A stretch of DNA of 64,000 bases, taken from sequence record OR924452; one strand, given 5' to 3'. Within the stretch, counting starts at the first letter, position 1. Every line of letters starts with the position of its first letter. The notes below the pieces were generated by a model. The model was given only the letters and a program-made list of their open reading frames with translations, was not told the origin of the DNA and ran no database searches. This document shows, one piece after another, positions 1 through 64,000 of this stretch. The DNA comes from Escherichia phage 241. Both the position numbers and the translations under genes were made by a program.

Positions 1-74
1 AGTCTATGCTATCCAGAAAGCGTACATTGAAAACATTCTGGTGTTGTTAGAGGCAGCATAATCTCGATTGAATT

Positions 75-100
75 AAGGGGGTGTAACCCCCTTTCAATAA
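75..100. terminator. GC-rich hairpin (AAGGGGG-tgta-CCCCCTT) followed by TTTCAATAAA; terminator-like
   Basis: Perfect 7-bp stem read directly; upstream gene lies outside window so strand is unassigned. Confidence 0.3.
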
Positions 101-145
101 ATCTATGGCAGTATAATTCCAACAAATCATCACAACGGTATTGTT

Positions 146-409
146 ATGAAACTTGTTGACAAACAACCAAGAAAGAATAATGACTCATTACATCTCTTAA
201 CCATTATGCGGGAGTTGGGAGTTTCTGAATTGCAAATGATGAAGTTGATGAATTGTTCTGACGTTGTCTATAATTGGACAAACGGTTATCGTCTTATCCC
301 AAAATCATTCCGTCGTTTTATTTTGGCATTGGTGTTTATTCATCGCCAAGGAAAAACAGAAGAGTTTCAACGTTTCGTTAAATCAGAGGAGAGATCACGT
401 GGTTGGTAA
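146..409 (+). CDS. hypothetical small protein (87 aa)
   Basis: ORF preceding a gp59-like gene; no recognisable motif. Confidence 0.3.
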   Translation: MKLVDKQPRKNNDSLHLLTIMRELGVSELQMMKLMNCSDVVYNWTNGYRLIPKSFRRFILALVFIHRQGKTEEFQRFVKSEERSRGW

Positions 410-563
410 AAATCCGCCGTCATATGTCAAAATCGGGATCGCTTTCCGGAACGCCATGCTTTTCATTAAAGAGAAAGGCTTGATGTCGGAGTTCAATCAG
501 TTCTGTTCTGAACGCCACAGATTACAGAAACAGAAAAGCAGGGAGAAACGCCATGATAACTGA
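399..563 (+). CDS. hypothetical small basic protein, GTG start
   Basis: Strong SD (GAGGAGAG) 6 nt upstream of GTG at 399; overlaps stop of upstream ORF; the longer 264..563 ORF has no SD. Confidence 0.25.
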   Translation: MVGKNPPSYVKIGIAFRNAMLFIKEKGLMSEFNQFCSERHRLQKQKSREKRHDN

Positions 564-573
564 GTGGGAGAAA

Positions 574-1215
574 ATGCAATATGAACGTGCATTTAACGTT
601 TATTGCATATATATGGCGATCAAGTTGCATTTCACCACCAAAGATTTTGATTATGGTCTATATGGGCCGATGAACAATTACAAGTTTGAAACATTCTATT
701 CTAAACAGGGCGTGGCCAAACAATTTGCTAAACTTGCTCGTCGGTTTGAATCTTCCCAGGGTGAAGTGGTGGAAAATTATATCATCGCCAACTTTGTTAA
801 ATCACCAAAAACATGGGTGACAACATTACTCACCCGTCAGGCTCAAGAAAATTATAATGAATATCGCCGCCTGTACGATAACTTTTCATATAATTTTCTT
901 GACCATTTTGAACGTTATATGATTCCGGAAATAAAAGAAAGAGGTGTGAACTTTATCCAGTACATCAAAGGAAATGGGAATGGTCACCCACCGTTGCTGA
1001 CAGACATTATCATCAAACGTTATCCGATTTGGTTTTTGGTTGGATTGAATAAAGTGGTGGGATTTATTCATTTATATGATACAATACTCAAGGAAGATAT
1101 TTATTGGAATTCTGAGTCGTTCTTATTGAAAAAGACTAATTCTGTGGTTCCGGATGAAAATACAGAATACACGAAAGGAAAACTCCGTGAGCTAATCCTT
1201 GCCCACGGAATTTGA
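574..1215 (+). CDS. possible helicase-loader (T4 gp59-like) protein
   Basis: N-terminal region resembles my recollection of T4 gp59; GGGAG SD before ATG at 574; weak call. Confidence 0.3.
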   Translation: MQYERAFNVYCIYMAIKLHFTTKDFDYGLYGPMNNYKFETFYSKQGVAKQFAKLARRFESSQGEVVENYIIANFVKSPKTWVTTLLTRQAQENYNEYRRLYDNFSYNFLDHFERYMIPEIKERGVNFIQYIKGNGNGHPPLLTDIIIKRYPIWFLVGLNKVVGFIHLYDTILKEDIYWNSESFLLKKTNSVVPDENTEYTKGKLRELILAHGI

Positions 1216-3156
1216 TTACCAATCCCAAAGAATACGACCTGCGTCAGTACGGTTGGACGGCTCCAGTTGTGAACTGTTGAAGTTGTTTGTCGTACTGACT
1301 TTCTTCGAGTTATCAACATTTTGTTGTACAGGCATTACCACACTGGCTGGTGGGTTGGCGTAGGAAGATTTAACTTCTTCAATGTTGTTAGCCGCTCTCC
1401 CCTGAACCGGATATGCCCCACCCAGAGTACCTCCCCCGATCCCAGCATATGCATCTTTCAATTGAGAAGTGCGATCTGTTACGTTCACAGCATCCGAAGA
1501 AACCCCAGAAGGCATTGGAGTCAGCGTGCTGATATCTGCATTAGGTTGTGCTGGCGATTGACTGTTCGGTGGTACAGAGGCATTCTCAGGAGCCTTATCG
1601 TCTTGGCTTATCAGCATAGACTGTCTTGCTTCCGCCATCTTATTCCTGGCCGCTTCACCACCCAACGCATCGGGGATAATGCTGACAAACTTATCCACGA
1701 TATCAAACATCGCATTGGTGATAGCATTCAACATGTTGAAGAAAGGTTTCTTCACGTTTTCTGCAAATCCTTTCTTCATGTCTTCAACGACTTTGTTTGC
1801 AGCCGCCATGCCGTCATCTATCAGGCCAGTTATTCCACCCGTTACCCAATCAACCAATTTTATCAATTGGCCTTGCAAGTTATCTGCAAGTTTACCAGGT
1901 ATTTCGGTCAGTGATGTACTCTTCCCAATACCCGCAAACAAATCGTTGGTGACCCAATCAACAATCGAGTTCAACCAACGCACGGGCGCTTCGGTCATTT
2001 TCAGCACTTGTTCACGGAACGCCTTTCCAAACCCAGCATTGTTCCATCCGAATATTTCAGCAACCCAATCAGCGAGATCCCCGAAACTACCGACCAGCTC
2101 TGTTATCCCTGCCTGAACCCGATCAACGATCGATACTTGCGCTTTACCAAGGATTTCTTTAGCATTAAAGAACCCTTTACCGAATTCAAATACAGATGTT
2201 ATTAATGCCAGAGGTCCAACTCGAAGCATCTTGGTTGCTGCTTTCAGGGGCGCAAGCAACCCGCCGATCCCAGCACCAAACCCCATGAATAATTTAATGA
2301 AGCCACCAACAAGTTTTAATGGGGACATCAGGAGTTTTAACGCGCCCAGTCCAAGGAGTGCCCCCAGCGCCGCGCCTAACCCAGAAGATTGACCATCTTG
2401 TTTAGGCTCAGACGGAGGGATAGAACCAGCCTCTGGATTGTTCTTGTTTTCTTTACCTTCTTCACCACGACGGAATTTCTCTTCTTCTCTATATTTTTGA
2501 TCACTTTCATAGATACGTGTCAGAGTATCATTAAGATCTTCGTTCATGTATCCCAATTTGTCATCAATGCTGTCGAGGCGGGTAACAGTTTCGTTACTGG
2601 CATCTTTATTGAAATCCAGCGTGTCCTTATGCGTTTGAAGCATTATGTCAGTCAGGTTTACGATCTCCCCTCCGACCAACGCCAGCTTATCCTTTAATCC
2701 ATCAAGGCGTTCAAGACTATCTTCGTTGGCCGCGCCCAATTGATCTGATATCATGTCAAGATATTCAACTGACATGTCGTCAACCGGACCATTCGCTGCT
2801 TCACCAAATTTTTCGATCTTGGTGGCGATACGCATCAGTTCTTCATTGCCGTCCTTTGTTAGACTGACGGTGTCTTTCATCCAAGTGCTGTAATCCCTTG
2901 TGAAAATGGGACTGACACGGACGAACCCACCAACAATATCATTCACCGATGGGAATTTAATTGGCGGTACTTTCTGCTCCTGATTAGACGCCTGTCGTGT
3001 CTTCAGAGATTGCAGTTGTTTGTTGACATCGGCGAGCTGTTTATTCGTCTCGGATTGGGCGCGCAATTGCTTGCGCTCCATCATTTCTTTTTTGATTTTA
3101 TCCAAAACCTTGACGATGTCTTGCTGCCCTGGTGTCGGTTGATTGTTATCTGCCAT
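1216..3156 (-). CDS. tail tape-measure-like protein (T4 gp29-like), 646 aa
   Basis: N-terminal coiled-coil, central Gly/Ala/Leu-rich hydrophobic segment (GLGAALGALLGLGAL...), typical of tape measure proteins; sits in a baseplate/tail block. Confidence 0.45.
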   Translation of the reverse strand: MADNNQPTPGQQDIVKVLDKIKKEMMERKQLRAQSETNKQLADVNKQLQSLKTRQASNQEQKVPPIKFPSVNDIVGGFVRVSPIFTRDYSTWMKDTVSLTKDGNEELMRIATKIEKFGEAANGPVDDMSVEYLDMISDQLGAANEDSLERLDGLKDKLALVGGEIVNLTDIMLQTHKDTLDFNKDASNETVTRLDSIDDKLGYMNEDLNDTLTRIYESDQKYREEEKFRRGEEGKENKNNPEAGSIPPSEPKQDGQSSGLGAALGALLGLGALKLLMSPLKLVGGFIKLFMGFGAGIGGLLAPLKAATKMLRVGPLALITSVFEFGKGFFNAKEILGKAQVSIVDRVQAGITELVGSFGDLADWVAEIFGWNNAGFGKAFREQVLKMTEAPVRWLNSIVDWVTNDLFAGIGKSTSLTEIPGKLADNLQGQLIKLVDWVTGGITGLIDDGMAAANKVVEDMKKGFAENVKKPFFNMLNAITNAMFDIVDKFVSIIPDALGGEAARNKMAEARQSMLISQDDKAPENASVPPNSQSPAQPNADISTLTPMPSGVSSDAVNVTDRTSQLKDAYAGIGGGTLGGAYPVQGRAANNIEEVKSSYANPPASVVMPVQQNVDNSKKVSTTNNFNSSQLEPSNRTDAGRILWDW

Positions 3157-3166
3157 TTGTCACCTC

Positions 3167-4555
3167 TCAGACCTTCTGGGCTTGTCCTTTCTCTATTGGC
3201 GTCGGGGTTGGTGTAGAAGCCACAGTTTGACCAGTCTGAGGTGGTAAGACCTTCTGGATCATACTATCTTTGGCAATCTCAGCGACGCATTGATAATCAT
3301 TTGTCAGGCGTGAAATCTTGTGGCGTATCTTTGTGACGATATAATGGCCTGTTGATAACTTACTTAACTCGGCAATGTTTTCATTAGATTTCGGGCGGTT
3401 CGACAAATCTTCAATATAATAAACCTGCCCAACATTTAGACGGTTATCCCCCACGACCAGCAAACGCATAACCGTTGATGCGAGGCTGAATTCTATAACG
3501 CGTCGTGCGTAATCTATTTGTTCGGCACCATCCGGTTGCGCTTCAATGTACCTAACGTTCTCGCGGTCGAATTGATCAGAGAACAAAGGGAACGGATCAA
3601 GGTGAGCAGTGCTGTCAAACCATTCTGAATAAATGCGTTGGGTCGCTGTCGTGGATTTTGTACTAAAGTCATACACGCGCTCGTTCACTGCCAAGATATC
3701 CCGATAATTCGCCATGTACTGATCACGCGCCAGTTTCTTTTCAGCCTTGATGATCGTCCGCATAAAACGTTCGGAGTTGAAGTTGTTGTCTTGCATCAAC
3801 GGGGCATCTTGAGGATCACGGAAGAATTTCTTTTCCGCGCTTGCCTCTTGTTTCTCTTCAGCAGTCATGGACTGATTGCCCTGGTTGAACAATGTCGTCA
3901 TGCTCTTGAAGTGATAGCCTGTGAAGTCTTCATAGAAAACAAATGGCATAAACAATTCGTCGTATGCGCGGCTGGCCATATAATCGATGGAACGGAGTAC
4001 AGGCCAAAGAGGAGTTGCGAATCGTTCTTGCACACCATACGACGGATCTATGTCTTCAAATTTGGTTCGAGAATTTAACTGCTCAAAAATCTTGGCCGCC
4101 ATTTCTGAATAAGAACCGCTCAGACCGATAGACTTACGCAGCATGCTGTCACGGTACGCATCTGTTGTCACCAAGTGCAGCCAAAATGCTTTTTTAGATG
4201 ATGAATTGGATTCATCCGCAACTCTGCCCACCCGACTCACGCGCAATGAGAGAGTAGTGTAATCAGAAGCCGCTGGTGATTTGAATGACACCACTACTTC
4301 TTCACCGCCAAGTATCGGCATTGTGTCCAATATATCCCAACCTTCTTTTATCAAGATATTGGCTGTCAGTGAAGGAGAAGCATTACCTTCCAAACCAAGA
4401 TCTTGGTAGACGTTGAATTCTTGAAATAAAGAAGACAGGTCATATGGTCTTGGCGTACCACCTTCTGGAGTATGTGGTAGGATCGCCATATACTTCAAAT
4501 CAAATGTGGTGGACGGTGTTAAAATACCGTCTTGAGATTCTTTATTTTCGATCAT
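3167..4555 (-). CDS. virion structural protein, possible baseplate hub component (462 aa)
   Basis: Operon position between tape-measure-like and tail-tube-like genes; no motif verified. Confidence 0.35.
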   Translation of the reverse strand: MIENKESQDGILTPSTTFDLKYMAILPHTPEGGTPRPYDLSSLFQEFNVYQDLGLEGNASPSLTANILIKEGWDILDTMPILGGEEVVVSFKSPAASDYTTLSLRVSRVGRVADESNSSSKKAFWLHLVTTDAYRDSMLRKSIGLSGSYSEMAAKIFEQLNSRTKFEDIDPSYGVQERFATPLWPVLRSIDYMASRAYDELFMPFVFYEDFTGYHFKSMTTLFNQGNQSMTAEEKQEASAEKKFFRDPQDAPLMQDNNFNSERFMRTIIKAEKKLARDQYMANYRDILAVNERVYDFSTKSTTATQRIYSEWFDSTAHLDPFPLFSDQFDRENVRYIEAQPDGAEQIDYARRVIEFSLASTVMRLLVVGDNRLNVGQVYYIEDLSNRPKSNENIAELSKLSTGHYIVTKIRHKISRLTNDYQCVAEIAKDSMIQKVLPPQTGQTVASTPTPTPIEKGQAQKV

Positions 4556-5109
4556 TTGGTCAGCTCCTGTTCCAGCTGATTAACAAAGGAAGAAACATAA
4601 TCTGGATCGAGCACTTGGATGTTACGTTTGGCTTCGTTTTTGTTTATTGCATCATCGTGATATGTAATGCCAGTCAGCCCGTAATTCGCGATGATTGTCG
4701 CGTCGTCCATAGCGCCAAGGCCATATGCCAAACGGATAGCGCGGGGATCTGTTTCATTCCCAAATTCGTCAACGTAGTATTTTACGTCCCACATCCCATC
4801 GAGACCATAACGAGCAGTTAGCTCTTCAATGATTCTGCGTTCTGGTTTTGGCCAGTCTTCTGTGATATCCATGATACCATTGATAAGACATGGTATCCAG
4901 AACAACTCGAAGGAACCATAGACCCGTTCCGCAAAAGACCTTGGGGTTTCCCCATCGAAAACAGTATAAGGCAGGAGAAGCCCTTCTATGTCCCGAATTT
5001 TCTTAACAACCATAACCCGTCGTGTCAAGTTTTGCAACAGGACTTGGTCATTTTCTTTGACACCAATTAGTTGATGCCATACGAGTGGAAATTTCTCAAA
5101 ATATTTCAT
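4552..5109 (-). CDS. hypothetical structural protein (185 aa)
   Basis: 4-nt overlap with downstream gene indicates same operon. Confidence 0.35.
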   Translation of the reverse strand: MKYFEKFPLVWHQLIGVKENDQVLLQNLTRRVMVVKKIRDIEGLLLPYTVFDGETPRSFAERVYGSFELFWIPCLINGIMDITEDWPKPERRIIEELTARYGLDGMWDVKYYVDEFGNETDPRAIRLAYGLGAMDDATIIANYGLTGITYHDDAINKNEAKRNIQVLDPDYVSSFVNQLEQELTK

Positions 5110-5121
5110 GGCATCTTCCCC

Positions 5122-6090
5122 TTAGAAGCTGTCGCCTTCGGTATCAAAGCGGCCTTTGTGCAACGGTTCCAGTTCAATAAATGTCATGTCAATCTGGGTT
5201 GACACGATGCTATCATCTTTGTGGACAGCATATGAAGAATCCGGCGTCTCGTTGACAAACATGTTTGACAAAACACAAGTCGATATTCGATGTAACCATT
5301 TATTGCGTTCCCCCTGCACCATGAACGTGATGTCAAATGTGGAAGGGTGTAGGTAGAATGCACTGGAATTCTTGTTGTATTTGTATTCGGGGTACATATG
5401 CATCTTGAACAGACGAATGATTTCCCTCACCATTTTCGCCTCTTTTTGAGATCGAGGAGTGAATTTAAAGGTGAATGGAATTTCGCGATTGCGCACCCCT
5501 TGGAATATCATTTCTACATATGGGTTTGTCATTGTGCCCGTGAACAACTCTAATGTATCGTGAGCATTAATTGTTGGTAAGAATGGAATTGCTTCCGAAG
5601 CAGATTGAATCGCCTTTGTGGCAGCAAATCGCCCCATTTCTTTTCCCACGTTTAATGCATCGCCAAGTTTGAATTGGCTCATATCTTGGGCAGCGCGGGA
5701 TAAGAATTGGGCACCCATACCAGCTAATCCTAGCTCAGAGCCGTTCCAACCAACGCCATAGTTGGTTGTAATAGATTCAGGCATGCATAACACTATGGAC
5801 TCGTTAGAGCGGACATGACGCGCCCAAGCATATTTGCTGATAGAACCTGATTTAGAACCATAAACCACAGGAGTTTTTCCCAGTGGGTTTTGAATAGGGT
5901 TCTCAACGGTTTGAGTCGTTGTGTCGCCGTATGACGATCCTGATATGCGGTTAATATTGAATAAAACATAATGACCGAGGGTTTTACCCCCCGTTATATC
6001 CAACGGATAGACCAATTGCTTCTGAGACTTGGCCAAGCCTTTTGTGTTCAGAACTTTGATCTTATCGATGGTCGACTTGAAATTCGCCAT
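5122..6090 (-). CDS. baseplate/tail-tube-associated protein (T4 gp48/gp54-sized), 322 aa
   Basis: First gene of minus-strand structural operon; CTAAATA late-promoter-like motif ~37 nt upstream; divergent from gp4-like gene as in T4. Confidence 0.4.
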   Translation of the reverse strand: MANFKSTIDKIKVLNTKGLAKSQKQLVYPLDITGGKTLGHYVLFNINRISGSSYGDTTTQTVENPIQNPLGKTPVVYGSKSGSISKYAWARHVRSNESIVLCMPESITTNYGVGWNGSELGLAGMGAQFLSRAAQDMSQFKLGDALNVGKEMGRFAATKAIQSASEAIPFLPTINAHDTLELFTGTMTNPYVEMIFQGVRNREIPFTFKFTPRSQKEAKMVREIIRLFKMHMYPEYKYNKNSSAFYLHPSTFDITFMVQGERNKWLHRISTCVLSNMFVNETPDSSYAVHKDDSIVSTQIDMTFIELEPLHKGRFDTEGDSF

Positions 6091-6126
6091 GGTCTGAAGC
6101 CCTTAATTAGAATAGAGTAATGACAC

Positions 6127-6133
6127 TATTTAG
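6127..6133 (-). promoter_or_regulatory. late-promoter-like CTAAATA motif (minus strand)
   Basis: One-mismatch variant of T4 late consensus TATAAATA, positioned upstream of ATG at 6090. Confidence 0.3.
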
Positions 6134-6142
6134 GACTAGAAT

Positions 6143-6763
6143 ATGGCTATGTATTTGCAGGGGAAGTATGTTCCCGTAAATCCCAAGAAATATAAAGGCG
6201 ATGTGAACAAAATAGTTTTTCGTTCATCACTAGAACTTGTCGCCTTCAAATTCTGTGATATGAATCCTGCTATTGTTTATTGGTCATCCGAAGAAACCGT
6301 AATCCCATATATCTCTCCAGTTGATGGTCGCGCCCACCGCTATTTTATGGATTTGAAAGTATGGACTCGTCGACAAGACTCTGAAGAGTTACAGATAACC
6401 CTTATTGAAATAAAACCCAAAGACCAAATTAAAGAACCCCGAAAAACAAAAACAATGAAGGAATCAACGTTCAATAATTCGATGCGTACATGGCTGGTGA
6501 ACCAAGCGAAGTGGACCGCCACCAAAGAGCATTGTGCTAAAGTTGGTTGGAAATTCATTATTTGGACGGAAGAGCATTTGGTACCAGGAGAAGATCCTGA
6601 AGTTAAAAAACAATTTGCGCTACGTTCTAAGAAAAAGCGCGAGGTCGAAATGGAAGATCGACGCCGCGCTCAAAGAATTAATGCGTTGAAAGAGCAGATG
6701 AAAAAGGAAACTTCCAACAAACAAACGACAAACCCTGAAGATGACGGTTTGTTGTTACCCTGA
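6143..6763 (+). CDS. 4: head completion protein (T4 gp4-like)
   Basis: N-terminal ~100 aa align with T4 gp4 pattern (GKYVPxNxxKYxGD...IVYWSSEETVIPY...RYFMD). Confidence 0.6.
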   Translation: MAMYLQGKYVPVNPKKYKGDVNKIVFRSSLELVAFKFCDMNPAIVYWSSEETVIPYISPVDGRAHRYFMDLKVWTRRQDSEELQITLIEIKPKDQIKEPRKTKTMKESTFNNSMRTWLVNQAKWTATKEHCAKVGWKFIIWTEEHLVPGEDPEVKKQFALRSKKKREVEMEDRRRAQRINALKEQMKKETSNKQTTNPEDDGLLLP

Positions 6764-6973
6764 TTTCCTTGGATGTCCAGGGGCAAAACAAGTTTGTTTG
6801 TCCCTGCATATCACCCATCCTTCCGAACGGGCTTGTCTAGCACAATCAGCCCAAGTTTCACCAGCATAAGACTTCATACCGCATCTTGGGTGGTGCTCTT
6901 GCCAAGCCCAATCACAAGATTTGCATTCCACGCATTCACAATACAAATCTAATGTGTATCCTGCGGTAATCAT
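6755..6973 (-). CDS. Cys-rich small protein (72 aa), possible zinc-binding
   Basis: CxCxxCxxC cluster plus additional Cys/His. Confidence 0.35.
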   Translation of the reverse strand: MITAGYTLDLYCECVECKSCDWAWQEHHPRCGMKSYAGETWADCARQARSEGWVICRDKQTCFAPGHPRKSG

Positions 6974-7381
6974 TTAATCCACCAGGCGTTCGTAAATTTT
7001 TTGACGGAACTCATTCCCTTTTGCACAACCTGTGGCCAGCAAACGAGTACCGCCTGTCCCGATGACACTGATCGTTGAAAATCTTAAAATACGGCCTGTG
7101 ATGGACTGATCCACTTTGATGGTCTCAACTTTACCCAGGCGAAGTTCATCAGCATCACGGTGGATAAACCCTCGTTTTACGATAACCCGTTTGTTGGTGA
7201 CTGCGAATTCTGTGGTCATCACATTCAAGATAGTTGGGATCAGGAATAACAAACTGAAACCAAATGTTGGAATAATCGTTAAAGCGACGAGAACATAAAT
7301 CCAGAATCCACTCCACCAAGTCGGACGAGTGAATGCAACCACATATTCATTTTCGCTCAGCATACGGTCGACGTAACGCAT
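6974..7381 (-). CDS. membrane protein with bacterial PH-like domain (135 aa)
   Basis: Two N-terminal hydrophobic helices followed by soluble domain. Confidence 0.4.
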   Translation of the reverse strand: MRYVDRMLSENEYVVAFTRPTWWSGFWIYVLVALTIIPTFGFSLLFLIPTILNVMTTEFAVTNKRVIVKRGFIHRDADELRLGKVETIKVDQSITGRILRFSTISVIGTGGTRLLATGCAKGNEFRQKIYERLVD

Positions 7382-7382
7382 T

Positions 7383-7904
7383 TTAATTCCTTACTTTGTC
7401 AGGATTAGATAAGATTTGTTCGTATCCGACTTCTCCTTGATAGTCGAAAACATGCTGAAGAATCGCCATATCGTCTACCATCCGATAAACTTCAATTCCA
7501 GCGTTCATCAATTTTTTGATTCCATCCATAATACGATATGGCTCACGATAATATACTTTATCGATTTTACCGCTATCTATTATCTTTTGAGTGCAATTAG
7601 GGCAAGGACTATGTGTCACAAACATAACCAACCCTGTGAAATCATCTACATTTTCGGGGATACGCATTAGAGCATTTTCCTCCGCATGAACGACACACGG
7701 GTTTGTAACAATTTGCCCGTGTTGTTCCATCTCACAAACATTCGGCATGCCAGGAGGCGTTCCGTTCCATCCTATAGCCACAGGCTGATCAGTTTCAGGG
7801 TTTACAATAACACAACCGACTTGCAGACGCCGAGCATAACTGGTTACACCATATGCTGCAGCTGATCGCATATGAGCAAACATCATACGTGGTTTGATAG
7901 CCAT
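7383..7904 (-). CDS. cd: dCMP deaminase
   Basis: HAEENAL and PCPNC zinc-ligand motifs of cytidine/dCMP deaminase family. Confidence 0.75.
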   Translation of the reverse strand: MAIKPRMMFAHMRSAAAYGVTSYARRLQVGCVIVNPETDQPVAIGWNGTPPGMPNVCEMEQHGQIVTNPCVVHAEENALMRIPENVDDFTGLVMFVTHSPCPNCTQKIIDSGKIDKVYYREPYRIMDGIKKLMNAGIEVYRMVDDMAILQHVFDYQGEVGYEQILSNPDKVRN

Positions 7905-8308
7905 TATTCACCTCTCAGAAGACGAGCGAAGCGTTCAACAATGCGATTGCGCGGCTTCTCGGGAACGATGTCTTCTACCGTAATGGTCAGTGTGTAGTTT
8001 GTAGAAAAATCGCAATCGGACTTTGTGATGATTTTCCGTTCACCAGGCAGCGGATACATCGTTAAAGCCCTATCGACGGAATCTAGAGAAGAACCGACCA
8101 AGTCCACCACCCTTTGGTGCCCGAACGATAATGGACCCACGACATCCTTTTCAAAAATTTCAATCACGTCGGTGACTAACACACCCAATGCAAGTCTTAG
8201 TCCAAGGTTCTGATTTTTATCCCCTAGTGTGTACACAAACTGCCGACGCCACAACTCTTTCCGGTCTTCAGAACGGACGAGAGAATAATTCAAATGGTAT
8301 TGTTTCAT
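7904..8308 (-). CDS. hypothetical protein (134 aa)
   Basis: ORF in operon; start overlaps upstream stop. Confidence 0.4.
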   Translation of the reverse strand: MKQYHLNYSLVRSEDRKELWRRQFVYTLGDKNQNLGLRLALGVLVTDVIEIFEKDVVGPLSFGHQRVVDLVGSSLDSVDRALTMYPLPGERKIITKSDCDFSTNYTLTITVEDIVPEKPRNRIVERFARLLRGE

Positions 8309-8637
8309 TTCACCAACACCTTTTCCAGGAAGAAGATCATGTCATCCTGGTCGGCACGGCCAAAGATCTGACCGAGGGACACCATGGAATGAACCTCTTT
8401 GACAATCAGGTCTTTGCCTGTTGCACCGCTGTTGTCCAATTCGAGAATTGTAGACATGCGCTCAACCATATGAGGTGGATGATTGATATAACGTTGAAGA
8501 TACTTTTCACGCAACGCAATTTTTTCGATAAGATCTGACATTTCTGCATTCTCTTCTGAATACAGACGTTCTTTAGATTTCAGTTCTTCGAGGCGTTCGT
8601 ACATTTCTTTTAATGAAATCATGTTTGTCTCTCCCAA
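8305..8637 (-). CDS. hypothetical protein (110 aa)
   Basis: ORF in operon. Confidence 0.4.
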   Translation of the reverse strand: MGETNMISLKEMYERLEELKSKERLYSEENAEMSDLIEKIALREKYLQRYINHPPHMVERMSTILELDNSGATGKDLIVKEVHSMVSLGQIFGRADQDDMIFFLEKVLVK

Positions 8638-8639
8638 TA

Positions 8640-8668
8640 AATTAAGGGGAAGTATACCTTCCCCTTCT
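8640..8668 (-). terminator. hairpin AAGGGGAAG-tatac-CTTCCCCTT, terminator-like
   Basis: Perfect 9-bp stem between two minus-strand genes. Confidence 0.35.
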
Positions 8669-8684
8669 TCAATAAAATAAATTA

Positions 8685-9035
8685 TTATTCAGTACAAGCT
8701 CGACCAAGTTCAGTCAGGCGGTAGAATGTTACTTCTGATTTCGGCCAATGCTTATACTCTTCAGAGTCATCATGAACCATAGTGAACGCAGGTTCGATCA
8801 GACCTTTAGATAATAATGATTGCCCTGAACGTGTATCCCACGGATCACCTTTTACAGAACGAAACCCACCAGCAATCGGAGGGGCATGGAATGTCCATAC
8901 TGTCTTGCCCTTTTCATTCGTCCAAGACTTCGGATTGAAATACCAATGACAAAGGCGTCGATCATCATGGGTTTCAAAATTCAGCATTCCCAGAAGGACA
9001 CAGAGTTGATGTCCTGTGATTCTTGGCTTTTTCAT
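8685..9035 (-). CDS. hypothetical protein (116 aa)
   Basis: ORF in operon. Confidence 0.4.
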   Translation of the reverse strand: MKKPRITGHQLCVLLGMLNFETHDDRRLCHWYFNPKSWTNEKGKTVWTFHAPPIAGGFRSVKGDPWDTRSGQSLLSKGLIEPAFTMVHDDSEEYKHWPKSEVTFYRLTELGRACTE

Positions 9036-9364
9036 AAGATCCCCAAGTCAGTAAGGTAACGATAAGACAGGACTACAGATAGAAATCCAATTAACATCCA
9101 AGACGACAGGATAGGCTTGCAATTTAGCGTAGTCTTTCCATTGGGTATGTTGGGACTTCCAGTAATAACAACCGAATCCGTTTTAGCTCTCAACGTCATG
9201 ACAGAACCCATGAGAATGATTGGGCGCACATAATGTCCGTCGCGATTGCGCTTTACAATACATGGTGAAGAAAATCGCAGGAACGGATCACCGCTTTTAT
9301 AACCGAACAACTCGACCTTTTCTATTTCTTCGGGAACCTTTTGTCCAGGAAAGAATATTCTCAT
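9032..9364 (-). CDS. hypothetical protein (110 aa)
   Basis: ORF in operon, overlapping stops/starts. Confidence 0.4.
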
Positions 9365-9921
9365 AATATGATTCCTAAATTTGTGTATAACAATTCAGCT
9401 AGAGTAACAGGTCGTTTGAATTGTTCCCAGCTGCAGTTCAGATATTCACGTTCTTCGCGGATCTTTTCGTGAAGATGTCCATGGATATTATACGCCCAAC
9501 GATCTAATTGATACGGAACGTGTGTAGTCAGAATCCGACCGACAGAAGTATCCCGCTCATACATGGCACCAAAGGATGTAATCCAGCCCTCCAGATACAA
9601 CCGCATTAACATTTTGAAACTGTCGTGGTTGCCCTGTGCCACCCTGATGATAAAGTTCGGACGCCATTCATCGGGAACGGGGCGGCGCTTGAACTCATCA
9701 ATGTTCCGCTTGGCTCCTTCGCGCATCAGGCGTATGAACCCCTCAGCGCCGATAAAGCAGATGTCCCCCGCCAGTTCAAGGACATCCCGAGATTTCAGCC
9801 CTTGGAATATGCTGTCTATAACCGCAGCATCATGGGATTCTTGAGTATCGAATCCACGAGGTTTAAAGACTTTTTTATGCCCGAGGTGAGTGTCACCAAG
9901 GTACTTGACAATTCCTGCCAT
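9361..9921 (-). CDS. calcineurin-like metallophosphoesterase (Ser/Thr phosphatase family)
   Basis: GDTHLGH ... GDI ... GNHD motifs. Confidence 0.6.
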
Positions 9922-10388
9922 CAGATTCTTTCCTTCTCGGAGATACGGTCATGTGCGTTCTTTAACATTGCGTCCGACCAGTTAGACCAATCGAATACAT
10001 TAATAGAACTCACACCGTTATACAAATCCAATATAGTGGGAGAGAGCTGAATATTTAGAGCGCAAGGATCATCACTTTCAACGACCTTCAACCAAAATAA
10101 TTTTTTGTCTAGTAATTCGCGGGAGATACGTCTATACTTGGTAGCAGCTTCTTCACACCACCTTTCTAAGATCATCATCAATTCCCTTTCGATCCCAAAC
10201 CGAAACTCTGGTGTATTGGGTAAGCCGTGATAAGCAGACTTGAATCGATATTCCGTGACTTCATTTAATCGTGATATTAAGGGAACGACGAAACACGTTT
10301 GGAACTCATATTTCCAAGCTCTTTCGAGAACACTAATAATCTCATCACGTTCACATTGACTTAATTTCATTATGGCCTCCTCATCCAT
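9921..10388 (-). CDS. hypothetical protein (155 aa)
   Basis: ORF in operon. Confidence 0.4.
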
Positions 10389-10711
10389 TCTAATATTGGG
10401 ATGCTTACAAACCCTTTATGCCAGCGGTGAGGTTTATGGCCTCTGTTGTGCTCCAACAAACAAGTATCTGGAGGAACACTGAAATGGATACCATCGATAT
10501 CGTAATAATTCCCGTCGATAAGAGTGTACACATGCCCTTCAATCTGGCTGTAATGAATCTCCGCTTGCGGATAAACGTGTTTGAGAACCAGGGCGACTTG
10601 ATAGCACTTCCCGTTCTTTCCCACATACTCAACATCCACCTGTTGTGGGAAAATGTCCTTGATCAGATTTATCAATATGGTGATATCATTCACCACGACA
10701 GATGGTTTCAT
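10370..10711 (-). CDS. hypothetical protein (113 aa)
   Basis: ORF in operon. Confidence 0.4.
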   Translation of the reverse strand: MKPSVVVNDITILINLIKDIFPQQVDVEYVGKNGKCYQVALVLKHVYPQAEIHYSQIEGHVYTLIDGNYYDIDGIHFSVPPDTCLLEHNRGHKPHRWHKGFVSIPILEWMRRP

Positions 10712-10724
10712 CTTCTCATCTCAC

Positions 10725-11387
10725 CTATGATAACTCATAGCGATGGCGGGTACATGCAGGGCAATTACAGTCTTTTCTCAAAATTGGCATTTCACACCAC
10801 GTCATCAAACCATGTATTGGAGACATGTGGTGATAAAACCATGATTTTTTGAGACTAATCAAAGGATATAAAATTTCAATTGGCCTTTCCCCGTCTCTTG
10901 TCATCATATTGTATCCTTCGATGACCTTATTGAAAGCTGGGATCCAGTGGATCGCGTCGTCCCCGTTGACATATGCCAATATGTATGTGGGAGGCAAACT
11001 CCGGCCTTTAAATTGTGTGTTTAATAACCATATCGGGGCTTGTGCTAAACACGCACGAAACCCGCCGTCCGGCACGTGAATGCTACTAATCGGTTCTTGG
11101 TGATGAGTCCAACGATGCATAAGAAGCGGAGCATTCTTGTTGATCCAATTATAAATTTTATTTCGCGCCCAATTCTCACGTTTGGATTTGAAATTATTAT
11201 TTTCAAGATGGCAATACACAGTATGAACCGAATAACCTTTCGATAATAACCAAACCAACATGTATGTGCTATCCACGCCGCCTGACCAAAACAATGTCAC
11301 TTCTTGATTATTTTCCGGCAAAGGTGCATCCCCTTGAAGGACACGGTACACAAATTCACAATCAGATACAGAGACAACGATTTCCAT
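10725..11387 (-). CDS. PP-loop ATP pyrophosphatase, QueC-like (7-cyano-7-deazaguanine synthase family)
   Basis: SGGVDST PP-loop motif and C-terminal Cys cluster (C..CxCxxC..R) as in QueC; 30-aa N-terminal extension. Confidence 0.5.
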   Translation of the reverse strand: MEIVVSVSDCEFVYRVLQGDAPLPENNQEVTLFWSGGVDSTYMLVWLLSKGYSVHTVYCHLENNNFKSKRENWARNKIYNWINKNAPLLMHRWTHHQEPISSIHVPDGGFRACLAQAPIWLLNTQFKGRSLPPTYILAYVNGDDAIHWIPAFNKVIEGYNMMTRDGERPIEILYPLISLKKSWFYHHMSPIHGLMTWCEMPILRKDCNCPACTRHRYELS

Positions 11388-11710
11388 TAAATTATTCCCC
11401 TCAAAGAGTCATTGATTCTACGCAATTCGTTTTCCACCTTTATCTTCATATTTTTGTCGTCGTTCACGAAAATCATTTTATCTAAATCTTCGCCATTAAT
11501 CTTTGTATAAAAATAAATGTCATGCTCAAAGAAAATCGTTTTTCCAACAGAACGCATGGCAAAGAATGTCGCAATAGTTCTCGATAATGGCTTGAACTTA
11601 ATAGCATTAAAACGCAAAGCCTGATATAGGGGTTTTAATGTTCCCAGTCTGATACAGTGCTGAATGATTTCTTGTTCTTTCATCCCATTGTCCGAGTGAC
11701 GGGGTTTCAT
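11387..11710 (-). CDS. hypothetical protein (107 aa)
   Basis: First gene of operon; stop overlaps QueC-like start. Confidence 0.4.
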   Translation of the reverse strand: MKPRHSDNGMKEQEIIQHCIRLGTLKPLYQALRFNAIKFKPLSRTIATFFAMRSVGKTIFFEHDIYFYTKINGEDLDKMIFVNDDKNMKIKVENELRRINDSLRGII

Positions 11711-11760
11711 CGGAAACCCCCTATGTTTGTTGGTTAAACAATGATACTTTAGTCAAGATA

Positions 11761-11784
11761 TAGAAAAGCCCCTTTCGGGGCTTA
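11761..11784 (-). terminator. rho-independent terminator (AGCCCC-gaaa-GGGGCU + U-run on minus strand)
   Basis: Stem-loop plus U-tract immediately after stop of 11782..12072. Confidence 0.45.
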
Positions 11785-12072
11785 TTCTTCATCAGATTTG
11801 AAAAGGTTCCATCGGCCTATTCCATACCATTCTCCAATATTGTTGGAGTAGCGGGTTGTCCTAACTCCACCGATTTCGTACCCCCATTTGAAGAAACTCC
11901 ATCTTTCCTTTAGGGTGGGTGGTTTATTTCCGGTTGCCAAGGAGCAAGCTGTAAGCCAACGTGCGATACTAATGGCTTGAAAAATTGGATGAATAAACGA
12001 ATAATACACAACACTCAGAGTTATAATGACGAAGACGCATGTTGTAATCACCCCGACAATTTCAAAGAACAT
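11782..12072 (-). CDS. small membrane protein (96 aa)
   Basis: N-terminal hydrophobic helix. Confidence 0.4.
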   Translation of the reverse strand: MFFEIVGVITTCVFVIITLSVVYYSFIHPIFQAISIARWLTACSLATGNKPPTLKERWSFFKWGYEIGGVRTTRYSNNIGEWYGIGRWNLFKSDEE

Positions 12073-12146
12073 TTATAACCCCCAATATTGAACACACACT
12101 ATGATGAACGTTGTGATCGTGAATACCCAGGAGAAGATAGAAAGTT

Positions 12147-12779
12147 TCATTCTTCTACCTTTAGCCCCATCAGGTCTTCCATGGTCTTCTGAATACGAAG
12201 CCAATCAAGAGCAGCGTCATAACGAGGATCATGATAGACCATGCCTTCCAGTTCCCAAGCCTTGATACCAGCATAACGATCCTGTTGCCCAACGCCTTTC
12301 AGCCAGCTCACGATGTCGAAGGTGTGATGGTAATCCCAAGGCTCGTTGGAGTCCTGCTTACATGTCACCTCAATGATATGTTGGGCCTTGCGGAGATCAA
12401 ACAAGTTTCGGTCACACCAGTCAACCGAGCGCGGGTCTATCCCAAGACGATGACAACCCTTGCGGATTTCATCGGCCAGCTGGAAGATAGAGGTGTCCTG
12501 ATCGGTCGGGTACAGGCTGACAGCGCGAGCAGCATCACACGGGTTTCGCTTACCCGTACCCAACCACCATTCAACAGTCCCCTGATCCTTGACGCGGCCA
12601 AGTTTAGTCTGCTCTTTGACATCCAACTTTATGAACGTCGTTCGCTCTTCAACGAGTTGCTGAAGAGTGTAGCGTTTGGTCAGGTCGGCGATAGTATGCG
12701 CCCAGGATAACATAATAGCATCGTCCCAGCGCCCCAGAGTCTCGCTATCGGCGACAGCCAAGAAATTAGATTTATACAT
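12147..12779 (-). CDS. dexA: DnaQ-like 3'-5' exonuclease (T4 DexA-like)
   Basis: Exo I motif VADSETLG and Exo III motif YHDPRYDA; size matches DexA. Confidence 0.55.
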   Translation of the reverse strand: MYKSNFLAVADSETLGRWDDAIMLSWAHTIADLTKRYTLQQLVEERTTFIKLDVKEQTKLGRVKDQGTVEWWLGTGKRNPCDAARAVSLYPTDQDTSIFQLADEIRKGCHRLGIDPRSVDWCDRNLFDLRKAQHIIEVTCKQDSNEPWDYHHTFDIVSWLKGVGQQDRYAGIKAWELEGMVYHDPRYDAALDWLRIQKTMEDLMGLKVEE

Positions 12780-13116
12780 CGGTTTCCCCCGCTTTCTCTA
12801 AAAGAAGTTTCAAAGGATATGTCCCACAAGCGGTGGCATATTCAACTCTGAAATATGAATTATCGTTCATGGCGAAATTGCGATGAGGAAAATATTCACC
12901 ATCATCAAAACCACCCATCCCTCCACCGACGCGATATTGTTTCAATTCTACTTCGCCACCGTAACGCAGTTGGGCGTAGAGACCGATAGGAGCGCGAACA
13001 TAATGCTCCAGCCACACCCAATTACCGTCATGTAGACGAGTGGGCAAAAATGCAAACCGTACCTTGGGATGAAGAACGGCTTTAGCCAACATTTCTTCCG
13101 TCACTTCAGATTTCAT
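12772..13116 (-). CDS. hypothetical protein (114 aa)
   Basis: ORF in operon. Confidence 0.4.
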   Translation of the reverse strand: MKSEVTEEMLAKAVLHPKVRFAFLPTRLHDGNWVWLEHYVRAPIGLYAQLRYGGEVELKQYRVGGGMGGFDDGEYFPHRNFAMNDNSYFRVEYATACGTYPLKLLLEKAGETDV

Positions 13117-13718
13117 CCGATGCTTTCCTCTTCGATGACGTCTTCTTCATTAGGAACAACAGAGATCCCAAAGTCGATCATTTGAGAGAGTTCTTGTAAA
13201 TCCTTTTCGAATCCATCCCCTTCCCGAATATAGAATACTGGGACCACGCGGCGGCGAGTATCTTCAAAGATGGTTTCGGCGATTTTGTTAATCTGGCCTA
13301 CCACATGTGTGAGATTCAAGCCACCAATACCACAACCGATGGCGGGCAAACCGACATAGACAGTTTCATCAGCTTTGGCTTCAACGATATCATGAATTTG
13401 TTCAAACATGATCTGGACTGAGCTAATGATAGATGGCATGCGAGCATTGGGACCTGGGTAAAATTGAGTATACAAATTGAATCCCCAGACACCAGTGTCA
13501 TGATCAAACGCATAGGACATGTTCCCCAAGCGCTGTTCCGGACCACGTTCATCTAATTGGTCGGCGCGGTAAATCTCTGGGAAATTCAATCGAACGTGAT
13601 TGGCGATACCCGCGCCCATTACAGACCAACAATTTGCGCCGTGAGCAAAGGCATTGATAAGATTGAAACTCGTGGCGGCTTTTAATAAATCGCCATTTGT
13701 GATAATATAAGTGGTCAT
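13113..13718 (-). CDS. macro-domain protein (ADP-ribose binding/processing)
   Basis: NAFAHGANCWSVMGAGIA and later GLPAIGCGIGG match macro-domain motifs; start set at ATG 13718 with GGAG SD. Confidence 0.5.
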   Translation of the reverse strand: MTTYIITNGDLLKAATSFNLINAFAHGANCWSVMGAGIANHVRLNFPEIYRADQLDERGPEQRLGNMSYAFDHDTGVWGFNLYTQFYPGPNARMPSIISSVQIMFEQIHDIVEAKADETVYVGLPAIGCGIGGLNLTHVVGQINKIAETIFEDTRRRVVPVFYIREGDGFEKDLQELSQMIDFGISVVPNEEDVIEEESIG

Positions 13719-13951
13719 GCGTAACGTCTCCATTGTATAATTTCGTTGTCGACACAACTGACCTGAATGATACACATATTCTGGCGATGGTCGGTGAGTG
13801 TAATAATAAAACTGTCTGGTTGTGACATGACACGATTAACAGATATCCCGCGCGACATCAAACGAAAGCAAATTTCTTGATACAAACGTTGCATATATCC
13901 TGAAACAGAAGCCGATTCATATGCGCGTTCAAATTCGTATAATTCGTTCAT
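13715..13951 (-). CDS. hypothetical protein (78 aa)
   Basis: Stop overlaps macro gene start (ATGA). Confidence 0.35.
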   Translation of the reverse strand: MNELYEFERAYESASVSGYMQRLYQEICFRLMSRGISVNRVMSQPDSFIITLTDHRQNMCIIQVSCVDNEIIQWRRYA

Positions 13952-14172
13952 TTATTCAGACCATTAATAGCATTTTCAGAGATGTATTCGACGAATTGAT
14001 TGTCAGCCGCCATTTTTAAAAGTTCAAACAATTCAGTTCCAACTGTACTCCCAAACATTCCTTCCAATACTCCTTGGACATCTTCATCTATTTCTTCGAT
14101 GATGAGTCCATAAGATTTCAGGCGTCGCGAAATAGCACGGAACTGGGCAATATCTCCAATTTCATTTGCCAT
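13948..14172 (-). CDS. hypothetical protein (74 aa)
   Basis: ORF in operon. Confidence 0.35.
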   Translation of the reverse strand: MANEIGDIAQFRAISRRLKSYGLIIEEIDEDVQGVLEGMFGSTVGTELFELLKMAADNQFVEYISENAINGLNK

Positions 14173-14220
14173 GGTATTATCTCAATATGGGGTTAGGCGG
14201 CAATTATACCGCCATTTTCT

Positions 14221-14634
14221 TCAATAGAGGTCTTCGGAAAAGAGTTCACGGAAAGGAGTGTTCTTCAAACGAACTTGATTGGTTTGTCCAGCTTCACGGG
14301 CTACAATAGCCGCCTCTTCCCTAGACATCCATTGCCCATAGTTATCGATAAACCCTTGTTCACGCGTGCGGGTGTTTTCGATAACACCTGCTTCCTTCAA
14401 TCGTTTCAGTTGCGCATTCATTAATTTGTCGTGGTGACGGGCGCTTACAACGATGACATCACCATATCTGTTGGCAGCGGCCACTACGCGGCGGTCAAAT
14501 TTAGTTGGGTCTGGTATATCCCGAGCATATAGGGCGATATGGGTGTCGTCAACATCCCCTTTGACTTCAGAATATAACTGGCCACCATTAGGAGATCCAG
14601 TGGGTAAAGAACGAAAATAACCGAGTAATTTCAT
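14221..14634 (-). CDS. hypothetical protein (137 aa)
   Basis: ORF, no recognised motif. Confidence 0.4.
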   Translation of the reverse strand: MKLLGYFRSLPTGSPNGGQLYSEVKGDVDDTHIALYARDIPDPTKFDRRVVAAANRYGDVIVVSARHHDKLMNAQLKRLKEAGVIENTRTREQGFIDNYGQWMSREEAAIVAREAGQTNQVRLKNTPFRELFSEDLY

Positions 14635-14689
14635 AATCTAGTCTATCCATATTTCAGGTTCGGGGATATCAACCATCTCCATTGACATA

Positions 14690-15001
14690 TTACGCCTCCA
14701 CTTCTTCATCAGGAAAATAAGGGCGTAAATCCCCAATTAATTTAGGGAAGAGGGCAAACCCGAACAGATTAAAAGAACGCATGGTCCCAACCATACCAAC
14801 ATCATCCAATTCGGTAACGTCAGAAAGGGCACACAACGGTATCCACACGTCTTCTTGTCCTTCGTAATTTACGAAGGCAACTTCCTCTTTGATGAATCGA
14901 GGACAAAGAATATCAAACAGCCAATAGGCGTATGCCAGTAATGAGAGACTGCGGAAATATACAAACATGGTGAACCCCTCACAGGTTTGGAGGGAATTCA
15001 C
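14690..15001 (-). CDS. hypothetical protein (103 aa)
   Basis: ORF downstream of topoisomerase genes. Confidence 0.35.
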   Translation of the reverse strand: MNSLQTCEGFTMFVYFRSLSLLAYAYWLFDILCPRFIKEEVAFVNYEGQEDVWIPLCALSDVTELDDVGMVGTMRSFNLFGFALFPKLIGDLRPYFPDEEVEA

Positions 15002-15010
15002 CCTCCAGAT

Positions 15011-16342
15011 TTATAGGCTTAATGCCTTTTCAAGATCATCTAAATCATCATTGTAGAGATCAATGTCTTGTTTGTTATTTAATTCTTCTCTTTGTTCTTC
15101 CAGATTCTTTATCTGATTCAACAATCGTTCACGTGCGTCTAACGTGATTGATGATAAAGACATCTTGAATAATTCATCAAGATCACCATCAAAATCTGGA
15201 TAATCCGTTTGAAACAACGCTTTCAGTTCTGTAATGCTGCGACGCATATCCGTAACCACGGCCCAACTGATGAATAATGCACGGTTGTTCAGGCGATGAA
15301 TTTTATCAGTCATCTCCTTTAACAGGTATTGACGACGGTCTTCATAACGGATCAAACGATAGTTGAAGAAGGAAAGCAGCATCTCCTTCCACCCAGAATA
15401 ACGTCGGATGACACCATCTTCATCCCATGCCGTCCAGACGGGTTTGTTCGCAGAGTACAGTTTGAACATCTGCTCGATTTGTGCATCATCCAGCTTAGAC
15501 AATTCACCACGTTTGAACACGACAGTAATGTCCCAGCCGTCTTCGGTCGTGTCATTGGCGTATTCAGTGAGCAAACCCGCCTTATACAACGGCAACAGAA
15601 CTTTGGTCTCATACGATTTAGCGAACCAACCAATTGGGACCTCGGTGATGTGAAGGGTTGTAGCATTGATGCGTTTGAAGATGCCGCGACTGTATGCTCT
15701 TCCTTCCTCAGTATAGCCTGTCTCTCCTTTATATCCATTCCAGTACGGTTTTAAGTCCGTAGGGTCTTCGCCACGGAGAAGTGCTCTCAGAGCGCCGAGG
15801 ACTGATTTAACGCAATGGCATGGGGTGTCCGTTGAGTACCCAGATCCGATACCATTAATTCCGTTCACCAAGAACATGGGAATAACAGGCAAAAAGAACT
15901 TTGGTTCCAATTGTTCTTCACCCAAGTAGTTGTAATCCAAAATCCCCTCATCTTCCTTACGGAATATTTTACGGATAACATCGGATACAGAAACAGAGAT
16001 GTAACGAGCAGACGATGCGTCACGTCCCATGATAGAACCAAATTGACCATCACGGTCAAAGTATGGAATATTGTTCGTACCAGGAAACGCCTGAGCCATG
16101 TTCACAATCGTATTGCCCATGTTCTCACCACCGGACTTGTAGTTGGTACGAGCGGCGGCGAACATACCCAGGCGATCAACAATCTCTTCCTTGCCATATT
16201 CCAATGCAGTGAAAAGAATTTTGCGCTGACTTGGTTTCAAACTGTCAATCAACTGAGGTATTTGACGGATGCTGTTGAACACAGAAAATGCCTTGTGATC
16301 ATTATTGACATAATCCGTGACATTGATACTTTGAGCGACCAT
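15011..16342 (-). CDS. 52: DNA topoisomerase II medium subunit (GyrA-like, T4 gp52-like)
   Basis: Follows large subunit; start set at ATG 16342 (MVAQSINV...) with GAGGGAG SD, 1 nt after large-subunit stop. Confidence 0.75.
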   Translation of the reverse strand: MVAQSINVTDYVNNDHKAFSVFNSIRQIPQLIDSLKPSQRKILFTALEYGKEEIVDRLGMFAAARTNYKSGGENMGNTIVNMAQAFPGTNNIPYFDRDGQFGSIMGRDASSARYISVSVSDVIRKIFRKEDEGILDYNYLGEEQLEPKFFLPVIPMFLVNGINGIGSGYSTDTPCHCVKSVLGALRALLRGEDPTDLKPYWNGYKGETGYTEEGRAYSRGIFKRINATTLHITEVPIGWFAKSYETKVLLPLYKAGLLTEYANDTTEDGWDITVVFKRGELSKLDDAQIEQMFKLYSANKPVWTAWDEDGVIRRYSGWKEMLLSFFNYRLIRYEDRRQYLLKEMTDKIHRLNNRALFISWAVVTDMRRSITELKALFQTDYPDFDGDLDELFKMSLSSITLDARERLLNQIKNLEEQREELNNKQDIDLYNDDLDDLEKALSL

Positions 16343-16343
16343 C

Positions 16344-18254
16344 TTATTCTCCCTCTGTTTCAAACAAACAAACATCACTAAACCAGGTTTTGCGGTAATC
16401 GGCGGTCTCATCACCGAAGCCGTTCTTCAGTGATTCTTTGTAGTTGTCATCCAACGTGACCGTCGTAGTATACGCATCCAGATTGTTTAGAATACGTTTG
16501 AAGTCTTCAGTGCTGTTACCACCAAGACCTTTCAGATATTTCTTCTTCGTAATCTTCTTGGCGTCAGGGGTTTTTAAAAATTCTTCATATTCCGTATTGC
16601 TCATAAACTCATACATCGTTTTACCACACCAAATACGCATGTATGGTGTGCGCAGGAGTTTCAGCCTACCCTGACGGACGTACTCCGGCCAATATGTGCA
16701 ATACAGAGTAATCAACAAACCACGGATGTGAATGCCATCATCGTCCGCATCGGTGGCTACAACAGTCTGTGGGTAGCGGGTGATATCAATCGGCTGACCT
16801 GGGACTGCGCCTCCATGAATCGTGCAAAGATTCTTGAACTCCTCATTATTCATTACCTTTGATCGCGGATTGTTTAAACAATTGATGAATTTACCACGCA
16901 AAGGGAATAATCCGATCTTTTTAGTATCACGGGCGTTCAGGATAGGATTGGACGCGCTGTCACCTTCAGTCAATAACAGAGAGCACCCACTGCGATCACC
17001 ACGGGCGGTCGCCGGATAATACTTCTCTATCTCACGATAATCCCGTTTGCTAATATCCTTCTTGGCCTTTTCAAATTCAGCATCATCTTGGTCGTTACGC
17101 AAGGCGGCCAATTCTTTGCTCAGGCCAGCTGTGACAAACTCCAGAGCCTTCCGGATTAGTTTATCGCTGGGCTTATAGGTCGTACCAAACTGGCTAACAG
17201 GAGTCGTCATACGCTCCTTGGTTTGGCTATCAAAACGAGGGTTGTTGATATCAGCCGAGATGAAAAGCATCATATGGTTTTTAATCATAGAAGGCTTCAG
17301 ATCAGTCTTAAACTTTTTCACCAATTGTGGGCGAATCGCATTCACGATCTGGTCAGCAACGTAATCCACATGAGGACCACCGATATGGGTGGCAATGCTG
17401 TTCACATATGATGCATGAATAAACGTCCCTTGTGAAGGAGCAACAGCAACAGACCACTCCTCTGTTTCATCAACAGAAGAACCTTGGCAAAAGTAATCCA
17501 CAAAATGGCCAAATCGGTCGATACGGATTTGTTTCCCGTTCAGAATGACTTTCAGGCGCGGGTTACAAGCAGCCACTTCAAATGCTCGGCGATAGATCAT
17601 CAACAAGTTATTTTGATCAAGACCTTTGACACCCAGACGCGCATAATCAGGTATCCATGCGATAGACGTCCCAGGGGCATTCAAATTACTGATCACCGGA
17701 TTAGAACGTTTGCTCAAATTGTCTTCAAATGTTTGAGTGTAAGACTTCTTCCCGTCATTTGTCGTGACACGGAACCATTTTGAAAATACGTTGACCAGTG
17801 AAGCCCCTTCACCGTTCTGCCCACCTGATTTTTTGTTATTGTATTCTTCATCGTCGTCGTTGAAGTTGCTACCCGCATAGAGGGAGCCAAATAACATCTC
17901 AGGGAGCCATTCCTTTGTCTCCCCGTGTTTAACAACCGGAATACCCCCATTGTCAGCCACGATGATCTGACCATTCATAGGAGAAACGGTAATGGTGATT
18001 TCTGTGAGGCTTTTACCTTCTGGCGTTTTGCTATGATCTACAGAGTTGGTGATAATTTCATCAAACTGTTTAATCAATGCAGGAGAATATTCAAAATTAT
18101 CCTTGAATATAACTTGATCTTTTATTGGATCATATATCCAAGTCGTTCCAACGGCTGAACGGATACTGCCCAGATGACGCTCTGGGCGAAGAAGGATATG
18201 CTCTATGTGAGTGAGCTTTTTGTATTTTCGTTCAATATCAATCATATTAGACAT
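16344..18254 (-). CDS. 39: DNA topoisomerase II large subunit (GyrB-like ATPase; fused gp39+gp60-type), 636 aa
   Basis: GHKL ATPase and Toprim-type motifs; 636-aa length matches fused gp39/gp60 forms. Confidence 0.8.
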   Translation of the reverse strand: MSNMIDIERKYKKLTHIEHILLRPERHLGSIRSAVGTTWIYDPIKDQVIFKDNFEYSPALIKQFDEIITNSVDHSKTPEGKSLTEITITVSPMNGQIIVADNGGIPVVKHGETKEWLPEMLFGSLYAGSNFNDDDEEYNNKKSGGQNGEGASLVNVFSKWFRVTTNDGKKSYTQTFEDNLSKRSNPVISNLNAPGTSIAWIPDYARLGVKGLDQNNLLMIYRRAFEVAACNPRLKVILNGKQIRIDRFGHFVDYFCQGSSVDETEEWSVAVAPSQGTFIHASYVNSIATHIGGPHVDYVADQIVNAIRPQLVKKFKTDLKPSMIKNHMMLFISADINNPRFDSQTKERMTTPVSQFGTTYKPSDKLIRKALEFVTAGLSKELAALRNDQDDAEFEKAKKDISKRDYREIEKYYPATARGDRSGCSLLLTEGDSASNPILNARDTKKIGLFPLRGKFINCLNNPRSKVMNNEEFKNLCTIHGGAVPGQPIDITRYPQTVVATDADDDGIHIRGLLITLYCTYWPEYVRQGRLKLLRTPYMRIWCGKTMYEFMSNTEYEEFLKTPDAKKITKKKYLKGLGGNSTEDFKRILNNLDAYTTTVTLDDNYKESLKNGFGDETADYRKTWFSDVCLFETEGE

Positions 18255-18301
18255 CGGCCTATCCCGTCAATGGTAAACACAAGATTATGTATGGGGTCGG
18301 C

Positions 18302-18880
18302 TTATAGACCAAATTTACCGCGCCATTTCTGTACTTTGTGTTCAATGGCATGCTCAACTTTGACTATGGTGCTTTTTAGGTTATGGTTGTGATCACAAGC
18401 CAGTTTGGCAGTGTGTCGGATGACACCATTTACCAAATCGGCCAGATTATCATCTGTTCTTTGTGGTTGGTTGAGTAATCTGGTAATGCGACCTTTGTAG
18501 TGGTTGATCATCGCTAGTTGCTCGTCCAAACTATCAACCCCACCACAGAACCAATAATCTTCTAATGTGTGTTGTGTGAGGTCACTTGTACCGTTGGCCC
18601 GAGACAGAGAGAACACGATCGAATCAAATATCTCGTCTTTGTTCATAGAGCCATATTGTTGAATATGCTGATATTCACAAACATACAACAAGTCCAGTGC
18701 TGAAATAATAACGTCTGCCACTTCACCATTCAGAGGTTCTGAAGCAGAAATTTCATATAACACGTCAGACAATTCGCAAGTTTCTTCAACAAGTTTACAG
18801 AACACAAATACAGATGGGCGATTCGGTTCTTTCTGGCTGAGTTCATAAGATGTTTCTAAGATGCGACGAATAAATTTCAT
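18302..18880 (-). CDS. possible all-alpha NTP pyrophosphohydrolase (MazG/dUTPase-like)
   Basis: Acidic EExxEL...E..D helix pattern; weak. Confidence 0.3.
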   Translation of the reverse strand: MKFIRRILETSYELSQKEPNRPSVFVFCKLVEETCELSDVLYEISASEPLNGEVADVIISALDLLYVCEYQHIQQYGSMNKDEIFDSIVFSLSRANGTSDLTQHTLEDYWFCGGVDSLDEQLAMINHYKGRITRLLNQPQRTDDNLADLVNGVIRHTAKLACDHNHNLKSTIVKVEHAIEHKVQKWRGKFGL

Positions 18881-19377
18881 TTCAAATATCCTTCTAAGCG
18901 AAAGCGGTTGATATGTTGTATGATAAAGTCCATAGAGTTTTGAAAACTATATTTCCCCTGATGCTCATATGCATGAATAAGGGGAAGTCGGCTGTGAGCC
19001 AATTGGAATCGCAGTCTTGGTGGCATAGACAACAACTTGGCTGATGTCGCCGCGATAATACGAGAACGCAATATGGGGGAATCTGAATCAACGAGAGGGA
19101 TTTGCGTTTTACCCAAATCCAATCCATACATCTTGGCTTCATAACCACTCAGATGCCGAAGAGCATCATCGCGATATTTTATCCAGTACCAATAACCCTC
19201 GATAGAATCGAAGTGTCCGTCCAGGGTTTCAATCGGATGATGGGTAAAATGCGATAGGAATTTTCCCAGATCAGTCCGGCTTTGGCTGTATATGTTATAA
19301 TGATTGACACCCTCAGTTATAGGCGTCATCGCTTTCTTTGAAACATTCAGTAATATAAGCATGATATAGAGTCTCAA
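18877..19377 (-). CDS. hypothetical protein (166 aa; true start may be internal)
   Basis: ORF. Confidence 0.35.
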   Translation of the reverse strand: MRLYIMLILLNVSKKAMTPITEGVNHYNIYSQSRTDLGKFLSHFTHHPIETLDGHFDSIEGYWYWIKYRDDALRHLSGYEAKMYGLDLGKTQIPLVDSDSPILRSRIIAATSAKLLSMPPRLRFQLAHSRLPLIHAYEHQGKYSFQNSMDFIIQHINRFRLEGYLK

Positions 19378-19402
19378 ATCAAAATTGCTGTGTGTAATCA
19401 GG

Positions 19403-19594
19403 TCAAATCTTTTTATATGCTTTCAGGGTACAGATAATAGAGACGCCGCCAAATAGAACGAGCAATATGAATCGTTCCATCCTAAAATCAGGAAGGGAAA
19501 GCAGTCCCACAAGGCTGTCTAAAGCAATCATGAACGTTACTCCAGTCAGCATGCCCAACTTAAAGGAGTTGGAACCTCTTTTGCAACGTAGCAT
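19403..19594 (-). CDS. small membrane protein (63 aa)
   Basis: Two hydrophobic helices. Confidence 0.3.
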   Translation of the reverse strand: MLRCKRGSNSFKLGMLTGVTFMIALDSLVGLLSLPDFRMERFILLVLFGGVSIICTLKAYKKI

Positions 19595-19641
19595 AAATCA
19601 CCTCCGATTCAAATGGGGAGTTTCCTCCCCATACAAATTAT

Positions 19642-20145
19642 CTAGCCCAGAAACACTACTAAAGTCAAATTTGTAAAGCAGCTGCGATTATCTTTTAACA
19701 TTTGATGGGCAGCGGAAAGGCGCTTAGCATCATGCAGAGTATCTGAAAACACGATGATATTGGCCTTGTCGATTTTGGTTCCCATAAAATTGGCCATGGT
19801 CGACGTTTTCTCTTTTCGATCAAATTTTTCATACTGCTCCCCTGTGGTTACATTTTTCGATTGAGTGAAAAACGTATCACGTTCACGAGCAGTGTGAAAT
19901 ACACCGAATACGTCGATTTCATTTTCAATTTGGAATTTTTCAGAAAGGAGTTTCTTTAACGCCGCAGTGTGACCAGTCTGGCGAAGCATTCGATAGTAGA
20001 GCATGCTCCCACTGTCTGCGGGATCAAGGTCGTGACGAATCCGGCGATCTTTTTGAATTTCATACGCATCTAGAACCAATTGTTGGATCATTTCAATATG
20101 CGCATTAAGAGATACTTCTACTTTTCGTTTAACTAGAGATTTCAT
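19642..20145 (-). CDS. hypothetical protein (167 aa)
   Basis: ORF. Confidence 0.4.
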   Translation of the reverse strand: MKSLVKRKVEVSLNAHIEMIQQLVLDAYEIQKDRRIRHDLDPADSGSMLYYRMLRQTGHTAALKKLLSEKFQIENEIDVFGVFHTARERDTFFTQSKNVTTGEQYEKFDRKEKTSTMANFMGTKIDKANIIVFSDTLHDAKRLSAAHQMLKDNRSCFTNLTLVVFLG

Positions 20146-20210
20146 TGTTGGAGCCTCGAATTTACGTTCCGCTCATGGGGAACATAAAAATTATACCCTT
20201 AGACACAACA

Positions 20211-20234
20211 ATGAAAAAGAGGCCGAAGCCTCTT
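20211..20234 (-). terminator. rho-independent terminator (AGAGGC-uucg-GCCUCU + UUUUU on minus strand)
   Basis: Stem-loop with U-run directly after stop of 20234..20455. Confidence 0.45.
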
Positions 20235-20455
20235 TAATCGTCATATTTGCCTGTCCTGAAATTCCATTTCCTGGCCTTGGATAGGTCAAGATCTTTGAAT
20301 ATATTACCGAAGATCTTTTTAAACCCTGACTCTTCTTCAAGATCTTTCGGTCTCTTGACAGGTTCTTGAACCATACCGCCTTCGGGTTTCCCCACATCAG
20401 CGGTAGTGGTGGCCGGAGCCGAAGAGTCTTCTAGGTAATCCTGGAAGCTCTTCAT
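20234..20455 (-). CDS. hypothetical protein (73 aa)
   Basis: ORF. Confidence 0.35.
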   Translation of the reverse strand: MKSFQDYLEDSSAPATTTADVGKPEGGMVQEPVKRPKDLEEESGFKKIFGNIFKDLDLSKARKWNFRTGKYDD

Positions 20456-20458
20456 AGA

Positions 20459-21268
20459 TTACACCACAGCCAGTTCACAACGGGCGGAAGTTACAGAATG
20501 GCCGTCCGCGTCTTCTACAACACACCAGTACTCACCCTCAGAAGCAGCGGTGACAGCGTGGTTGACCAGAGACGCAGTCGCTGCTGTTGGGTTAACACCA
20601 GCATCAATCACCACACCTTCGCCGCCAGGGGTGTCAGAGTAATACCACACATAAGAGTACGGCGCGGTGCCGCCAGCAGCAACGATAGTGAATGTCGCAT
20701 CAGCGCCGTCGGCCACGTCCTGAGAAGCAGCCAGATCGGTTGTCAACGACAACAACCCTGCGACGGTAATGACGGTGGAATCGGTGTGATTTCCTTCTAC
20801 AGTAACACCATAAACTGTAACAGAACCAGACTGAAGCAGTTTGAATTTACCACCGCCGATATGAATCGCCTTCGTCAGGTCGCCAGAATACCAGTTAACC
20901 CCTTGATATGTTGCGTTCGCAGGGGCAACAGTGGCCAGCAATTCAACGATTTGGCCTATTTCCCCGCTGGCAGTAGCCGGAGTAATGGCCAGACCCGTGG
21001 TCAGAACAGCAGTCGGATCATGGATTTCATAAGAAACCTGGAAACCTACTGGCTTGGTCGGATCAACTTTGGTGACACCGTCCGCTTGCAGATTGCTTTT
21101 GGTCAGCAATGCATCAAGACCTTTACATTCGGTCAAGATTTCATCAGGATCTTGATTTAGGCTGGTTTTTTGCCAACCCTTTGCAACACCCGTCACGACA
21201 TGATTGCGTTCGGTTTCCGGTTTGTTGCGGACAACTTCCGGCGCGACTAATACTGTGATTGTTGGCAT
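20459..21268 (-). CDS. Ig-like (Big_2-type) domain protein, possible capsid decoration/Hoc-like
   Basis: Thr/Ala/Val-rich beta-strand repeats typical of Ig-like domains; start set at ATG 21268 with GGAGG SD. Confidence 0.5.
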   Translation of the reverse strand: MPTITVLVAPEVVRNKPETERNHVVTGVAKGWQKTSLNQDPDEILTECKGLDALLTKSNLQADGVTKVDPTKPVGFQVSYEIHDPTAVLTTGLAITPATASGEIGQIVELLATVAPANATYQGVNWYSGDLTKAIHIGGGKFKLLQSGSVTVYGVTVEGNHTDSTVITVAGLLSLTTDLAASQDVADGADATFTIVAAGGTAPYSYVWYYSDTPGGEGVVIDAGVNPTAATASLVNHAVTAASEGEYWCVVEDADGHSVTSARCELAVV

Positions 21269-21639
21269 GGTTTCCTCCACTCATCCAAATCGTTGTTCAG
21301 AGCCATCATCAGCTCGTTATCTGGTTCGTATGAACCGGAACATAAATCATCTCTCCAAACTCCTAACGTCAACAGCGCTGCCTTTAGACGAGGATGTTGG
21401 TTCTTATCCGTTTTCAACACCAGCATTCGACACACAGCTTCAGTTTCGAAAGTATTGAAAAGAATAATCAATTGATTGATAAGCACACGAGGACTTTTCC
21501 CTGGCACAAATCTCTTCAATGATTGATTAATTAGCGAAATTCGCTGAATGTCTACCATCAAATCATCCCGTGAGACACCAGCAGTGATATAGTGTCTCAG
21601 GGCATATTCCATCAAATTGCTTTCGTCAACGATAGCCAT
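21247..21639 (-). CDS. hypothetical protein (130 aa)
   Basis: ORF. Confidence 0.4.
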   Translation of the reverse strand: MAIVDESNLMEYALRHYITAGVSRDDLMVDIQRISLINQSLKRFVPGKSPRVLINQLIILFNTFETEAVCRMLVLKTDKNQHPRLKAALLTLGVWRDDLCSGSYEPDNELMMALNNDLDEWRKPCQQSQY

Positions 21640-21671
21640 ATTGAATTATAATCAGCAGTTATACACTGGGA

Positions 21672-22082
21672 TTATTTAATCTGGAGTTTTTCAGTCAATT
21701 GAGCAATAATTTCATTCCGGTCGGTAGAAACAATTCCCAAAGGTTCGGCCAATGTTTTAAGATCATTGATGTCAAGCAAGAGAAGGACTTCAACCGTAAT
21801 ATCGGTGGATACCACAGTGCCTGGTTTCATAGGCTTACCGAACTTGTCTAGCCCATATCGACGTAAAGTACCCGCCAGCCCCGTAAGTTCCGCGAGAAGC
21901 TCCTTCGTGCCGTCTTTGTATTCACAGACCCAACCGTAGTCACCAGCATAAACGACGCCACCGTCGCCCCCCTGAGGGATGTTATCCACCACACGCTGGA
22001 GATAACTTGGGAGTTTGTTTTCTTCCTGGGCGGTGATTTCCTGGGAAGTTTGGGTATTTTCAATTTTCTTTGGTGTCTTCGC
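21672..22082 (-). CDS. hypothetical protein (136 aa)
   Basis: Start set at ATG 22082 (MAKTPKK) with AGGAGAA SD. Confidence 0.4.
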   Translation of the reverse strand, partial: AKTPKKIENTQTSQEITAQEENKLPSYLQRVVDNIPQGGDGGVVYAGDYGWVCEYKDGTKELLAELTGLAGTLRRYGLDKFGKPMKPGTVVSTDITVEVLLLLDINDLKTLAEPLGIVSTDRNEIIAQLTEKLQIK

Positions 22083-22359
22083 CATGATCAGTTCTCCTAT
22101 AGACTGTAATGTATTTACCACAGCAATTGCAGCAATAAACGTGCATGGAATATCCGTCGTCATTGAAATCACACCCACCACAACGACAGAACAATTTCAC
22201 AAACTGGTCACCACTGACTTCTCTTGGAGGAAAATTCTTAAACGAGTATTCTCTGAGTTCACCCTCAAATTGGAATGAATCAACAAGGAACTTTGTTTTT
22301 CGGCGCAGTGATCCAAATGCCTGTTGCTCATACACGAAGTAAACATCTCTGGTTTCCAT
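22060..22359 (-). CDS. Cys-rich small protein (99 aa), possible zinc ribbon
   Basis: CRCGGC and CCNCCGK clusters. Confidence 0.35.
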   Translation of the reverse strand: METRDVYFVYEQQAFGSLRRKTKFLVDSFQFEGELREYSFKNFPPREVSGDQFVKLFCRCGGCDFNDDGYSMHVYCCNCCGKYITVYRRTDHGEDTKEN

Positions 22360-22374
22360 ATCAACCTCAAAGAA

Positions 22375-22400
22375 AAGGAGGCCGAAGCCCCCTCTTTTAT
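22375..22400 (-). terminator. terminator-like GC hairpin with U-run after rIIB-like gene
   Basis: GGAGGCCGAAGCCCCCCTC followed by T-tract. Confidence 0.35.
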
Positions 22401-22412
22401 GTCAGTTCGCGG

Positions 22413-23996
22413 TTACTTGTACAGACCGTCAACGTCAATAGATTTATGTTGGCGGTTGTATTCCGTGGTGTAGTCATCCAACACGAGGTATTCACAGCAG
22501 CGGATTTTACTAGAACCGTAATCATCAGTGATAGACACGATGTCTTTCGGGTTCAGCTTACAACGCACAACCCGCTGGCCCAGGCTACCGAAACATTGTT
22601 TCAGATACGCCAGAGAACAAACGTGAAGACCATAGGAGCACAGGTCTTTGTTGTTATCGTTCACGAATGAGCGAGCCATCCGGACGATAGTGCCAGGTGC
22701 GTTGCTGACTTTACCTGTGCGCTTATCCATATAATTTCCGCGAACGGATTTGTATAGAATAATGTCGCCGTCTTCATGAATCTCAATGTCTGAGTATGCC
22801 ATGAATTCATAGATCCGACCAGACTGAACCAGCGCGGCGCTCGGGTTTTGGAACATCTTGTCAAGGAAACGGCCCAAGCGTTCCAAGTTCGGATAATCGC
22901 CTTTTAATGCCAAAGCCAAAATGCGTTTGGCAACGGAAGTTCCGGTGATATCATAGCCACCCCAGCGAACACGGTTGTCTGAAAGATCAACCATGCCTGT
23001 AGTGAATTGTTTGATGGCTTCACGCGGTTTCATCAGAGTGTAAGCTGTTTTGACGTCACGATTTTTAATCGCTTCAACAATACGGTCATACGCCTGGTGG
23101 CTCGTTGTGATCGTTTCCGGTTTACCATCGACCACAATCACGATACTTTCCGGCAAAATCATGATCTGGTGTTCGTTCAGGAACACAGACAGTTCTTTTT
23201 CATTAAATGAATTCTGAGTTTGCTTGTCGCCTGTTTCTTCAACAACTGCAACCGTCTTGACCACGAATAATACGGATGACAATGCCAGACGAAGTGTACG
23301 GCCTAAAATTGCATCAAAGTAACCCACGCGCCGACGGGCATCAAGGGAACCGCGCATCGGATATGTTTCACCGTCATGCTGTACGCTGATTTTCACACCA
23401 TCATTGACTTTAACCACGCCATCAACCAATGCAGTAGCCAGTTCTGCTAACGGCGAAATATTTTCTTCATTGAAGCGGCTTGACCGAGTTTCTAACGGTT
23501 TCAGTTCTTCGCTTCTGAAAAGTTTGGCCTGAATAGCAGCAGAGCTATCATAACGCATACAGATAAACACTGTTTGGTTTTCCAGGAAACGGCCAACATA
23601 CCATTCTTCGCCTTCAGAATCGACAGACACCGAACCTTCCAGAACTTCATAGGTGTCGGGGATTTTGCCTTCTTCAGTCAATTCTTTAATTGGCGAAATC
23701 ACGACCACGTTATTAGATTCTTTGATGATACGAACCATCAGGGCGCGGGCAATTGTTTTGGCACTGACACCATAAACTGATGCCAGAGAAGAATTGCTTT
23801 CACCTTTGCTGCTCTTGGTTTGTATTTCTTGAATCTGTTCGGTGGTCAGAGACTTAATCGAAGCCGGATCCACTCCCAGTTCTTTATCCGACACGCGTTG
23901 TATCATTGAGCGCGGTACGCCCAATTCACTGGCTATTGAACTTTGACTTCTGTTCTCATTCAACAGCTTGAGAATACGTTTTTCTATAGCATTCAT
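22413..23996 (-). CDS. rIIB: rIIB-like protein (527 aa)
   Basis: Immediately downstream of rIIA-like gene as in T4; N-terminal HTH-like segment; assignment by synteny. Confidence 0.4.
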   Translation of the reverse strand: MNAIEKRILKLLNENRSQSSIASELGVPRSMIQRVSDKELGVDPASIKSLTTEQIQEIQTKSSKGESNSSLASVYGVSAKTIARALMVRIIKESNNVVVISPIKELTEEGKIPDTYEVLEGSVSVDSEGEEWYVGRFLENQTVFICMRYDSSAAIQAKLFRSEELKPLETRSSRFNEENISPLAELATALVDGVVKVNDGVKISVQHDGETYPMRGSLDARRRVGYFDAILGRTLRLALSSVLFVVKTVAVVEETGDKQTQNSFNEKELSVFLNEHQIMILPESIVIVVDGKPETITTSHQAYDRIVEAIKNRDVKTAYTLMKPREAIKQFTTGMVDLSDNRVRWGGYDITGTSVAKRILALALKGDYPNLERLGRFLDKMFQNPSAALVQSGRIYEFMAYSDIEIHEDGDIILYKSVRGNYMDKRTGKVSNAPGTIVRMARSFVNDNNKDLCSYGLHVCSLAYLKQCFGSLGQRVVRCKLNPKDIVSITDDYGSSKIRCCEYLVLDDYTTEYNRQHKSIDVDGLYK

Positions 23997-24028
23997 CTTG
24001 TAGTTCTCACTGTGGGGTAATGGGGCTA

Positions 24029-26770
24029 TTATGCCCCGAGAATACGTTTTGAAATAGCCTTCACAAATCTAGTGGCATCTTCAATCGCATTATGCGCCGT
24101 TGGCTGATATTTTGACATCATGAATTTCACCAAACGATGACATTCAACTCGGTATCGGTTTTTGGCCTTTTGCTTTTGAGATATAGTGCTAGTGACCTTT
24201 ATCTCATCAAATCCTTCAGCAGTTAATTTTTCATTCAATAAATCAACAACTTGAGTTAACTGGTTACAGGCGCGGAAAAATCTCGTAGTTGAGAAAGGCA
24301 TTTCTATACGATAATGTAATTCCTCAACAGCCTTGCGGAAATAACCATACCCCGATCCAGACGGGTTTCGTTTGGCCAGCATACGAACAACCTTCCATTC
24401 TTCTTCAGTGATTTGTTGTTTCGCATAACCGATGATTGCTTTTGCCCTGTGTTGATGATGAGCATAGCCATCCGTAACTTCTCCATGGGAATCAATCAAC
24501 AGCTTGGCACCATAATCAATGCGATGAGACATGATGTTTATGCCCTTGCGAAGTTTCAGGAGTTTCTTAGATTCAAGCGCCTGAAATTCATCTTTATAAT
24601 GCTCAAGCAACATATCAAACACTGCGTCAATGGGGATGAATACTTCTGGGAATTTCTTCATCATCGGAACAGATTTACGACGCGCAAGAACGATTGTTGG
24701 ATGCGCTCCCAGCAAATCAAACATGTTTTCGTTTCCATTCTCGCCGAACTTCGTTCTTTCCATCGCTTCACGCAAATGTCCAGCCGTGGATTGTCGTAAG
24801 GTATTACCATGAATTTTATGGATACCTTCTCGGCCAGATACTTCGATATATACGATCTTTTTGCCTGAATCAATAATATCTGAAACGGTTTTTCCATCTA
24901 ATTCATAAACGCTGTCGAAGTTAAATGAATTGTAATAGAAACTAAACATCCCAGGATCTTTTTCAACGGTCGGACGAACATATTCCATTTCGTGCATGAA
25001 ATAGACTTCATCCGGATTGAATAAATCGCCAAAAACCTCGATCAGTTTATCGGCAAAGACCAGGTAGTCCGGCGTTGTTTCTTGTACACCGATCCATGAT
25101 TCAAAATAAGACTTCAATTCCTCATGGTTGGTAAATGATTCTTTATGTGCCGCCAGCTGATTCCGATTACTGAAATAATTTTCATTTGGTTTGACGACGA
25201 TAACGACATTGAAGTTATTGCGTGCTGTTTGTATCTTCAGGTTTCGAGCACGATTCGAGTTATCAATAATAACAGCAATTTTTGATTTAGATTTCAACCA
25301 ATTTCCGACAGAGTTCACATAAATGCTGTCGTGTACTACACCGTCGTCGTGTACTTCAATTTCGTAAGGACTACCAATAGACCGGAAAGGTGCATCCACA
25401 GAGTAATCGCGCACGACGTCCGGCGCTCCGATATAACGGAACGTGCCTTTGTAGAAACGGTTATCTGCAGGAAATTCTCGCTCCACTAATTTACGGAAAC
25501 CACTACCGAACATATCGGTCAATTGAGCCTTCTTCATATAAAGCATAAGAGGACCCATAGATTCGGCCTGGCGAAGTTCATACATCTTCGCCTGCATAAT
25601 ATTGTCAGCCACATATTTGAACACTCGGTTCAGGCTTTCACGGGTGAACTCGTCATATGACAAGTCTTCACGCGATGGAGGAACATTCAATTCTCCAAGT
25701 TCAAAGAATGTATAAGAACTCGGGAATTTCTCCAGCACCGAACGTATTTCAGAATCCAATTGCTCAAGATCTATCGGATAAGAAACCCCGCCCATAACAG
25801 CATAGTGGGTATTATCAGAATCAGACTTCGGCTGAATATACGTGTTGCCCACACGGTTTTCAAAATTGATGTCCTGCCAGCGGAAAGAATAACTGGCATT
25901 TTCAACCTTCGGGCGCATTGATGGGCGCATAACTCGACCCAGACGGACCAGTTCTTGTTCAAATGCGGTAAATCGCTGATTCTTTACAGGCACTTTAACA
26001 GTCAGACCATTGAACTCATCAGTGTCTTCTGGTTTCGGATCACGGGTATCCAAATCCTTGGTGATCAGGTCCACAGTAGGAATCCTGTCCGCATTCAGAT
26101 ACATAAGAAAGCGATACAGTTTACCTTCATAACGACTTTCTACAGTAAATGAGTCCGACACTGCAAACGGGGATTTGGAACCCAGACCAAACGCGCCGAT
26201 CTGTCCGTCGTCGTCCTCTTTGGTGCTATGGAAGAGTGTGGTGTACAAACCAGGTCCACGGATGATCTCGCCATCCTCAGCGCGGAATACCAACACCCCA
26301 TTGTAATAACCAGGCGTCCCAATAACAGCAGTGCTGTCAGGGATTTCATCTTCCTTCACAACAATGTTGCCTTCGACAAGCACTTCATCTTCCCGCGCTG
26401 CGATAGGTTCCCCGATAATCATTTCTAACGGAAGGCCAATCCCATAATCCTTGATTTCCAACCATGGTTCCATAACATCAGGTAAATGGACCACAACGGG
26501 CGTCCCTTTGGGAGCAAGATGCTTGCTGTATCTTTGGGGCATAGGGGTAAGAGGGGCATAATGGGACGGCAACCAACGCTGTTGGCGATCACGCATATTA
26601 TGCGAGTCTATACCGTTACATAACGTCTCACGCAAAGATGCGGCCTCTTTATATTTGTAGAGACTTGAGAACAATGTTTCAAATAATTTATCCGTCATCT
26701 TGACATTAAATGTCTGTCCGACGATAGTGGAAGAAGAGCGCACGAAATGCTCGGACTTGCGCATTTTCAT
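24029..26770 (-). CDS. rIIA: rIIA-like protein with GHKL-type ATPase domain (913 aa)
   Basis: N-terminal GHKL motifs (DYGIGLP ... GAFGLGSKSPF); size and position next to topoisomerase genes. Confidence 0.55.
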   Translation of the reverse strand: MKMRKSEHFVRSSSTIVGQTFNVKMTDKLFETLFSSLYKYKEAASLRETLCNGIDSHNMRDRQQRWLPSHYAPLTPMPQRYSKHLAPKGTPVVVHLPDVMEPWLEIKDYGIGLPLEMIIGEPIAAREDEVLVEGNIVVKEDEIPDSTAVIGTPGYYNGVLVFRAEDGEIIRGPGLYTTLFHSTKEDDDGQIGAFGLGSKSPFAVSDSFTVESRYEGKLYRFLMYLNADRIPTVDLITKDLDTRDPKPEDTDEFNGLTVKVPVKNQRFTAFEQELVRLGRVMRPSMRPKVENASYSFRWQDINFENRVGNTYIQPKSDSDNTHYAVMGGVSYPIDLEQLDSEIRSVLEKFPSSYTFFELGELNVPPSREDLSYDEFTRESLNRVFKYVADNIMQAKMYELRQAESMGPLMLYMKKAQLTDMFGSGFRKLVEREFPADNRFYKGTFRYIGAPDVVRDYSVDAPFRSIGSPYEIEVHDDGVVHDSIYVNSVGNWLKSKSKIAVIIDNSNRARNLKIQTARNNFNVVIVVKPNENYFSNRNQLAAHKESFTNHEELKSYFESWIGVQETTPDYLVFADKLIEVFGDLFNPDEVYFMHEMEYVRPTVEKDPGMFSFYYNSFNFDSVYELDGKTVSDIIDSGKKIVYIEVSGREGIHKIHGNTLRQSTAGHLREAMERTKFGENGNENMFDLLGAHPTIVLARRKSVPMMKKFPEVFIPIDAVFDMLLEHYKDEFQALESKKLLKLRKGINIMSHRIDYGAKLLIDSHGEVTDGYAHHQHRAKAIIGYAKQQITEEEWKVVRMLAKRNPSGSGYGYFRKAVEELHYRIEMPFSTTRFFRACNQLTQVVDLLNEKLTAEGFDEIKVTSTISQKQKAKNRYRVECHRLVKFMMSKYQPTAHNAIEDATRFVKAISKRILGA

Positions 26771-26844
26771 AGTATAGAATTCCTATTCAGTTTCAAAGGG
26801 AAACACATTATTGGGTAATGGGTATGATACTGGTGGGAGACTCA

Positions 26845-26870
26845 ATAGAAAAAGCCTCCAAAAGGAGGCT
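26845..26870 (-). terminator. rho-independent terminator (AGCCUCC-uuuu-GGAGGCU + U-run)
   Basis: Perfect 7-bp stem after stop of 26881..27234. Confidence 0.45.
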
Positions 26871-26880
26871 TTAATCAGGT

Positions 26881-27234
26881 TTAATTCTGGATGACATTTA
26901 CAACAGCGGCGTTAAAGTTGAATATCGGATGTGTAGCGCCTGGTTCTAACGTTTCTTCCAGATAACCCGCGATATTCCGCACCACAGTTTTAGGCTCAGA
27001 ACGTGAAGGCTTCGTTGCGCCAAGTTCAATGATACTGGAAGTAACCTGTTCGACTTGGGTGTGAGTCACAACAAAATGGTAACGGCTACCAAATGCCGCA
27101 ACTTCAACTTCTGTAATTTCCAAATCACTCAATTCAGAGCTGTTCAACTGCTTCACATTCAATTGTGAACGAAGGTGTTCCACAATGTTGCTATAAACAT
27201 ATTGTGGTGTGATCAGCTGTTCAATAGAACTCAT
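26881..27234 (-). CDS. hypothetical protein (117 aa)
   Basis: ORF. Confidence 0.4.
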   Translation of the reverse strand: MSSIEQLITPQYVYSNIVEHLRSQLNVKQLNSSELSDLEITEVEVAAFGSRYHFVVTHTQVEQVTSSIIELGATKPSRSEPKTVVRNIAGYLEETLEPGATHPIFNFNAAVVNVIQN

Positions 27235-27521
27235 GACATATCCTCATTTCTTTGGGGGTTATTGTTACTTAACCGGACGACCTCTGCTCGAAGGAAAATG
27301 ATTTCATCGGCCATTATCTTTCCCTCTTCAAACATCACATGGCAACGTGATAATCTGGGTTCGCCTTCAGATAATGCGTGAAGACGATATTCAGGGATGA
27401 CATCATTTACGGCGTTTCTTTTTGTTCTTTCCATGCGTCTTGGCCTTTTTAGGACGGCTAACGGAAGGACGGGCATGCCCAGGCTCCCCAGGGGTACAAC
27501 CTTGGGCGTAACGTTGGTCAT
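27231..27521 (-). CDS. hypothetical protein (96 aa)
   Basis: ATGA overlap with downstream gene. Confidence 0.3.
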   Translation of the reverse strand: MTNVTPKVVPLGSLGMPVLPLAVLKRPRRMERTKRNAVNDVIPEYRLHALSEGEPRLSRCHVMFEEGKIMADEIIFLRAEVVRLSNNNPQRNEDMS

Positions 27522-27601
27522 CCCAGAGGCGTCCTTTGTGAGACATATCTTCAGCCATCGCGGACAAGGCGAGGGTTGCTACAGCTGCAGCAGATAATGG
27601 T

Positions 27602-28048
27602 TTAGACATCTGTTTCTCCTTTTGCTGCATATGCCAGTGCTTTTACGATCATCACGGCCAGTCCGATTGGATCGTACATGTTATCGAATTCTTGTTCTAC
27701 AATCTGACGTATTTCATCAGAAGATTGTACTTCGGAGCAGTTCTTGCTCTGTCTACGTTGTTCTTGCTCAACGAGGTCTTTGAACAGAAGGTCTTTGAAA
27801 GAATACTCATCGAAGTTTTCCAGATACTGCTGGATACTTGGTTGTTTCGCATCCATCGTTCTACGCAGATTGCTGATAGTTGAACTCGCCTGTTCGCGGT
27901 GTTTGTTCATAACGGAAAAGTTCACGGGTTGTCCCCAAGCGTTCGTCACTGTGTTGGAACACACTTGTCCGAAGAGATCTTGGAAGGCGTCATCCAGATG
28001 AATCAGCGCGGCGGCCAGTTCATCATAAGTTGGTTTTTGAGCAGTCAT
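27602..28048 (-). CDS. hypothetical protein (148 aa)
   Basis: ORF. Confidence 0.4.
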   Translation of the reverse strand: MTAQKPTYDELAAALIHLDDAFQDLFGQVCSNTVTNAWGQPVNFSVMNKHREQASSTISNLRRTMDAKQPSIQQYLENFDEYSFKDLLFKDLVEQEQRRQSKNCSEVQSSDEIRQIVEQEFDNMYDPIGLAVMIVKALAYAAKGETDV

Positions 28049-28428
28049 TTTCGTTTATTCCTATTTTTAGATTTCTTGGCTTGACGTTTATGCTGGGCGG
28101 CTCCATACAAGCGCGGAGGCTTTTGATAACGCTGTGAGGCAATTATATCCCTGTAGTCGGCTTCGGCTTCACAGCAAGAAACATCCGTTCTTCGTAATTG
28201 TGCGACCGCTTGTGACACCAGCATTTTACGTTCGCTTTCTACCAGGTCATCACAAATTATCATGCGCTCGCCTGGTTCACAACGACGTTTGGGAATGTCG
28301 TCAACACTGATGCATTCCACCTCAACGCCTTTCAATTTTTCTTGAAGGATGATGGCCATAGTACGAGCGCCCACCCCTCCTCCAATAATTGCAATCTTTC
28401 TTGGCTTGTCAGACATAATACATTCCAT
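28045..28428 (-). CDS. hypothetical protein (127 aa) with IAIIGGGVGA glycine-rich motif and Lys/Arg-rich tail
   Basis: ORF; motif read from translation. Confidence 0.4.
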   Translation of the reverse strand: MECIMSDKPRKIAIIGGGVGARTMAIILQEKLKGVEVECISVDDIPKRRCEPGERMIICDDLVESERKMLVSQAVAQLRRTDVSCCEAEADYRDIIASQRYQKPPRLYGAAQHKRQAKKSKNRNKRK

Positions 28429-28430
28429 AA

Positions 28431-28476
28431 AAAAGAGGATAGAGCAATAATACCCTATCCCCCTTTATTGAAGAAC
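28431..28476 (-). terminator. rho-independent terminator preceded by conserved CGTTCTTCAATAAAGGGG motif
   Basis: Hairpin GGATAG...CTATCC then UCUUUUUU on minus strand, directly after stop at 28479. Confidence 0.45.
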
Positions 28477-28478
28477 GA

Positions 28479-28904
28479 TTAGTCTTTGGATTCTACTTTA
28501 TCACCGCGCAGATCCTGGACGGGTTTGCCATCCGGCGACATGATGTATATGGTGTTAATTGTCTCAAACCAAGACAATTCATCAACTCCTTCAGTGTATG
28601 GAGTTACCGGAACTGAAGTTTTGATATGATCACCATCGTTATTTGGGGCACCATCAGACTTCAGCACTGGCTCCAGGAAGGCGAAACGGCCATTTGGATA
28701 AATCACCCCGCCTTTGAACATGCGAATCTTCTTACGAGGATTATTCGCCTCGCCAAGGCACACCACCAGATGATGGATCATCTCAGGACGGGTAAGCAAC
28801 GTGTCGTCACGGATGATCCCCTGTTTGATAGCAGAGATCACCACTTCATCCAACAAAGCCTGTTGCTGTTCCAGAGTCAAAGATTCAGTAAGTTTCACGC
28901 TCAT
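28479..28904 (-). CDS. hypothetical protein (141 aa)
   Basis: ORF. Confidence 0.4.
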   Translation of the reverse strand: MSVKLTESLTLEQQQALLDEVVISAIKQGIIRDDTLLTRPEMIHHLVVCLGEANNPRKKIRMFKGGVIYPNGRFAFLEPVLKSDGAPNNDGDHIKTSVPVTPYTEGVDELSWFETINTIYIMSPDGKPVQDLRGDKVESKD

Positions 28905-28907
28905 GGT

Positions 28908-29477
28908 CTAACCTTTGAAATTAATTGGGTTCTGAACCCCAGAGTCAAACGCGGCCTGGGTACGGGTATCGCTCACCACCTGACAGGTCTTGTCAAGATC
29001 GATGCGAGGGTATCCAAAGATGCCAGCAATGACAGATCCAGGGAACTGGCCGAGTTTGGTTTCATAGATAGCACACGCGTCCAATTTCTTTGTCTGGCTG
29101 ATACGGAATTCATCACGTCCTGAACTGATGACCACCTGAATTTCTTTGTACAGGCTTGAATCAAACTGGATGTTCTGTTCCTGGATCCATTGCATAACCG
29201 CCTTTGAACCATCAGCACCATAACGACCCTGGAAAGTATCTTTGATCACTTCTTTCAGACCGTCTTTGTACAGGCCAGGTATCTGAGCCGTCTCTTGTAC
29301 TTTGTTTGTATAGTTGCTCAGATGGTTTTCAGAATCTTTATTGAACTTTTTGACTTGCTGTTCAATACGATTGAAATCATTGAAATAACTGACGAAACTA
29401 CCAACACCGATTACAACAAAAGCCAGAATCGCCAAACCGATGATCCAACCAATTGAAATACCTTTACGCTGCGACAT
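28908..29477 (-). CDS. membrane-anchored protein (189 aa)
   Basis: N-terminal transmembrane helix. Confidence 0.4.
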   Translation of the reverse strand: MSQRKGISIGWIIGLAILAFVVIGVGSFVSYFNDFNRIEQQVKKFNKDSENHLSNYTNKVQETAQIPGLYKDGLKEVIKDTFQGRYGADGSKAVMQWIQEQNIQFDSSLYKEIQVVISSGRDEFRISQTKKLDACAIYETKLGQFPGSVIAGIFGYPRIDLDKTCQVVSDTRTQAAFDSGVQNPINFKG

Positions 29478-29492
29478 CTTTACTTCCTCTTG

Positions 29493-30602
29493 TTAAAACA
29501 AACGTTTGTAAGTGCGACCATTGTACTGCATATGGCCTAATATGAAAATTGCGGTAAACGGAACACAACCTAATAAAACGACGATAATCACTTCCCATGT
29601 CTTGAGGTCACGCCATTTCAGATACTCCATTTCCTTCATTTCAACGCGGTTATATCCTTTGCTGATATTGACTGCAACTTCTTGGAATACTGATATCCCC
29701 ATGGGTTTGCCAGTCAATGAAAGACCGTTTCGGGAATGAAGTTCCATGTTATTCATCCCATCAGCAAATGACGTGGATTTACCCCAATTGATTTTCATAT
29801 CCTTCGATATGTCAGTAACCACAATGACATCGTTCTTTTTACCACCAGACCATGCATATAGCAGCCCCTGAAAATATTCCACAGGCTGGCCAGAAGTCAC
29901 TACCCACACGATATTGACCTGACGTGATGCCCCCAATGTTTTCAAAGTGTTGTTCAGATAATCATTCCAATAATCAACGGGAATATCCATCCCTGACATA
30001 TTCAGAACACGAGTCACCCGATAATAATCATACACCCTTGGATATGACGGGATATGGTCTTTGAACTTCTCAGCGAATTGTTGGTCAGATTTGGAGAATA
30101 ATGAATCTCTGTTCCCTAGCACATAGTTCATATATGCATGTTCGCGCGCTGCAGGTTCTCCGATTTTAACTTGTGTCCAACGTGGAGGCTCTGCAGTACC
30201 CTGGCGATTAATACGGTCAATGCTCAGATCACCGACGGTTGTTAATACGTCCCAATCAACGTCATAAGAGTGCTCATAGCACGTGCTGCAATGACGCGTT
30301 TGTGTACAAGATCGGTTATTTCCTGAACCAGAGCAAGAAGTTGTGTAATAGCACATACATTCATAAGAATGACTACAGCTTACCTTGTTTCGTTGCTTGT
30401 CAGTAACGTATCCATTCAAAATTTCAACATCTCCCGAACTACCCAGGGAAAATGCAGCGTATGCTCCCGCCTGGATAAGACAGGATAATACAACCACTAT
30501 CGCAGTAGCAATTAGCGTTTCTTTTGGTTCATGGGTTTTGCGATGGTAAACCACGAACAATATGGCTAAAATAATAGGGACCACAAACAGAAGGTAAATC
30601 AT
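29493..30602 (-). CDS. membrane protein with Cys-rich ectodomain (369 aa)
   Basis: N- and C-terminal hydrophobic helices; Cys-rich segment CSHSYECMCYY...CSTCYEH. Confidence 0.4.
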   Translation of the reverse strand: MIYLLFVVPIILAILFVVYHRKTHEPKETLIATAIVVVLSCLIQAGAYAAFSLGSSGDVEILNGYVTDKQRNKVSCSHSYECMCYYTTSCSGSGNNRSCTQTRHCSTCYEHSYDVDWDVLTTVGDLSIDRINRQGTAEPPRWTQVKIGEPAAREHAYMNYVLGNRDSLFSKSDQQFAEKFKDHIPSYPRVYDYYRVTRVLNMSGMDIPVDYWNDYLNNTLKTLGASRQVNIVWVVTSGQPVEYFQGLLYAWSGGKKNDVIVVTDISKDMKINWGKSTSFADGMNNMELHSRNGLSLTGKPMGISVFQEVAVNISKGYNRVEMKEMEYLKWRDLKTWEVIIVVLLGCVPFTAIFILGHMQYNGRTYKRLF

Positions 30603-30985
30603 AACACACCATCCACGAGTTGTTCCTTCGTCATACCAAGAAGTTGATTTTTATGACCTGATTCAGCTCCATTTTTCAACAACAGATCCCAACGTTCTTC
30701 ATGATACCGTGGAGTCATTGCATCGTCAAAAGAAACATGGTGGCGATGCATAATTGTTGCAACGGTATGAAGAACGATTGCTGTCGCTCTTTTTAAAGCA
30801 CGTGTATCAGTGATATGGTCTTCATATTCGATACCCATCAAATCGAGTTCTTTCCGAATATATGCAATAGACAAATCACCTTCAGAATGCAATTTAACAA
30901 TAGTCGCTTTCTTAGGATGTAACACGCCGTCTGTTTCTTTCATGAACAGATCGTACAAATATTGTTTGTATTCGGGGCGCATCAT
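30599..30985 (-). CDS. hypothetical protein (128 aa)
   Basis: ORF. Confidence 0.4.
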   Translation of the reverse strand: MMRPEYKQYLYDLFMKETDGVLHPKKATIVKLHSEGDLSIAYIRKELDLMGIEYEDHITDTRALKRATAIVLHTVATIMHRHHVSFDDAMTPRYHEERWDLLLKNGAESGHKNQLLGMTKEQLVDGVL

Positions 30986-31221
30986 CTCGTAATCCCTCCG
31001 GCACAGATAATATTCAGTTCACCGCGACGGAAACCGCCTTGCCCATCGTCCAACTTAGTCAGAAGTGTATGTGCATCTCGAACTTTCTGAGCGAACTCTT
31101 CCGACACCACCAGATGACCCATCAGAGGAGTCTTTTCTTGTTTTGGGGTGGATTCAAAATAGTCACCAAACGTCGCTTCCATATCCAGCACAGACATATC
31201 TTCAATTCGTTGCATTGCCAT
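30982..31221 (-). CDS. hypothetical protein (79 aa)
   Basis: ORF. Confidence 0.35.
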   Translation of the reverse strand: MAMQRIEDMSVLDMEATFGDYFESTPKQEKTPLMGHLVVSEEFAQKVRDAHTLLTKLDDGQGGFRRGELNIICAGGITR

Positions 31222-31240
31222 GATGTATTTCCTTGTAAAA

Positions 31241-31290
31241 GAAAGGGGAACGGGCTAATAATAACCCATTCCCCTTTATTGAAGAACGCA
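31241..31290 (-). terminator. rho-independent terminator preceded by conserved CGTTCTTCAATAAAGGGG motif
   Basis: Hairpin AAAGGGGAA...TTCCCCTTT then CUUUU; second copy of the 28431 element. Confidence 0.4.
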
Positions 31291-31302
31291 ATCGCAGTCA
31301 GA

Positions 31303-31470
31303 TTACTTTTTCTTCAGCTCTTCCAGCTTGGCTTCAATTTGGTCCAGGATTTCTTTACCTTTCTGGACGATGGCTTCACCGTCTTGCGCGTGTTTACGAA
31401 AAACCAGAGCGCCAGCAATGAAACCAACAACCACGCCTGGGAGCGCATACACCAACAGATCTTGTAACAT
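31303..31470 (-). CDS. small membrane protein (55 aa), absent from supplied ORF track
   Basis: Translated by hand: MLQDLLVYALPGVVVGFIAGALVFRKHAQDGEAIVQKGKEILDQIEAKLEELKKK; GAGGA SD 9 nt upstream. Confidence 0.35.
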   Translation of the reverse strand: MLQDLLVYALPGVVVGFIAGALVFRKHAQDGEAIVQKGKEILDQIEAKLEELKKK

Positions 31471-31508
31471 GATTTATATCCTCACTTTTATAAGCAAGGA
31501 TATTTATA

Positions 31509-32744
31509 TCATCGTTTCAACAAAGACATGAGGTTTACACTGGTCGACTTCGGATTGTCCTCTATCTTCCGGACGGGCATTTTCAGATTAGTGTAAACCT
31601 CAGATGGTTCCCAACGCGTACCCTGCTGCAGGTGCCATATATGTAGAGGAACACCCGTCTCAAAGAACACAGGCATCTTCCACTTCTGGACGCCAGGAAC
31701 GTGCCCTGCAGGAGCTTTTTCGCATAACAGGGTATCTGGTAGCCAGAGGGAACGGGCTTCCCATAATGCCTTACAGGAGTACTCAGGCCAGATGCGTTCC
31801 ATGTAGTCGATCTCATCCCAAGTACGCTCGGCATCCCACCCGATGTAACGAGTGTTTTTCAGACGGAAGAATTTCTTAAGCCAACAAGCGCCGGAAGTCT
31901 CAAAGTTCAAACGATTGATGAACGTGATGTGACCAAACTCGGCGACACAATCTTTGAATGCCTGTTCAAGATCAGCCTCAAGGATGTCGCATTCTTCATC
32001 GGTGATAGGACAGCCGTTGATCTTTTTCTTTCCGTGCTTGGTCACCCAGTCGTCACGGTTTGACAAGAATGCCGCGCCGTTGCGGTTGGACTCACTACCA
32101 TCACGGTCACGCAACATGAACCCAGGGACGTCGATCTGATACATGTTGCCGAATACCATGTTCAGGGCTTCCAGGAAGTTCCAGGCGCTCAGGCGACCGA
32201 AGTATTTCCACCCCATAGCCGTGTCCCATAGCTTAACGAATTGATCACTTTGCAGTTTAGTCTCCAACAACGGACGGAAAGCATCCATCTGAGTACGACC
32301 AGCCAGCCAATCAATGTAGGACTGAACACACGGGATCATCTTCGATTTGCGATAGCGGCAATCTGTATCGAATCGCATACGATCGAAGTTCAGGTTATAC
32401 CAATCACAGAATCGCTTGAACTCTTGTGGTGACTGAGGCGGTACAGGAAACTCACTATAAATCGTCCATGGGCCAATCCCATTATAACAACAGCCCCAAA
32501 GGAACGCCATCCAGATCTTGCGCTCGATCTTCTCAAGCTGCGTAATGCCTTCAGTGACTTCAATCGCATAATCCATCAGACGAACTTGTTGGTTGTGTTC
32601 TTCCGTATACGACAGCGCCTCCACCCATGCTTTGAGCAGATACATCCGATTCTCTGGCTTACGATAATCGATTGACAAATCAATTGGGTACTTCCATTCA
32701 GCCGGAGGCGTATAACCTGTCGGCATTTTAGATAGATGCGTCAT
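31509..32744 (-). CDS. hypothetical protein (411 aa); candidate DNA-base-modification enzyme
   Basis: Large Trp/Cys-rich ORF adjacent to P-loop kinase; no motif I can verify. Confidence 0.45.
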   Translation of the reverse strand: MTHLSKMPTGYTPPAEWKYPIDLSIDYRKPENRMYLLKAWVEALSYTEEHNQQVRLMDYAIEVTEGITQLEKIERKIWMAFLWGCCYNGIGPWTIYSEFPVPPQSPQEFKRFCDWYNLNFDRMRFDTDCRYRKSKMIPCVQSYIDWLAGRTQMDAFRPLLETKLQSDQFVKLWDTAMGWKYFGRLSAWNFLEALNMVFGNMYQIDVPGFMLRDRDGSESNRNGAAFLSNRDDWVTKHGKKKINGCPITDEECDILEADLEQAFKDCVAEFGHITFINRLNFETSGACWLKKFFRLKNTRYIGWDAERTWDEIDYMERIWPEYSCKALWEARSLWLPDTLLCEKAPAGHVPGVQKWKMPVFFETGVPLHIWHLQQGTRWEPSEVYTNLKMPVRKIEDNPKSTSVNLMSLLKR

Positions 32745-33102
32745 CCTTCACCTCGGCTTCGAGTTGGATATCTTCAGGGTTTAAAACGGGCTGGCCCAAA
32801 GACCAAATTGGAAGGAACCGACGGTCATTGGATACTACCCAGATTTGCTTGGCGGTTTTCGTTTTTTCAGAAATATAATGCTGGGCATTAACCTGAGTCC
32901 GTGCCAGCCCAATTTGCCGCCATGCACCGAAATCTTTAGAAGATGGATTGGTGTTCAGCTGGAATTGGGGAATGATTTTATTCTGTTCCGGATAATATCG
33001 GACAGCGTTAATCATATTGGCATCGCCACGATAGTCAACAGCAATAGCAATGGCATTGCGTGGAATAAGAATTTTCATTTTAATTCCTTTTGAAACTTTC
33101 AA
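32728..33102 (-). CDS. hypothetical protein (124 aa)
   Basis: ORF. Confidence 0.35.
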   Translation of the reverse strand: MKVSKGIKMKILIPRNAIAIAVDYRGDANMINAVRYYPEQNKIIPQFQLNTNPSSKDFGAWRQIGLARTQVNAQHYISEKTKTAKQIWVVSNDRRFLPIWSLGQPVLNPEDIQLEAEVKDDASI

Positions 33103-33283
33103 TTATGTTGTAAACGAACGGCGTTAATAAAGCAACACCGCCCGAATAATATAACGCGTAAACATTCAATATTTCGGTTGAGTCTAATTCAACGATGCCC
33201 AAATATTTCATAACACCGACAAGCATAGCTGAAAAGCACATCACCAGACCGACGAACACAAAATATTTAGACATCTTTTTCAT
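33080..33283 (-). CDS. small membrane protein (67 aa)
   Basis: Two hydrophobic helices. Confidence 0.35.
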   Translation of the reverse strand: MKKMSKYFVFVGLVMCFSAMLVGVMKYLGIVELDSTEILNVYALYYSGGVALLTPFVYNIIESFKRN

Positions 33284-33286
33284 TAT

Positions 33287-34201
33287 CTACACCTTACGCA
33301 TTAGCCCCAGAAGGGACACGGATGAGGTCTTTGGTTCTTCCTTGGCGACGGCCTTGTTTTTAGTTTTGGATGCCTTCTGCGGCTTCTCAGGCACTCTGTG
33401 AGCCAAAGGATCCTGACCGCCGACTTCACGCGTCATCGGATTGGTTTCGCAATAGCCGTAGAAATCTTTCGACATCAGATTGTTAGCGCGGCAAACTGTG
33501 CCAAGCTGATGATAGATAGCATTACCCACCACCCACAACGGGGCGTCGAACGGCAACATAGCCAATTCGCTATCATTCCCAGTCTTGAATTCTTGGGTGT
33601 TCGTAACCGTTTGGTGGTACAAAACGTCTTGCCCACTGTAATCATCCACGGCAACATTCCAGCCCAGCGCCAGCATTTCAGATTTCGACTTCTCGAACTC
33701 CTTGGAGTAAGATTCGTTGCGTGACCAGCCGGAATCCCCCGCTTCTTTACCAGAGCGTCCACGGATGCGGGCATCGTACTGATAGCGATCAGGATATGCA
33801 AAGTACAGCAGCGCCAAAGAATCAATCGGATAGTTCTTGAACATCCATTCAGGACGCCACTTGTCCGACAGCATCAGGGGTTCGCCCTCACACACCAGGG
33901 TATATCCCTGAGCCAGCCAACCCTTGACGAGGTCGCGAGCAATATCCCCAGAGCCTGTGGCAGCATGAATGGCGTCCATAGAGGTCCAAGACGCCAGGCC
34001 GGATTTATTGGACACTGTGTATTGGCCGACGAAGATTAACTTCAGCTCTTCAAATTTCAGGCCGAAGGGGCGCGTCTTATCCCCAACAGTGTACGACAAT
34101 TCAGTCGGCTTCAGCTTAGTGCGGAGCCACTCGATGAACTGTACGACACGAGTGCCTTTACCCGTGCCGCTGGTTCCTTTGATTACAATGATCTTTGCCA
34201 T
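33287..34201 (-). CDS. P-loop kinase (candidate 5-hydroxymethyl-dU DNA kinase)
   Basis: Walker A motif GTSGTGKGT at N-terminus; specific substrate is inference. Confidence 0.5.
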   Translation of the reverse strand: MAKIIVIKGTSGTGKGTRVVQFIEWLRTKLKPTELSYTVGDKTRPFGLKFEELKLIFVGQYTVSNKSGLASWTSMDAIHAATGSGDIARDLVKGWLAQGYTLVCEGEPLMLSDKWRPEWMFKNYPIDSLALLYFAYPDRYQYDARIRGRSGKEAGDSGWSRNESYSKEFEKSKSEMLALGWNVAVDDYSGQDVLYHQTVTNTQEFKTGNDSELAMLPFDAPLWVVGNAIYHQLGTVCRANNLMSKDFYGYCETNPMTREVGGQDPLAHRVPEKPQKASKTKNKAVAKEEPKTSSVSLLGLMRKV

Positions 34202-34506
34202 TATGCAGCATCCTCAATGCGCCAACTCACTCCACCCAACCAAGGTGCCCAAAACACGGCAACTTGCGGATGACCATTCTCAACAAACTTCACTTTATAC
34301 TGGTCATCAAAGTTATAGAAAATTTCGTCGTCATCAGGTGCCATACCGTTTTCGATCAGAACTCGTTTTAATTCCAACGCTGCGCCAACGGAAGTTGGTG
34401 GATTCTGATTACGGATGAAGTTGTTTACATGGATAATGATACCATCCATATCACTGTCACCGGAACGCTTGTCAGGGCTTTCTACAACTTTATTTTGTTC
34501 TTGCAC
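34201..34506 (-). CDS. hypothetical protein (101 aa)
   Basis: ORF. Confidence 0.35.
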   Translation of the reverse strand: MQEQNKVVESPDKRSGDSDMDGIIIHVNNFIRNQNPPTSVGAALELKRVLIENGMAPDDDEIFYNFDDQYKVKFVENGHPQVAVFWAPWLGGVSWRIEDAA

Positions 34507-34515
34507 GATGTGCTC

Positions 34516-35358
34516 CTATCGGACATATTGATAATGAGAAACCAGGCGATTCACCACTTCATCGAGGTTACGATTCAAGAAGTCAAAGTGGTTTTGGCCT
34601 TCTACATGCTTAATATAAAGCATATCCTCGCAATTCGAAAGATCCAGTTTTTCATAATTGCCCTGAGGGACGAAGATGACGAAGATGTTATTCAGGGCAC
34701 ACGGCTCAACATACTTCGGATTGTCGTCGATCAGGACATCGCCAGCAAGCAGATGCTTTTCATCCGTGCTCACGAACCCATTAATCAACGATTCAAAGTG
34801 ATGGTATATGAACTGACGCTTGCTGCGTTCGTGTTCCGGTTCGCATTTTGTAACTGCCACCATTTCCACTTGCTCAAACTTCTGAAGGAGAGCGGCCTTT
34901 AAATTCGTAAGGAATTCAACAGCCCCTGGCAGTGGTGACATTCTGGAATACAGATCAGGCATACGCCACCAATCCATCGGATCACGTCCTGTTGGCGAAT
35001 CCATCCACTGACCAGCAACGAATACACGGCGCGTTAACCAGGCCGGATGCGCGCGTTCACGCATGAGGATCGCCAGATCACCAGCGTGTGACATATAACA
35101 CTCTTTGGTGATTGGTTGAAATTCAGATGGGTAGTCGTGACATCCCATATTTTCCGCAGCGGCTTTAGAATTAGAAATATTGAACCATTCAACCCACGGC
35201 GATAGGGAATCAACCAGAGTCAAATCCACATCCACCAGAACGCGATATAACCCGCCAATTTTAGAACATGCGTCATACACACCAACGTGATTATTCATCA
35301 GATTTCTCCACATTGTCATAACCCGTTGCGGTGCATTGTTCTTCGGTGCAATCGGCAT
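34516..35358 (-). CDS. HAD-superfamily phosphatase, possible 5'(3')-deoxyribonucleotidase
   Basis: HAD motif I VDVDLT and motif IV GDVLIDD. Confidence 0.45.
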   Translation of the reverse strand: MPIAPKNNAPQRVMTMWRNLMNNHVGVYDACSKIGGLYRVLVDVDLTLVDSLSPWVEWFNISNSKAAAENMGCHDYPSEFQPITKECYMSHAGDLAILMRERAHPAWLTRRVFVAGQWMDSPTGRDPMDWWRMPDLYSRMSPLPGAVEFLTNLKAALLQKFEQVEMVAVTKCEPEHERSKRQFIYHHFESLINGFVSTDEKHLLAGDVLIDDNPKYVEPCALNNIFVIFVPQGNYEKLDLSNCEDMLYIKHVEGQNHFDFLNRNLDEVVNRLVSHYQYVR

Positions 35359-35635
35359 ACAGAACCACAGAAGATTCCTTCACGTAAGTGGTGCAGTGAT
35401 AGGTTTCATCTTCCTGGATGGAATCATCATAATTGCAAACAGTTTGCAACGGACCAGGAGTCGTGTTGTCCAAAGCTGCATGTGCCTTGATGGTGTCTTC
35501 CATCTTATTCACCGCTTGCTGATTGGTGAACGTCGGCGCATCGAGGTCAACAGTAGACGCAACGTCCAGAAGGGTAGAGCATGCAGTGGTAGAGAAAGCC
35601 AGAGCACACACCAGAAGAATCTTATTGAGTTTCAT
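35291..35635 (-). CDS. putative lipoprotein (signal peptide with lipobox-like Cys)
   Basis: MKLNKILLVCALAFSTTAC N-terminus; start set at ATG 35635. Confidence 0.35.
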   Translation of the reverse strand: MKLNKILLVCALAFSTTACSTLLDVASTVDLDAPTFTNQQAVNKMEDTIKAHAALDNTTPGPLQTVCNYDDSIQEDETYHCTTYVKESSVVLYADCTEEQCTATGYDNVEKSDE

Positions 35636-35695
35636 AACAATACCTGTTGTCAAAGGGATAACAGGGGGAATTATATCCCCCTTTGTTTTATTGAA

Positions 35696-38692
35696 TCAAC
35701 CTTTCTTGCCCATCATGGACAACAGATTAACTCGACGTTTGTGAGACCAACCAACCACGTCTAGAATAGACTGAATCGGCTCTATGAAGGTCTTTTCAAA
35801 CGTGGTGTGGTAATCTACCCACTTATCCAGCCCCAACTCCGGAGGGAGGAAGTCAGGGAAGGCTATGCGGTCGTTCCCCACAGGGTTCCCAGGTTTCAGG
35901 TTAATGATTTTAACCTTATCGCCAGATTCTATCGGCGGGAGACCGAGGTCTTCATGCTTGTCTATCAGCTTGTTGTACATAATACAAGCCTTGGCAGCAA
36001 AGTGTGTGCCACTGATATAATTTCCGTTGCCGTCTAACCACTTCTCAATATCACTAACGCCAGAGGCTTGAGCAATATCATCCACGGTTAATTCCATATA
36101 TTCCTTCTTATAACCCGCGATCAATTCCTGAACTTCAGCCTCCGTCCCCAGAAGAACTTTCTCATAGCATTTAACCAGACGCTCACGACACCATTCCGGC
36201 GTTGTAGATTTACGCGCTTCCAGACCTTTGAATTTTATCTTTGGCTTCTCATACTTGATGCCTTCGCTATCGTATACCGCCATGCAATACATCTTCTTGG
36301 CTCGCCATACAGCAGACGATGCGATGACCTCACGTTCCCAGACCATGCGCTGCTCAAACCCGTTCATGGTATTACATAACAACTGCGCCCATTCGCTGGT
36401 TTTTGGCTGGTAATTCTCTTTGATCCATTGGTCAATGTTATCAACGAGTTTGTGATGGTCCTTTTCTTCAGGCCACAATTGCTTGACCAGGCGTTCAATG
36501 CAAATGTAGTTGGAGTCAGTATCACCCGCGATAACAAAATCCTGACCAGTAGTGCCGCAAAGTTTGTTCAGATAATCATCGGTGTGGCGTTTGTTCCATT
36601 TGTTGATCAGCTGGCCGGAAGTGGTGATTGCTTCAGCGATGTTGATGTTGAAGTATTCTTTAAACCAGACGTTGGAGATTGCGCCATAACCTGCGTTCAT
36701 CAAGATCTTCAGACCTTGTTGTAACGTGTCTTGAGCAACCCCCAGATCTTCCCACTTGTGCATGACTTCAGTCAGGTGATCAAGATCGATGTGCTTGTGT
36801 TCTTCATACCATTCAGGATCGTAGAAACGAGACTTCATGGCGGACTCAAGGTGGAAATCACCTTTAGACATTTCCTTACACCAACCAGCCCATTGCTCAT
36901 ACTTCAGGCCAGTTGCTTTCTCTCCTTTACGGTCAGCGTATATGCCTCGCATAATTTCGGAAAGGAAGGACATCTTCTCATTACTGAAGAACTGAACGTT
37001 CGGGGTAAACGAAACGTTATATCGGCGTAGTGTTTCAAAATGGAATTCGCCCAGCGCGACCAATTCATCAACAACTTGTATGCGTTCATCAATAGCACGC
37101 TGCAACTTGTCGTGAAGATTTTTGAGATGACGACGTTTATTCATCGGCGTTGTCATATCATTCATCGCTTTGGTCAATTCCTCACACATAGCCTCAATAA
37201 TATCACGGCGTGTGTGCTTATCAGAAACGATAGTCTCTGGACCAAGGTTGTATTGCTGTATGATGTGGGGATACAGGGAGTTTAAGTCCTCAGAGAAGAC
37301 CCAGAAATATATCCCTGGTGCAACCTCCATGACATATGCGCCTTCAAAATCTGTTGGTCCATCATAGACGCGCTGGATTTTCGGGACAATCCCCTTCTCA
37401 TAAAGACGATAATAGCACATCGCCAGCCACGGTGCTACAGTGCCGAGACCGTCTTCATAGTTGGATTTAGTGCGATAAGCCAATACAAACATCAGCTGTA
37501 TCAAACGCAGTTTTTGTTCTAAGCGCCACACCAGCTTGACGTCTTTGATACCATATCGCGTATGCTTGCAATAATCATTGAAATAAAGGTCATACAATGA
37601 TTTGCTTTCACTATAATCCAACTTCTTCTCACCGAGTTCACAATAAGCGATCCAGTCCAGTGAGTATTTTTCGCGGGTGGTGTAAGTGTGTTTCTTGTAC
37701 ACTTGCATGTAGTCCATCATTGGACAACCCACAAACTGATAAGACGTGACGTCGCCTTTACGGTCTTTGATGAAACGTTTCTTCAGTTTACCCCAAGGAC
37801 TGAGACGCTGGGCTTCGGATTCACCAAGAACCTGCGTAATTCGTTCAACCAAATAGGGACTATCGAACGTTTCAATGTTCCACCCCGTCCAACCGTCAAA
37901 TTGACGCTGCGACCAGTAGTTAAGGAATGAACGCAACAGATCCTGCTCGGTGACGAACTCCATATACTCAACCTGAAGCCCACCGATTTCAGGATCGTTC
38001 TCATCATACCTGAACTTCGCGCGATCCTTGGAACACGGCATGCCCCAGACATAGAATTTATTGGTATTCATATCTTGGAGCTGTATCAGCGTAATAGGGA
38101 ACGCCGCATTCATGTTCTGTGTGATTTTACCGTTACTGTCAATTATAGGGAATTGGTCAGTCACGTTGTTGGAAATAAAGGAACCAGGGAAATGCTCCCG
38201 AACGAAATCATGGTTGGCCAGTACTTGCTTATGGAAACGACGAACCCGCGCCTCGCTGCCTTTAAACGTGTGAGATTCAATCGTTGCGTGCGGGAATGGA
38301 CCTTTAGTCATTTCTCCGTCACGCCAACCAGCCGAGAACACTTCGATATCCACGTTGGCGATGTGGATATTTGAATAATCAGGTGTGATCATCCCAGGAA
38401 AACTATGGGCGATGAATTGATATGCATAATCCGTTTGTCCATACACCGCAGCCCCTTCGACCTCCTTGTACTCCTCAAGATAGTTGTCAGCGTCGCGCAT
38501 TGATGCAAACTTTTTAGACACCAACGGTTCGTTGAGGAGGCCAATCTTTTCAACTTTGGAATAATCAGCTGTGGGTAAATACAAGGTGGGTTCGAATTTC
38601 TTACGCAACATGCGGCGATTGCCGTTGTCGTCTGCGATACGAATCAGAAGGTCGTTACCCTGTCGGGCAACGTTCGTATAGAAAACAGTCAT
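35696..38692 (-). CDS. 43: DNA polymerase, family B (T4 gp43-like)
   Basis: N-terminus MTVFYTNVARQG parallels T4 gp43; B-family pol and exonuclease motifs (e.g. YGDTDS); start set at ATG 38692 with GGAG SD. Confidence 0.85.
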   Translation of the reverse strand: MTVFYTNVARQGNDLLIRIADDNGNRRMLRKKFEPTLYLPTADYSKVEKIGLLNEPLVSKKFASMRDADNYLEEYKEVEGAAVYGQTDYAYQFIAHSFPGMITPDYSNIHIANVDIEVFSAGWRDGEMTKGPFPHATIESHTFKGSEARVRRFHKQVLANHDFVREHFPGSFISNNVTDQFPIIDSNGKITQNMNAAFPITLIQLQDMNTNKFYVWGMPCSKDRAKFRYDENDPEIGGLQVEYMEFVTEQDLLRSFLNYWSQRQFDGWTGWNIETFDSPYLVERITQVLGESEAQRLSPWGKLKKRFIKDRKGDVTSYQFVGCPMMDYMQVYKKHTYTTREKYSLDWIAYCELGEKKLDYSESKSLYDLYFNDYCKHTRYGIKDVKLVWRLEQKLRLIQLMFVLAYRTKSNYEDGLGTVAPWLAMCYYRLYEKGIVPKIQRVYDGPTDFEGAYVMEVAPGIYFWVFSEDLNSLYPHIIQQYNLGPETIVSDKHTRRDIIEAMCEELTKAMNDMTTPMNKRRHLKNLHDKLQRAIDERIQVVDELVALGEFHFETLRRYNVSFTPNVQFFSNEKMSFLSEIMRGIYADRKGEKATGLKYEQWAGWCKEMSKGDFHLESAMKSRFYDPEWYEEHKHIDLDHLTEVMHKWEDLGVAQDTLQQGLKILMNAGYGAISNVWFKEYFNINIAEAITTSGQLINKWNKRHTDDYLNKLCGTTGQDFVIAGDTDSNYICIERLVKQLWPEEKDHHKLVDNIDQWIKENYQPKTSEWAQLLCNTMNGFEQRMVWEREVIASSAVWRAKKMYCMAVYDSEGIKYEKPKIKFKGLEARKSTTPEWCRERLVKCYEKVLLGTEAEVQELIAGYKKEYMELTVDDIAQASGVSDIEKWLDGNGNYISGTHFAAKACIMYNKLIDKHEDLGLPPIESGDKVKIINLKPGNPVGNDRIAFPDFLPPELGLDKWVDYHTTFEKTFIEPIQSILDVVGWSHKRRVNLLSMMGKKG

Positions 38693-38699
38693 TGTTTGT

Positions 38700-38740
38700 C
38701 TCCGGTTAACCGTGCCGTCAGCACGTCCCCGTAATTTAAC
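38700..38740 (-). promoter_or_regulatory. 5' leader hairpins (CGUGC-ugacg-GCACG and palindrome CGGUUAACCG) next to polymerase SD; candidate translational operator
   Basis: Hairpin lies just 5' of SD in polymerase leader, analogous to the T4 gene 43 autoregulatory operator. Confidence 0.3.
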
Positions 38741-38771
38741 CGAGGAACGTTCAATGACCAAGGAGTTTAAA

Positions 38772-39344
38772 ATGGCAATCCCCTTTGTGAGCATGATTCC
38801 AGGGGCGCTAAAGCAACTCTGGAATCTTGGGACTGATTTGGTGCAATATAAGCGGGAAATTGTTCAGGCTAAACACGATGTTAAACTGGAGGCAATAAAG
38901 TCTTCTTCAGAATGGGAACTTTCTAAGATTACCGAAGTCGGCGGATCTTGGAAAGATGAATTCTGGACAATCGTTTTGGCTGTTCCCGCTATCCTTGTTA
39001 TGATCGCTCCGGTTGTGGAACTTCTAATGTTCCCCACCGAGTATCATAAAGGGGATTTCATCAAAGCAGTAATTGATGGTATGCAAGCCCTTGAAACAGC
39101 GCCTGATTGGTATACTGCTTCGCTATTGACAGCAATTAGTGCATCATTCGGTATCAAGGGGTACAACCATTACAAAAGCAATAGCCGGAAGGCGCAAGCT
39201 GTGGATGCTCTCAAACAGTTTGGGGTCAAAGTGGTTAACAAAGATCCCACTGTTGTTACTCAGTCGGGTTCTCCCGATCTTGAGTCTGCTCCCCCAGCTG
39301 GGTCTACTGCGACCTCTGGTGCGTGGCCTGATCTGAAGAAATAA
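38772..39344 (+). CDS. membrane protein (190 aa)
   Basis: AAGGAG SD 7 nt before ATG 38772; central transmembrane helix. Confidence 0.4.
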   Translation: MAIPFVSMIPGALKQLWNLGTDLVQYKREIVQAKHDVKLEAIKSSSEWELSKITEVGGSWKDEFWTIVLAVPAILVMIAPVVELLMFPTEYHKGDFIKAVIDGMQALETAPDWYTASLLTAISASFGIKGYNHYKSNSRKAQAVDALKQFGVKVVNKDPTVVTQSGSPDLESAPPAGSTATSGAWPDLKK

Positions 39345-39348
39345 GTTC

Positions 39349-39376
39349 AAGGGGAGGAAACTCCCCTTTCTTTTGG
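39349..39376 (+). terminator. rho-independent terminator (GGGGAG-gaaa-CTCCCC + TTTCTTTT)
   Basis: Hairpin and T-run directly after stop at 39344. Confidence 0.45.
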
Positions 39377-39385
39377 TGTTAGGGA

Positions 39386-39598
39386 ATGAAAGTGGTAAAC
39401 AAGAGATTGCTCGTCACCCAAGGCGGGGCGACGATAGTACGTGGACGGATATATGAACAAACCAAGCTGGGTGATCATAAGACTCGTCTGACGGTTAAAG
39501 CACCCGACGGTGGTTGGCCAACAAAGGTGATTGTCCCAGACGGCCTCATAGAACGAGGGACGGCGACGTATAAGGGTGCAGAGTTCAAAATTTATTAA
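39386..39598 (+). CDS. hypothetical protein (70 aa)
   Basis: ORF; start uncertain. Confidence 0.3.
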   Translation: MKVVNKRLLVTQGGATIVRGRIYEQTKLGDHKTRLTVKAPDGGWPTKVIVPDGLIERGTATYKGAEFKIY

Positions 39599-39693
39599 AA
39601 TATTTATTGAATAAAGTTTACTTCTTCAATAACTGGCGTATACTTCTAATTGTAGTACGAACAAACAACAATCTGAAGAGAAGGAAATACATC

Positions 39694-40251
39694 ATGGCAA
39701 TCGAAATTATCGCTCAATCAAAATCAGGCAAGACTGTAATGTACGGCACTGAAGAAGGCCGCTGCATCATCAACTACGGCACTATCACTGGCGAGTCTCC
39801 AGAGAAAGGTGGTCGCTATCTGGTTGAGTACGGTTCACGCCTCCTGATGGTAAGCAAAGTCGATGGTCGTGAAATCATGATTCCTCGTAAAGAATACTTT
39901 GACTCACGCTCTGCCGCGATGACTTTCTTCCTCTTCCAGAAACGCCACGAACTCTTCGTTGAAGCGAAAGACGCAGGTCTGGACGACGCGACGGCTGAGC
40001 TGATTGCCGAAGGTAAAATGACTCTCGAAGCTGCTCTGGGAGACATGGATTGCGAAGCCGAAGCACATTATATTGAATATTCCGCATATCAGAACGAATG
40101 TGAAGATGATCCGGAAGACGACGGATTCGACCCTGACCTCCACGGCGGCGAAGACGATAACACCCCTTCCTTAGAAGTTCTGATGGCTGGCGGCCAGGCC
40201 GCTTGGGAATGGCAGAACGAGAAGAACGCCTGGCTGGATTCCCGTATCTAA
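39694..40251 (+). CDS. hypothetical protein with highly acidic C-terminus (185 aa)
   Basis: Start set at ATG 39694 (MAIEIIAQSK) with GAAGAGAAGGA SD. Confidence 0.4.
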   Translation: MAIEIIAQSKSGKTVMYGTEEGRCIINYGTITGESPEKGGRYLVEYGSRLLMVSKVDGREIMIPRKEYFDSRSAAMTFFLFQKRHELFVEAKDAGLDDATAELIAEGKMTLEAALGDMDCEAEAHYIEYSAYQNECEDDPEDDGFDPDLHGGEDDNTPSLEVLMAGGQAAWEWQNEKNAWLDSRI

Positions 40252-40256
40252 TTGAC

Positions 40257-40285
40257 TGAAGCCCCTTCGGGGGCTTACTTTGAAC
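40257..40285 (+). terminator. terminator-like hairpin AGCCCC-ttcg-GGGGCT
   Basis: Stem-loop after stop at 40251. Confidence 0.4.
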
Positions 40286-40299
40286 TGAAGGACTATATC

Positions 40300-40452
40300 A
40301 TGATTTTAATCTTATGGTTTGTATTCACATTTCTGGCCATGGCCGACATCGGCAAATATCACGTTCTCCCAAGCGACCTGACCGTCCTACTATACGGCAT
40401 AGTTTCGTTTGTGCTGGGTTCCTTGCGCGCCCATATGAGGACTATATCATGA
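40300..40452 (+). CDS. small membrane protein (50 aa)
   Basis: Start at ATG 40300; hydrophobic helix ILILWFVFTFLAMA; initiation region AGGACTATATCATG duplicated at 40435. Confidence 0.3.
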   Translation: MILILWFVFTFLAMADIGKYHVLPSDLTVLLYGIVSFVLGSLRAHMRTIS

Positions 40453-40994
40453 GCAACCCAAAAACTCCTGTCCGTATCGCTGTTGAGCCTCTGCTGGTTG
40501 ATGCTGAGAATGCTGCTGAGCAGTACGCGAACAAAGTCATCAAGAACATAATGGACGATCTGGCCTCCAACGGCTGGGACGTCGAGAAGTGCGCTCCGTG
40601 GCCGTCTTCGGTTGGCGTCAAGTTTGGTGATCCAGATTACCAACGAATGAAATCAAAACACGCGCTCTACCGTTCTTTAACCCAGGCAGTGAATCCTTCT
40701 TACACACCTGGGAAGCCGGATATTGTCAAAGCTGATCCTGAGCGCCATGCTCTGTTTGTCAAGGAAGCACGTCGAAACGCCGCGATGCAGTATGAGTCTT
40801 TCATTTGTAAACTGGAAAACAAAATTGGTGGTCACAGCGCGGCTGTACTGAATGGTTCCCATGTATGGGGTTATTCAATCCTGACCGTGACTACACCAGA
40901 GGGTATCGAGCGCTGGAAGACTCAGACGATCATCAATGTGTCCAAGCTGGGCAAACTCTTTAACCAATATCCAACGAGGAAGGTGAAGGAGTAA
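40449..40994 (+). CDS. hypothetical protein (181 aa)
   Basis: Start at ATG 40449 overlapping upstream stop (ATGA). Confidence 0.4.
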   Translation: MSNPKTPVRIAVEPLLVDAENAAEQYANKVIKNIMDDLASNGWDVEKCAPWPSSVGVKFGDPDYQRMKSKHALYRSLTQAVNPSYTPGKPDIVKADPERHALFVKEARRNAAMQYESFICKLENKIGGHSAAVLNGSHVWGYSILTVTTPEGIERWKTQTIINVSKLGKLFNQYPTRKVKE

Positions 40995-41029
40995 AATTAG
41001 AACAACAAAGGGGCTTAATGCCCCTTTGT

Positions 41030-41488
41030 TTATTTCCCATCCCAAAAGTCGTCTTCATCGTCTACTTCATCAAACGCAGAATCCAATTCTGCGTCAGAGT
41101 ACTCTGGTAGACGACCATTCTGTTTCAGATATTCAATCTCGTCATCTTCCAATTGAAGATCCGTTGCTATAAACAGTGCTCCGGTCTCTTCATCATGTTC
41201 AATGCTATAAGACGTATATTCAGAACCTTGAACTGTAATGATGATAGATGTTGGATCTTCTGGATCCACGTGAGCTTCAAACGGGATACCGTCAATTGGG
41301 GCGTCTTCTAAGAATGTTGCAAGGGCTACGGCAGCGCGGACAACATCCGTGCCCTGTACCGATGCATAAATTTCTTCTGCACCCGTTTCCCCGCGCTCAA
41401 AGAATTCAATCGTAGTTCCGTCTTGAACCCCAGTCCAGATAGGCATATCTGCTGGTGTATCGGCTTCAAATAATTTTGAAATTGGCAT
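41030..41488 (-). CDS. hypothetical acidic protein (152 aa)
   Basis: ORF, Asp/Glu-rich. Confidence 0.4.
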   Translation of the reverse strand: MPISKLFEADTPADMPIWTGVQDGTTIEFFERGETGAEEIYASVQGTDVVRAAVALATFLEDAPIDGIPFEAHVDPEDPTSIIITVQGSEYTSYSIEHDEETGALFIATDLQLEDDEIEYLKQNGRLPEYSDAELDSAFDEVDDEDDFWDGK

Positions 41489-41523
41489 GTTCGTTTCCTC
41501 TATGGATAAACCTTATGGGATAT

Positions 41524-41973
41524 TTAGGCTTCTCTCTTCGCCAGCCCTGGTTTGAATACCACCATTTCTTCTACGTTATTGGCACTCATAGAGGCTATAG
41601 AATCGAACCCTTTGTTGACAAGTTCTTTCACATTATCATGTATCTTACCAGGCTTTATCCCCAACTCTCGCATTTTATTTTCCCACACCGAAACGTTATT
41701 AGAATCTATCACCAGAGTCTTCTTGGCCTTAACACGAAATGCCATGACAACAGGTTCACCAGATTGACGATAGCGAACGGCGTTTTCCGCGTAGATCTGC
41801 GCTTTTTCTGGATCCCCTGTCAGGTAAAATCCAGCACCCATCGTACCAGAGTCAGTCTGGCCAAATTTTTCAAAATCAAAGACGTCGAATTCAACATTCG
41901 ACCCATGATATAAAACAATATCCGTAAAATCGGGCAATGTTGATTCACGATAGAATTCTAGGAAGGTTTTCAT
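41524..41973 (-). CDS. hypothetical protein (149 aa); possible H-Y-E class ADP-ribosyltransferase-like fold
   Basis: YHGS ... GAGFY ... EEMVVF pattern resembles PARP/Tpt1/DarT-type motifs; preceded by the conserved late leader element. Confidence 0.4.
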   Translation of the reverse strand: MKTFLEFYRESTLPDFTDIVLYHGSNVEFDVFDFEKFGQTDSGTMGAGFYLTGDPEKAQIYAENAVRYRQSGEPVVMAFRVKAKKTLVIDSNNVSVWENKMRELGIKPGKIHDNVKELVNKGFDSIASMSANNVEEMVVFKPGLAKREA

Positions 41974-42007
41974 AGATACCCCACACTTGCTGTATGGGGT
42001 ATTTAGG
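41974..42007 (-). promoter_or_regulatory. conserved late leader element: CTAAATA + hairpin ATACCCCA...TGGGGTAT, then ATG
   Basis: Fourth copy (minus strand) of the element found upstream of three tail spike genes. Confidence 0.45.
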
Positions 42008-42012
42008 AGGGA

Positions 42013-43206
42013 TCAATCAGGGGTAAACTCGTTCACAGGAACTTGTTCCGGCATAGACAATTCGGGGCATGCTGCCTTCATTGGCTCAATATACGGCTTG
42101 CTACCAACAATCCAGAACAGAGCGTTTTCGTTGAGCAGTTCTGGCTTATGCTGTTGGATCCAGGTCATGACCTTGCCTTCATAGCGAGGATGCAACTCAA
42201 TATCGCCCCACTGGTAATCCATCAGGTCATTATAGCGAACCCAATTCGTTGTATGCAAATCCCAATGGTGTACTGCAAAGCGTGGGAGCGTTATCTCCGG
42301 CTCTCCCTTCTCGCGGATACCCATCAGGAGGCCAGCCAGCGAAACGCTCTTAGAGGCATGCTGAAGATCCTTCTTGCCGTACACATAATCTGGGTTGTCA
42401 TGATAGCAACGAGTAAAATCCGTTATGTGTGGAAGATTAGCTTGTTTTCCAATAATACGCAAACGGCTTTCAATAAAGTCCAGACGGTTGGGACCAATCC
42501 CGATCAGATATACATTTTTCAGATTCGGTTTCGGGTGCATAGCCAGCCCTGTCAAAATGCTGGTACAAGAATTACATGAACCAGCAGGAATGATCAGATC
42601 TGTGATATGGTCCGGAATGTTAGCAACCTGCTCGCCGCCCAGCATATGAAATCCTGCAATCCTCTCCGGAGAATGCAACGTATGATCCAGAGTGATCCCA
42701 TACTCTAGATAATATGCTTTTGGATTCTGCTGCTCAATCAATTTCTTGCAGCGCGGCTGGATAGTGCTGTTGTAACCCGAACCGACAAAGTTGAATTCGC
42801 TGCCGAACCATGCACTCATCTTAACCATATCGTGGTTCATACAGGTGGTTGGTTTGGTCGCGCCCAGGACTGTAGTTGTCTTGCCGCCGAAATGCCGTGA
42901 GACTGCTGTCGCCATAGGGGACTGCGGACTACCAACGACAGTACCATGGATAAGGTCTGGGGAGCCTCCGGCCTTGAGATGCTCAACCATGAGCCAGATG
43001 GCCTGACGAAGTTTACTGCCGTTGATGCCCTGCTTGCCATCTGTATAGTTGGACAGCGGCGCGAAGTAATCTTCACGCTTGAACCAGACCTGTTGATTGG
43101 TTTCAGGGTTGGCAACGAGTTCGCACGGGGTGTGCTTGTAGAGGTAGTCTTCCCAGTGGACCAGGTTGCGGTCGAGGGAAAGTGTATCGAAGATGGACTT
43201 GTTCAT
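42013..43206 (-). CDS. PLP-dependent enzyme, fold type II (Trp synthase beta / ACC deaminase-like)
   Basis: FKREDY...GSKLRQ (PLP-lysine region) and GTVVGSPQSP...TAVSRHFGG glycine loop match ACC deaminase/D-Cys desulfhydrase family. Confidence 0.55.
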   Translation of the reverse strand: MNKSIFDTLSLDRNLVHWEDYLYKHTPCELVANPETNQQVWFKREDYFAPLSNYTDGKQGINGSKLRQAIWLMVEHLKAGGSPDLIHGTVVGSPQSPMATAVSRHFGGKTTTVLGATKPTTCMNHDMVKMSAWFGSEFNFVGSGYNSTIQPRCKKLIEQQNPKAYYLEYGITLDHTLHSPERIAGFHMLGGEQVANIPDHITDLIIPAGSCNSCTSILTGLAMHPKPNLKNVYLIGIGPNRLDFIESRLRIIGKQANLPHITDFTRCYHDNPDYVYGKKDLQHASKSVSLAGLLMGIREKGEPEITLPRFAVHHWDLHTTNWVRYNDLMDYQWGDIELHPRYEGKVMTWIQQHKPELLNENALFWIVGSKPYIEPMKAACPELSMPEQVPVNEFTPD

Positions 43207-43275
43207 TCTATTTCTCCTGTAGACATTGGCTTATCATAGCGTATCTACAGGAGTATAGAAAAGGAGAATCTCGGG

Positions 43276-43944
43276 TTACTTGGTCAGAAAATCCATCAGG
43301 CGGCGGAAAAACGATTTGCGTTCTACTGGTTTCTTAGATTCAGGGACCGGAATAGAACTATCATATTTAACAACCGGAGCACCCTGATCGTTCAGAACAC
43401 GACTGGCTGGTGGAGTCGGCTTCAAAGATTTGATCGCCTGATTCAGATCGGAATTGTCCACAACACTCGCTTCTTCAGCCACAGAAACACACGGCTTGAT
43501 TAAAACAGATTTCTTAGACTGCTCATACTGATGAGCGATATCTAGATATTTCTTGCGCTCAGCGTAGAAATCGACGTTCTTAACTTTACGGCGGCGAGCA
43601 GTAGAACTCTCTTCACCATAAAAGTCATATCCATTTTTGAACATCCAATTCACTGCTTGCTCAAATGAATTGAATACCATATACAGGCCGCGCCGCCCGT
43701 TGACCATATCGTCTTCGCTGGAATAACCGATGAACACCGCTTGGCCTTTCTTGTTCAGATCAAATGGGGTGCAGACGCCCGTATCATCTAGGGAACGCGG
43801 TGCGAGGTGCCCGTCTCTGTAAATGTAAGCCGGATACAAGAACTCATTCAGAGTGCGCTTGTTGCCTTTATATGTGTACAGACGAGCAAATGGAGGCAGA
43901 TCACAAACAACATCATTGTAATCCCAGATTGTTACATTGCGCAT
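43276..43944 (-). CDS. hypothetical protein (222 aa)
   Basis: ORF. Confidence 0.4.
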   Translation of the reverse strand: MRNVTIWDYNDVVCDLPPFARLYTYKGNKRTLNEFLYPAYIYRDGHLAPRSLDDTGVCTPFDLNKKGQAVFIGYSSEDDMVNGRRGLYMVFNSFEQAVNWMFKNGYDFYGEESSTARRRKVKNVDFYAERKKYLDIAHQYEQSKKSVLIKPCVSVAEEASVVDNSDLNQAIKSLKPTPPASRVLNDQGAPVVKYDSSIPVPESKKPVERKSFFRRLMDFLTK

Positions 43945-44015
43945 GGTGTTTCCTCAAATCAATGAAGGGGTTTATAAACGGTTAAATTTTAAACCCCTTA
44001 TTGTCATTGAACAAA

Positions 44016-44534
44016 TCAAATACTGGTCATATAGAGTGGGACAACCTGCTCGGCAATCAACACGACCTCAGTAATAGTGAAGTCACCGCCATAAGAGTAC
44101 AGTTTGATTTGCGCCCCGTTTGTCGCCAGATTCCCATCCTTGTCAACACTGAAGAACGTAATGAAAGACAGGGTGTCCGGCGGCGGCACGCTAGCATCAC
44201 GACTTCTTGATAACTGGTTCCCAACAGAGCCAACAAAGTCAACAATCATGGTTCTGTTTGAAGTGGATCCAGACCATGAACCGACGATATTGACCTTCAC
44301 CGGAAGAATAGAATCATAAGGAAACGCGTGAAATTTGTGATCTGATAATTTAAAGAACGGAGCCAAACCAGTAGGAGAAGAAGGGTTCGGAGTCTTCCCA
44401 TCCAACACAGTTAACAAATCTATTCCAGTTGCCCCAGAAGTTAGAAGTTGTGACAAACCGGAAAATCTGACTTCTGTTTTGATGCGATGGGTCTGAAGCA
44501 TATTCCCCAAATAGGGAGATGTCAAAATGGCCAT
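44016..44534 (-). CDS. hypothetical protein (172 aa)
   Basis: ORF. Confidence 0.4.
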   Translation of the reverse strand: MAILTSPYLGNMLQTHRIKTEVRFSGLSQLLTSGATGIDLLTVLDGKTPNPSSPTGLAPFFKLSDHKFHAFPYDSILPVKVNIVGSWSGSTSNRTMIVDFVGSVGNQLSRSRDASVPPPDTLSFITFFSVDKDGNLATNGAQIKLYSYGGDFTITEVVLIAEQVVPLYMTSI

Positions 44535-44543
44535 ACTCCCTCC

Positions 44544-44777
44544 TTAAGAAACGATAACCGTCGCATCAGAATTAATTGCCTTAACCCATCCCACCGTCGG
44601 CGGGGTTAAAACGACCATATTTCCTTGATATATGATATGCGCGTTGTTACCCGTTGGAGTGCTGGGGCTATCACACAGATACACAGAACCGTGAGTCACT
44701 TGAAGAGTTTTCAAAGATGTGCCGTCTGAGACTTGCGTCCATGTACTTGCGTTTGGTGTGATCTTAGCAGTTGCCAT
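44544..44777 (-). CDS. hypothetical protein (77 aa)
   Basis: AAGGAGG SD; AATAAATA late-promoter-like motif ~26 nt upstream. Confidence 0.4.
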   Translation of the reverse strand: MATAKITPNASTWTQVSDGTSLKTLQVTHGSVYLCDSPSTPTGNNAHIIYQGNMVVLTPPTVGWVKAINSDATVIVS

Positions 44778-44814
44778 AATAGACCTCCTTTACAAGTCAG
44801 ATCTATTTATTACA

Positions 44815-44846
44815 GACAAAAAGAAACCCGATCATCCTGATCGGGC
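44815..44846 (-). terminator. rho-independent terminator (CCCGAUCA-gga-UGAUCGGG + UUUCUUUUU)
   Basis: 8-bp stem and U-run on minus strand between tRNA island and downstream operon. Confidence 0.45.
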
Positions 44847-44895
44847 TATGTTAAACCATCGTGGGGATGGAAAGACTACTCACAGCAATTTCTGA

Positions 44896-44990
44896 TAATG
44901 GGCGTTGGGAGAGTGCGTCGGGAATCGAACCCGAAACCGTCAGGACAATGAAAAGCTATTGCATTTCACCTTGCATATCCTCCGGCTTTC
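44896..44990 (-). ncRNA. tRNA-like element (T-arm UCGGG-UUCGAUU-CCCGA); no cloverleaf resolved
   Basis: Canonical T-arm on minus strand but no complementary 5' acceptor or 7-nt anticodon loop found by hand. Confidence 0.2.
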
Positions 44991-45071
44991 TTAACTTCCT
45001 TAACCCCAGATTGTTATGAAGTCGGCATGCACACCTTCTTCATCTTCAGGAAGTCACACTCATTGTTCTGG

Positions 45072-45144
45072 TTGCTTCAACTGGATTCGAACCAGTGACC
45101 TCTCCCTTATCAGGGGAACGCTCTACCTACTGAGCTATGAAGCA
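45072..45144 (-). tRNA. tRNA-Ile (anticodon GAU)
   Basis: Hand-folded cloverleaf: 7-bp acceptor, D-arm GCUC/GAGC, anticodon loop CUGAUAA, T-arm ACUGG-UUCGAAU-CCAGU; 73 nt. Confidence 0.7.
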
Positions 45145-45210
45145 ATTTGGTGCCCGTTAGAGGAGTTGAACCTCAGCACTCTGGTGATCAACCCAGAGAG
45201 TCGCGCCTCA
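45145..45210 (-). ncRNA. tRNA-like 3' module (T-arm-like + acceptor-like + CCA) abutting tRNA-Ile
   Basis: Sequence ...GAGGUUCAACUCCUCUAACGGGCACCA ends 3 nt before tRNA-Ile 5' end; only distant 5' partner (GCCCGUC, ~145 nt upstream). Confidence 0.2.
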
Positions 45211-45498
45211 TCTATTTGATGGTCAATTTGGGTCTTGCAAAACCTTTACTGACCGTCTACAAACAGACTGCTTGACCGAGCGTAATTTGGACGGGCTTCA
45301 CACCCGATTGTGCATTTGATCTGCCGTAGCCCAACTCCCCGCGCCGAAGCGCCGATTGGTTAACTGGCACCAGTGCCTTCTGGTTCGATCTCCTGTAACT
45401 TTACAGGCTTTGCGCCCGACCATTTCTGGAAGTTGAGGCATCGTTTCCGATGTGGAGTCCCCTCATTTTACACAGCTGGCTGCAACGCTTACCGTGTT

Positions 45499-45582
45499 TG
45501 GTGTGAGTGGATGGATTCGAACCACCGCGCTGTTACGGGGAGATTTACAGTCTCCTGCATTCGACCGCTCTGCCACACTCAC
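45499..45582 (-). tRNA. tRNA-Tyr (anticodon GUA), type II with long variable arm, encoded CCA
   Basis: Hand-folded: acceptor GUGAGUG/CACUCAC, 3-bp D-stem, anticodon loop CUGUAAA, 12-nt variable region, T-arm GGUGG-UUCGAAU-CCAUC. Confidence 0.65.
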
Positions 45583-45589
45583 ATTTAGT

Positions 45590-45659
45590 CTACCGCCGCG
45601 TGCTGGGCCACGCTCGAGGACATCGGCCATCCTTCCTCAGCTAATCCACGCGGCGGTAG
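45590..45659. repeat. 13-bp perfect inverted repeat (CTACCGCCGCGTG / CACGCGGCGGTAG), 44-nt spacer
   Basis: Read directly; lies immediately 5' of tRNA-Tyr on the transcribed strand. Confidence 0.5.
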
Positions 45660-45826
45660 ATTTGGATCAGAGTGTACGGTGTAGCATTCCGCAGGGGTGC
45701 ACCTACTGTAGCCCTTCCACTCTGAAATTGGTGGGTGTTACTTCCGTCGGGTTCAGATTCCGTTCGGCTATTGGACTTCGCTTCAAGAGCTTGTCGTTCG
45801 CGTACTTCGTGCTTACTTGCTTTCGT

Positions 45827-46261
45827 TCACACCCATTGTCTGGTACGTATTTCTTGAATAACTTCGTCAAACAAGAAATCCTTTAACCATTTTACTCCCA
45901 CCACCTGATTATTCTTAGGCGGCGTTACCCTCAATCTAACATTCTTTGGATATTGTTTAGGATCCACCAAGACTTCTGTGCAAGTCTCAGGATGATAGCC
46001 ATAATACAAGTCAACAACATCCGAATGGTAAACCGATTTACATTTACCATTGTAATAATTCGTGGAACTGGCATCAAGAATAAAGGATGCCTTATCTTGT
46101 AAAAGGGTTTTGCATTGTACTTTGTACAAGCGCCCTTCTATATCCAAAACAAAATCATACGGCGCATTATCACCGAAAGGTTGAGAAACTGTTAGCCCCT
46201 GCTCAGTGCATTTGAACAAGAACCTAGTCTCACCTATCATACCCCGTTGTTTCGAATTCAA
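45827..46261 (-). CDS. hypothetical protein (144 aa) within tRNA island; possible nuclease-like
   Basis: ORF between tRNA-Tyr and tRNA-Met; PYDFVLD...E.RLYKVQCK loosely resembles a PD-(D/E)xK motif. Confidence 0.35.
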   Translation of the reverse strand: MNSKQRGMIGETRFLFKCTEQGLTVSQPFGDNAPYDFVLDIEGRLYKVQCKTLLQDKASFILDASSTNYYNGKCKSVYHSDVVDLYYGYHPETCTEVLVDPKQYPKNVRLRVTPPKNNQVVGVKWLKDFLFDEVIQEIRTRQWV

Positions 46262-46273
46262 ATTATTCCGCCT

Positions 46274-46498
46274 TTATCCGTGCTTGTTCGCTTCAATTGC
46301 CCTTAATTGAGCATCAGCGTCAGCTTTGGTGTCATGTGTCCCAAGAACCTTCGTCTTGGTGTGGTCAAGGACAACCCACTTGTCGCCTCGCTTTTCAACA
46401 AACTCAACAATCTCTTTGTTGTCAGTAGCGAGGCCATCCCACTCAGCAAGAAACTCACCGAACGTTTTCATCATACTCACCAATCGTTTATTGAACAA
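46274..46498 (-). CDS. hypothetical protein (74 aa)
   Basis: ORF within tRNA island. Confidence 0.35.
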   Translation of the reverse strand: MFNKRLVSMMKTFGEFLAEWDGLATDNKEIVEFVEKRGDKWVVLDHTKTKVLGTHDTKADADAQLRAIEANKHG

Positions 46499-46591
46499 CT
46501 GGTTTATTTAGGTGCTCCCGAGGCGGTATTTTAATCCCGCGATCCCATCTCGCCTGTCGTAGACCGGAGCATGCTGACAGTCCAACATATT

Positions 46592-46667
46592 TGGTGACCC
46601 TGGCTGGACTTGAACCAGCGACCAATCGATTATGAGTCGACTGCTCTAACCACTGAGCTACGGGGCC
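46592..46667 (-). tRNA. tRNA-Met (anticodon CAU), encoded CCA
   Basis: Hand-folded: acceptor GGCCCCG (one C-A mismatch), D-arm GCUC-AGUGGUUA-GAGC, anticodon loop CUCAUAA, T-arm GCUGG-UUCAAGU-CCAGC. Confidence 0.7.
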
Positions 46668-46781
46668 AAAATTGGCGGGGTCTGAGGCTTTTCACCTCAC
46701 CTGCTGGATTGGCCTCCAGCTGTTTGTTCTCTCTGGGGACTCGCTGTCCGGACAGCTGTCCCTTAAACTATCGCCCCTTAA

Positions 46782-46892
46782 TTCATATTGCTGTGGGTAG
46801 TACCAAAGCGGAGATTTGGAATCTCTCACCCTATAGCGACCTTTAAACCGTTTGATCAGTCCGATCCAAAGGACTACCCACAGCAATATGAA
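46782..46892. repeat. 20-bp inverted repeat (TTCATATTGCTGTGGGTAGT / ACTACCCACAGCAATATGAA), 71-nt spacer
   Basis: Read directly from sequence. Confidence 0.55.
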
Positions 46893-47091
46893 TTTGTTGT
46901 GTCCAATCAAGGACTGTCAACCTTTTATCCCGTTTGTGCATGATCAGTTCATGCAGGCCTCTTTGTGCGCCTCACAGCAACGCGCTTCTGTAGGTCATTG
47001 ACTTGCACCGTAGTCTCACCACAGGCGTTTATTTTTCCAGGGCTTTCCACTTACAAGTCTTAACCAGATCGGGATACGGGCTTGTAAGATC

Positions 47092-47169
47092 GGATTGGAC
47101 ACAACTTTGATGGCTCTAGGACTAAAGATCCCGCGTCACCCATAGACTTGGTTTATAAAATCTAGAGCC
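47092..47169. repeat. 18-bp perfect inverted repeat (CAACTTTGATGGCTCTAG / CTAGAGCCATCAAAGTTG), 42-nt spacer
   Basis: Read directly from sequence. Confidence 0.55.
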
Positions 47170-47560
47170 ATCAAAGTTGCAACCAATGTCGCAACTCGCA
47201 CTTCAGCGTCTTCGTCTCGCTTCAGCACTTGTCCTCTACGTTCGGACCAAACGAGGCTGGCCGACAGAAACATAACACCACTCATCACTAGAGCGAGGAT
47301 GTGGTTGATAGCCACGATGTTACGTCTCTGTCGTAGAGTGATCACACTTGTCAGGATGATCACTGTTTTGCGAACTTGAAAATACTGCGCCTGTCTCGGG
47401 TTTCCCCTTAGTTCGGCCTCTCATTGTTCGTCTGGTCAGGGAGCTACCCTTGATGACCAGCTTATTTTGAGATCTTCGCCAGCACCCACTAGTGTCTAGA
47501 ATATGTAGGTGTCGAGGTCTGCAAGGCATTGCCCTATTTCATACAACGCTCTCTCAAGTG

Positions 47561-47694
47561 CGCAAATCGAAGTTCTCTGGGCTTAACAGGTTCGACCCAA
47601 CATGTTGTATATCGCCTAACTTGCTCATGGGACGGACACATCTGTGTACAGACCTTGAGGGTTAAAAGATATACCCAGAGAACTTCGATTTGCG
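47561..47694. repeat. 21-bp perfect inverted repeat (CGCAAATCGAAGTTCTCTGGG / CCCAGAGAACTTCGATTTGCG), 92-nt spacer
   Basis: Read directly from sequence. Confidence 0.55.
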
Positions 47695-47840
47695 TTGTGG
47701 GGGCAAACCCCCACACGGCCACTTCTTTGACAGGGATTGCCAGCCCTGGGGATTCCACTGTTTAAGGCTTTATCCCATAACGCCTGAGGCGCGTTTTAAC
47801 TTATTGAGCTTGCATAACTGCAAACTGATGCGCTGTGAGA

Positions 47841-47973
47841 CACATCTTTGAGGGCACTCAGTGTACAACAGGCTCCGATATTTCATAGGGCATTACTGCC
47901 TCGGATTTAAGTTGCCTTTCTCCTGAAACTCCATGCAGTCTCGCGTCTGACGCGGAATGCCCTCAAAGATGTG
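47841..47973. repeat. 16-bp perfect inverted repeat (CACATCTTTGAGGGCA / TGCCCTCAAAGATGTG), 101-nt spacer
   Basis: Read directly from sequence. Confidence 0.55.
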
Positions 47974-47975
47974 GA

Positions 47976-48096
47976 GCCGTTTTAGGGAGTCGAACCCAAA
48001 TGCTTGGCCAGCGCTGACCTTACATCCCATCTGACTTAGGCAACCCACCTCTGCTACTCAGGAGCTTATCCCCTTTGGACAGTCAGATATAACGGC
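47976..48096 (-). ncRNA. tRNA-like module: T-arm-like (GGG-UUCGACU-CCC) + acceptor-like pairing GCCGUU/AACGGC enclosing ~120 nt, CCA-like 3' end
   Basis: T-loop and 3' ...AAACGGCUCCA read directly; 5' partner GCCGUUA found 127 nt upstream; no anticodon arm. Confidence 0.2.
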
Positions 48097-48100
48097 TTTG

Positions 48101-48190
48101 GGATTGGAGGAAGGACTCGAACCTTCTCATGTACGCTCCTGATTTCTCAGAAGTAGCCTGCTCCCATCGACCTATTAAGTACACGCTCCG
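48101..48190 (-). ncRNA. tRNA-like module with perfect T-arm (GAAGG-UUCGAGU-CCUUC), acceptor 3' strand and CCA; no cloverleaf
   Basis: 3' end ...CCUUC-CUCCAAU-C-CCA is tRNA-like; only a 1-mismatch 5' partner too close for a full tRNA. Confidence 0.25.
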
Positions 48191-48395
48191 CTCATTGTTC
48201 GGCGGGAGCTTATTAATCACACCCTCCCACCTATTGTTAGTGCGCCGAATTTTGTTATGAGGAATCGGAAGACCTCACTGACTTATAGGCTATTACGCCG
48301 CCATCAGAACTTCGGAATCATTAGCAGTTATTTGCTTGGTCAGTTTCTAAAAACCCGCAAAGTCACGCACAACGAAAACGAAAACCTGTTTGAGT

Positions 48396-48451
48396 CCTAA
48401 ACCTACCTGTCTTGGTCTCACATCGATATGAGTGGCCAGGACTCAAACAGC
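48396..48451. repeat. 12-bp perfect inverted repeat (CTGTTTGAGTCC / GGACTCAAACAG), 32-nt spacer
   Basis: Read directly from sequence. Confidence 0.45.
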
Positions 48452-48513
48452 TTGCCGTTCAGTGAGTTAACTATACTTTGTAACCCGTTATTGATAAAAC
48501 CTTTTATTTTGTT

Positions 48514-48607
48514 GGCGAGGGTGTGGAATCGAACCACACTTCTGAGCGCTACCCCGTGTCACCACCTCACCATCGATTTGCCGGAACTTACGCATCCGGC
48601 CTCGCCT
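48514..48607 (-). ncRNA. tRNA-like module: acceptor GGCGAGG/CCUCGCC + T-arm GUGUGG-UUCGAUU-CCACAC, CCGG-hairpin in place of D-arm, no anticodon arm
   Basis: All 5-bp/7-nt-loop combinations in the central 42 nt tested by hand; none pair. Confidence 0.25.
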
Positions 48608-49215
48608 GTTGGCGCTCCTAAAATCCGGGAAGACAGTAGGAACAATTATGTTACCAACAGGAACCTTGTTGCCCTTTGACGCAACATTATGAACCCTCTG
48701 TGGAAGACTCATAATGTTGTCGGCGTAATGGAGATTAGCGCCCCCGACCTCCCCTTATATGTTGGTGTCGACTTGCCAACAGGGTGCTCTCTGATTCTGA
48801 GCTAATCACGCTACAACAGGGAGTTTCGTTCTCCGACGGTCAAGTGCGTCCACTGACACCAGCGAGGTGGATATTGACTTATGGAGCCGGAGTCCTCGTC
48901 CTAGGACTGTGCTTGGCCTCAGCCTTTACACCGCTGGTCGCCCGACTCTTTACACCATAAAATTTACTATACTACAGCCCAGCTAATTTGAAAAGTCCTC
49001 TCCCCTTTGAGCTACACTGCCCACAGCAGTGCGGACGAACCTTCACTCAAAACCGGATGCGCCGAAGTGGGCAACTGTTTACCGGACTGATCGGGTAGAC
49101 CCAGGAGAGAGCAGGTAATCCCGATCAGGAGGATGAGGAGTAACATCATGTAAAACATAGTGTTCCCTCCCTTCCATGCAACTAACTTTACTGCATTTAT
49201 TTATTGAATAAAGCG

Positions 49216-49785
49216 TTATTTTATCAATTCTAACTTCACAACGCGGCGCAGAAGATAAACATATTCATTAGATGCTTCATGCGACATATAATGCGTAGAA
49301 GGGGTGGAATGGTTGTTCTGGGTTTCTTTTAACCCAACGCGTTCAGCCCAACCATTAATGGAGTTCCCATAAAACCCGATAATCGCGCCGAAATAAATGC
49401 GCTGGCTCTCTGGTTCTAAAATATAGTTGACAGTGAAACAGATGTCAGAACGAATAGATTCTAATTTTATACCGACCCGACCTTCAGAGAATTCGTTGCG
49501 AACATACAAATGACGAAAACGATCGCGTCGCGCTTGTGATGACTCTTCCAATTCTTGGCGAAGTGAGGATGTTGCATCGATATTAAATGAAAATGTCGGG
49601 TTTTGCAAATCGGTACGGGCTAACTCTAATGCTGATTCAACAACACGGCGGAAATTAATATTTTTGCCAGTCAGACGTTTCACTTCTTCTGTAATTGTTC
49701 CGAAAGGGATTTTTACAACACGTTCCCCTTCGTATTTTGCTAACAAAGGGATGATGTGTTTCATTATTGCTGTATTAATGTGCAT
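49216..49785 (-). CDS. hypothetical protein (189 aa), first gene of the minus-strand block
   Basis: ORF. Confidence 0.4.
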   Translation of the reverse strand: MHINTAIMKHIIPLLAKYEGERVVKIPFGTITEEVKRLTGKNINFRRVVESALELARTDLQNPTFSFNIDATSSLRQELEESSQARRDRFRHLYVRNEFSEGRVGIKLESIRSDICFTVNYILEPESQRIYFGAIIGFYGNSINGWAERVGLKETQNNHSTPSTHYMSHEASNEYVYLLRRVVKLELIK

Positions 49786-50101
49786 TTCCTGAGCCTCGTC
49801 AAATTAATTAAATGTCCCCACTATTATATTGGGAATATGTTTATTGAATATAACTCCAAGAAAGGCCAATAAAATAATGACAGCGATTATTAATAGGTAA
49901 AAACTACTTTTCTACAACATCAAGAAACTGTATCTTAACGCGGTGCCCTTCGAGTTGTGAGTGTTAACGAACAACGAGAAGCAGCCTCCATGGCTGCGGA
50001 ATGGGACTGCCTGTCAAGGCGGTGTTACGAGCGAGGGCGTCAGCCCCCTCGCGAGTATATTCGAATAAATTAACGCGCGAGAGCGTTTTGATTCCCTTTG
50101 G

Positions 50102-50108
50102 CTAAATA
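50102..50108 (+). promoter_or_regulatory. late-promoter-like CTAAATA motif ~40 nt upstream of gp6-like gene
   Basis: Same heptamer as in the tail spike leaders. Confidence 0.3.
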
Positions 50109-50148
50109 TCTTCAACACCATATTCAAACTCAGGTGATGGAGATTATC

Positions 50149-51930
50149 ATGGCCACGCAAACAGTTCCTTCACTCGACGTCAGAGCCTTTGAGTACATTA
50201 TCAAACAGCGAATGAAAGCTGATCCCACCTTTAAAGATTATGACTTTGAAGGTTCCGGTCTTAGTGCTATTATTCGTTTGTTGGCATCTGATGCGAACGC
50301 CATAGCCTTTATGCAGAACATGCTTAATGGTGAAGGCCATTTAAAAACAGCAAATCAACGTTCTAATGTTGGTTTGTCTGCTGCTTTTCTTTCTTATACC
50401 CCCGACAACTATCGGGCGGCATACATGTATGCCAACATCAAAGTAACGCCGTATGACGCCAGTACAGCTCCTAATGAGATCATTATGGACCGCCGTGTGA
50501 TGTTCGTTGGGGCGAAGGATGGGAGTTCCTACAACTTTACTGTTGAAAAACCCGTGTCTGCCACGTTGACAACAGACGGTTATTACATGTTCAACAACGT
50601 GAAACTGATTCAGGGTAACTGGTTGTACAAGACATATGATGTTGAAGGAAGCGCGATTTCGACTTATACGATACCTTCGGAAAATGTTGATATCAATCAT
50701 CTGGTCGTACAGGTACAGGAATCAGAGTCCTCTGATGTTTCAACGACATACCAGAGATACAACAGTCCGTTCGACCTGAATCAATATGCATATCTCTATT
50801 TTGTGGAATTAGGGATAGATGGCCTGTATGTGTTTGAGTTCGGAGATGGTTATCTGTCTCGCCGAGTAGAAGATGGCAACGTTATTTTCCTCCAGTATTT
50901 AGAAACTTCTGGTGCTGAAGGTAATGACATCACTAGTTTATCTTCCGCATCTTCGATAGGCGGGTTTAACCAGGTTGATATAGAATTGGTTTCCGAACGC
51001 AGTGCGGGTGGGGGAGATCCGGAATCTATTGAAGATACGAAGCGTCTGGCACCTTTGGCTTATCAGGCTGATGGCGCTGCCGTTACGGAAACCGATTACG
51101 GTGTTTTAACTGAACGCTTGTTTTCTAACGTCGCCCGTGCTAAATCATATGGCGGCGATACGCTTTCCCCTCCGGATTCTGGTTACGTTTATATCGCTGT
51201 GATACCATCTGTTGGAGAGACTCTTTCAGACGCAGAGAAGGCTGATATCGTTGCCGCGTTGGACAAATACAACGTTGGGTCCATCACCCCCAAAGTGGTA
51301 GATTCTGAGATCACATATATCCAAGTCGCCACGACTATATTTTGGGATCCGACTTCAACGGTTTATGTTGAAGAACAAATGAAAGTGGTGGTGGGCAATA
51401 GTATCACCAAATGGGGTGAAAACAATCTCGGTGGTTTTGATCAGTTATTCGACAAAGAGATATTGCAGGAAGCAATTACGAAAATGGAACGTTCCATTAA
51501 CTCAAATATCACGTCTGTCGGTTATAAACGTCATTTCAAACCTGATTATGGTGTGTTGGATAGCTTTACTTTCAGTTATGGGAGAAGCATTAAACCTGGT
51601 TCTGTGAAAATAACAGGGTTTAAACCGCTTCCGGCCGAAGTTGATTTCACTTATTATATGCGCGATGACAATGGCGATTTGAACATGTATAAAGTGAACA
51701 ACAACGACACCACTAAAGAATTTTTGGTTCAAAAGACTGGTGTTGTGGATTACGCCAACGGCGTCGTAGATCTTCAGCAGATTACGGTTTCAAACTATAA
51801 TACTGAAGGAGTAACGATCGTTGTGCTACCAGATGGCCTGAATCAGAATATACAGGCTTCACAAAACCAGGTATTCAAAATCGGTGATGTGGTTGTTACG
51901 CCAGAGGTGCGCTATGTCCAAAGATCTTAA
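50149..51930 (+). CDS. 6: baseplate wedge protein (T4 gp6-like)
   Basis: DYDFEGS and GGGDPE motifs conserved with T4 gp6; start at ATG 50149 with GGAG SD (track start 50098 is TTG). Confidence 0.7.
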   Translation: MATQTVPSLDVRAFEYIIKQRMKADPTFKDYDFEGSGLSAIIRLLASDANAIAFMQNMLNGEGHLKTANQRSNVGLSAAFLSYTPDNYRAAYMYANIKVTPYDASTAPNEIIMDRRVMFVGAKDGSSYNFTVEKPVSATLTTDGYYMFNNVKLIQGNWLYKTYDVEGSAISTYTIPSENVDINHLVVQVQESESSDVSTTYQRYNSPFDLNQYAYLYFVELGIDGLYVFEFGDGYLSRRVEDGNVIFLQYLETSGAEGNDITSLSSASSIGGFNQVDIELVSERSAGGGDPESIEDTKRLAPLAYQADGAAVTETDYGVLTERLFSNVARAKSYGGDTLSPPDSGYVYIAVIPSVGETLSDAEKADIVAALDKYNVGSITPKVVDSEITYIQVATTIFWDPTSTVYVEEQMKVVVGNSITKWGENNLGGFDQLFDKEILQEAITKMERSINSNITSVGYKRHFKPDYGVLDSFTFSYGRSIKPGSVKITGFKPLPAEVDFTYYMRDDNGDLNMYKVNNNDTTKEFLVQKTGVVDYANGVVDLQQITVSNYNTEGVTIVVLPDGLNQNIQASQNQVFKIGDVVVTPEVRYVQRS

Positions 51931-52768
51931 TAATGGTCACAATGGGGTTAAGTATGAAACCCCGTTGTTTTACCAAAACGATTTTCCTCTGTTCATCGAG
52001 TTCATGGACACGTTCTTTAATTGGCTGTATCGGCAGCAGGGCTTCACTCAAGAAGAAATTTTGGCATATCTGGCAGACACTTCGAGTTGGATGAATCCTG
52101 AGAGTGAAGATTCTCCTGTTAAACAACTCATAGATTTAAAGGCCGACAAAACGCCAGGCTCTGAAGCCAAAGATTATTTGTCAGATAAATTTTTGGTCAG
52201 AACATTTGAGAACATGATGGCTCTTGATGCCGAGACGCTGCTAGACGCTGATGGAAGGCCGTTGCTTTCTATTGAAGACAAGAACAAGCAGATAGACGAC
52301 TGGTATAATGATTTTGGGTTTCAACGAACTGTCGATAAATCATTTCAAGAATTTGGACATTTTATCCCAGTCGGTTCGGATTCTTTATTGACGGCCACGG
52401 GCGATACGTTCTCTGTTTATATTGAAGGAACTAAACGAAGAACTCTGGATCATCCGCGTTGGCTGAAATTGTTGAAACACATCTATAAAATACGTGGAAC
52501 AAAGAAAGCGATTGAATTGTTCTTTTGGATATATTTCGGTTGTCCAGTCAGCGTCTATTTTACGAAAGAAGACATAGGCGGTCTGGACGGAAATTTTGAA
52601 TGTGACGGCACGACAGGGATGCGTGATGATTACTATTATGATGAATACACTTATGTTATAGGAGTCCCAGGCGACGTATCTGATTTTGAAGGTGTGTTTG
52701 AGCGCGTCTTCCGTCAGCATTTCCATCCTGCTGGATTTACTGTATTCCTAGAAAGCACAAGGAGCTAA
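51914..52768 (+). CDS. virion structural protein, baseplate-associated (284 aa)
   Basis: Start at ATG 51914 (MSKDLNNG) with GAGGTG SD, overlapping gp6 stop. Confidence 0.4.
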   Translation: MSKDLNNGHNGVKYETPLFYQNDFPLFIEFMDTFFNWLYRQQGFTQEEILAYLADTSSWMNPESEDSPVKQLIDLKADKTPGSEAKDYLSDKFLVRTFENMMALDAETLLDADGRPLLSIEDKNKQIDDWYNDFGFQRTVDKSFQEFGHFIPVGSDSLLTATGDTFSVYIEGTKRRTLDHPRWLKLLKHIYKIRGTKKAIELFFWIYFGCPVSVYFTKEDIGGLDGNFECDGTTGMRDDYYYDEYTYVIGVPGDVSDFEGVFERVFRQHFHPAGFTVFLESTRS

Positions 52769-52770
52769 AA

Positions 52771-53961
52771 ATGGCCGATTTCCTGAGTCAATATACAGGT
52801 CAGCAGATAGATCAGATATTGGGTTCTGTTGACGACAAAGTAAGTAAAAACGACGTCATTGATGATTTTGAAGTCAGTGACCCATTGTTTCCGCCTTCTG
52901 CTCGCCTGACTTATGAGTTGAAAAGGTCTGTGGATACGATTAATGACACTCTGACCAACAAAGTTATAAGAACGGATAGTGGTGAACAGACAATCAACGG
53001 TAAGAAGACATTTAATGCGCTGTTGGTTACTAACGGGGGAATCCAAGTCCCCACTGGGAAATCTGTTTCAATCGCGGACGAACCAACCAACTCAACAGAC
53101 GGTGTCAACCTGAGTATGTTGAGGAAACATGGTGTCAGTGAAGACACCGCGCCAGATGGGTCTGGTTTGGCTGGGGAATTATTGACTTCCGGATATTACA
53201 AATTCAAACTGGATTTTAACAGATTGGCTGCGTATACGGAATTAACTCTCCCAACATCAGTTCCCGTGCAAACAGATTCTGGAGTTCGCACATGGTCAAT
53301 GACTGCATTTTTTAATGCGTTATTTGCCGACAACCGTTTTAACGGTTATGTAACGACGACCACGTATGATGCCGACATGTTGAGTCTGGAGTCTCAGCTT
53401 AACAATATCAACACGACGTTGAACGGAAAAGTCAACACGTCAACTTACAACACAAAAATGGCTTCGTTGGATTTGAGTATATCCAACATTAACACATCTT
53501 TGAGCAACAAGGTTGAGGTCAGCACATATAATACGAAGATGACTTCCTTGGACGGCAGTATCAGTTCTCTCACGACTGGTAAGGTCGATGTATCAACGTA
53601 TAATGCCAAAATGACCACAATTGATAACAGTTTGGGGAACGCTGTTTATCGCACCAAAACAAACTTGTCATCACTGACGGTATCGGCTTCTGGAACAACA
53701 GCTCTGCCAGACTTTGATTTGGTGAAACTTTGCCAGATATTGGTAACAGCACAATGGGGTACAGGAGATGTCGTAGACACATATCGAGTCACCATAACTC
53801 GAGATGGGACGATTAAGTCTGAGCTGCTGATCCAGAAAAGTACGAGCGGAACTGTGACGTTTACGGGTTCTGTAGTTGGTGGGAAACTGAGGATTTCTGT
53901 TGTCAATGCCAATACGACAACACCTTGCTCAGTCGATTATTCTATTACAGCATCTTTCTAA
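52771..53961 (+). CDS. tail fiber-like protein with internal tandem peptide repeats
   Basis: Three to four ~24-aa repeats (V.[TV]STYN.KM.S.D.S.S...) in central region; operon position between baseplate and tail spikes. Confidence 0.5.
   Translation: MADFLSQYTGQQIDQILGSVDDKVSKNDVIDDFEVSDPLFPPSARLTYELKRSVDTINDTLTNKVIRTDSGEQTINGKKTFNALLVTNGGIQVPTGKSVSIADEPTNSTDGVNLSMLRKHGVSEDTAPDGSGLAGELLTSGYYKFKLDFNRLAAYTELTLPTSVPVQTDSGVRTWSMTAFFNALFADNRFNGYVTTTTYDADMLSLESQLNNINTTLNGKVNTSTYNTKMASLDLSISNINTSLSNKVEVSTYNTKMTSLDGSISSLTTGKVDVSTYNAKMTTIDNSLGNAVYRTKTNLSSLTVSASGTTALPDFDLVKLCQILVTAQWGTGDVVDTYRVTITRDGTIKSELLIQKSTSGTVTFTGSVVGGKLRISVVNANTTTPCSVDYSITASF
53380..53650 (+). repeat. in-frame tandem repeats (~70-80 nt units) within fiber gene
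   Basis: Protein-level repeats read from the translation. Confidence 0.4.
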
Positions 53962-53963
53962 AA

Positions 53964-54007
53964 CTAAATACCCCTAGATGACATGAATACATTTAGGGGT
54001 ATTACAA
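53964..54007 (+). promoter_or_regulatory. conserved late leader element: CTAAATA + hairpin AATACCCCTA...TAGGGGTATT, then ATG
   Basis: One of four copies; 10-bp stem; ATG 4 nt after hairpin. Confidence 0.5.
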
Positions 54008-57000
54008 ATGGCCAACAAACCAACACAGCCTCTTTTCCCTTTGGGTTTAGAAACTTCGGAGTCTTCTAACATAAAAGGCTTCAACAACTCCGGCACCATA
54101 GAGCATTCCCCTGGTGCAATATTGACGTTCCCTGAAGATACTGATGTTGCGGGTCTTCCATCTTCTGTGCGTTACAATCCTGTTAGTGATGAATTCGAAG
54201 GTTATTACGAAAATGGCGGGTGGCTGTCTTTGGGCGGCGGTGGAATACGCTGGGAAACGCTCCCATACGCTCCCTCTAGCAATTTGTTAGAAGGGCGCGG
54301 CTATCTCATTAATAACTCCACTGGGACTTCTACGGTGGTTCTTCCTTCCCCTACGCGCGTTGGTGACTCGGTTACAATTTGTGATGCCTATGGTAAATTC
54401 GCGACGTACCCATTGACTGTATCTCCAGCGGGAAATAACCTGTACGGCTCCACCGAAGATATGACGATATCCACCGATAACGTGTCGGCGACTTTCACTT
54501 GGTCTGGTGCTGAGCAGGGTTGGGTTGTTACATCTGGTGTTGGCCTAGGTCAAGGTCGTGTGTACAGTCGAGAGATTTTCACTCAAATTTTAGCATCTGA
54601 TACAAATGAAGTGACTCTCAACATCCCTCCGACAATTGTGGACGTGTACACTGATGGGAAACGCCTTACAGAATCCAAATATTCTTTAAATGGAAACGTA
54701 ATCACTTTCGACCCTTCTTTACCTGCTGGCACTGAATTGCAGGTAATAGAATATACTCCGATTCAGTTAGGTACTGGCGGCGGGGGTTCGGGCGCTTCTG
54801 CAATCACCTGGATTTACAATGGCGGATCCGCTATCGGCGGCGAAACCGAAATAACGCTAGACATCGTTGTAGATGATGTTCCGGCTATTGATATAAACGG
54901 GTCTCGTCAGTACAAAAATCTTGGATTCACGTTCGACCCATTGACGAGTAAAATCACTCTGACGCAAGAACTGGAACCAGAAGATGAAGTTGTTGTGGTT
55001 ATAAATGGGACACCAAACATTTATAACCAGATCGATCGTTCTTTACAGGAAGTTGCTCGCGCCTACAATTTTACAAATGCTCAAGTTATTTTGAGCAACG
55101 ATTATACTTCTGCGCTGGATAATAAAGTCGTTATTTATGATACAACATCCCAACGTTCTTGGGGGATTCCATCTGGAATTCCAGCAGGTTCTACAGTGGT
55201 TTCCGTCAATGGGGATCAACTGAAATACAAAAATGGATCAACTGAAACCACTGTTACATTGGTGAGTGTACCAGGTAGTGCAGAGAAGTTGAAGAACGAT
55301 CTGGCGTCGAACTCTGGCGCGGGCATGTTGAAAACTTCTAGAGGTGATACCGTAGAAGAAGAATTGACTTTTATTAATCAGAATATGGTCGTTCAAATTT
55401 CAGATTTCGCGAGCCTTAGAACTTTAGTGCCAGCCACAGCGGGCATCCGAGTCAAATTGAAAGGTTATTATTCTGGTTCTGAAATTGGTGGCGGAGAATT
55501 CATTTCCGTCGCTGGTGATGCTGTTGATGATGCTGGGATGATTGCTCGAGTGTCAAGCAGCTTCTATTGGAAGAGAATTATCGACAAACATATTACTCCT
55601 GGTATGTATGGCATCAAAGGGAATCTTCCAGAAGATCCGGCAGTGAAACTGAACGCTATGTTTACGGCTGCGGCTGCGGCTAACGCTTATGTCTTACTGA
55701 ACGATGTCGATACTCTGGTCTGTAAAAGCCCTGTCGTGATCCCAGCACATTCATTAGTGTACGGCAACAAGCGGACCATATTGAAACGTGATGCATCGTT
55801 GTCATATGCTAATGATTTCTTGACAATTATGAATGATTCATATGTCAAGGGGATCTATGTTGATGGTAGCCGTTTAGATTCTCAGACTCCGCTAGAAGCA
55901 GTTTTGGTGCGCATCGCTGGGAATGTGACTATCCATAAGAGCGAGATCCGAAACAATGCTGGCTATGGCGTTGTTGGTAACGCAGTCCCTGGCATTCGTA
56001 TCACCAAGAACATTTTTTCCAACTTCGCCAAAGGTTGTGTGGCTATGTTTGGCGACGGAACGGCGACGAGTGATGATCTGCAAATTAATGATAACAGATT
56101 CTTTAACCTGGGCGCGGGAACCATTTATGTTGGCGGTTACTCAAACTTCCTTGTCGACAAAAACGTCGGAAGAGGCACTTACGTGGGTTCTCCAGGAAAC
56201 CGTCTGTATGTTGTGACCAATACCAACGGGACTATCACCCAAAGCGCTGGGCCAGATTTTGGGGCGCTGAAAACGGGTATGTTCTTTGTATTGCCTGGTG
56301 GTTCTGAACATATGATAACGGCAGTCAACAGCCTTACAAGTGTGACAGTAACCCCAGCGCCTCCGTCGAATGCAACGGTTCGTGCAATTGCTGGGACAGG
56401 GGATCTTCTGGGCATCCAATCATGCTCCTACGGCACCATCAGCCGTAACAACCTGACCGATTGTGTGACTTACGGAACTGGTGGAGGCACGATGGAGGGG
56501 AGCACTCTGGGGTGCAATTATGTCACTTGGGAAGACAACTTCATCCGCAACACAGGTAAGAACGGAATCAACGTCGGGCAATCAGGCGCTGGGGTCGCCA
56601 CGTGTTCAATCCTGAGGAACACTCTGATACAGGTTGGTAACGGCGGTCAGGGCGTCGGCCCAGCGTATCTTCTGCCTTGGTTCGATACGGTAGGTATTGC
56701 TCTGTATCAGGGAAATCCAGGTTATATGGCGAATATGGACGTCAGTGATAACAACGTCTCTACATGGTCTGGCGATCTGAATGACGGCGCTGCTTGGTTT
56801 GGTATGAGCGGTTGTACGGAAGCCACTGTGACTTGTACAGGCAACAAATCTTCTGGTTATTCCGACGGCTATGTTCGTGGAGATATATTAGAAGTCACGT
56901 TGACAGGTTATGGTACAGGGGCGGCTGCGACTTCATTCGTTAGTGATGGTGAGTCTATACAGATAACCGTTCAAACAGGTACTTCACCAACAGCTTCTCC

Positions 57001-57181
57001 TTATTTTTCAGTGCGGAAGGCGATCCGCACCCGCCATCAACCGATGATAACGGCGCAGATCGTCACCACAACTGGGAACATGTCTCATTGTTGGGGCATG
57101 CAATCTAGTACAGCAGGAAACTGGATGGTGGGACAGAATACAACTCCTTCAGGGGTCACGACGTATTACGCAAAAGGGTAA
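54008..57181 (+). CDS. tail spike protein with gp10-like N-terminal anchor domains and beta-helix domain (1057 aa)
   Basis: Beta-helix repeat signatures (NNAGYGVVGN..., IRNT...); N-terminal region shared with the 59448 gene. Confidence 0.6.
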   Translation: MANKPTQPLFPLGLETSESSNIKGFNNSGTIEHSPGAILTFPEDTDVAGLPSSVRYNPVSDEFEGYYENGGWLSLGGGGIRWETLPYAPSSNLLEGRGYLINNSTGTSTVVLPSPTRVGDSVTICDAYGKFATYPLTVSPAGNNLYGSTEDMTISTDNVSATFTWSGAEQGWVVTSGVGLGQGRVYSREIFTQILASDTNEVTLNIPPTIVDVYTDGKRLTESKYSLNGNVITFDPSLPAGTELQVIEYTPIQLGTGGGGSGASAITWIYNGGSAIGGETEITLDIVVDDVPAIDINGSRQYKNLGFTFDPLTSKITLTQELEPEDEVVVVINGTPNIYNQIDRSLQEVARAYNFTNAQVILSNDYTSALDNKVVIYDTTSQRSWGIPSGIPAGSTVVSVNGDQLKYKNGSTETTVTLVSVPGSAEKLKNDLASNSGAGMLKTSRGDTVEEELTFINQNMVVQISDFASLRTLVPATAGIRVKLKGYYSGSEIGGGEFISVAGDAVDDAGMIARVSSSFYWKRIIDKHITPGMYGIKGNLPEDPAVKLNAMFTAAAAANAYVLLNDVDTLVCKSPVVIPAHSLVYGNKRTILKRDASLSYANDFLTIMNDSYVKGIYVDGSRLDSQTPLEAVLVRIAGNVTIHKSEIRNNAGYGVVGNAVPGIRITKNIFSNFAKGCVAMFGDGTATSDDLQINDNRFFNLGAGTIYVGGYSNFLVDKNVGRGTYVGSPGNRLYVVTNTNGTITQSAGPDFGALKTGMFFVLPGGSEHMITAVNSLTSVTVTPAPPSNATVRAIAGTGDLLGIQSCSYGTISRNNLTDCVTYGTGGGTMEGSTLGCNYVTWEDNFIRNTGKNGINVGQSGAGVATCSILRNTLIQVGNGGQGVGPAYLLPWFDTVGIALYQGNPGYMANMDVSDNNVSTWSGDLNDGAAWFGMSGCTEATVTCTGNKSSGYSDGYVRGDILEVTLTGYGTGAAATSFVSDGESIQITVQTGTSPTASPYFSVRKAIRTRHQPMITAQIVTTTGNMSHCWGMQSSTAGNWMVGQNTTPSGVTTYYAKG

Positions 57182-57191
57182 TATTGAATGC

Positions 57192-57231
57192 CTAAATACC
57201 CCATATTGGACATCCTTTATGGGGTATTATC
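57192..57231 (+). promoter_or_regulatory. conserved late leader element: CTAAATA + hairpin ATACCCCATA...TATGGGGTAT, then ATG
   Basis: Near-identical to the 59405 copy. Confidence 0.5.
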
Positions 57232-59235
57232 ATGATTTCTCAATTCAATCAGCCACACGGCTCCACTTCAATATTTGTTAACAAACAATCTATCGCTCTG
57301 AATTTCGGTGTCACCAAAGACGAAGTTGTTTATTTCGCTGCTGGCATTGACCTTAGCGGATACAAAGTAATCTATGATGAATCGACTCAACGGGCTTATT
57401 CTCTTCCAGCTGGGATTGTTTCAGGAACTACTGCCATCAGTCTGGACGAAAAAGCCATTTTGACCCATTCGGCTGGCTCTGTTGATCTTGGAGAACTGGC
57501 TGTGCAACGCGGAGAGTTTGTTACTGTACCTGGTTCTTTTAATTTCGGCCATACCATTAATGTGAAAAATGAACTTCTTGTTCACGATGATGAAAAATAT
57601 CGATGGGATGGTTCTTTGCCAAAGGTAGTTGCCGCTGGTTCTACACCCGATAACTCAGGCGGTGTTGGCACAGGCGCGTGGGTTAGCGTTGGGGATGCGT
57701 CATTAAGGAATGAGTTAGCAAGTCCTTCAGGATCATCACTTTCAGGTCATTCAAATGGCCTTTCGGTAGCTGAAAACCTGAATAACCTCTTAGCAAAAGC
57801 ACAATTCATCACACCAGAGCAATTTTACAGCAATCATCCTGGTGAAACTGACTGGGCTGTGATGATTAACGAGGCATATTCCTATGCTCGCGATCATAAT
57901 AGTTCTGTGTTGCTTGCTAATGACTACCACACTGCGTCAACAATTGTTCACTTAGACGGTGTTACTGTTATTTGTACCGGGCGTATTATTGCATCGCCAA
58001 CAGGAACATATTCATACACCACCGCATTAGGTAATGAAGAGGAGGCTGCTTATGTAATTACTACTGAAAATGGTGTGTTTAACAATGCAAAATCTTCATC
58101 TCTTTACGGTCTAACATTGACATATACAGACAATAGAGAACCATCAGGATATACCGACCCTCACATACTAGCTAAAGGCGTTGTCATTACTGATACGGCT
58201 AATGTTTACATAAACAACCTGCAAACATTTGGGTTCTTAAATGGCGGTGTCGATGTTGGTGGAATTTCTGGTAATGGGTTTGAGATTGTAATAAATAAAT
58301 GTTTAGCCTGGATTTACGCATGGACGGATTCGGAGAAGATAGGATTCCGATGCAACGTTACAGACTCTACATTCTATGATGTCGTAACTGTAGCATATGG
58401 AATTGGAATTCATAATGTTAAAGGTGGTGGAAACGTCTATTTTAACGCGCACCCATGGGGGTATCCTTTAACCGCCGCTAATCTATACCCAAACAGACAG
58501 TGTAAAATTCAATTTCTGTTAACAGGGGGTGGCACAACTTTCTTCAGGCCGTATGCCGATACAATCACAAAATTAGACAGCAGTCAAAACGCTAGTCGGG
58601 CCAATGGTGGTGTTGGGTTTTACATCGACAACTGGAGAAATAAAATTATCGCAGCAGAGGTGGCGATACATAATGATGAGATTAGCACTGGAATGTCATT
58701 AGCTTACCTGGTAGGCGATGCCTCGCGTAATGAAATTGAATTCACAAACATAAACAACACATCGAAACTTGGGAATGAAAGAGTTTCATATGATTCAGGA
58801 TATCAAACCGCTTTATTTACAAACATTGTCAGAATTCCTGAGTATAACGCAGGTAATTTAAGCAACCTTACAGGAAGCATATCATTCAATGGTACAGGAG
58901 TTACTTCTTCTGGCACGTACAGTTTACGCAGAAGTGGTGAGTATATAGACATTCTTTTAACTATAGGAGTGACTTCAATATCAAGCCCATCCGGACCATT
59001 ATCAATCACGCTACCACGTGGTCTTGTGTGTAGATTTGGGCCATCAGCAGAGCCTGAGCAGACTTCGTGCTTTGGTAACATCAGTTCAATCAATATAGGT
59101 GTAATTGCAGTTCTAAACGGAAGCTCTATAGAGTTCTATTACAAGACAGCAAATGGGGCAAGGGTCCTTATTAATGCAGCTGGAGTATCAGTCGGGACTC
59201 TTGAGTTATTTTTAAGAGGTAAAATTTCGAATTAA
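57232..59235 (+). CDS. tail spike protein (667 aa) with conserved N-terminal head-binding module
   Basis: N-terminal ~170 aa parallel the 61724 gene (GSTS...SGYKVIYD...RAY[SA]LP...GAW[VI]S[VA]G.ASLRN.LA). Confidence 0.6.
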   Translation: MISQFNQPHGSTSIFVNKQSIALNFGVTKDEVVYFAAGIDLSGYKVIYDESTQRAYSLPAGIVSGTTAISLDEKAILTHSAGSVDLGELAVQRGEFVTVPGSFNFGHTINVKNELLVHDDEKYRWDGSLPKVVAAGSTPDNSGGVGTGAWVSVGDASLRNELASPSGSSLSGHSNGLSVAENLNNLLAKAQFITPEQFYSNHPGETDWAVMINEAYSYARDHNSSVLLANDYHTASTIVHLDGVTVICTGRIIASPTGTYSYTTALGNEEEAAYVITTENGVFNNAKSSSLYGLTLTYTDNREPSGYTDPHILAKGVVITDTANVYINNLQTFGFLNGGVDVGGISGNGFEIVINKCLAWIYAWTDSEKIGFRCNVTDSTFYDVVTVAYGIGIHNVKGGGNVYFNAHPWGYPLTAANLYPNRQCKIQFLLTGGGTTFFRPYADTITKLDSSQNASRANGGVGFYIDNWRNKIIAAEVAIHNDEISTGMSLAYLVGDASRNEIEFTNINNTSKLGNERVSYDSGYQTALFTNIVRIPEYNAGNLSNLTGSISFNGTGVTSSGTYSLRRSGEYIDILLTIGVTSISSPSGPLSITLPRGLVCRFGPSAEPEQTSCFGNISSINIGVIAVLNGSSIEFYYKTANGARVLINAAGVSVGTLELFLRGKISN

Positions 59236-59238
59236 AAT

Positions 59239-59268
59239 AACCCCGCTTCGGCGGGGTTTTGTTATTTT
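59239..59268 (+). terminator. rho-independent terminator (AACCCCGC-ttcg-GCGGGGTT + TTGTTATTTT)
   Basis: Hairpin and T-run 4 nt after stop. Confidence 0.5.
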
Positions 59269-59404
59269 CTCTTATCGTGGCATATAATTTGTTTATTCAA
59301 AGATTCTTCTAATTCAGGATGAAACCCATTTCATAAATTTTGTTGTGTAGACTATGTTAAGAGGAAGAGTATAAACATAGATAAACTCAACATATTGATA
59401 CTCA

Positions 59405-59447
59405 CTAAATACCCCATATTGGCAAATCCTTTATGGGGTATTTTCAA
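59405..59447 (+). promoter_or_regulatory. conserved late leader element: CTAAATA + hairpin ATACCCCATA...TATGGGGTAT, then ATG
   Basis: Near-identical to the 57192 copy. Confidence 0.5.
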
Positions 59448-61676
59448 ATGACCAGAAATGTAGAAGAATTATTCGGCGGCGTAGTCACAGCTCCCCACCA
59501 GATTCCTTTCACTTATAAATCAAGTGTCGGTGGAGAAACTTTCATTTCTCTACCTTTCTATCCTGTCACTGGTGTTGTCACAATTAACGGCGGCATGCAA
59601 GTTCCGTTAGACAACTTCGAGATAGACGGGAATACGTTAAACCTCGGGCGCGCATTGTCTAAAGATGACGTGGTTTATTGCCTGTTCGACAAAATCCTTT
59701 CACCAGAAGATACTTCTAAAGGCATTCGAATATACAAATTTCAAGCCGTGGGTGGGGAAACTGAATTCACGCCTGACTTTACTTCTTATGGTGTACAGTC
59801 TCTTTATATCGGTGGCGAGTACAAAACCCCAGATATAGAATATTCATACAACAGTACGACTGGGAAAGTTTCCCTACAAACTGCTCTGACTGCAGGGGTG
59901 TGGGTTGTTGCGGAGATGTCTGTTAAACAACCGAATATCAGTCCGGCGTTCGATCGCAGTATCCAAGAAATTGCCCGTTCGGCTAACGTAAAAGACTCTG
60001 AAGTCATTGTCAGCACTGATACCATATCTTTACTCGACGACAAGAAAGTTGTTTATGATTCAGCAGCGCAGGTTATTTATGGTTTACCAACTATTCCTGA
60101 TGGTTCAGTGATTTCTTCTGTATCTGATGGAAAATTGACTTATAATCCAGGTGATGTGCAGGTTGATCTGTTACCATTACCAGATTCTGCCCAGGCAGTT
60201 AAATTATTCTATTTGCAACCAAGTGGCGCAGAAAATATTAAAGTTTCCAGTGGCGACACAGTACAAGATATTCTGAATAATATCAATAAACACCGTGTTG
60301 TAAGCAGCATTTCAGAACTTTTGAATATATCTCCAACAGAAACGTCAGTTGTATTCGTGGCATCTTTCCATCCATCAACCAATTACGGGGGTGGATTCTT
60401 CCGTTGGGATCCGTCTGGAAACAAGGCAACCCACAATGGTGGTACGATTATTGATCCTGATAAAACGTTTCCGACTTGGGACAGCGCAGGTAAAACTTCT
60501 TGGTTTACCGCAAGCGGGACGGGTACTGGTGTTTGGCGTCGGCAAGACGTGATGGGTCATTACCGTGCTGAAGATTTCGGTGCACTCCCTTGGAACGTCG
60601 GGGACGCGCATGACAGTACCAAAGAATTCCAACAAGTGGCTAATGTGGCTTATCGGGGCGGTTGCTGGAGATGGACAGGTCGCCATCGCATTACGAGTTA
60701 TATCGATATCCCCAATAAACAGACTTTTGGTTCATACGCCCAAATGACTTCTGTTTATTCTGAATTATTCCAGCCTAGCAATTTCCAGGGGGTGCACGTT
60801 ATTTCTGATCCTTCTTTAGCGCGTTCTGTGCAAAATGCAGTCTTCTTTGATGCTGCGACCGGAGAAGCATTCCGTTGTGGGGAAGGTGCATCCCCGACCG
60901 ATTTTTTGGTGTACGGAAGAGGGTTTACAACTACTGGGATGGATTTGGCAACATCATTACCTTCGGCGGCGTCGTATTGTGACACCCAAGCATTCCGTCA
61001 TGGGAAGGCTATTAACGTGCGAAATGTTACTGTTGCGCTTATGAAGTACGCATTGGATTCTAATCCATGGGATGCCAGCAAAGGTGATTATTATTCCACA
61101 ACGGATCATATGACGATTTTGTATTGTTATTGCATTAGTCGTGTACCAACTGGCCAGGATATAACATTTAACACCAAGCATATCAATATGCGTGCATATG
61201 TAAACCAGATTGGCGATTATGGATTGGCAGTCCGAAATGTGGTGTTTATCGGTGGATCCATAGAAGGATATAACACTTCAACATTCTTACGATCCAGTAC
61301 TCAACTTTCTTTCAAAGGCACATATTTTGAAACGGGTGACACGTCATTCAATGGTACAGTATTCAGCCTTGTTGGTTGGTGTACTCTTAACTTTGAAGAA
61401 TGTCTTGTTTATTTGAACAACACCACAAACTTCGTGTCTTCTGGTGGTTCTGGGCAATCTGCTGGCGTCTTGGGTCTAACGATTAAATCTCAAGGTAACG
61501 TGTGGCGTAAAACTGACGCGGGGACAACCACAGTGTTTGCAGTTGACCCAGTCACTAATAAACAAGCCTTAGTTGGATCCGAAATATTGAATGCTGCGAG
61601 TGGGGCAACTATCGCATATTGGGCTGGTGCCGTCCCACCTGGCACATACACGGCTCCAATCAGTGTTGCATTTTAA
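59448..61676 (+). CDS. tail spike protein with gp10-like N-terminal anchor domains (742 aa)
   Basis: Start moved to ATG 59448 (after the leader hairpin, by analogy with 57232); N-terminal region parallels the 54008 gene. Confidence 0.6.
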   Translation: MTRNVEELFGGVVTAPHQIPFTYKSSVGGETFISLPFYPVTGVVTINGGMQVPLDNFEIDGNTLNLGRALSKDDVVYCLFDKILSPEDTSKGIRIYKFQAVGGETEFTPDFTSYGVQSLYIGGEYKTPDIEYSYNSTTGKVSLQTALTAGVWVVAEMSVKQPNISPAFDRSIQEIARSANVKDSEVIVSTDTISLLDDKKVVYDSAAQVIYGLPTIPDGSVISSVSDGKLTYNPGDVQVDLLPLPDSAQAVKLFYLQPSGAENIKVSSGDTVQDILNNINKHRVVSSISELLNISPTETSVVFVASFHPSTNYGGGFFRWDPSGNKATHNGGTIIDPDKTFPTWDSAGKTSWFTASGTGTGVWRRQDVMGHYRAEDFGALPWNVGDAHDSTKEFQQVANVAYRGGCWRWTGRHRITSYIDIPNKQTFGSYAQMTSVYSELFQPSNFQGVHVISDPSLARSVQNAVFFDAATGEAFRCGEGASPTDFLVYGRGFTTTGMDLATSLPSAASYCDTQAFRHGKAINVRNVTVALMKYALDSNPWDASKGDYYSTTDHMTILYCYCISRVPTGQDITFNTKHINMRAYVNQIGDYGLAVRNVVFIGGSIEGYNTSTFLRSSTQLSFKGTYFETGDTSFNGTVFSLVGWCTLNFEECLVYLNNTTNFVSSGGSGQSAGVLGLTIKSQGNVWRKTDAGTTTVFAVDPVTNKQALVGSEILNAASGATIAYWAGAVPPGTYTAPISVAF

Positions 61677-61679
61677 TTT

Positions 61680-61703
61680 CCCCCTCCTTCGGGAGGGTTT
61701 ATT
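61680..61703 (+). terminator. rho-independent terminator (CCCTCC-ttcg-GGAGGG + TTTATT)
   Basis: Hairpin and T-run after stop at 61676. Confidence 0.5.
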
Positions 61704-61723
61704 AGAAAAACAGGAGATTCATC

Positions 61724-64000
61724 ATGAATCCGCAATTTGCTCAACCGAAAGGTTCTACTTCAAAAGAAACGAACAAAGATAGCATCGCCCGTAAATTTGG
61801 GTGCAAAAAGTCGGAAGTCGTTTATGCCAAAGCGGGACAGTCTTTGTCTGGTTATAAAGTGATCTACGATAAGGTGTCTCAACGTGCCTACGCTCTCCCT
61901 TCTAACATTGGTGCTGTAACGGTCACCAGTTTAGTTGACGGCATCCTCACGCACTCTGGAGGCACTGTAGATTTGGGTGCGCTGGCGGTGTTGCGTGAGG
62001 AATACGTCATTCTGATAGAAAATTTCACTTCCGGATTTACGATTCGTGTCAAGAACGAAGTCGTGAGCGATGGAGTGAATTTATACCGCTGGGGTGGTGG
62101 TTTACCAAAGACTGTCAATGCTGGTGAAGATCTAGACTCCACTGGAGGGATTAGCGTGGGGGCGTGGATTAGCGCGGGCGTTGCTTCATTGAGGAACGAT
62201 CTTGCTGCTAATGATGGGTTTAAATTTATTGGGCAATGTCCAGATATAGCAACATTAAGGACAATTGAACCTGGCGTCAATGGTCAAAGAATTATATTAC
62301 GGCAACATACGGCTGGAACTGGTCTTGGCGGCGGTTCATTTAGGGCTGTAGTTGATGGCACCGGATATGAAGACGATAACGGAGTGGTTATTAAAACAAC
62401 TGGCGGTGCCGCCTGGCTACGCCTCAACGCAGATAGAGTTAATCCGTTTATGTTTGGGGCAACAGGTGGTGTGGACGACACTGTGGCTGTTCAGGCCAGC
62501 GTAGATAGTGGTCGAGCCACCGAACTAACTGCGCCATTCAACGTCACTTCCATTAAGCTGAAGAAAAAATCTGCAAGTATCTACGGGTCAGGTATGCACA
62601 TCTCAAGGCTAGTGCAAAAACCAGGGGTGGCTGGTGACTGTGTGGTTATTGAAGATACCTGCTCGCTTATTAAATTGGATAATTTCGGTATTTACGGAAC
62701 TGGTGCACAGCAAGATACTGCATTCACTGCGGGAACGCGTGGATTAGTTGTTCCAACCCCCACCGGACTTTCTACAAACTACCCATTTAACACATCAGCA
62801 GACCCACGAAGGGATTTGTGTATCAACAACGTGCATATTGCTGGGTTTGATGAGTATGGACTTAAAATCGAAAATGGAAACTTTTCAGTATCAACGACAA
62901 ACCTTCTTATTAACCACATTAATCAAGTTGGTGCGTATTGCGCAACAACAGACTGGACTTGGACAAATATCCAGATAAATACCTGTGGTAAGGAGTGTCT
63001 TGTCTTAGATGGCGCTGGCAACGCCCGTATTATTGGTGCTAAACTTATTTGGGCTAACTGGCAACCATATGCTGCTTCAGGTAGTTACCCTGGATTGAAG
63101 ATAAACAATTGTCAAAACATTACTATGAGTGCTACAGAGGTTCAGGACTGCGGTTCTGATGGCATAATCTTTAAAGACAGTTATTCTATTTCAATTTCAG
63201 GACTAAACACGAACAGAAACAGCATAAACAGCAACTACTCATATAACAACTGCGTATTTGATAGTTGCGACGTTACAATTGATGGGTTCGTTGGTCTTAA
63301 CTATTCTTCAAACTCAGGTTCGGGGATACCTTCCAGTGCCGCTAATTTTAGATTCCTGTCTTCAGATTGTACCGTAGTCGTAAACGGAAATGTAGAGTCA
63401 GAGTATCTCGGTATCTTGTTCCGTGGTGATAACAATATTATTCAGCCAACGAATTCAGACCTTAAAATAAATGGATTGATTAATTACGATAAAACAAGCA
63501 TTACATTTCAAAATGTAATGCCTTCATTCGATGGTGTTAGTACCACTCCTGTATTCGTTCCCGCCCCATCAATTATAGGCCAGGCAAACGGACTTCGTTT
63601 GTCACAAGGAAATAAAGACAAAATCAGGTATACAACATCCAGAGTTCCAGCTGGTGGCGTGTCACTATCTGCAATTCTAATACCAACAATAACTGGCGCT
63701 GAAACGTTTAATATTATTGTTCTGGGTACTGGATTTGGCTCTACCAACAATAGCCTCTACTTTCAGTTAAATGTCGACTCATCAGGAAATCAAAGCGTTG
63801 CATTACTTATCAGTGGCGATGGTCAAACACAAGTTCTTTCTGGGGTGATTCCGGATGAATTTAAGATACAAAGTGGAGTTCCGTACCATTTTGCATTGGG
63901 TGCTGCTCCTGGGAGATTCTGGTGGAGTATATTAAATATTCAAACAGGTTCACGTATAAGAAGGGCATTTAGACGTGATTACTTAAGCGCTCCATTTAAC
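61724..64000 (+). CDS. tail spike protein, 5' partial (runs off window end), beta-helix domain
   Basis: Frame open from ATG 61724 to window end; GGAG SD; N-terminus parallels the 57232 gene; absent from ORF track because no stop in window. Confidence 0.55.
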   Translation, partial: MNPQFAQPKGSTSKETNKDSIARKFGCKKSEVVYAKAGQSLSGYKVIYDKVSQRAYALPSNIGAVTVTSLVDGILTHSGGTVDLGALAVLREEYVILIENFTSGFTIRVKNEVVSDGVNLYRWGGGLPKTVNAGEDLDSTGGISVGAWISAGVASLRNDLAANDGFKFIGQCPDIATLRTIEPGVNGQRIILRQHTAGTGLGGGSFRAVVDGTGYEDDNGVVIKTTGGAAWLRLNADRVNPFMFGATGGVDDTVAVQASVDSGRATELTAPFNVTSIKLKKKSASIYGSGMHISRLVQKPGVAGDCVVIEDTCSLIKLDNFGIYGTGAQQDTAFTAGTRGLVVPTPTGLSTNYPFNTSADPRRDLCINNVHIAGFDEYGLKIENGNFSVSTTNLLINHINQVGAYCATTDWTWTNIQINTCGKECLVLDGAGNARIIGAKLIWANWQPYAASGSYPGLKINNCQNITMSATEVQDCGSDGIIFKDSYSISISGLNTNRNSINSNYSYNNCVFDSCDVTIDGFVGLNYSSNSGSGIPSSAANFRFLSSDCTVVVNGNVESEYLGILFRGDNNIIQPTNSDLKINGLINYDKTSITFQNVMPSFDGVSTTPVFVPAPSIIGQANGLRLSQGNKDKIRYTTSRVPAGGVSLSAILIPTITGAETFNIIVLGTGFGSTNNSLYFQLNVDSSGNQSVALLISGDGQTQVLSGVIPDEFKIQSGVPYHFALGAAPGRFWWSILNIQTGSRIRRAFRRDYLSAPFN

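Follow-up and report, generated by a model that had tools for sequence, protein, structure and literature searches.

A virus-specific branch of the QueC/Cap9 family of PP-loop ATPases encoded by a Kuttervirus and other phages

The QueC-like protein of Escherichia phage 241 is a genuine member of the QueC/Cap9 lineage, as its match to PHROG 1550, its family profile and its hhalign comparisons demonstrate. It is encoded in a stretch of 64,000 nucleotides of sequence record OR924452, referred to here as the window. The protein probably represents a catalytically competent, virus-specific branch of this family (PF06508) that acts as an ATP-dependent ligase and not as the preQ0 synthase of a DNA pathway; it is almost certainly not making preQ0 for DNA modification. 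The observations concern the fold, the motifs, the limits of the family, the missing partner genes and the genomic context, while the adenylation/amidation chemistry is what we infer for the protein. The gene had been recognised as odd as early as 2019 (Hutinet et al.), and no reported function for it was found in the literature searched. New here are the extent and virus restriction of the clade, its proximity to Cap9, an inventory of retained and lost residues, the replication/recombination context, and a tail motif in distant members.

Over the 4 kb around the gene (positions 9000-13000), nucleotide identity reaches 99.9% with Salmonella phage PS5 and 99.3% with phage Vi01; the window is that of a Kuttervirus (ViI-like Ackermannviridae). 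The orthologue, Vi01_023, carries the label “QueC-like queuosine biosynthesis” in RefSeq; elsewhere it is called “alpha hydrolase” or “hypothetical”. The ORF starts with an ATG (11387-11385) overlapping by 1 nt the TAA stop of the upstream ORF (TAATG), and its product ends with ...RHRYELS. The gene and its surrounding signals are as follows:

10725..11387, minus strand: CDS of the virus-type QueC/Cap9-family PP-loop ATPase, 220 amino acids, orthologue of Vi01_023
11397..11402, minus strand: GAGGGG ribosome-binding site, 9 nt 5' of the ATG
11307..11387, minus strand: N-terminal extension, residues 1-27, specific to the Ackermannviridae clade, with a predicted helix at residues 9-17
11766..11783, minus strand: hairpin/terminator-like site upstream of the gene block, a possible unit boundary (consensus scan only)
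8644..8666, minus strand: terminator-like hairpin downstream of the co-directional block 022-028 (consensus scan only)

The N-terminal extension was originally predicted to be 30 residues long; about 27 residues precede the first β-strand. It can be considered real, and not an artefact of start-codon choice, since it is conserved in 20 Ackermannviridae-type homologues and is confidently modelled as an extra helix (pLDDT about 89-96 in the AF2 model). Most of the wider family is devoid of it.

The position of the gene between dexA and that of the dCMP deaminase is conserved among the genera of Ackermannviridae; protein identity drops to 37% in Erwinia phage phiEa2809 and further to 31% and 24% in phages of Serratia and Vibrio, respectively. 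Its Kuttervirus neighbours (YunG-like, phosphoesterase, DexA, dCMP deaminase) are probable phage early genes, and the predicted “early operon” setting is plausible from gene order and from the hairpin/terminator-like sites at 11783-11766 and 8666-8644. The ORFs of the same block encode a YunG-like protein (PF24591), DUF7618, a phosphoesterase and unknown PHROGs, and are uninformative as a clue to the function of the QueC-like protein. Two of them, located downstream, belong to recently defined Pfam families: Phage_YunG-like (PF24591; 10370-10711, minus strand) and DUF7618 (PF24594; 9032-9364, minus strand). The gene at 13113-13775 (minus strand) encodes a 220-residue protein assigned to PHROG 335 (“phosphatase”) that has no Pfam match and resembles macro-domain proteins of the PDB (5m3i, E 4e-5; 7omu, “Macro domain-containing protein”, E 2e-4). 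The product is possibly an enzyme that binds or removes ADP-ribose, and the gene is a candidate for counter-defence. Elsewhere, the window harbors three tRNA genes, Ile(GAU), Tyr(GUA) and Met/Ile2(CAU), at 45069-46667 (minus strand), a set differing from that of Vi01 (Met, Asn, Gln, Tyr, Ser).

The match of the protein to the Pfam QueC family (PF06508) reaches 23.9 bits against a cutoff of 22 and spans the PP-loop only (residues 33-64), as does the 25-bit match to the PADLOC QueC model. All 41 sampled members of the viral family match PF06508, with a best E-value of 1e-11, and the match to PHROG 1550 (“QueC-like”) is strong. The score against the QueC equivalog TIGR00364 is, at 18.4 bits, far below the cutoff of 150.3. 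When compared to the PDB, the family profile retrieves QueC (E 1.6e-9) and Cap9 (E 1.4e-8), both over the full length, whereas other PP-loop enzymes appear with E-values of at least 1e-3 and over the PP-loop only. A comparison with hhalign of the viral family (161 sequences) yields a probability of 99.2% and an E-value of 7e-19 with the Cap9 family (120 sequences), versus 97.5% and 3e-11 with E. coli-type QueC, whose alignment is shallow. The protein is about equally far from QueC and Cap9, leaning to Cap9. The AF2 model (pLDDT 84, pTM 0.85), of which Cap9 is the top Foldseek match, combines a Rossmann-like PP-loop fold with a C-terminal Cys4 zinc site, and its nearest structures are those of QueC and Cap9. 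TilS, ThiI, MnmA, TtuA, LarE, ArgG, GMPS and NadE neither exceed the family HMM cutoff nor provide the closest fold. The QueC-type PP-loop ATPase of the original prediction is therefore upheld as to family and zinc cluster, with the reservations that the Pfam match is confined to the PP-loop and that TIGR00364 fails. The profile searches do not reassign the protein to a PP-loop family other than QueC; instead, they set it in a separate branch of the QueC superfamily, virus-specific and failing the equivalog.

The canonical QueC signature comprises SGGxDS, YxQxHxxE, VPxRN, YPDC, K165 and C(x)8CxxCxxC (Libby et al. 2026, PMC13329287), and the residues essential to E. coli QueC are Y35, R99, Y131 and Y189 (PMC13329287). 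In Cap9, the deazaguanine is held by D117 and stacked between Y115 and R86 (bioRxiv 10.1101/2025.04.06.647259). The corresponding elements of the viral protein are:

11265..11285, minus strand: PP-loop S35-G-G-V-D-S-T41, predicted to bind the ATP pyrophosphate, aligned with SGGxDS of QueC and Cap9
11175..11201, minus strand: N63-N64-x2-K67-x3-E71, family motif at the start of helix 2, from the alignment
10944..10961, minus strand: D143-D144-x3-W148, aligned with D117-C118-x3-F122 of Cap9 (YxDCxxxF motif)
10752..10796, minus strand: zinc cluster C198-E199-x7-C207-x-C209-xx-C212, from the alignment, with motif definitions of PMC13329287

The SGGVDST motif and the C-terminal cysteine cluster on which the original prediction was built are thus both present, at residues 35-41 and C198-x8-C207-x-C209-xx-C212. 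All four zinc cysteines are in place, although their Cx8CxCxxC spacing is one residue shorter than the C(x)8CxxCxxC of QueC. The first of them is followed by the invariant E199, yielding a Cap9-like “CE” instead of the QueC “CY” and occupying the position of QueC Y189. At helix 2, N63-N64-x2-K67-x3-E71 replaces YxQxHxxE of QueC and Y/FxQx5E of Cap9: the amide residue and the glutamate are kept and the aromatic is lost. In terms of QueC numbering, Y35 aligns with L61 (Leu/Ile in the family) and Q37 with N63, the histidine is gone, and the glutamate is retained as E71. The R99 of VPxRN aligns with Q116 or A117, and no conserved arginine is found there in the wider family; Q116 is invariant at the RN position, while R111, five residues upstream, is conserved in the Ackermannviridae clade only. 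The region of Cap9 R86 aligns, with low confidence, with F110/R111 or Q116. K181 is kept and corresponds to the QueC lysine. In the YPDC region, hhalign against QueC sets W148 or I149 at Y131. Cap9-based alignments set D143 at the base-binding aspartate and indicate that the loop bearing the stacking tyrosine is deleted in the viral family; their registers between strand 4 and helix 4 conflict with the QueC-based ones, and the mapping of the pocket is therefore only partly secure.

Invariant or nearly invariant positions include the PP-loop, N63/N64, E71, Q116, Y139, D143/D144, P175, K181, E199 and the four cysteines, as judged across clusters only about 25-30% identical. The invariance of the replacement residues at such divergence indicates a pocket that would be remodelled but functional, and not decayed. 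Canonical QueC is rejected from the equivalog score, the signature residues and the absent partner genes.

In the mechanism we favour, the protein would bind ATP through its SGGxDS PP-loop, the Cys4 zinc site being structural. A substrate oxygen, most likely that of a carboxylate as in QueC and Cap9, would be adenylated with release of PPi, and an amine, probably other than free ammonia, would then displace AMP to form an amide. Host-made 7-carboxy-7-deazaguanine (CDG) is the one acyl donor established for the QueC/Cap9 lineage, and the loss of motifs does not exclude it, since QatC likewise is devoid of the canonical ones. Among the options originally proposed, a different amidation, possibly using a host intermediate, best fits this evidence.

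The family extends far beyond Kuttervirus. A profile search of 1.84 billion cluster representatives returned 1421 matches at E≤1e-3 and 636 clusters at E≤1e-10, most of them ~200 residues long, aligned over their full length and without the N-terminal extension. In IMG/VR, 61 loci were identified, among them those of Vibrio phage YC and of jumbo phages, for instance Pseudomonas phage Noxifer; Ralstonia phage RSF1 also possesses a member. When one genome of each of 185,579 prokaryotic species was scanned in the same pattern-based way, which is of limited sensitivity, only 7 weak matches came up, mostly on MAG contigs. The clade is large and almost virus-only. Except for one weak HTH, the C-terminal extensions of longer homologues contain no Pfam domain. 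Some viral contigs contain paralogues: three in L058 (7163-7879 and the adjacent 7876-8499, plus a third copy) and two in L034, which suggests diversification of the substrate or of the target.

Clustering of the neighbours in about 50 loci reveals that, in diverse phages, the genes of the clade sit among replication, recombination and nucleotide genes. SNF2 helicases are found nearby in 17 loci, RecA/UvsX in 11, NUDIX proteins and dCMP deaminases in 8 each, PolB and SbcCD in 7 each, and DnaB in 6; topoisomerase II, a gp32-like SSB, FEN, UvsW, SMC/Rad50 and a PARP-WGR protein complete the list. The PARP-WGR gene lies directly downstream of the QueC-like gene in L021 (10677-11948). Neighbouring genes also include that of an SNF2 helicase with a LAGLIDADG insertion (L043, 6818-9652) and that of a DnaB helicase with an intein-splicing domain (L034, 8201-9994). 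In the SNF2-PolB lineage, a conserved 120-residue ORF is located directly upstream of the QueC-like gene (L037 9657-10022, L042 9637-10002, L045 312-671, and also L043 9636-9998); it begins with Met-Gly in three of the four cases, recalling the N-terminal glycine acceptors of Cap9 and QatC.

The tails that follow the zinc motif are unrelated in sequence among distant members. Nevertheless, Q[LM]x[LFM]x[FL] or Q[LM]x[LF]F, as in QLSLDF, QLKLEF and QLDLF, occurs in 13 of 132 tails (about 10%), versus 0.32 expected from shuffling (2000 shuffles, maximum 3). This QLxLxF/QLxLF motif resembles the bacterial β-clamp-binding motif. It is carried by the family representatives P0046, P0052, P0055, P0072, P0084, P0100, P0107, P0139, P0161, P0162, P0163, P0166 and P0167. 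The window protein does not possess it, which makes the motif a feature of the family at large, with no direct bearing on the window gene.

A tentative sub-case of the preferred reading is a Cap9/QatC-like enzyme by which CDG of the host queuosine pathway, or a related acid, would be conjugated to an amine of a macromolecule. The target could be the N-terminus of a phage or host protein, or something associated with the replisome or with DNA, and the purpose phage DNA metabolism or counter-defence. Applied to the clade as a whole, and with similar reserve, its members might form a replisome conjugating ligase, some of them clamp-tethered via a C-terminal QLxLxF, that would use ATP to link a carboxylated small molecule, possibly host CDG, to an amine of a protein or of DNA. 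Several lines argue for such a conjugation: Cap9 is the closest structure and profile, and shares the “CE” start, the Asp-x4-aromatic element and the minimal size; in other phages the gene adjoins those of SNF2, RecA/UvsX, DnaB, PolB, SbcCD, UvsW, gp32-like SSB, FEN and topoisomerase II; the tail motif is well above its expectation; and one lineage has the upstream Met-Gly ORF. Conversely, no partner gene is conserved across lineages, the ORFs adjacent to the Kuttervirus gene do not begin with Met-Gly, the window protein is without the tail motif, the Y115 and R86 of Cap9 appear not to be conserved, and the contexts could simply reflect early/middle gene neighbourhoods.

The 7-deazaguanine pathway was searched for with the DpdA, FolE, QueD, Gat-QueC and QueE proteins of phage 9g. 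tblastn against the window and the whole Vi01 genome gave a best E-value of 0.1, the annotation of Vi01 contains none of FolE, QueD, QueE and DpdA, and none of the ~50 viral loci links the QueC-like gene to queD, queE, folE or dpdA. The absence of FolE, QueD, QueE and DpdA from the window, as originally noted, is thus confirmed, while the proposal that the protein feeds a 7-deazaguanine DNA modification encoded elsewhere is not supported: partner genes are missing from the complete genome of the near-identical Vi01 as well. Besides, LC-MS of ViI DNA identified dA, dG, dC, dT and a single fifth nucleoside, 5-NeOmdU, with no deazaguanine peak (PMC5889632), which speaks against such a modification; published data confirm the 5-NeOmdU result for another Ackermannviridae phage. 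A link to this thymidine hypermodification was considered and rejected: five other gene products suffice for 5-NeOmdU in vitro (PMC5889632), and the clade is found in many unrelated phages. Hutinet et al. (2019) had discarded QueC singletons and named the protein of ECML-4, a Kuttervirus, as likely another ATP-pyrophosphatase subfamily.

A genuine preQ0 (or ADG) synthase working on host CDG, and serving to increase queuosine in host and phage tRNAs (Tyr, Asn) or to feed a minor DNA modification, is improbable. The protein passes the PF06508 threshold and retains the zinc motif, the PP-loop, K181 and probably the base-binding aspartate. The phage encodes tRNA-Tyr(GUA), and Vi01 also tRNA-Asn(GUU); both are queuosine substrates and therefore leave some room for a queuosine-linked role. 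In L021, a tRNA cluster (7416-9630; Tyr-GUA, Lys, Tyr-GUA, Asp-GUC) is located 266 bp upstream of the QueC-like gene, placing the homologue after two tRNA-Tyr genes and one tRNA-Asp gene. Against this synthase stand the wide margin by which the TIGR00364 equivalog fails, the replacement of three of the four essential E. coli QueC residues, the QueC that the host already has, the virus-only distribution with 0 of 50 loci linked to queD, queE, folE or dpdA, and the LC-MS profile of ViI DNA.

Slightly less probable still is a modifier of tRNA or nucleotide bases that would adenylate a base carbonyl, as do TilS, ThiI, MnmA and GMP synthase, for example in a lysidine-type reaction on the phage tRNA(CAU). 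PP-loop enzymes commonly act on nucleobases, the phage has a tRNA with the anticodon CAU, dCMP deaminase and NUDIX genes figure among the neighbours, and in L020 the homologue directly follows a phage isoleucyl-tRNA synthetase gene (6930-9980; TIGR00392, 700 bits against a cutoff of 621) that ends 9 nt before it. With regard to a tRNA link, this adjacency and the tRNA-Tyr/Asp cluster of L021 are two anecdotal cases only. Finally, a non-catalytic remnant or decoy, sequestering for instance ATP, CDG or a host defence protein, would account for the lost canonical substrate-pocket residues and is very improbable, the ATP-binding, metal-site and family-specific polar residues being invariant across very divergent members, as is the pattern of an active enzyme.

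In hundreds of phage genomes, automatic annotation names this gene “QueC-like queuosine biosynthesis” or even “7-cyano-7-deazaguanine synthase”, suggesting a deazaguanine DNA modification that these phages do not have. QueC-family enzymes of anti-phage defence conjugate a nucleobase to proteins, as shown for Cap9 and proposed for QatC. Given this precedent, a large, conserved, virus-only sister clade located in replication/recombination modules is an obvious candidate for unexplored phage chemistry. Well-studied phages of Salmonella and E. coli that are open to genetic work, among them ViI, CBA120 and Det7, offer a direct way of testing this. If the replisome-ligase reading is true, the clade would mirror bacterial deazaguanylation on the viral side, or would stand for a new DNA or protein modification of low abundance, or for a counter-defence.

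Several named systems provide points of comparison. Phage 9g gp06 (Gat-QueC/QueC) and the viral protein are both phage-encoded members of the QueC superfamily. The 9g-type Gat-QueC/QueC genes are found in FolE-QueD-QueE-DpdA clusters, whereas the Kuttervirus gene is not; 9g Gat-QueC matches the window by tblastn with an E-value of 3.7 only, on the PP-loop, and the ECML-4 singleton was explicitly set apart from the 9g-type proteins by Hutinet et al. (2019). With canonical QueC, the viral protein has SGGxDS in common, but not YxQxHxxE, VPxRN or Y189; QueC is linked to queD/queE/folE, while the viral clade is not and is restricted to viruses. QatC resembles the viral protein in having a QueC-family core with a remodelled active site without the canonical QueC motifs (PMC13329287). 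Its use of CDG has been proposed despite this loss (PMC13329287), its chemistry being still unproven. QatC is larger (~400 residues), with N- and C-terminal extensions and a motif set of its own that are absent from the 220-residue viral protein, and it is encoded together with qatA, qatB and qatD, whereas no qat genes are present here.

The closest solved structure and profile are those of Cap9 of type IV CBASS (PDB ID 9NTO, chain B). Cap9 belongs to a defence operon, whereas the viral protein is phage-encoded, without a CD-NTase, Cap10 (TGT) or Cap11 neighbour. The partner of Cap9 presents an N-terminal glycine in the active site, while the ORFs adjacent to the Kuttervirus gene start with MKPR/MKEQ and MKPS. 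The extra N-terminal helix is found in the Ackermannviridae clade and not in Cap9, and the stacking residues Y115 and R86 of Cap9 appear to have no conserved equivalent in the viral protein, in which Q116 is invariant nearby. Cap9 and the viral protein resemble each other in the “CE” zinc start, the aligned Asp-x4-aromatic element (D117...F122 in Cap9, D143...W148 in the viral protein) and a minimal size.

Follow-up and report, generated by a model that had tools for sequence, protein, structure and literature searches.

The closest described system is the thymidine hypermodification pathway of phage ViI, in which purified proteins convert 5-hmdU DNA into 5-PmdU, then O-serinyl-T and finally 5-NeOmdU (Lee et al. 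2018 PNAS, PMC5889632; Lee et al. 2021 NAR, PMC8989533). Purified gp243 turned 5-hmdU DNA into 5-PmdU, and purified gp226 is a PLP decarboxylase that acts on O-serinyl-T DNA. For gp247, the serine donor was confirmed with isotope-labelled serine and synthetic standards, and its Cys-to-Ala and Glu-to-Ala mutants were inactive (PMC8989533 for all three proteins). Two ViI kinases are active in vitro, and in ViI, CBA120, CBA6 and Vibrio phage 1.255.O about 40% of T is replaced by a 301-Da nucleoside (PMC5889632). More distant points of comparison are PaMx11 gp46 (PUGT), a glycine:DNA transferase with a crystal structure and Cys247 as catalytic residue (PMC11472151), and M6 gp51. In PaMx11 and M6 the nucleophile is the alpha-amine of glycine, giving an N-C bond, whereas ViI-type enzymes use the serine hydroxyl and form an O-C bond. 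The later tailoring differs as well, by an FAD lyase and an acetyltransferase or by radical SAM and PLP enzymes. The gp226-type enzymes decarboxylate an amino acid that is attached to a base in DNA, whereas members of the ACC deaminase family deaminate or ring-open free metabolites.

The window analysed here, which is the whole stretch of 64,000 nucleotides, contains a region (positions 31000-44000) with 98.6% DNA identity to Salmonella phage Vi01. This 13-kb stretch occurs at >80% coverage in 178 phage records, and by sequence similarity the window is assigned to the genome of a Kuttervirus (ViI-like Ackermannviridae). Three minus-strand ORFs, at 31509..32744 (411 aa), 33287..34201 (304 aa) and 42013..43206 (397 aa), had been located exactly in a preliminary description and proposed as a thymidine-hypermodification gene set. 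They can be regarded as real genes and not chance ORFs, because the 13-kb stretch is conserved and each ORF aligns from end to end with a phage protein family. The proposed function is borne out by matches to the HMUD2 and ADDT families and by 99%, 99.5% and 97% identity to ViI gp243, gp247 and gp226. These gp numbers of the pathway papers correspond to orf00243, orf00247 and orf00226 in the Vi01 annotation, and the accessions YP_004327565, YP_004327568 and YP_004327553 agree with Table 1 of PMC8989533. On this basis the region very probably encodes the post-replicative half of a ViI-type pathway, whose mechanism was shown with the ViI orthologues and is transferred to the present phage through 97-99.5% identity. 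The three-gene system is thus already known; its recognition is a correct rediscovery of the published ViI pathway and adds no new candidate.

[quoted passage not shown] Its product matches the Pfam family HMUD2 (PF18747) with an E-value of 2e-168 and 559.5 bits (cutoff 25), residues 1-303 covering profile positions 1-298 of 298, and is identical to gp243 (Vi01_196 / YP_004327565) at 301 of 304 positions (99%). The Walker A motif recognised in the preliminary description is the P-loop GTSGTGKGT at residues 9-17, which is of the NMP-kinase type GxxGxGKGT. Because of the near-identity to gp243, the enzyme would be expected to phosphorylate, at the expense of ATP, the 5-hydroxymethyl group of 5-hmdU in DNA to yield 5-PmdU; as two ViI kinases are active in vitro, this one may not be essential in vivo. 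A quite different reading is suggested by database labels: this protein would be a guanylate kinase, as Vi01_196 is called in RefSeq and phrog_4409 likewise, and the PLP enzyme would be a threonine ammonia-lyase or an ACC deaminase; the substrates of both would be free metabolites, with no link to DNA modification. However, the dedicated HMUD2 profile matches the kinase over its full length (559 bits), no guanylate-kinase family was found at the E-value threshold of 0.01 of the Pfam scan, and the ViI proteins, 97-99% identical, act on DNA-borne substrates. Together with the properties of the PLP enzyme discussed below, this makes a purely metabolic role extremely unlikely. In phmmer searches with the kinase, the transferase and the PLP enzyme singly, no matches were obtained among PDB sequences.

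The 411-aa protein (31509..32744, minus strand) had been regarded as uncharacterised, which proved wrong. It belongs to the named and biochemically studied ADDT family (aGPT-Pplase clade 2; Pfam PF18724) and is the putative serine:DNA transferase orthologous to ViI gp247 (Vi01_199 / YP_004327568), with which it shares 409 of 411 residues (99.5%). The ADDT match extends over residues 49-292 (E-value 5.2e-58, 196.9 bits, cutoff 26.2), and PF18724 is present in all 59 of the 59 homologues found. The profile searches that had been suggested as a check thus place the kinase in HMUD2 and the 411-aa protein in ADDT/aGPT-Pplase2, both above cutoff. Two residues, E282 and C287, are invariant across 31 sequences. 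PaMx11 gp46, which matches Pfam ADDT with an E-value of 1.6e-27, and M6 gp51 have this family in common with the 411-aa protein. The gp46 and 411-aa sequences are very divergent, but an E-T-x-x-C catalytic motif is aligned and the proposed covalent Cys-C6 mechanism is identical. In hhalign, E282 and C287 fall on E243 and C247 of gp46 in a weak, local alignment of the ADDT profile (16 columns, probability 1%), which is supportive, although no proof, because it falls on the published catalytic Cys; the catalytic cysteines of both proteins lie at about ADDT profile position 223. The ADDT profile had no match in the PDB. The enzyme probably exchanges the phosphate of 5-PmdU for the side-chain oxygen of L-serine to form O-serinyl-thymidine, L-serine being the predicted donor because of the 409/411 identity to gp247.

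The third protein (42013..43206, minus strand) is 97% identical to ViI gp226 (Vi01_182 / YP_004327553) and is assigned as a PLP-dependent fold-type-II decarboxylase by this identity, its fold and its active-site lysine. The Pfam family PALP (PF00291) was hit by the single sequence with 31.1 bits (E-value 2e-07), under the gathering cutoff of 35. Therefore, the fold-type-II assignment leans on the profile, the structure and the lysine. A profile of 47 sequences matches ACC deaminase 1rqx (E-value 4.6e-6). K65, the Schiff-base lysine, corresponds to K92 of gp226 (an offset of 27 residues) and is invariant in 47 homologues. In the alignment with ACC deaminase it falls on the lysine of GGNK, the G-x-N-G-S-K-x-R motif matching GGNKTRK in that enzyme. 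An AF2 model (pLDDT 91.4, pTM 0.90) shows a confident fold from residue 1, with a low-confidence insert around residues 280-310. Foldseek searches with this model returned 4d92, 1tzk and 1j0a as best matches (probability 1.00), the top matches being D-cysteine desulfhydrase and ACC deaminase (E-value 3e-11). The modelled structure thus places the enzyme in the ACC-deaminase/D-cysteine-desulfhydrase type of fold-type-II proteins, as anticipated in the preliminary description. These nearest solved structures would fit the metabolic reading outlined above, and so would the UniRef cluster names, "threonine ammonia lyase" or "threonine deaminase". However, the resemblance to the metabolic enzymes (1rqx, 4d92, 1j0a) is at fold level only, with TM values of 0.55-0.68 and 13-17% identity, and the phage protein has additional N- and C-terminal elements. 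Moreover, one distant phage has its PLP gene side by side with an ADDT gene. A role in DNA modification remains the preferred reading, and because of the 97% identity to gp226 the 397-aa protein would be expected to remove CO2 from O-serinyl-T in DNA, yielding 5-NeOmdU.

The shorter N-terminus of this enzyme is the only difference from the ViI pathway proteins, apart from a few conservative substitutions; the P-loop and the catalytic Lys, Cys and Glu are conserved. Relative to gp226 (424 aa), the alignment contains a 27-residue gap near the N-terminus, the first ~16 residues are divergent (residues 3-16 differ), and three substitutions occur near residues 53-56. These deviations from the assayed protein could mean that the same enzymes lead to another end product, if the 397-aa allele were inactive or altered and the pathway stopped at O-serinyl-T or proceeded to another derivative. 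This is very improbable, since the core from residue 17 on is nearly identical to that of ViI, the model is confident from the first residue, and N-terminal length varies widely in the family, whose proteins range from 347 to 529 aa. Furthermore, the identical short allele is common among Kutterviruses: at least 62 phage records carry it, those of ECML-4, Maynard, Mutine, Matapan and Hercules among them. All 39 of 39 invariant family positions, including K65, are also present, by construction as the present sequence served as the alignment reference. Truncation or a pseudogene was likewise considered as the origin of the short N-terminus and rejected, given a start codon and ribosome-binding site as in ViI and the wide distribution of the allele.

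The three genes do not form a single cluster and are held in two transcription blocks. Their arrangement is that of ViI/Vi01, where polymerase, DUF7292, NT5C-like gene, DUF7254, kinase, two small ORFs and transferase follow each other and the PLP gene lies in a separate unit. The present phage differs from ViI in the flanking tRNA and tail-spike regions. The placement of the set next to the polymerase, as first described, applies to the kinase; the PLP gene lies about 7.8 kb from the kinase gene in a minus-strand unit of its own (43944 to 41030), separated from the kinase by the polymerase and a block on the plus strand (38712-40994). This unit ends at a strong intrinsic-terminator-like hairpin (41004..41030, minus strand) with an 11-bp stem, 6 GC pairs and a T-rich tail. 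A promoter scan yielded 22 sites versus 20.2 in shuffled controls and thus no excess over controls. The other neighbours named in the preliminary description were partly correct: the HAD/NT5C-like gene and the polymerase do adjoin the kinase, but the dCMP deaminase (7383..7904, minus strand), which is inside the window, is about 24 kb away from this gene set. This deaminase, an orthologue of GUERRERO_29, is identified by Pfam dCMP_cyt_deam_1 (E-value 2e-17) and the zinc motifs HAEENA...PCPNC, and probably supplies dUMP, the precursor of 5-hmdUMP.

All neighbouring genes of the polymerase-to-transferase block are on the minus strand. Between transferase and kinase lie a conserved small ORF of about 116-124 aa (32728..33102; phrog_4163, E-value 7e-69; orthologue of Vi01_198), whose product has no Pfam match, and a gene for a largely hydrophobic protein of 67 aa (33080..33283; phrog_4514, E-value 3e-35; orthologue of Vi01_197). 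On the other side, a DUF7254 protein (34201..34506; PF23912, E-value 3e-47) is encoded so closely that its stop codon and the start codon of the kinase share one base, at 34201. In some records the DUF7254 protein is labelled "thioredoxin". A function as reductant for the conversion of 5-hmdU to T was considered for it and dropped, because its translation contains no cysteine. The family-B DNA polymerase (35696..38794; Pfam DNA_pol_B_exo1 and DNA_pol_B) is the first gene of the co-directional block. A DNA polymerase is annotated in Vi01 and Guerrero, and its start codon is chosen differently among the annotated records. The scheme for phiW-14/SP10 (PMC5889632) suggests, by analogy, that the enzyme may incorporate 5-hmdUTP at replication.

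The gene at 34516..35358 (minus strand) encodes a HAD-superfamily 5'(3')-deoxyribonucleotidase-like protein, according to a Pfam NT5C match above cutoff (E-value 6.9e-08) and the HAD motif VDVDLTLVDS. It may help to adjust the pyrimidine pool, for instance as a nucleotidase acting on dTMP. A homologue (22% identity, E-value 4e-8) occupies the same place between PolB and the HMUD2 kinases on a distant contig (L008), where PolB, HAD, two HMUD2 genes, ADDT, HMUDK_hel, TS and dUTPase follow each other. The ADDT protein of this contig is 50% identical, and the order PolB, HAD, HMUD2, ADDT is kept, with the remaining pathway genes rearranged around it. On a second distant contig (L012), a homologue of the PLP gene directly abuts an ADDT gene. 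The gene linkage on both contigs lends independent support to the pathway assignment. The HAD protein alone recurs, no homologues of DUF7254, phrog_4163, phrog_4514 or the ART-like gene having been found in L008 or L012. It is conceivable, but rather unlikely, that the HAD/NT5C-like gene is a functional but so far overlooked component of the hypermodification module; DUF7292, DUF7254, phrog_4163 and phrog_4514 might be too. The HAD/NT5C-like gene is not mentioned in the ViI papers searched. If it did belong to the module, its possible roles would include that of a nucleotidase for the dTMP/dUMP pool or a 5-PmdU phosphatase, and either could help to set the ratio of 5-NeOmdU to unmodified T at about 40:60.

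According to the proposed scheme, 5-hmdU would be incorporated into the phage DNA during replication, its precursor being formed by the dCMP deaminase and a thymidylate-synthase-like dUMP hydroxymethyltransferase encoded outside the window. The kinase would then move the gamma-phosphate of ATP onto the 5-hydroxymethyl group, resulting in 5-PmdU in DNA. The ADDT enzyme would attack C6 of the base with its conserved C287, whereupon the phosphate would depart and leave an exocyclic methylene, to which the side-chain hydroxyl of free L-serine would add to form 5-O-serinyl-thymidine. [quoted passage not shown] The genes for the dUMP hydroxymethyltransferase (TS homologue), kinase 1 (HMUD1; gp67 orthologue) and aGPT-Pplase1 (HMUDK_hel; gp160 orthologue) are absent within the window, which reaches no further than Guerrero position 26.3 kb in one direction and the tail-spike region in the other. 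The genome of phage Guerrero has these three genes at 36.1-37.8 kb and 86.6-87.8 kb. Since relatives carry them outside the reach of the window, the complete pathway, including the three proteins, is probably encoded in this genome. The final base, previously held to be unpredictable, can be predicted because of the near-identity to the ViI proteins: the virion DNA of the present phage almost certainly contains 5-NeOmdU, with an expected load of about 40% of T positions and many restriction endonucleases blocked.

No long-standing question is made newly testable by this result. Its value is practical, because 5-NeOmdU affects how the DNA responds to restriction digestion, host nucleases and sequencing chemistry, and this is relevant where Kutterviruses are employed for phage therapy and biocontrol. 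The labels of these genes in public records are poor ("hypothetical", "guanylate kinase", "homing endonuclease", "threonine ammonia lyase"), so that a reader working from the sequence alone could reasonably call them unknown.

The three genes that the preliminary description had read as a candidate thymidine hypermodification set are genuine, not chance, reading frames. All lie on the minus strand at exactly the coordinates given earlier, and they code for proteins of 411 (31509..32744), 304 (33287..34201), and 397 amino acids (42013..43206). Their interpretation as hypermodification enzymes is supported by orthology to the enzymes of Salmonella phage ViI (Vi01), by membership in the HMUD2 and ADDT families, and by the PLP fold and catalytic residues, all of which are established in the window. 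The pathway had already been published and reconstituted biochemically, so the trio is a rediscovery, and its residual novelty is small. In RefSeq, the notes on the Vi01 orthologues read orf00247 (YP_004327568), orf00243 (YP_004327565), and orf00226 (YP_004327553), and the same accessions are listed by Lee et al. (2021, Table 1) as the serine:DNA transferase gp247, the 5-hmdU DNA kinase gp243, and the PLP-dependent decarboxylase gp226 (PMC8989533). For ViI, experiments have established what each of the three enzymes does and which base results. There, 5-hmdU in DNA is converted to 5-PmdU by gp243, and also by gp67; purified gp247 joins L-serine via its side-chain oxygen to yield O-serinyl-T (O-SerT), an O-linkage that was checked with 13C/15N-labelled serine and a synthetic N-linked standard (PMC8989533). 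Purified gp226, which is yellow and shows PLP-like absorbance, decarboxylates O-SerT to a 301-Da nucleoside (PMC8989533). This nucleoside, 5-NeOmdU, is found in place of about 40% of T in ViI, CBA120, CBA6, and the distant Vibrio phage 1.255.O (PMC5889632), and a 2024 review describes the modification genes as conserved across the Ackermannviridae (PMC11721090). The final base had been considered unpredictable, but near-identity to ViI predicts 5-(2-aminoethoxy)methyl-2'-deoxyuridine, and the DNA of phage 241 thus probably carries 5-NeOmdU.

Profile searches of the kind proposed earlier assigned both the kinase and the 411-aa protein to the expected families. The kinase is identical to ViI gp243 at 301 of 304 positions, contains the P-loop GTSGTGKGT, and matches Pfam PF18747 (HMUD2, '5-hmdU DNA kinase 2') over its whole length (E 2e-168). 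Its public labels differ, being 'guanylate kinase' in both RefSeq Vi01 and phrog_4409 and 'putative homing endonuclease' in the annotated Kuttervirus relative Guerrero. The 411-aa protein, formerly called unknown, falls in Pfam PF18724 (ADDT, 'amino acid:DNA transferase', E 5.2e-58), a family previously named aGPT-Pplase clade 2, and its orthologue is the serine:DNA transferase gp247 (409/411 residues identical). The activity of gp247 is lost on mutation of a conserved cysteine or a neighbouring glutamate (PMC8989533); the equivalent residue types in the window protein, E282 and C287, are retained without exception in 31 homologues with identities down to 39%. PaMx11 gp46, a member of the same Pfam family, has a solved structure with Cys247 as the proposed nucleophile (PMC11472151). 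In hhalign its E243 and C247 lie opposite E282 and C287, an alignment that is local and weak and therefore supportive only. In PHROGs v4, both the transferase and the decarboxylase are listed as of unknown function.

The PLP protein scored 31.1 bits against Pfam PALP, under the cutoff of 35, and was therefore analyzed further by alignment, profile comparison, structure prediction, and Foldseek. K65 is invariant in an alignment of 47 homologue sequences, and a PDB search with the profile derived from that alignment picked up D-cysteine desulfhydrase as well as ACC deaminase (1rqx, E 4.6e-6). The AlphaFold model (pLDDT 91.4, pTM 0.90) is confident from the first residues, and its best Foldseek matches are D-cysteine desulfhydrase, ACC deaminase, and 1j0a, a homologue of ACC deaminase (E about 1e-10 to 1e-11, TM 0.55-0.68). 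Since these lines of evidence agree, the motif-based assignment as an ACC-deaminase-like enzyme of fold type II was correct. The protein is 97% identical to ViI gp226, whose predicted Schiff-base lysine is K92 (PMC8989533); after an offset of 27 residues this position corresponds to K65. The offset reflects the only difference from ViI, a shorter decarboxylase N-terminus. The start codon and ribosome-binding site are the same, but 27 residues after position 2 are absent, and the proteins diverge in the first ~16 residues and at positions ~53-56. At the nucleotide level, the 5' end of the gene (43130-43235) has a 41-nt segment versus 122 nt in ViI and Guerrero. This is not a lesion, because N-terminal length varies throughout the decarboxylase family, the model is confident from its start, and at least 62 phage records carry this short allele unchanged, among them ECML-4, Maynard, Mutine, Mooltan, Matapan, and Hercules. 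In Kutterviruses, the decarboxylase gene circulates in two N-terminal forms.

The set of genes does not form one tight cluster. The kinase and transferase do lie next to the DNA polymerase (35696..38794, minus strand), as described earlier, in a tightly packed minus-strand block that comprises the polymerase, DUF7292, an NT5C-like HAD protein that may shape the nucleotide pool, DUF7254, the kinase, a 67-aa hydrophobic ORF, an ORF of ~120 aa, and the transferase. Some adjacent genes overlap, and the DUF7254 stop and kinase start share one base. DUF7254 is labelled 'putative thioredoxin' in public records; the protein contains no cysteine. The PLP gene, however, belongs to a second minus-strand unit (43944 to 41030) and lies at a distance of ~7.8 kb from the kinase. 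This unit ends at a strong terminator-like hairpin (41030-41004) and is separated from the polymerase by a plus-strand block (38712-40994). Likewise, the dCMP deaminase is real (7383..7904, minus strand; Pfam E 2e-17) but ~24 kb away rather than beside the set. Mapping onto Guerrero located none of the remaining pathway genes in the window. In Guerrero, a thymidylate-synthase-like gene, kinase 1 (HMUDK_HMUD1, E 1.6e-116), a dNMP kinase, and a dUTPase are found at 35-38 kb, and the gp160 orthologue (Pfam HMUDK_hel, also named aGPT-Pplase1) at 86.6 kb; the missing upstream genes are thus likely to be present elsewhere in the phage 241 genome.

Gene order in distant genomes provides independent support. 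In L008, a 141-kb metagenomic contig with a 50% identical ADDT, PolB is followed in order by a HAD homologue, a pair of HMUD2 kinases, the ADDT, HMUDK_hel, a homologue of thymidylate synthase, and a dUTPase, and in the 183-kb phage contig L012 a 44% identical PLP homologue directly adjoins the ADDT gene. Gene neighbourhoods thus tie both the kinase and the PLP enzyme to the transferase, as the ViI experiments do. In the same part of L012 (8001-13213), a gene for a 713-aa family-2 glycosyltransferase follows two genes after this pair, and this system may be a further-decorated thymidine modification. In the marine siphovirus-like contigs L010 (8587-11077) and L011 (256-2746), a 42% identical ADDT is encoded two genes downstream of a Tet/JBP dioxygenase gene, and none of the called genes matched an HMUD kinase family, which suggests that the activated base is reached by a different route.

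A megablast search of window positions 31000-44000 against 50,697 phage records matched 281 records, 178 of them with at least 80% query coverage. The best matches were Kuttervirus (Ackermannviridae) genomes such as vB_Hercules_SET (98.9%), the type phage Vi01 (98.6%), and ECML-4 (98.5%); no record searched was identical to the whole window, itself a Kuttervirus. At the tail-spike end, PS5, Matapan, and Mooltan are nearest (~98%). The tail-fibre and tail-spike region (50000-64000) shows 89% identity or no match to ViI and Guerrero, as expected of host-range modules in Ackermannviridae.

Several other minus-strand genes deserve mention. ORFs of 134 aa (7904-8308) and 155 aa (9921-10388), neither of them matched in the Pfam search, fill insertions of ~410 and ~450 bp absent from Guerrero, and one directly adjoins the dCMP deaminase. 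A 220-aa protein (10725-11387), labelled 'alpha hydrolase' in Guerrero, carries SGGVDST, a PP-loop motif, and its N-terminal part is weakly matched by QueC, ThiI, and the tRNA methyltransferase HUP domain. Directly downstream of the PLP gene in the same transcription unit, an ORF (41524-41973) labelled 'N-acetyltransferase' in Guerrero has Pfam matches to ART-PolyVal (E 8e-11), an ADP-ribosyltransferase family of polyvalent proteins, and to DUF3990; in L008 and L012, no homologue was found beside the PLP or ADDT genes. On the upstream side of the decarboxylase, a 222-aa ORF (43276-43944) scored 21.5 bits against NDUS4 (complex I Fe-S protein 4; cutoff 31.9), a match that is probably without meaning and the likely source of the Guerrero label 'ETC complex I subunit'. 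Finally, the tRNA genes in 45069-46667 (minus strand) are Ile(GAT), Tyr(GTA), and Met(CAT), versus Leu, Ser, Asn, Trp, and Met in the syntenic region of Guerrero, and megablast matches to ViI and Guerrero are interrupted between 45102 and 46274; this region is therefore a variable tRNA cassette.

Follow-up and report, generated by a model that had tools for sequence, protein, structure and literature searches.

A conserved DUF7292 lipoprotein gene beside the DNA polymerase gene of ViI-like phages, and its putative role at the cell envelope

The DUF7292 gene and its surroundings

The window analysed here, 64,000 nucleotides of DNA from Escherichia phage 241 (OR924452), comes from a Kuttervirus (99.5% to Vi01). 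On its minus strand an open reading frame (ORF) runs from an ATG at 35635-35633 to a TAA at 35293-35291, beginning 60 nt past the stop codon of a 1032-aa DNA polymerase (ORF at 35696-38794; family-B, gp43-like; PF03104/PF00136, phrog_262). The initial annotation had placed a lipoprotein gene immediately downstream of the polymerase, and this ORF is confirmed at exactly 35291-35635 on the minus strand. The features of the locus are as follows.

35291-35635, minus strand: DUF7292 lipoprotein precursor coding sequence, 114 aa, stop codon included (ORF and translation, Pfam, PHROG, dN/dS)
35643-35647, minus strand: Shine-Dalgarno-like ACAGG, 7 nt ahead of the ATG (sequence; ribosome-binding site annotation in Marshall)
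35670-35699, minus strand: predicted sigma-70-like promoter, TTGATT-18 nt-TATAAT (10/12 match; the -35 hexamer overlaps the polymerase stop codon)
35663-35682, no strand assigned: GC hairpin AGGGGGA/TCCCCCT with the -10 hexamer in its loop (terminator-like on the plus strand; OR122688 annotates a terminator)
35291-35298, minus strand: 8 nt (ATGAATAA) shared by the end of the lipoprotein gene and the beginning of an NT5C-like gene (sequence)
31303-35635, minus strand: putative eight-gene transcription unit with the lipoprotein gene first (Pfam/PHROG, spacing, flanking motifs)

The encoded protein begins with MKLNKILLVCALAFSTTAC, followed by S, and matches the Pfam family DUF7292 (PF23964) over its full length (residues 1-113; E = 1.6e-53, 180 bits against a cut-off of 27) as well as phrog_3748 (E = 3.8e-64, PHROG search). 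Several GenBank records already carry the label 'putative (conserved) lipoprotein' for the DUF7292 protein; among them, Marshall_19 ('putative conserved lipoprotein') has an extent identical to that of the present ORF. The gene is detected by tblastn in 277 phage records, while a polymerase at least 60% identical occurs in 278, and its dN/dS against other genera is 0.08-0.11. By its sequence this is a real, conserved and strongly constrained accessory gene, common to nearly all enterobacterial ViI-like (Ackermannviridae) phages. The family is narrow, since an exhaustive HMM search of 1.84 billion representatives added just six clusters; the family comparisons below use 31 diverse members. NCBIfam and PADLOC gave no match for the lipoprotein. 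In the literature searched, DUF7292, PF23964 and phrog_3748 are mentioned in no paper, and the portions available of work on CBA120 and Ackermannviridae lipoproteins yielded nothing on the gene.

The predicted promoter is the best sigma-70-like match (10/12) within the 31-40 kb interval, and neither of its hexamers differs between Kuttervirus, Limestonevirus, Agtrevirus and Klebsiella phage KN2-1. Downstream of it, the AGGT of the ribosome-binding region is kept in Kuttervirus, Limestonevirus, Agtrevirus, Taipeivirus and Serratia 3M and is absent in Erwinia Bue1. The hairpin stem around the -10 hexamer is maintained with altered sequence in Serratia, Erwinia, Vibrio and metagenomic relatives. 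The predicted promoter, and the overlap of 8 nt with the next cistron inside a nucleotide/DNA-modification operon, make early expression of the lipoprotein gene plausible; literature queries on Kuttervirus transcriptomes and 'imm.1' returned only irrelevant matches. A second hairpin, one that would sequester the ribosome-binding site within the 5′ untranslated region, was considered and rejected: inverted repeats are present but are absent from the cross-genus consensus fold, and the single-sequence fold of the region is not unusually stable (z = -1.8).

The 8-nt overlap with the NT5C-like gene, which recurs in identical manner between Marshall_18 and Marshall_19, suggests co-transcription and possibly translational coupling. 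After the lipoprotein gene the putative transcription unit comprises the NT5C-like gene and the genes for DUF7254, a 5-hmdU DNA kinase (HMUD2), a 67-aa membrane protein, a 124-aa protein, an amino-acid:DNA transferase (ADDT) and a 55-aa membrane protein, all tightly spaced or overlapping. Two copies of a TTCAATAAA-hairpin motif bracket the unit, the distal copy being an annotated terminator in Marshall. From this arrangement we infer that the lipoprotein gene would be the first cistron of a thymidine-hypermodification operon. The 67-aa membrane protein was also considered as a homologue of T4 Imm, with which it gave no BLASTP alignment.

Every genus examined has the DUF7292 gene between the DNA polymerase and NT5C-like genes, never by a receptor-binding gene, and no linkage to tailspike or lysis genes was seen. 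The order polymerase, DUF7292, NT5C-like, DUF7254, HMUD2 (and in some cases ADDT) persists in even the remotest contigs that carry a homologue, whose gene contexts were recovered by exact look-up; scans of viral, metagenome and genome collections with the distant homologues confirmed no locus.

Export signal and mature domain

The precursor divides into an export signal, a tether and a single globular domain.

35582-35635, minus strand: signal peptide, residues 1-18 (MKLNKILLVCALAFSTTA; K2/K5 n-region, hydropathic h-region, architecture of homologues)
35579-35590, minus strand: lipobox T-T-A-C, residues 16-19, with Ser at +2 (PS51257-like rule, Cys conservation)
35528-35578, minus strand: predicted flexible tether, residues 20-36 (low pLDDT, variable alignment)
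35306-35527, minus strand: acidic globular domain, residues 37-110 (AF2 model, DSSP, invariant Cys)

The n-region of the signal peptide is positively charged (K2, K5), its h-region (ILLVCALAF) reaches a Kyte-Doolittle hydropathy of 3.2, and the six residues ahead of the lipobox are free of D, E, R and K. Cys19 is thus the predicted acylated residue 1 of the mature protein, the sequence S-T-T-A-C19 satisfying a PROSITE PS51257-like rule with the Cys within positions 15-35. The six frames of the window contain 617 ORFs that begin with ATG and reach at least 50 aa; among these only the lipoprotein ORF passes this rule, and the extra matches from a looser lipobox scan of 2506 starts are all short or nested and spurious. 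The strict form of the box, [LVI][ASTVI][GAS]C, fails because position -3 is T. A Thr at this position is uncommon and atypical, and may affect how efficiently the precursor is processed.

Comparison among homologues strengthens the prediction. Cys19 is invariant in close homologues, the lipobox Cys is kept in 29 of the 31 diverse members, and the orthologous boxes include the canonical LSAC and LSGC as well as LTAC and LAGC. The signal peptides belong to at least six unrelated sequences, with an architecture common to all. The two most distant homologues carry ordinary cleavable signals of the signal-peptidase-I type, without a lipid anchor, so that a periplasmic location appears to be the conserved property. 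The record of LIMEstone1 reports a SignalP signal peptide for its orthologue. The lipoprotein sorting signal of the Lol system is governed by the '+2 Asp' rule. Residue +2 is S or A in the lipobox-bearing homologues and never D, which under that rule predicts sorting to the outer membrane. The initial annotation had read the signal peptide and lipobox-like Cys as marking an envelope lipoprotein; this reading is well supported, the export signal being conserved in function despite turnover of its sequence. Judged from these sequence features, the DUF7292 protein is very probably an exported lipoprotein.

The tether has a pLDDT of about 50 or less up to residue 30 (mean 75 over residues 31-40), and its length and sequence vary among aligned homologues. 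Across the globular domain pLDDT is 80-90, and DSSP assigns the AF2 model a single helix (38-55) and four antiparallel strands (63-70, 78-85, 90-96 and 101-108) forming a sheet. Cys67, Cys81, Cys96 and Cys101 are invariant in 31/31 members, and the strand boundaries of the model suggest that C67 faces C81, and C96 faces C101, across strands. The protein is strongly acidic (net charge -15, pI 4.05), as are all 31 members (net charge -7 to -16, pI about 4.1-4.5). A fold search of the PDB with the model found no significant match (best E = 0.21); its weak top-ranking matches, none of them significant (E >= 0.2), included monellin, a PepSY-type domain and SAUGI, an inhibitor that mimics DNA. The single match in BFVD was to DUF7292's own family, and a profile search of PDB sequences with the lipoprotein returned none. 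Taken together, an outer-membrane, periplasm-facing and disulfide-bonded protein is likely.

Proposed role and competing explanations

The protein is proposed to be a non-virion accessory protein of the infected cell. In the part of the Sajous1 study available, the orthologue (gp108 there) is absent from the proteins found by mass spectrometry of the virion (PMC10892097), and the LIMEstone1 orthologue, ORF183, is absent from the main text and tables of the corresponding paper, the structural-protein table included (PMC3296691). A tentative best guess for its function is superinfection exclusion or envelope protection through a conserved periplasmic target. The gene would be transcribed from the sigma-70-like promoter just past the polymerase gene, by read-through from that gene, or both. 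Bacterial lipoproteins mature by Sec export, diacylglyceryl transfer by Lgt, cleavage by signal peptidase II and N-acylation. The precursor would follow this pathway, being modified on Cys19. The tether, some 17 residues long, would then keep the compact and highly acidic globular domain (about 75 residues) in the periplasm, where DsbA probably introduces two disulfides, C67-C81 and C96-C101, that lock it. There it would alter the infected cell such that later-arriving phages neither inject productively nor lyse it from without. This would be superinfection exclusion in the broad sense, with a logic nearer to that of T4 Sp and Imm than to that of Llp-type proteins, which mask one particular, variable receptor.

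The choice between a conserved and a variable target is informed by sequence divergence. The mature domain is 92% identical to that of Agtrevirus and 88% to that of Limestonevirus, where the C-terminus of the polymerase reaches 85% and 81%, respectively. It is therefore better conserved than the polymerase across phages of Salmonella, Shigella and Dickeya (88-92%), the tailspike receptors of which differ, and a variable primary receptor is an unlikely target. Documented Ackermannviridae receptors are solely O-antigen, lipopolysaccharide (LPS) or capsule, so no protein receptor presents itself as an obvious target of exclusion. A mechanism that strictly needs outer-membrane tethering is likewise disfavoured, because the lipid anchor has been lost in two lineages. 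Against the exclusion reading, no homology or fold likeness to any characterised exclusion protein was found in Pfam, PHROG, PDB or BFVD, and the gene is not a neighbour of tailspike or other receptor-binding genes, unlike llp, cor and the gene of the Rtp factor. A bolder form of this reading, in which DUF7292 founds a new and structurally distinct periplasmic family of exclusion or envelope-protection proteins acting on a conserved penetration step or a DNA-entry host factor, is put forward with low confidence. Candidate targets for such a family are the tail-tip lysozyme or puncturing device and a conserved outer-membrane or periplasmic host factor. If it were true, the binding partner of DUF7292 would reveal a post-tailspike entry step of ViI-like phages, and Pantevenvirales would be seen to place unrelated exclusion lipoproteins repeatedly in the slot right after the polymerase gene.

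The similarity of the mature domain from one host genus to another would also suit a host target that is itself conserved, and the protein may instead be a periplasmic inhibitor or decoy that acts against a host enzyme or an envelope-based defence and protects the ongoing infection; this is possible, if somewhat unlikely. The small size of the domain, its predicted disulfides, its strong acidity (net charge from -7 to -16 across the family), its helix-on-sheet topology, which is like that of small inhibitor folds (the non-significant SAUGI, PepSY-type and monellin matches, E >= 0.2), and the soluble periplasmic form in two lineages are all in keeping with such a function, but no significant structural or sequence match to known inhibitors was obtained, nor any in PADLOC or NCBIfam. 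A periplasmic nuclease, protease, peptidoglycan hydrolase or stress sensor could serve as the target.

An accessory role in lysis or envelope integrity, affecting lysis timing, spanin or endolysin action or late outer-membrane stability, is improbable. The o-spanins are likewise small outer-membrane lipoproteins, and genes for lysis inhibition of the rIIA/rIIB type occur in this phage group (PMC9409062), but Kuttervirus already carries neighbouring Rz-like and i-spanin genes at another genomic site, as stated in the available part of the Sajous1 study (PMC10892097). The DUF7292 gene lies between polymerase and nucleotide-metabolism genes, without an overlapping membrane-spanning partner, and its promoter is sigma-70-like with no T4-type late TATAAATA. 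Rz1 is a short proline-rich peptide, and the mature part of the DUF7292 protein is unlike it in being globular with predicted intramolecular Cys pairs.

A functional tie to the co-transcribed thymidine-hypermodification genes, for example as an envelope anchor or regulator of that machinery, is very improbable. The conserved block from polymerase to HMUD2 in the most distant contigs, the 8 nt shared with the NT5C-like gene and the presence of two further small membrane proteins in the transcription unit would agree with it. Gene order is however conserved genome-wide in this phage family (PMC3296691), so that synteny alone carries little weight; moreover, the protein is predicted to be exported whereas DNA modification is cytoplasmic. 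A Vibrio phage of the Ackermannviridae has the polymerase, NT5C-like and HMUD2 kinase genes but not DUF7292, which indicates that DUF7292 is dispensable for hypermodification. It is barely credible that the protein is not exported at all, its N-terminus being a membrane anchor or fortuitous and its four invariant Cys forming a cytoplasmic Cys4 metal site, for although the Thr at lipobox position -3 is atypical, export function is conserved across unrelated signal sequences with a swap from type II to type I in two lineages, canonical L-S-[AG]-C boxes occur elsewhere in the family, and the LIMEstone1 orthologue is SignalP-positive according to its record.

Biocontrol of Salmonella, E. coli O157, Dickeya and Klebsiella is a widespread use, actual or suggested, of Kuttervirus and its relatives. 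Roughly half of the genes in these phages have no known function. The DUF7292 protein could decide whether the phages of a cocktail exclude one another, could shield progeny from inactivation on cell debris, and could point to the step of entry that comes after the tailspike has digested O-antigen or capsule. Even if it were an unremarkable accessory lipoprotein, the annotation is tidied with respect to start codon, processing site, sorting signal, disulfides and operon position.

Comparison with known phage envelope proteins

No homology to the lipoprotein was detectable for Llp, Cor, Rz1, Bor or T4 Imm.1. Llp of T5 offers a precedent in general design, a small periplasm-facing outer-membrane lipoprotein that excludes phage at FhuA; the mature protein has 61 aa and one Cys11-Cys58 bond, and llp adjoins the receptor-binding gene pb5 (PMC9586334). 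As predicted for DUF7292, it is a periplasm-facing outer-membrane lipoprotein of a virulent phage with a disulfide, and both are probably expressed before the late genes. The DUF7292 mature protein differs in having 95 aa and two putative disulfides, and its gene in being located in the replication and DNA-modification region and conserved across phages with different receptors. Pfam and PHROG at E <= 0.1 gave only DUF7292 and phrog_3748, hence no Llp or Cor family match, and an Llp chain is absent among the matches listed in the PDB fold search (best E = 0.2). The initial suggestion of Llp-like receptor masking is thus an analogy, with no kinship to Llp or Cor in sequence or fold and no neighbouring receptor-binding gene; masking of a variable receptor is disfavoured by the cross-host conservation of the mature domain and by the two distant homologues without a lipid anchor.

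Cor (T1/phi80/N15) and the Rtp factor resemble the proposed DUF7292 protein: they are of small size, belong to the envelope and exclude phages by acting on proteins of the outer membrane. The Rtp exclusion factor binds the periplasmic face of LptD, according to the portions available of two reports (bioRxiv 10.64898/2026.04.02.716166; PMC12685063). The genes of Cor and the Rtp factor lie beside tail-tip or receptor-binding genes and track receptor specificity, whereas the DUF7292 gene does not, and no family is shared. The Rz1-type o-spanins are likewise phage lipoproteins of small size with an outer-membrane destination, but the DUF7292 gene is neither paired with nor embedded in an i-spanin gene and its mature product is a globular acidic domain. 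For lambda Bor/Iss there was no Pfam Bor match, DUF7292 being the sole Pfam match at E <= 0.1.

A parallel in gene order is found in T4, where genes are arranged 43, imm.1, imm and 42, and where imm confers superinfection immunity. T4 Imm.1 (DUF5481), a lipoprotein whose N-terminus is MKIAILVIALGLAGC, has LAGC as its lipobox. Its gene, like that of DUF7292, is a small lipoprotein gene directly 3′ of a gp43-type polymerase gene and 5′ of base-modification genes in phages of the same order, Pantevenvirales, and both products have four Cys in the mature part. The imm.1 gene remains close to imm and sp, which serve exclusion, and in Mosigvirus the imm.1-imm pair adjoins spackle. Homology was rejected, hhalign giving a probability of 12% with an alignment limited to the signal peptide; so was a likeness of fold, Imm.1 being predicted (from a single sequence, at a low-confidence mean pLDDT of 61) as all-alpha with four helices against a helix and four strands. 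The Imm.1 parallel, which counts in favour of an exclusion role for DUF7292, is positional only.

T4 Spackle (Sp) is an early, exported, small periplasmic protein from a related virulent myovirus that targets the gp5 tail lysozyme, a conserved phage component and not a receptor. Sp is helical and not lipidated, and no relationship to DUF7292 in sequence or fold was detected with Pfam, PHROG or the PDB fold search. A target of the Sp type, a conserved component of the phage itself, would nevertheless fit both the cross-host conservation of DUF7292 and its soluble variants.

Gene, annotation and phylogenetic range

A lipoprotein gene had been placed by the initial annotation at 35291-35635, just after the DNA polymerase gene, and an ORF of this extent does lie there, with its ATG 60 nt past the polymerase stop codon. 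The features of the region are as follows.

35696-38794, minus strand: family-B DNA polymerase ORF, 1032 aa (PF03104/PF00136, phrog_262)
35635 (ATG) to 35293-35291 (TAA), minus strand: DUF7292 lipoprotein ORF, 114 aa, MKLNKILLVCALAFSTTACSTLLDVASTVDLDAPTFTNQQAVNKMEDTIKAHAALDNTTPGPLQTVCNYDDSIQEDETYHCTTYVKESSVVLYADCTEEQCTATGYDNVEKSDE
34516-35298, minus strand: NT5C-like gene, preceding the thymidine-hypermodification cluster
31509-34506, minus strand: thymidine-hypermodification cluster (DUF7254, HMUD2, ADDT)
34201-34506, minus strand: DUF7254
33287-34201, minus strand: 5-hmdU DNA kinase HMUD2 (E = 2e-168)
33080-33283, minus strand: small predicted membrane protein, 67 aa, phrog_4514; clear transmembrane segment at about 7-25, weaker second hydrophobic stretch
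31509-32744, minus strand: amino-acid:DNA transferase ADDT (E = 5e-58)
31303-31470, minus strand: small predicted membrane protein, 55 aa, phrog_3879; N-terminal transmembrane segment

The ATGAAA start is invariant in seven genera-level relatives whereas the sequence 5′ of it is not, and the extent 35291-35635 is therefore correct. An in-frame TTG at 35653, which would add six residues, was ruled out for that reason. The longest polymerase ORF (ATG at 38794) exceeds the annotated 2997-nt gene of phage Marshall by 34 codons and overlaps a divergent ORF (38692-38794 on the minus strand, 38712-39344 on the plus strand); the true polymerase start is probably a downstream one.

Over the surrounding 2 kb, identity is 99.7% to Escherichia phage Sa157lw and 99.5% to Salmonella phage Vi01, and 229 records match, mostly Ackermannviridae. 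The protein matches Pfam DUF7292 over its full length (180 bits) and belongs to phrog_3748, both families of unknown function; the literature searched yielded no mention of DUF7292. GenBank records of Marshall (where Marshall_19 has the identical extent), Maynard, AR2819, Guerrero, May, phiDP23.1, barely, D5lw and allotria bear the label "(putative/conserved) lipoprotein", and that of the LIMEstone1 orthologue reads "putative signal peptide present". The lipoprotein observation is thus correct but, as annotation, already public and not new. Neither the main text nor the tables of the LIMEstone1 paper (PMC3296691) contain the number "183" (ORF183, the LIMEstone1 orthologue), and the protein (gp108 in Sajous1) is not among the Sajous1 virion proteins identified by mass spectrometry in the available passages of PMC10892097.

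By tblastn, the gene is found in 277 phage records (Kuttervirus, Agtrevirus, Limestonevirus, Taipeivirus, Miltonvirus and Nezavisimistyvirus), about the same as the 278 with a polymerase C-terminus at least 60% identical to that of the window; an exhaustive HMM search of 1.84 billion representative proteins added six clusters only. Kuttervirus-type copies also occur in OR844942 (Enterococcus phage Efm 3-10, 85% identical) and MN871475 (Pseudomonas phage Pa-sanjiao), where either the Gram-positive and Pseudomonas host labels are wrong or the sequences are contaminants, probably. The order polymerase, DUF7292, NT5C-like, DUF7254, 5-hmdU DNA kinase recurs in every genus examined, with one or two small ORFs sometimes intervening between DUF7292 and NT5C-like genes. 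It is shared, with the amino-acid:DNA transferase following, by the metagenomic contigs of the non-lipidated homologues P0027 and P0028.

Export signal and mature domain

The signal peptide with a lipobox-like cysteine proposed initially is borne out. Besides two lysines, the N-terminus has a hydrophobic core nine residues long, whose Kyte-Doolittle value reaches 3.2, and residues 16-19 read T-T-A-C. The sequence conforms to a PROSITE PS51257-like lipoprotein rule and departs from the strictest lipobox form by a Thr at position -3. When all six frames of the window were screened, this was the only one of 617 ORFs starting with ATG and 50 aa or longer to conform to the rule, and the extra matches of a looser scan were all short or nested, and spurious. 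Homologues were compared in two alignments, one of 23 close and the other of 16 diverse sequences, and in a tabulation of all 31. The lipobox cysteine is present in 29 of these 31, many with canonical lipoboxes (LSAC, LSGC, LTAC, LAGC, MSGC); the two most distant members, P0027 and P0028, have signal-peptidase-I signals instead (VSA|M, AFA|F). At least six unrelated sequence types can be told apart among the signal peptides, always with the n-h-lipobox layout, the pattern expected if selection acts on export itself. Among close homologues, two unrelated signal-peptide alleles, MKLNKILLVCALAFSTTAC and MKLKKDVLFHKIMQVFAVTTMAFSLSAC, precede near-identical mature domains (P0004, P0008, P0009 and P0012 compared with the window protein), which indicates exchange of the export signal by recombination.

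In bacteria the +2 residue decides lipoprotein sorting by the Lol system, a residue other than Asp predicting the outer membrane. Because this residue is Ser or Ala in every lipobox-bearing homologue and never Asp, an outer-membrane location is predicted.

The mature proteins are without exception very acidic (pI 4.05-4.54, net charge from -7 to -16), and Cys67, Cys81, Cys96 and Cys101 are invariant in all 31. An AlphaFold2 model built with the 23-sequence alignment has a disordered N-terminus and a confident domain at residues 37-110 (pLDDT 80-90), with a helix at 38-55 and strands at 63-70, 78-85, 90-96 and 101-108. Since these predicted strand boundaries place C67 opposite C81 and C96 opposite C101, two intramolecular disulfides would be geometrically natural.

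The gene has a dN/dS of 0.08-0.11 against Agtrevirus, Limestonevirus and Taipeivirus orthologues. Its mature domain is 92% (Ag3) and 88% (LIMEstone1) identical to that of the window, above the polymerase C-terminus (85% and 81%) and the NT5C-like protein (79% and 76%). The Taipeivirus domain is only 62-63% identical, against 82-84% for the polymerase, and that of Serratia and Erwinia phages 45-47%.

Proposed transcription unit

Within 31-40 kb the site most like a sigma-70 promoter is TTGATT-18-TATAAT (10/12, 35699-35670, coding strand). The -35 hexamer of this putative promoter shares bases with the stop codon of the polymerase gene, and a GC hairpin (35663-35682) has the -10 hexamer in its loop. 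Kuttervirus, Limestonevirus, Agtrevirus and KN2-1 share both hexamers without change; in more distant relatives a hairpin persists with a different sequence, and a -10-like hexamer again lies within its loop or close by. On the opposite strand the hairpin is terminator-like, and is an annotated terminator in OR122688. Since no good T-run follows it on the sense strand, read-through from the polymerase gene is likely. Downstream, the stop codon of the lipoprotein gene overlaps the NT5C-like ATG by 8 nt (ATGAATAA), with GGAG just upstream.

The TTCAATAAA-hairpin motif recurs at about 31283, where Marshall carries a terminator annotation, and at about 28472. As copies bracket 35635-31303, the DUF7292 gene appears to head an eight-gene unit from 35635 to 31303. 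Neither a T4-type late motif (TATAAATA) nor a MotA box was found upstream of the gene, so that expression with early or middle genes may reasonably be supposed.

35663-35699, minus strand: composite motif, TTCAATAAA then GC-rich hairpin
about 31240-31283, minus strand: composite motif, same layout
about 28430-28472, minus strand: composite motif, same layout

In the composite motif the hairpin loop is AT-rich and includes TATAAT or TATTAT as a -10-like hexamer, and two of the three copies are followed by a T-run, ribosome-binding site and ATG. In Serratia, Erwinia, Vibrio and metagenomic relatives the post-polymerase copy still has its hairpin, with a stem that differs in sequence. The motif looks like a coupled terminator-promoter element bracketing transcription units; promoter-terminator coupling is described in bioRxiv 10.64898/2026.08.19.745784.

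Proposed function and known systems

Bacterial lipoproteins pass through Sec, Lgt/LspA/Lnt and Lol. By this route the precursor would reach the inner leaflet of the outer membrane, where the tethered, disulfide-bonded acidic domain would sit in the periplasm. From sequence features and the established pathway, export and lipidation are very probable, and the outer-membrane, disulfide-bonded state is probable. Purifying selection is strong and retention near-universal in enterobacterial Ackermannviridae, the domain is better conserved than the polymerase between hosts whose surface receptors differ, two lineages dispense with the lipid anchor, and the gene is unlinked to receptor-binding genes; these points suggest action on a conserved periplasmic-face target or a conserved part of the incoming phage. 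Masking of a specific variable receptor does not fit. The best single guess, offered tentatively, is superinfection exclusion or protection from lysis from without, as with T4 Sp/Imm.

A less likely reading is that the protein inhibits a host enzyme or defence in the periplasm; Foldseek of the model against PDB gave nothing significant (best E = 0.21, SAUGI, then PepSY-like and monellin-like folds). An accessory role in lysis or envelope integrity is improbable; in the available passages of PMC10892097 a Kuttervirus spanin pair is annotated at another site in the genome. A role linked with hypermodification, whose genes lie alongside, is quite improbable given Vibrio phage 144E46.1, an Ackermannviridae member (polymerase 47% identical) in which a hairpin and then directly the NT5C-like gene follow the polymerase (6082-6146 of its sequence), with the kinase further on and no DUF7292 gene. 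Since that phage has both enzymes without it, the gene is an accessory insertion, dispensable for the hypermodification pathway. That the protein is not exported is scarcely credible beside its conserved signal, and the remainder of the probability goes to something else.

Searches of Pfam and PHROG and of BFVD (Foldseek) recovered only the protein's own family, and a profile search of PDB sequences gave no match; membership of the Llp, Cor, Bor or spanin families was rejected on the Pfam/PHROG result. The envelope lipoprotein of the initial annotation is thus supported by the conserved export signal, while its link to T5 Llp is only an analogy, at odds with the conservation and gene linkage as far as variable-receptor masking is concerned. 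Documented Ackermannviridae receptors are of the O-antigen/LPS type only. The Rtp exclusion factor gene adjoins the Rtp receptor-binding gene (bioRxiv 10.64898/2026.04.02.716166), whereas the DUF7292 gene is not linked to tailspike genes.

Ackermannviridae and Straboviridae belong to one order, and the T4 gene order is 43, imm.1, imm, 42 (dCMP hydroxymethylase). T4 imm.1 (NP_049661, DUF5481, annotated "iduronate sulfatase"; NC_000866 4637-5014, minus strand) lies directly 3′ of gene 43 and encodes a textbook lipoprotein precursor (MKIAILVIALGLAGC...) with four cysteines in its mature part. In the Mosigvirus PhAPEC2 (2495-3530) imm.1 and imm have moved together to a place beside spackle, which suggests that Imm.1 is part of the T-even exclusion gene set. 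Homology of DUF7292 to Imm.1 was rejected, as hhalign aligns the signal peptides only and Imm.1 is predicted, with low confidence, to be all-helical. The 67-aa and 55-aa membrane proteins share the inferred operon with the lipoprotein and the hypermodification enzymes. They could be its inner-membrane partners, as with Imm; no similarity to T4 Imm was found.

DUF7292 is an uncharacterised family with no significant structural match, and its gene belongs to a known kind, the small phage-encoded envelope lipoproteins; its modest interest would grow if the binding partner exposed the unknown entry step of ViI-like phages. The parallel with T4 Imm.1 is positional and compositional, not evolutionary.
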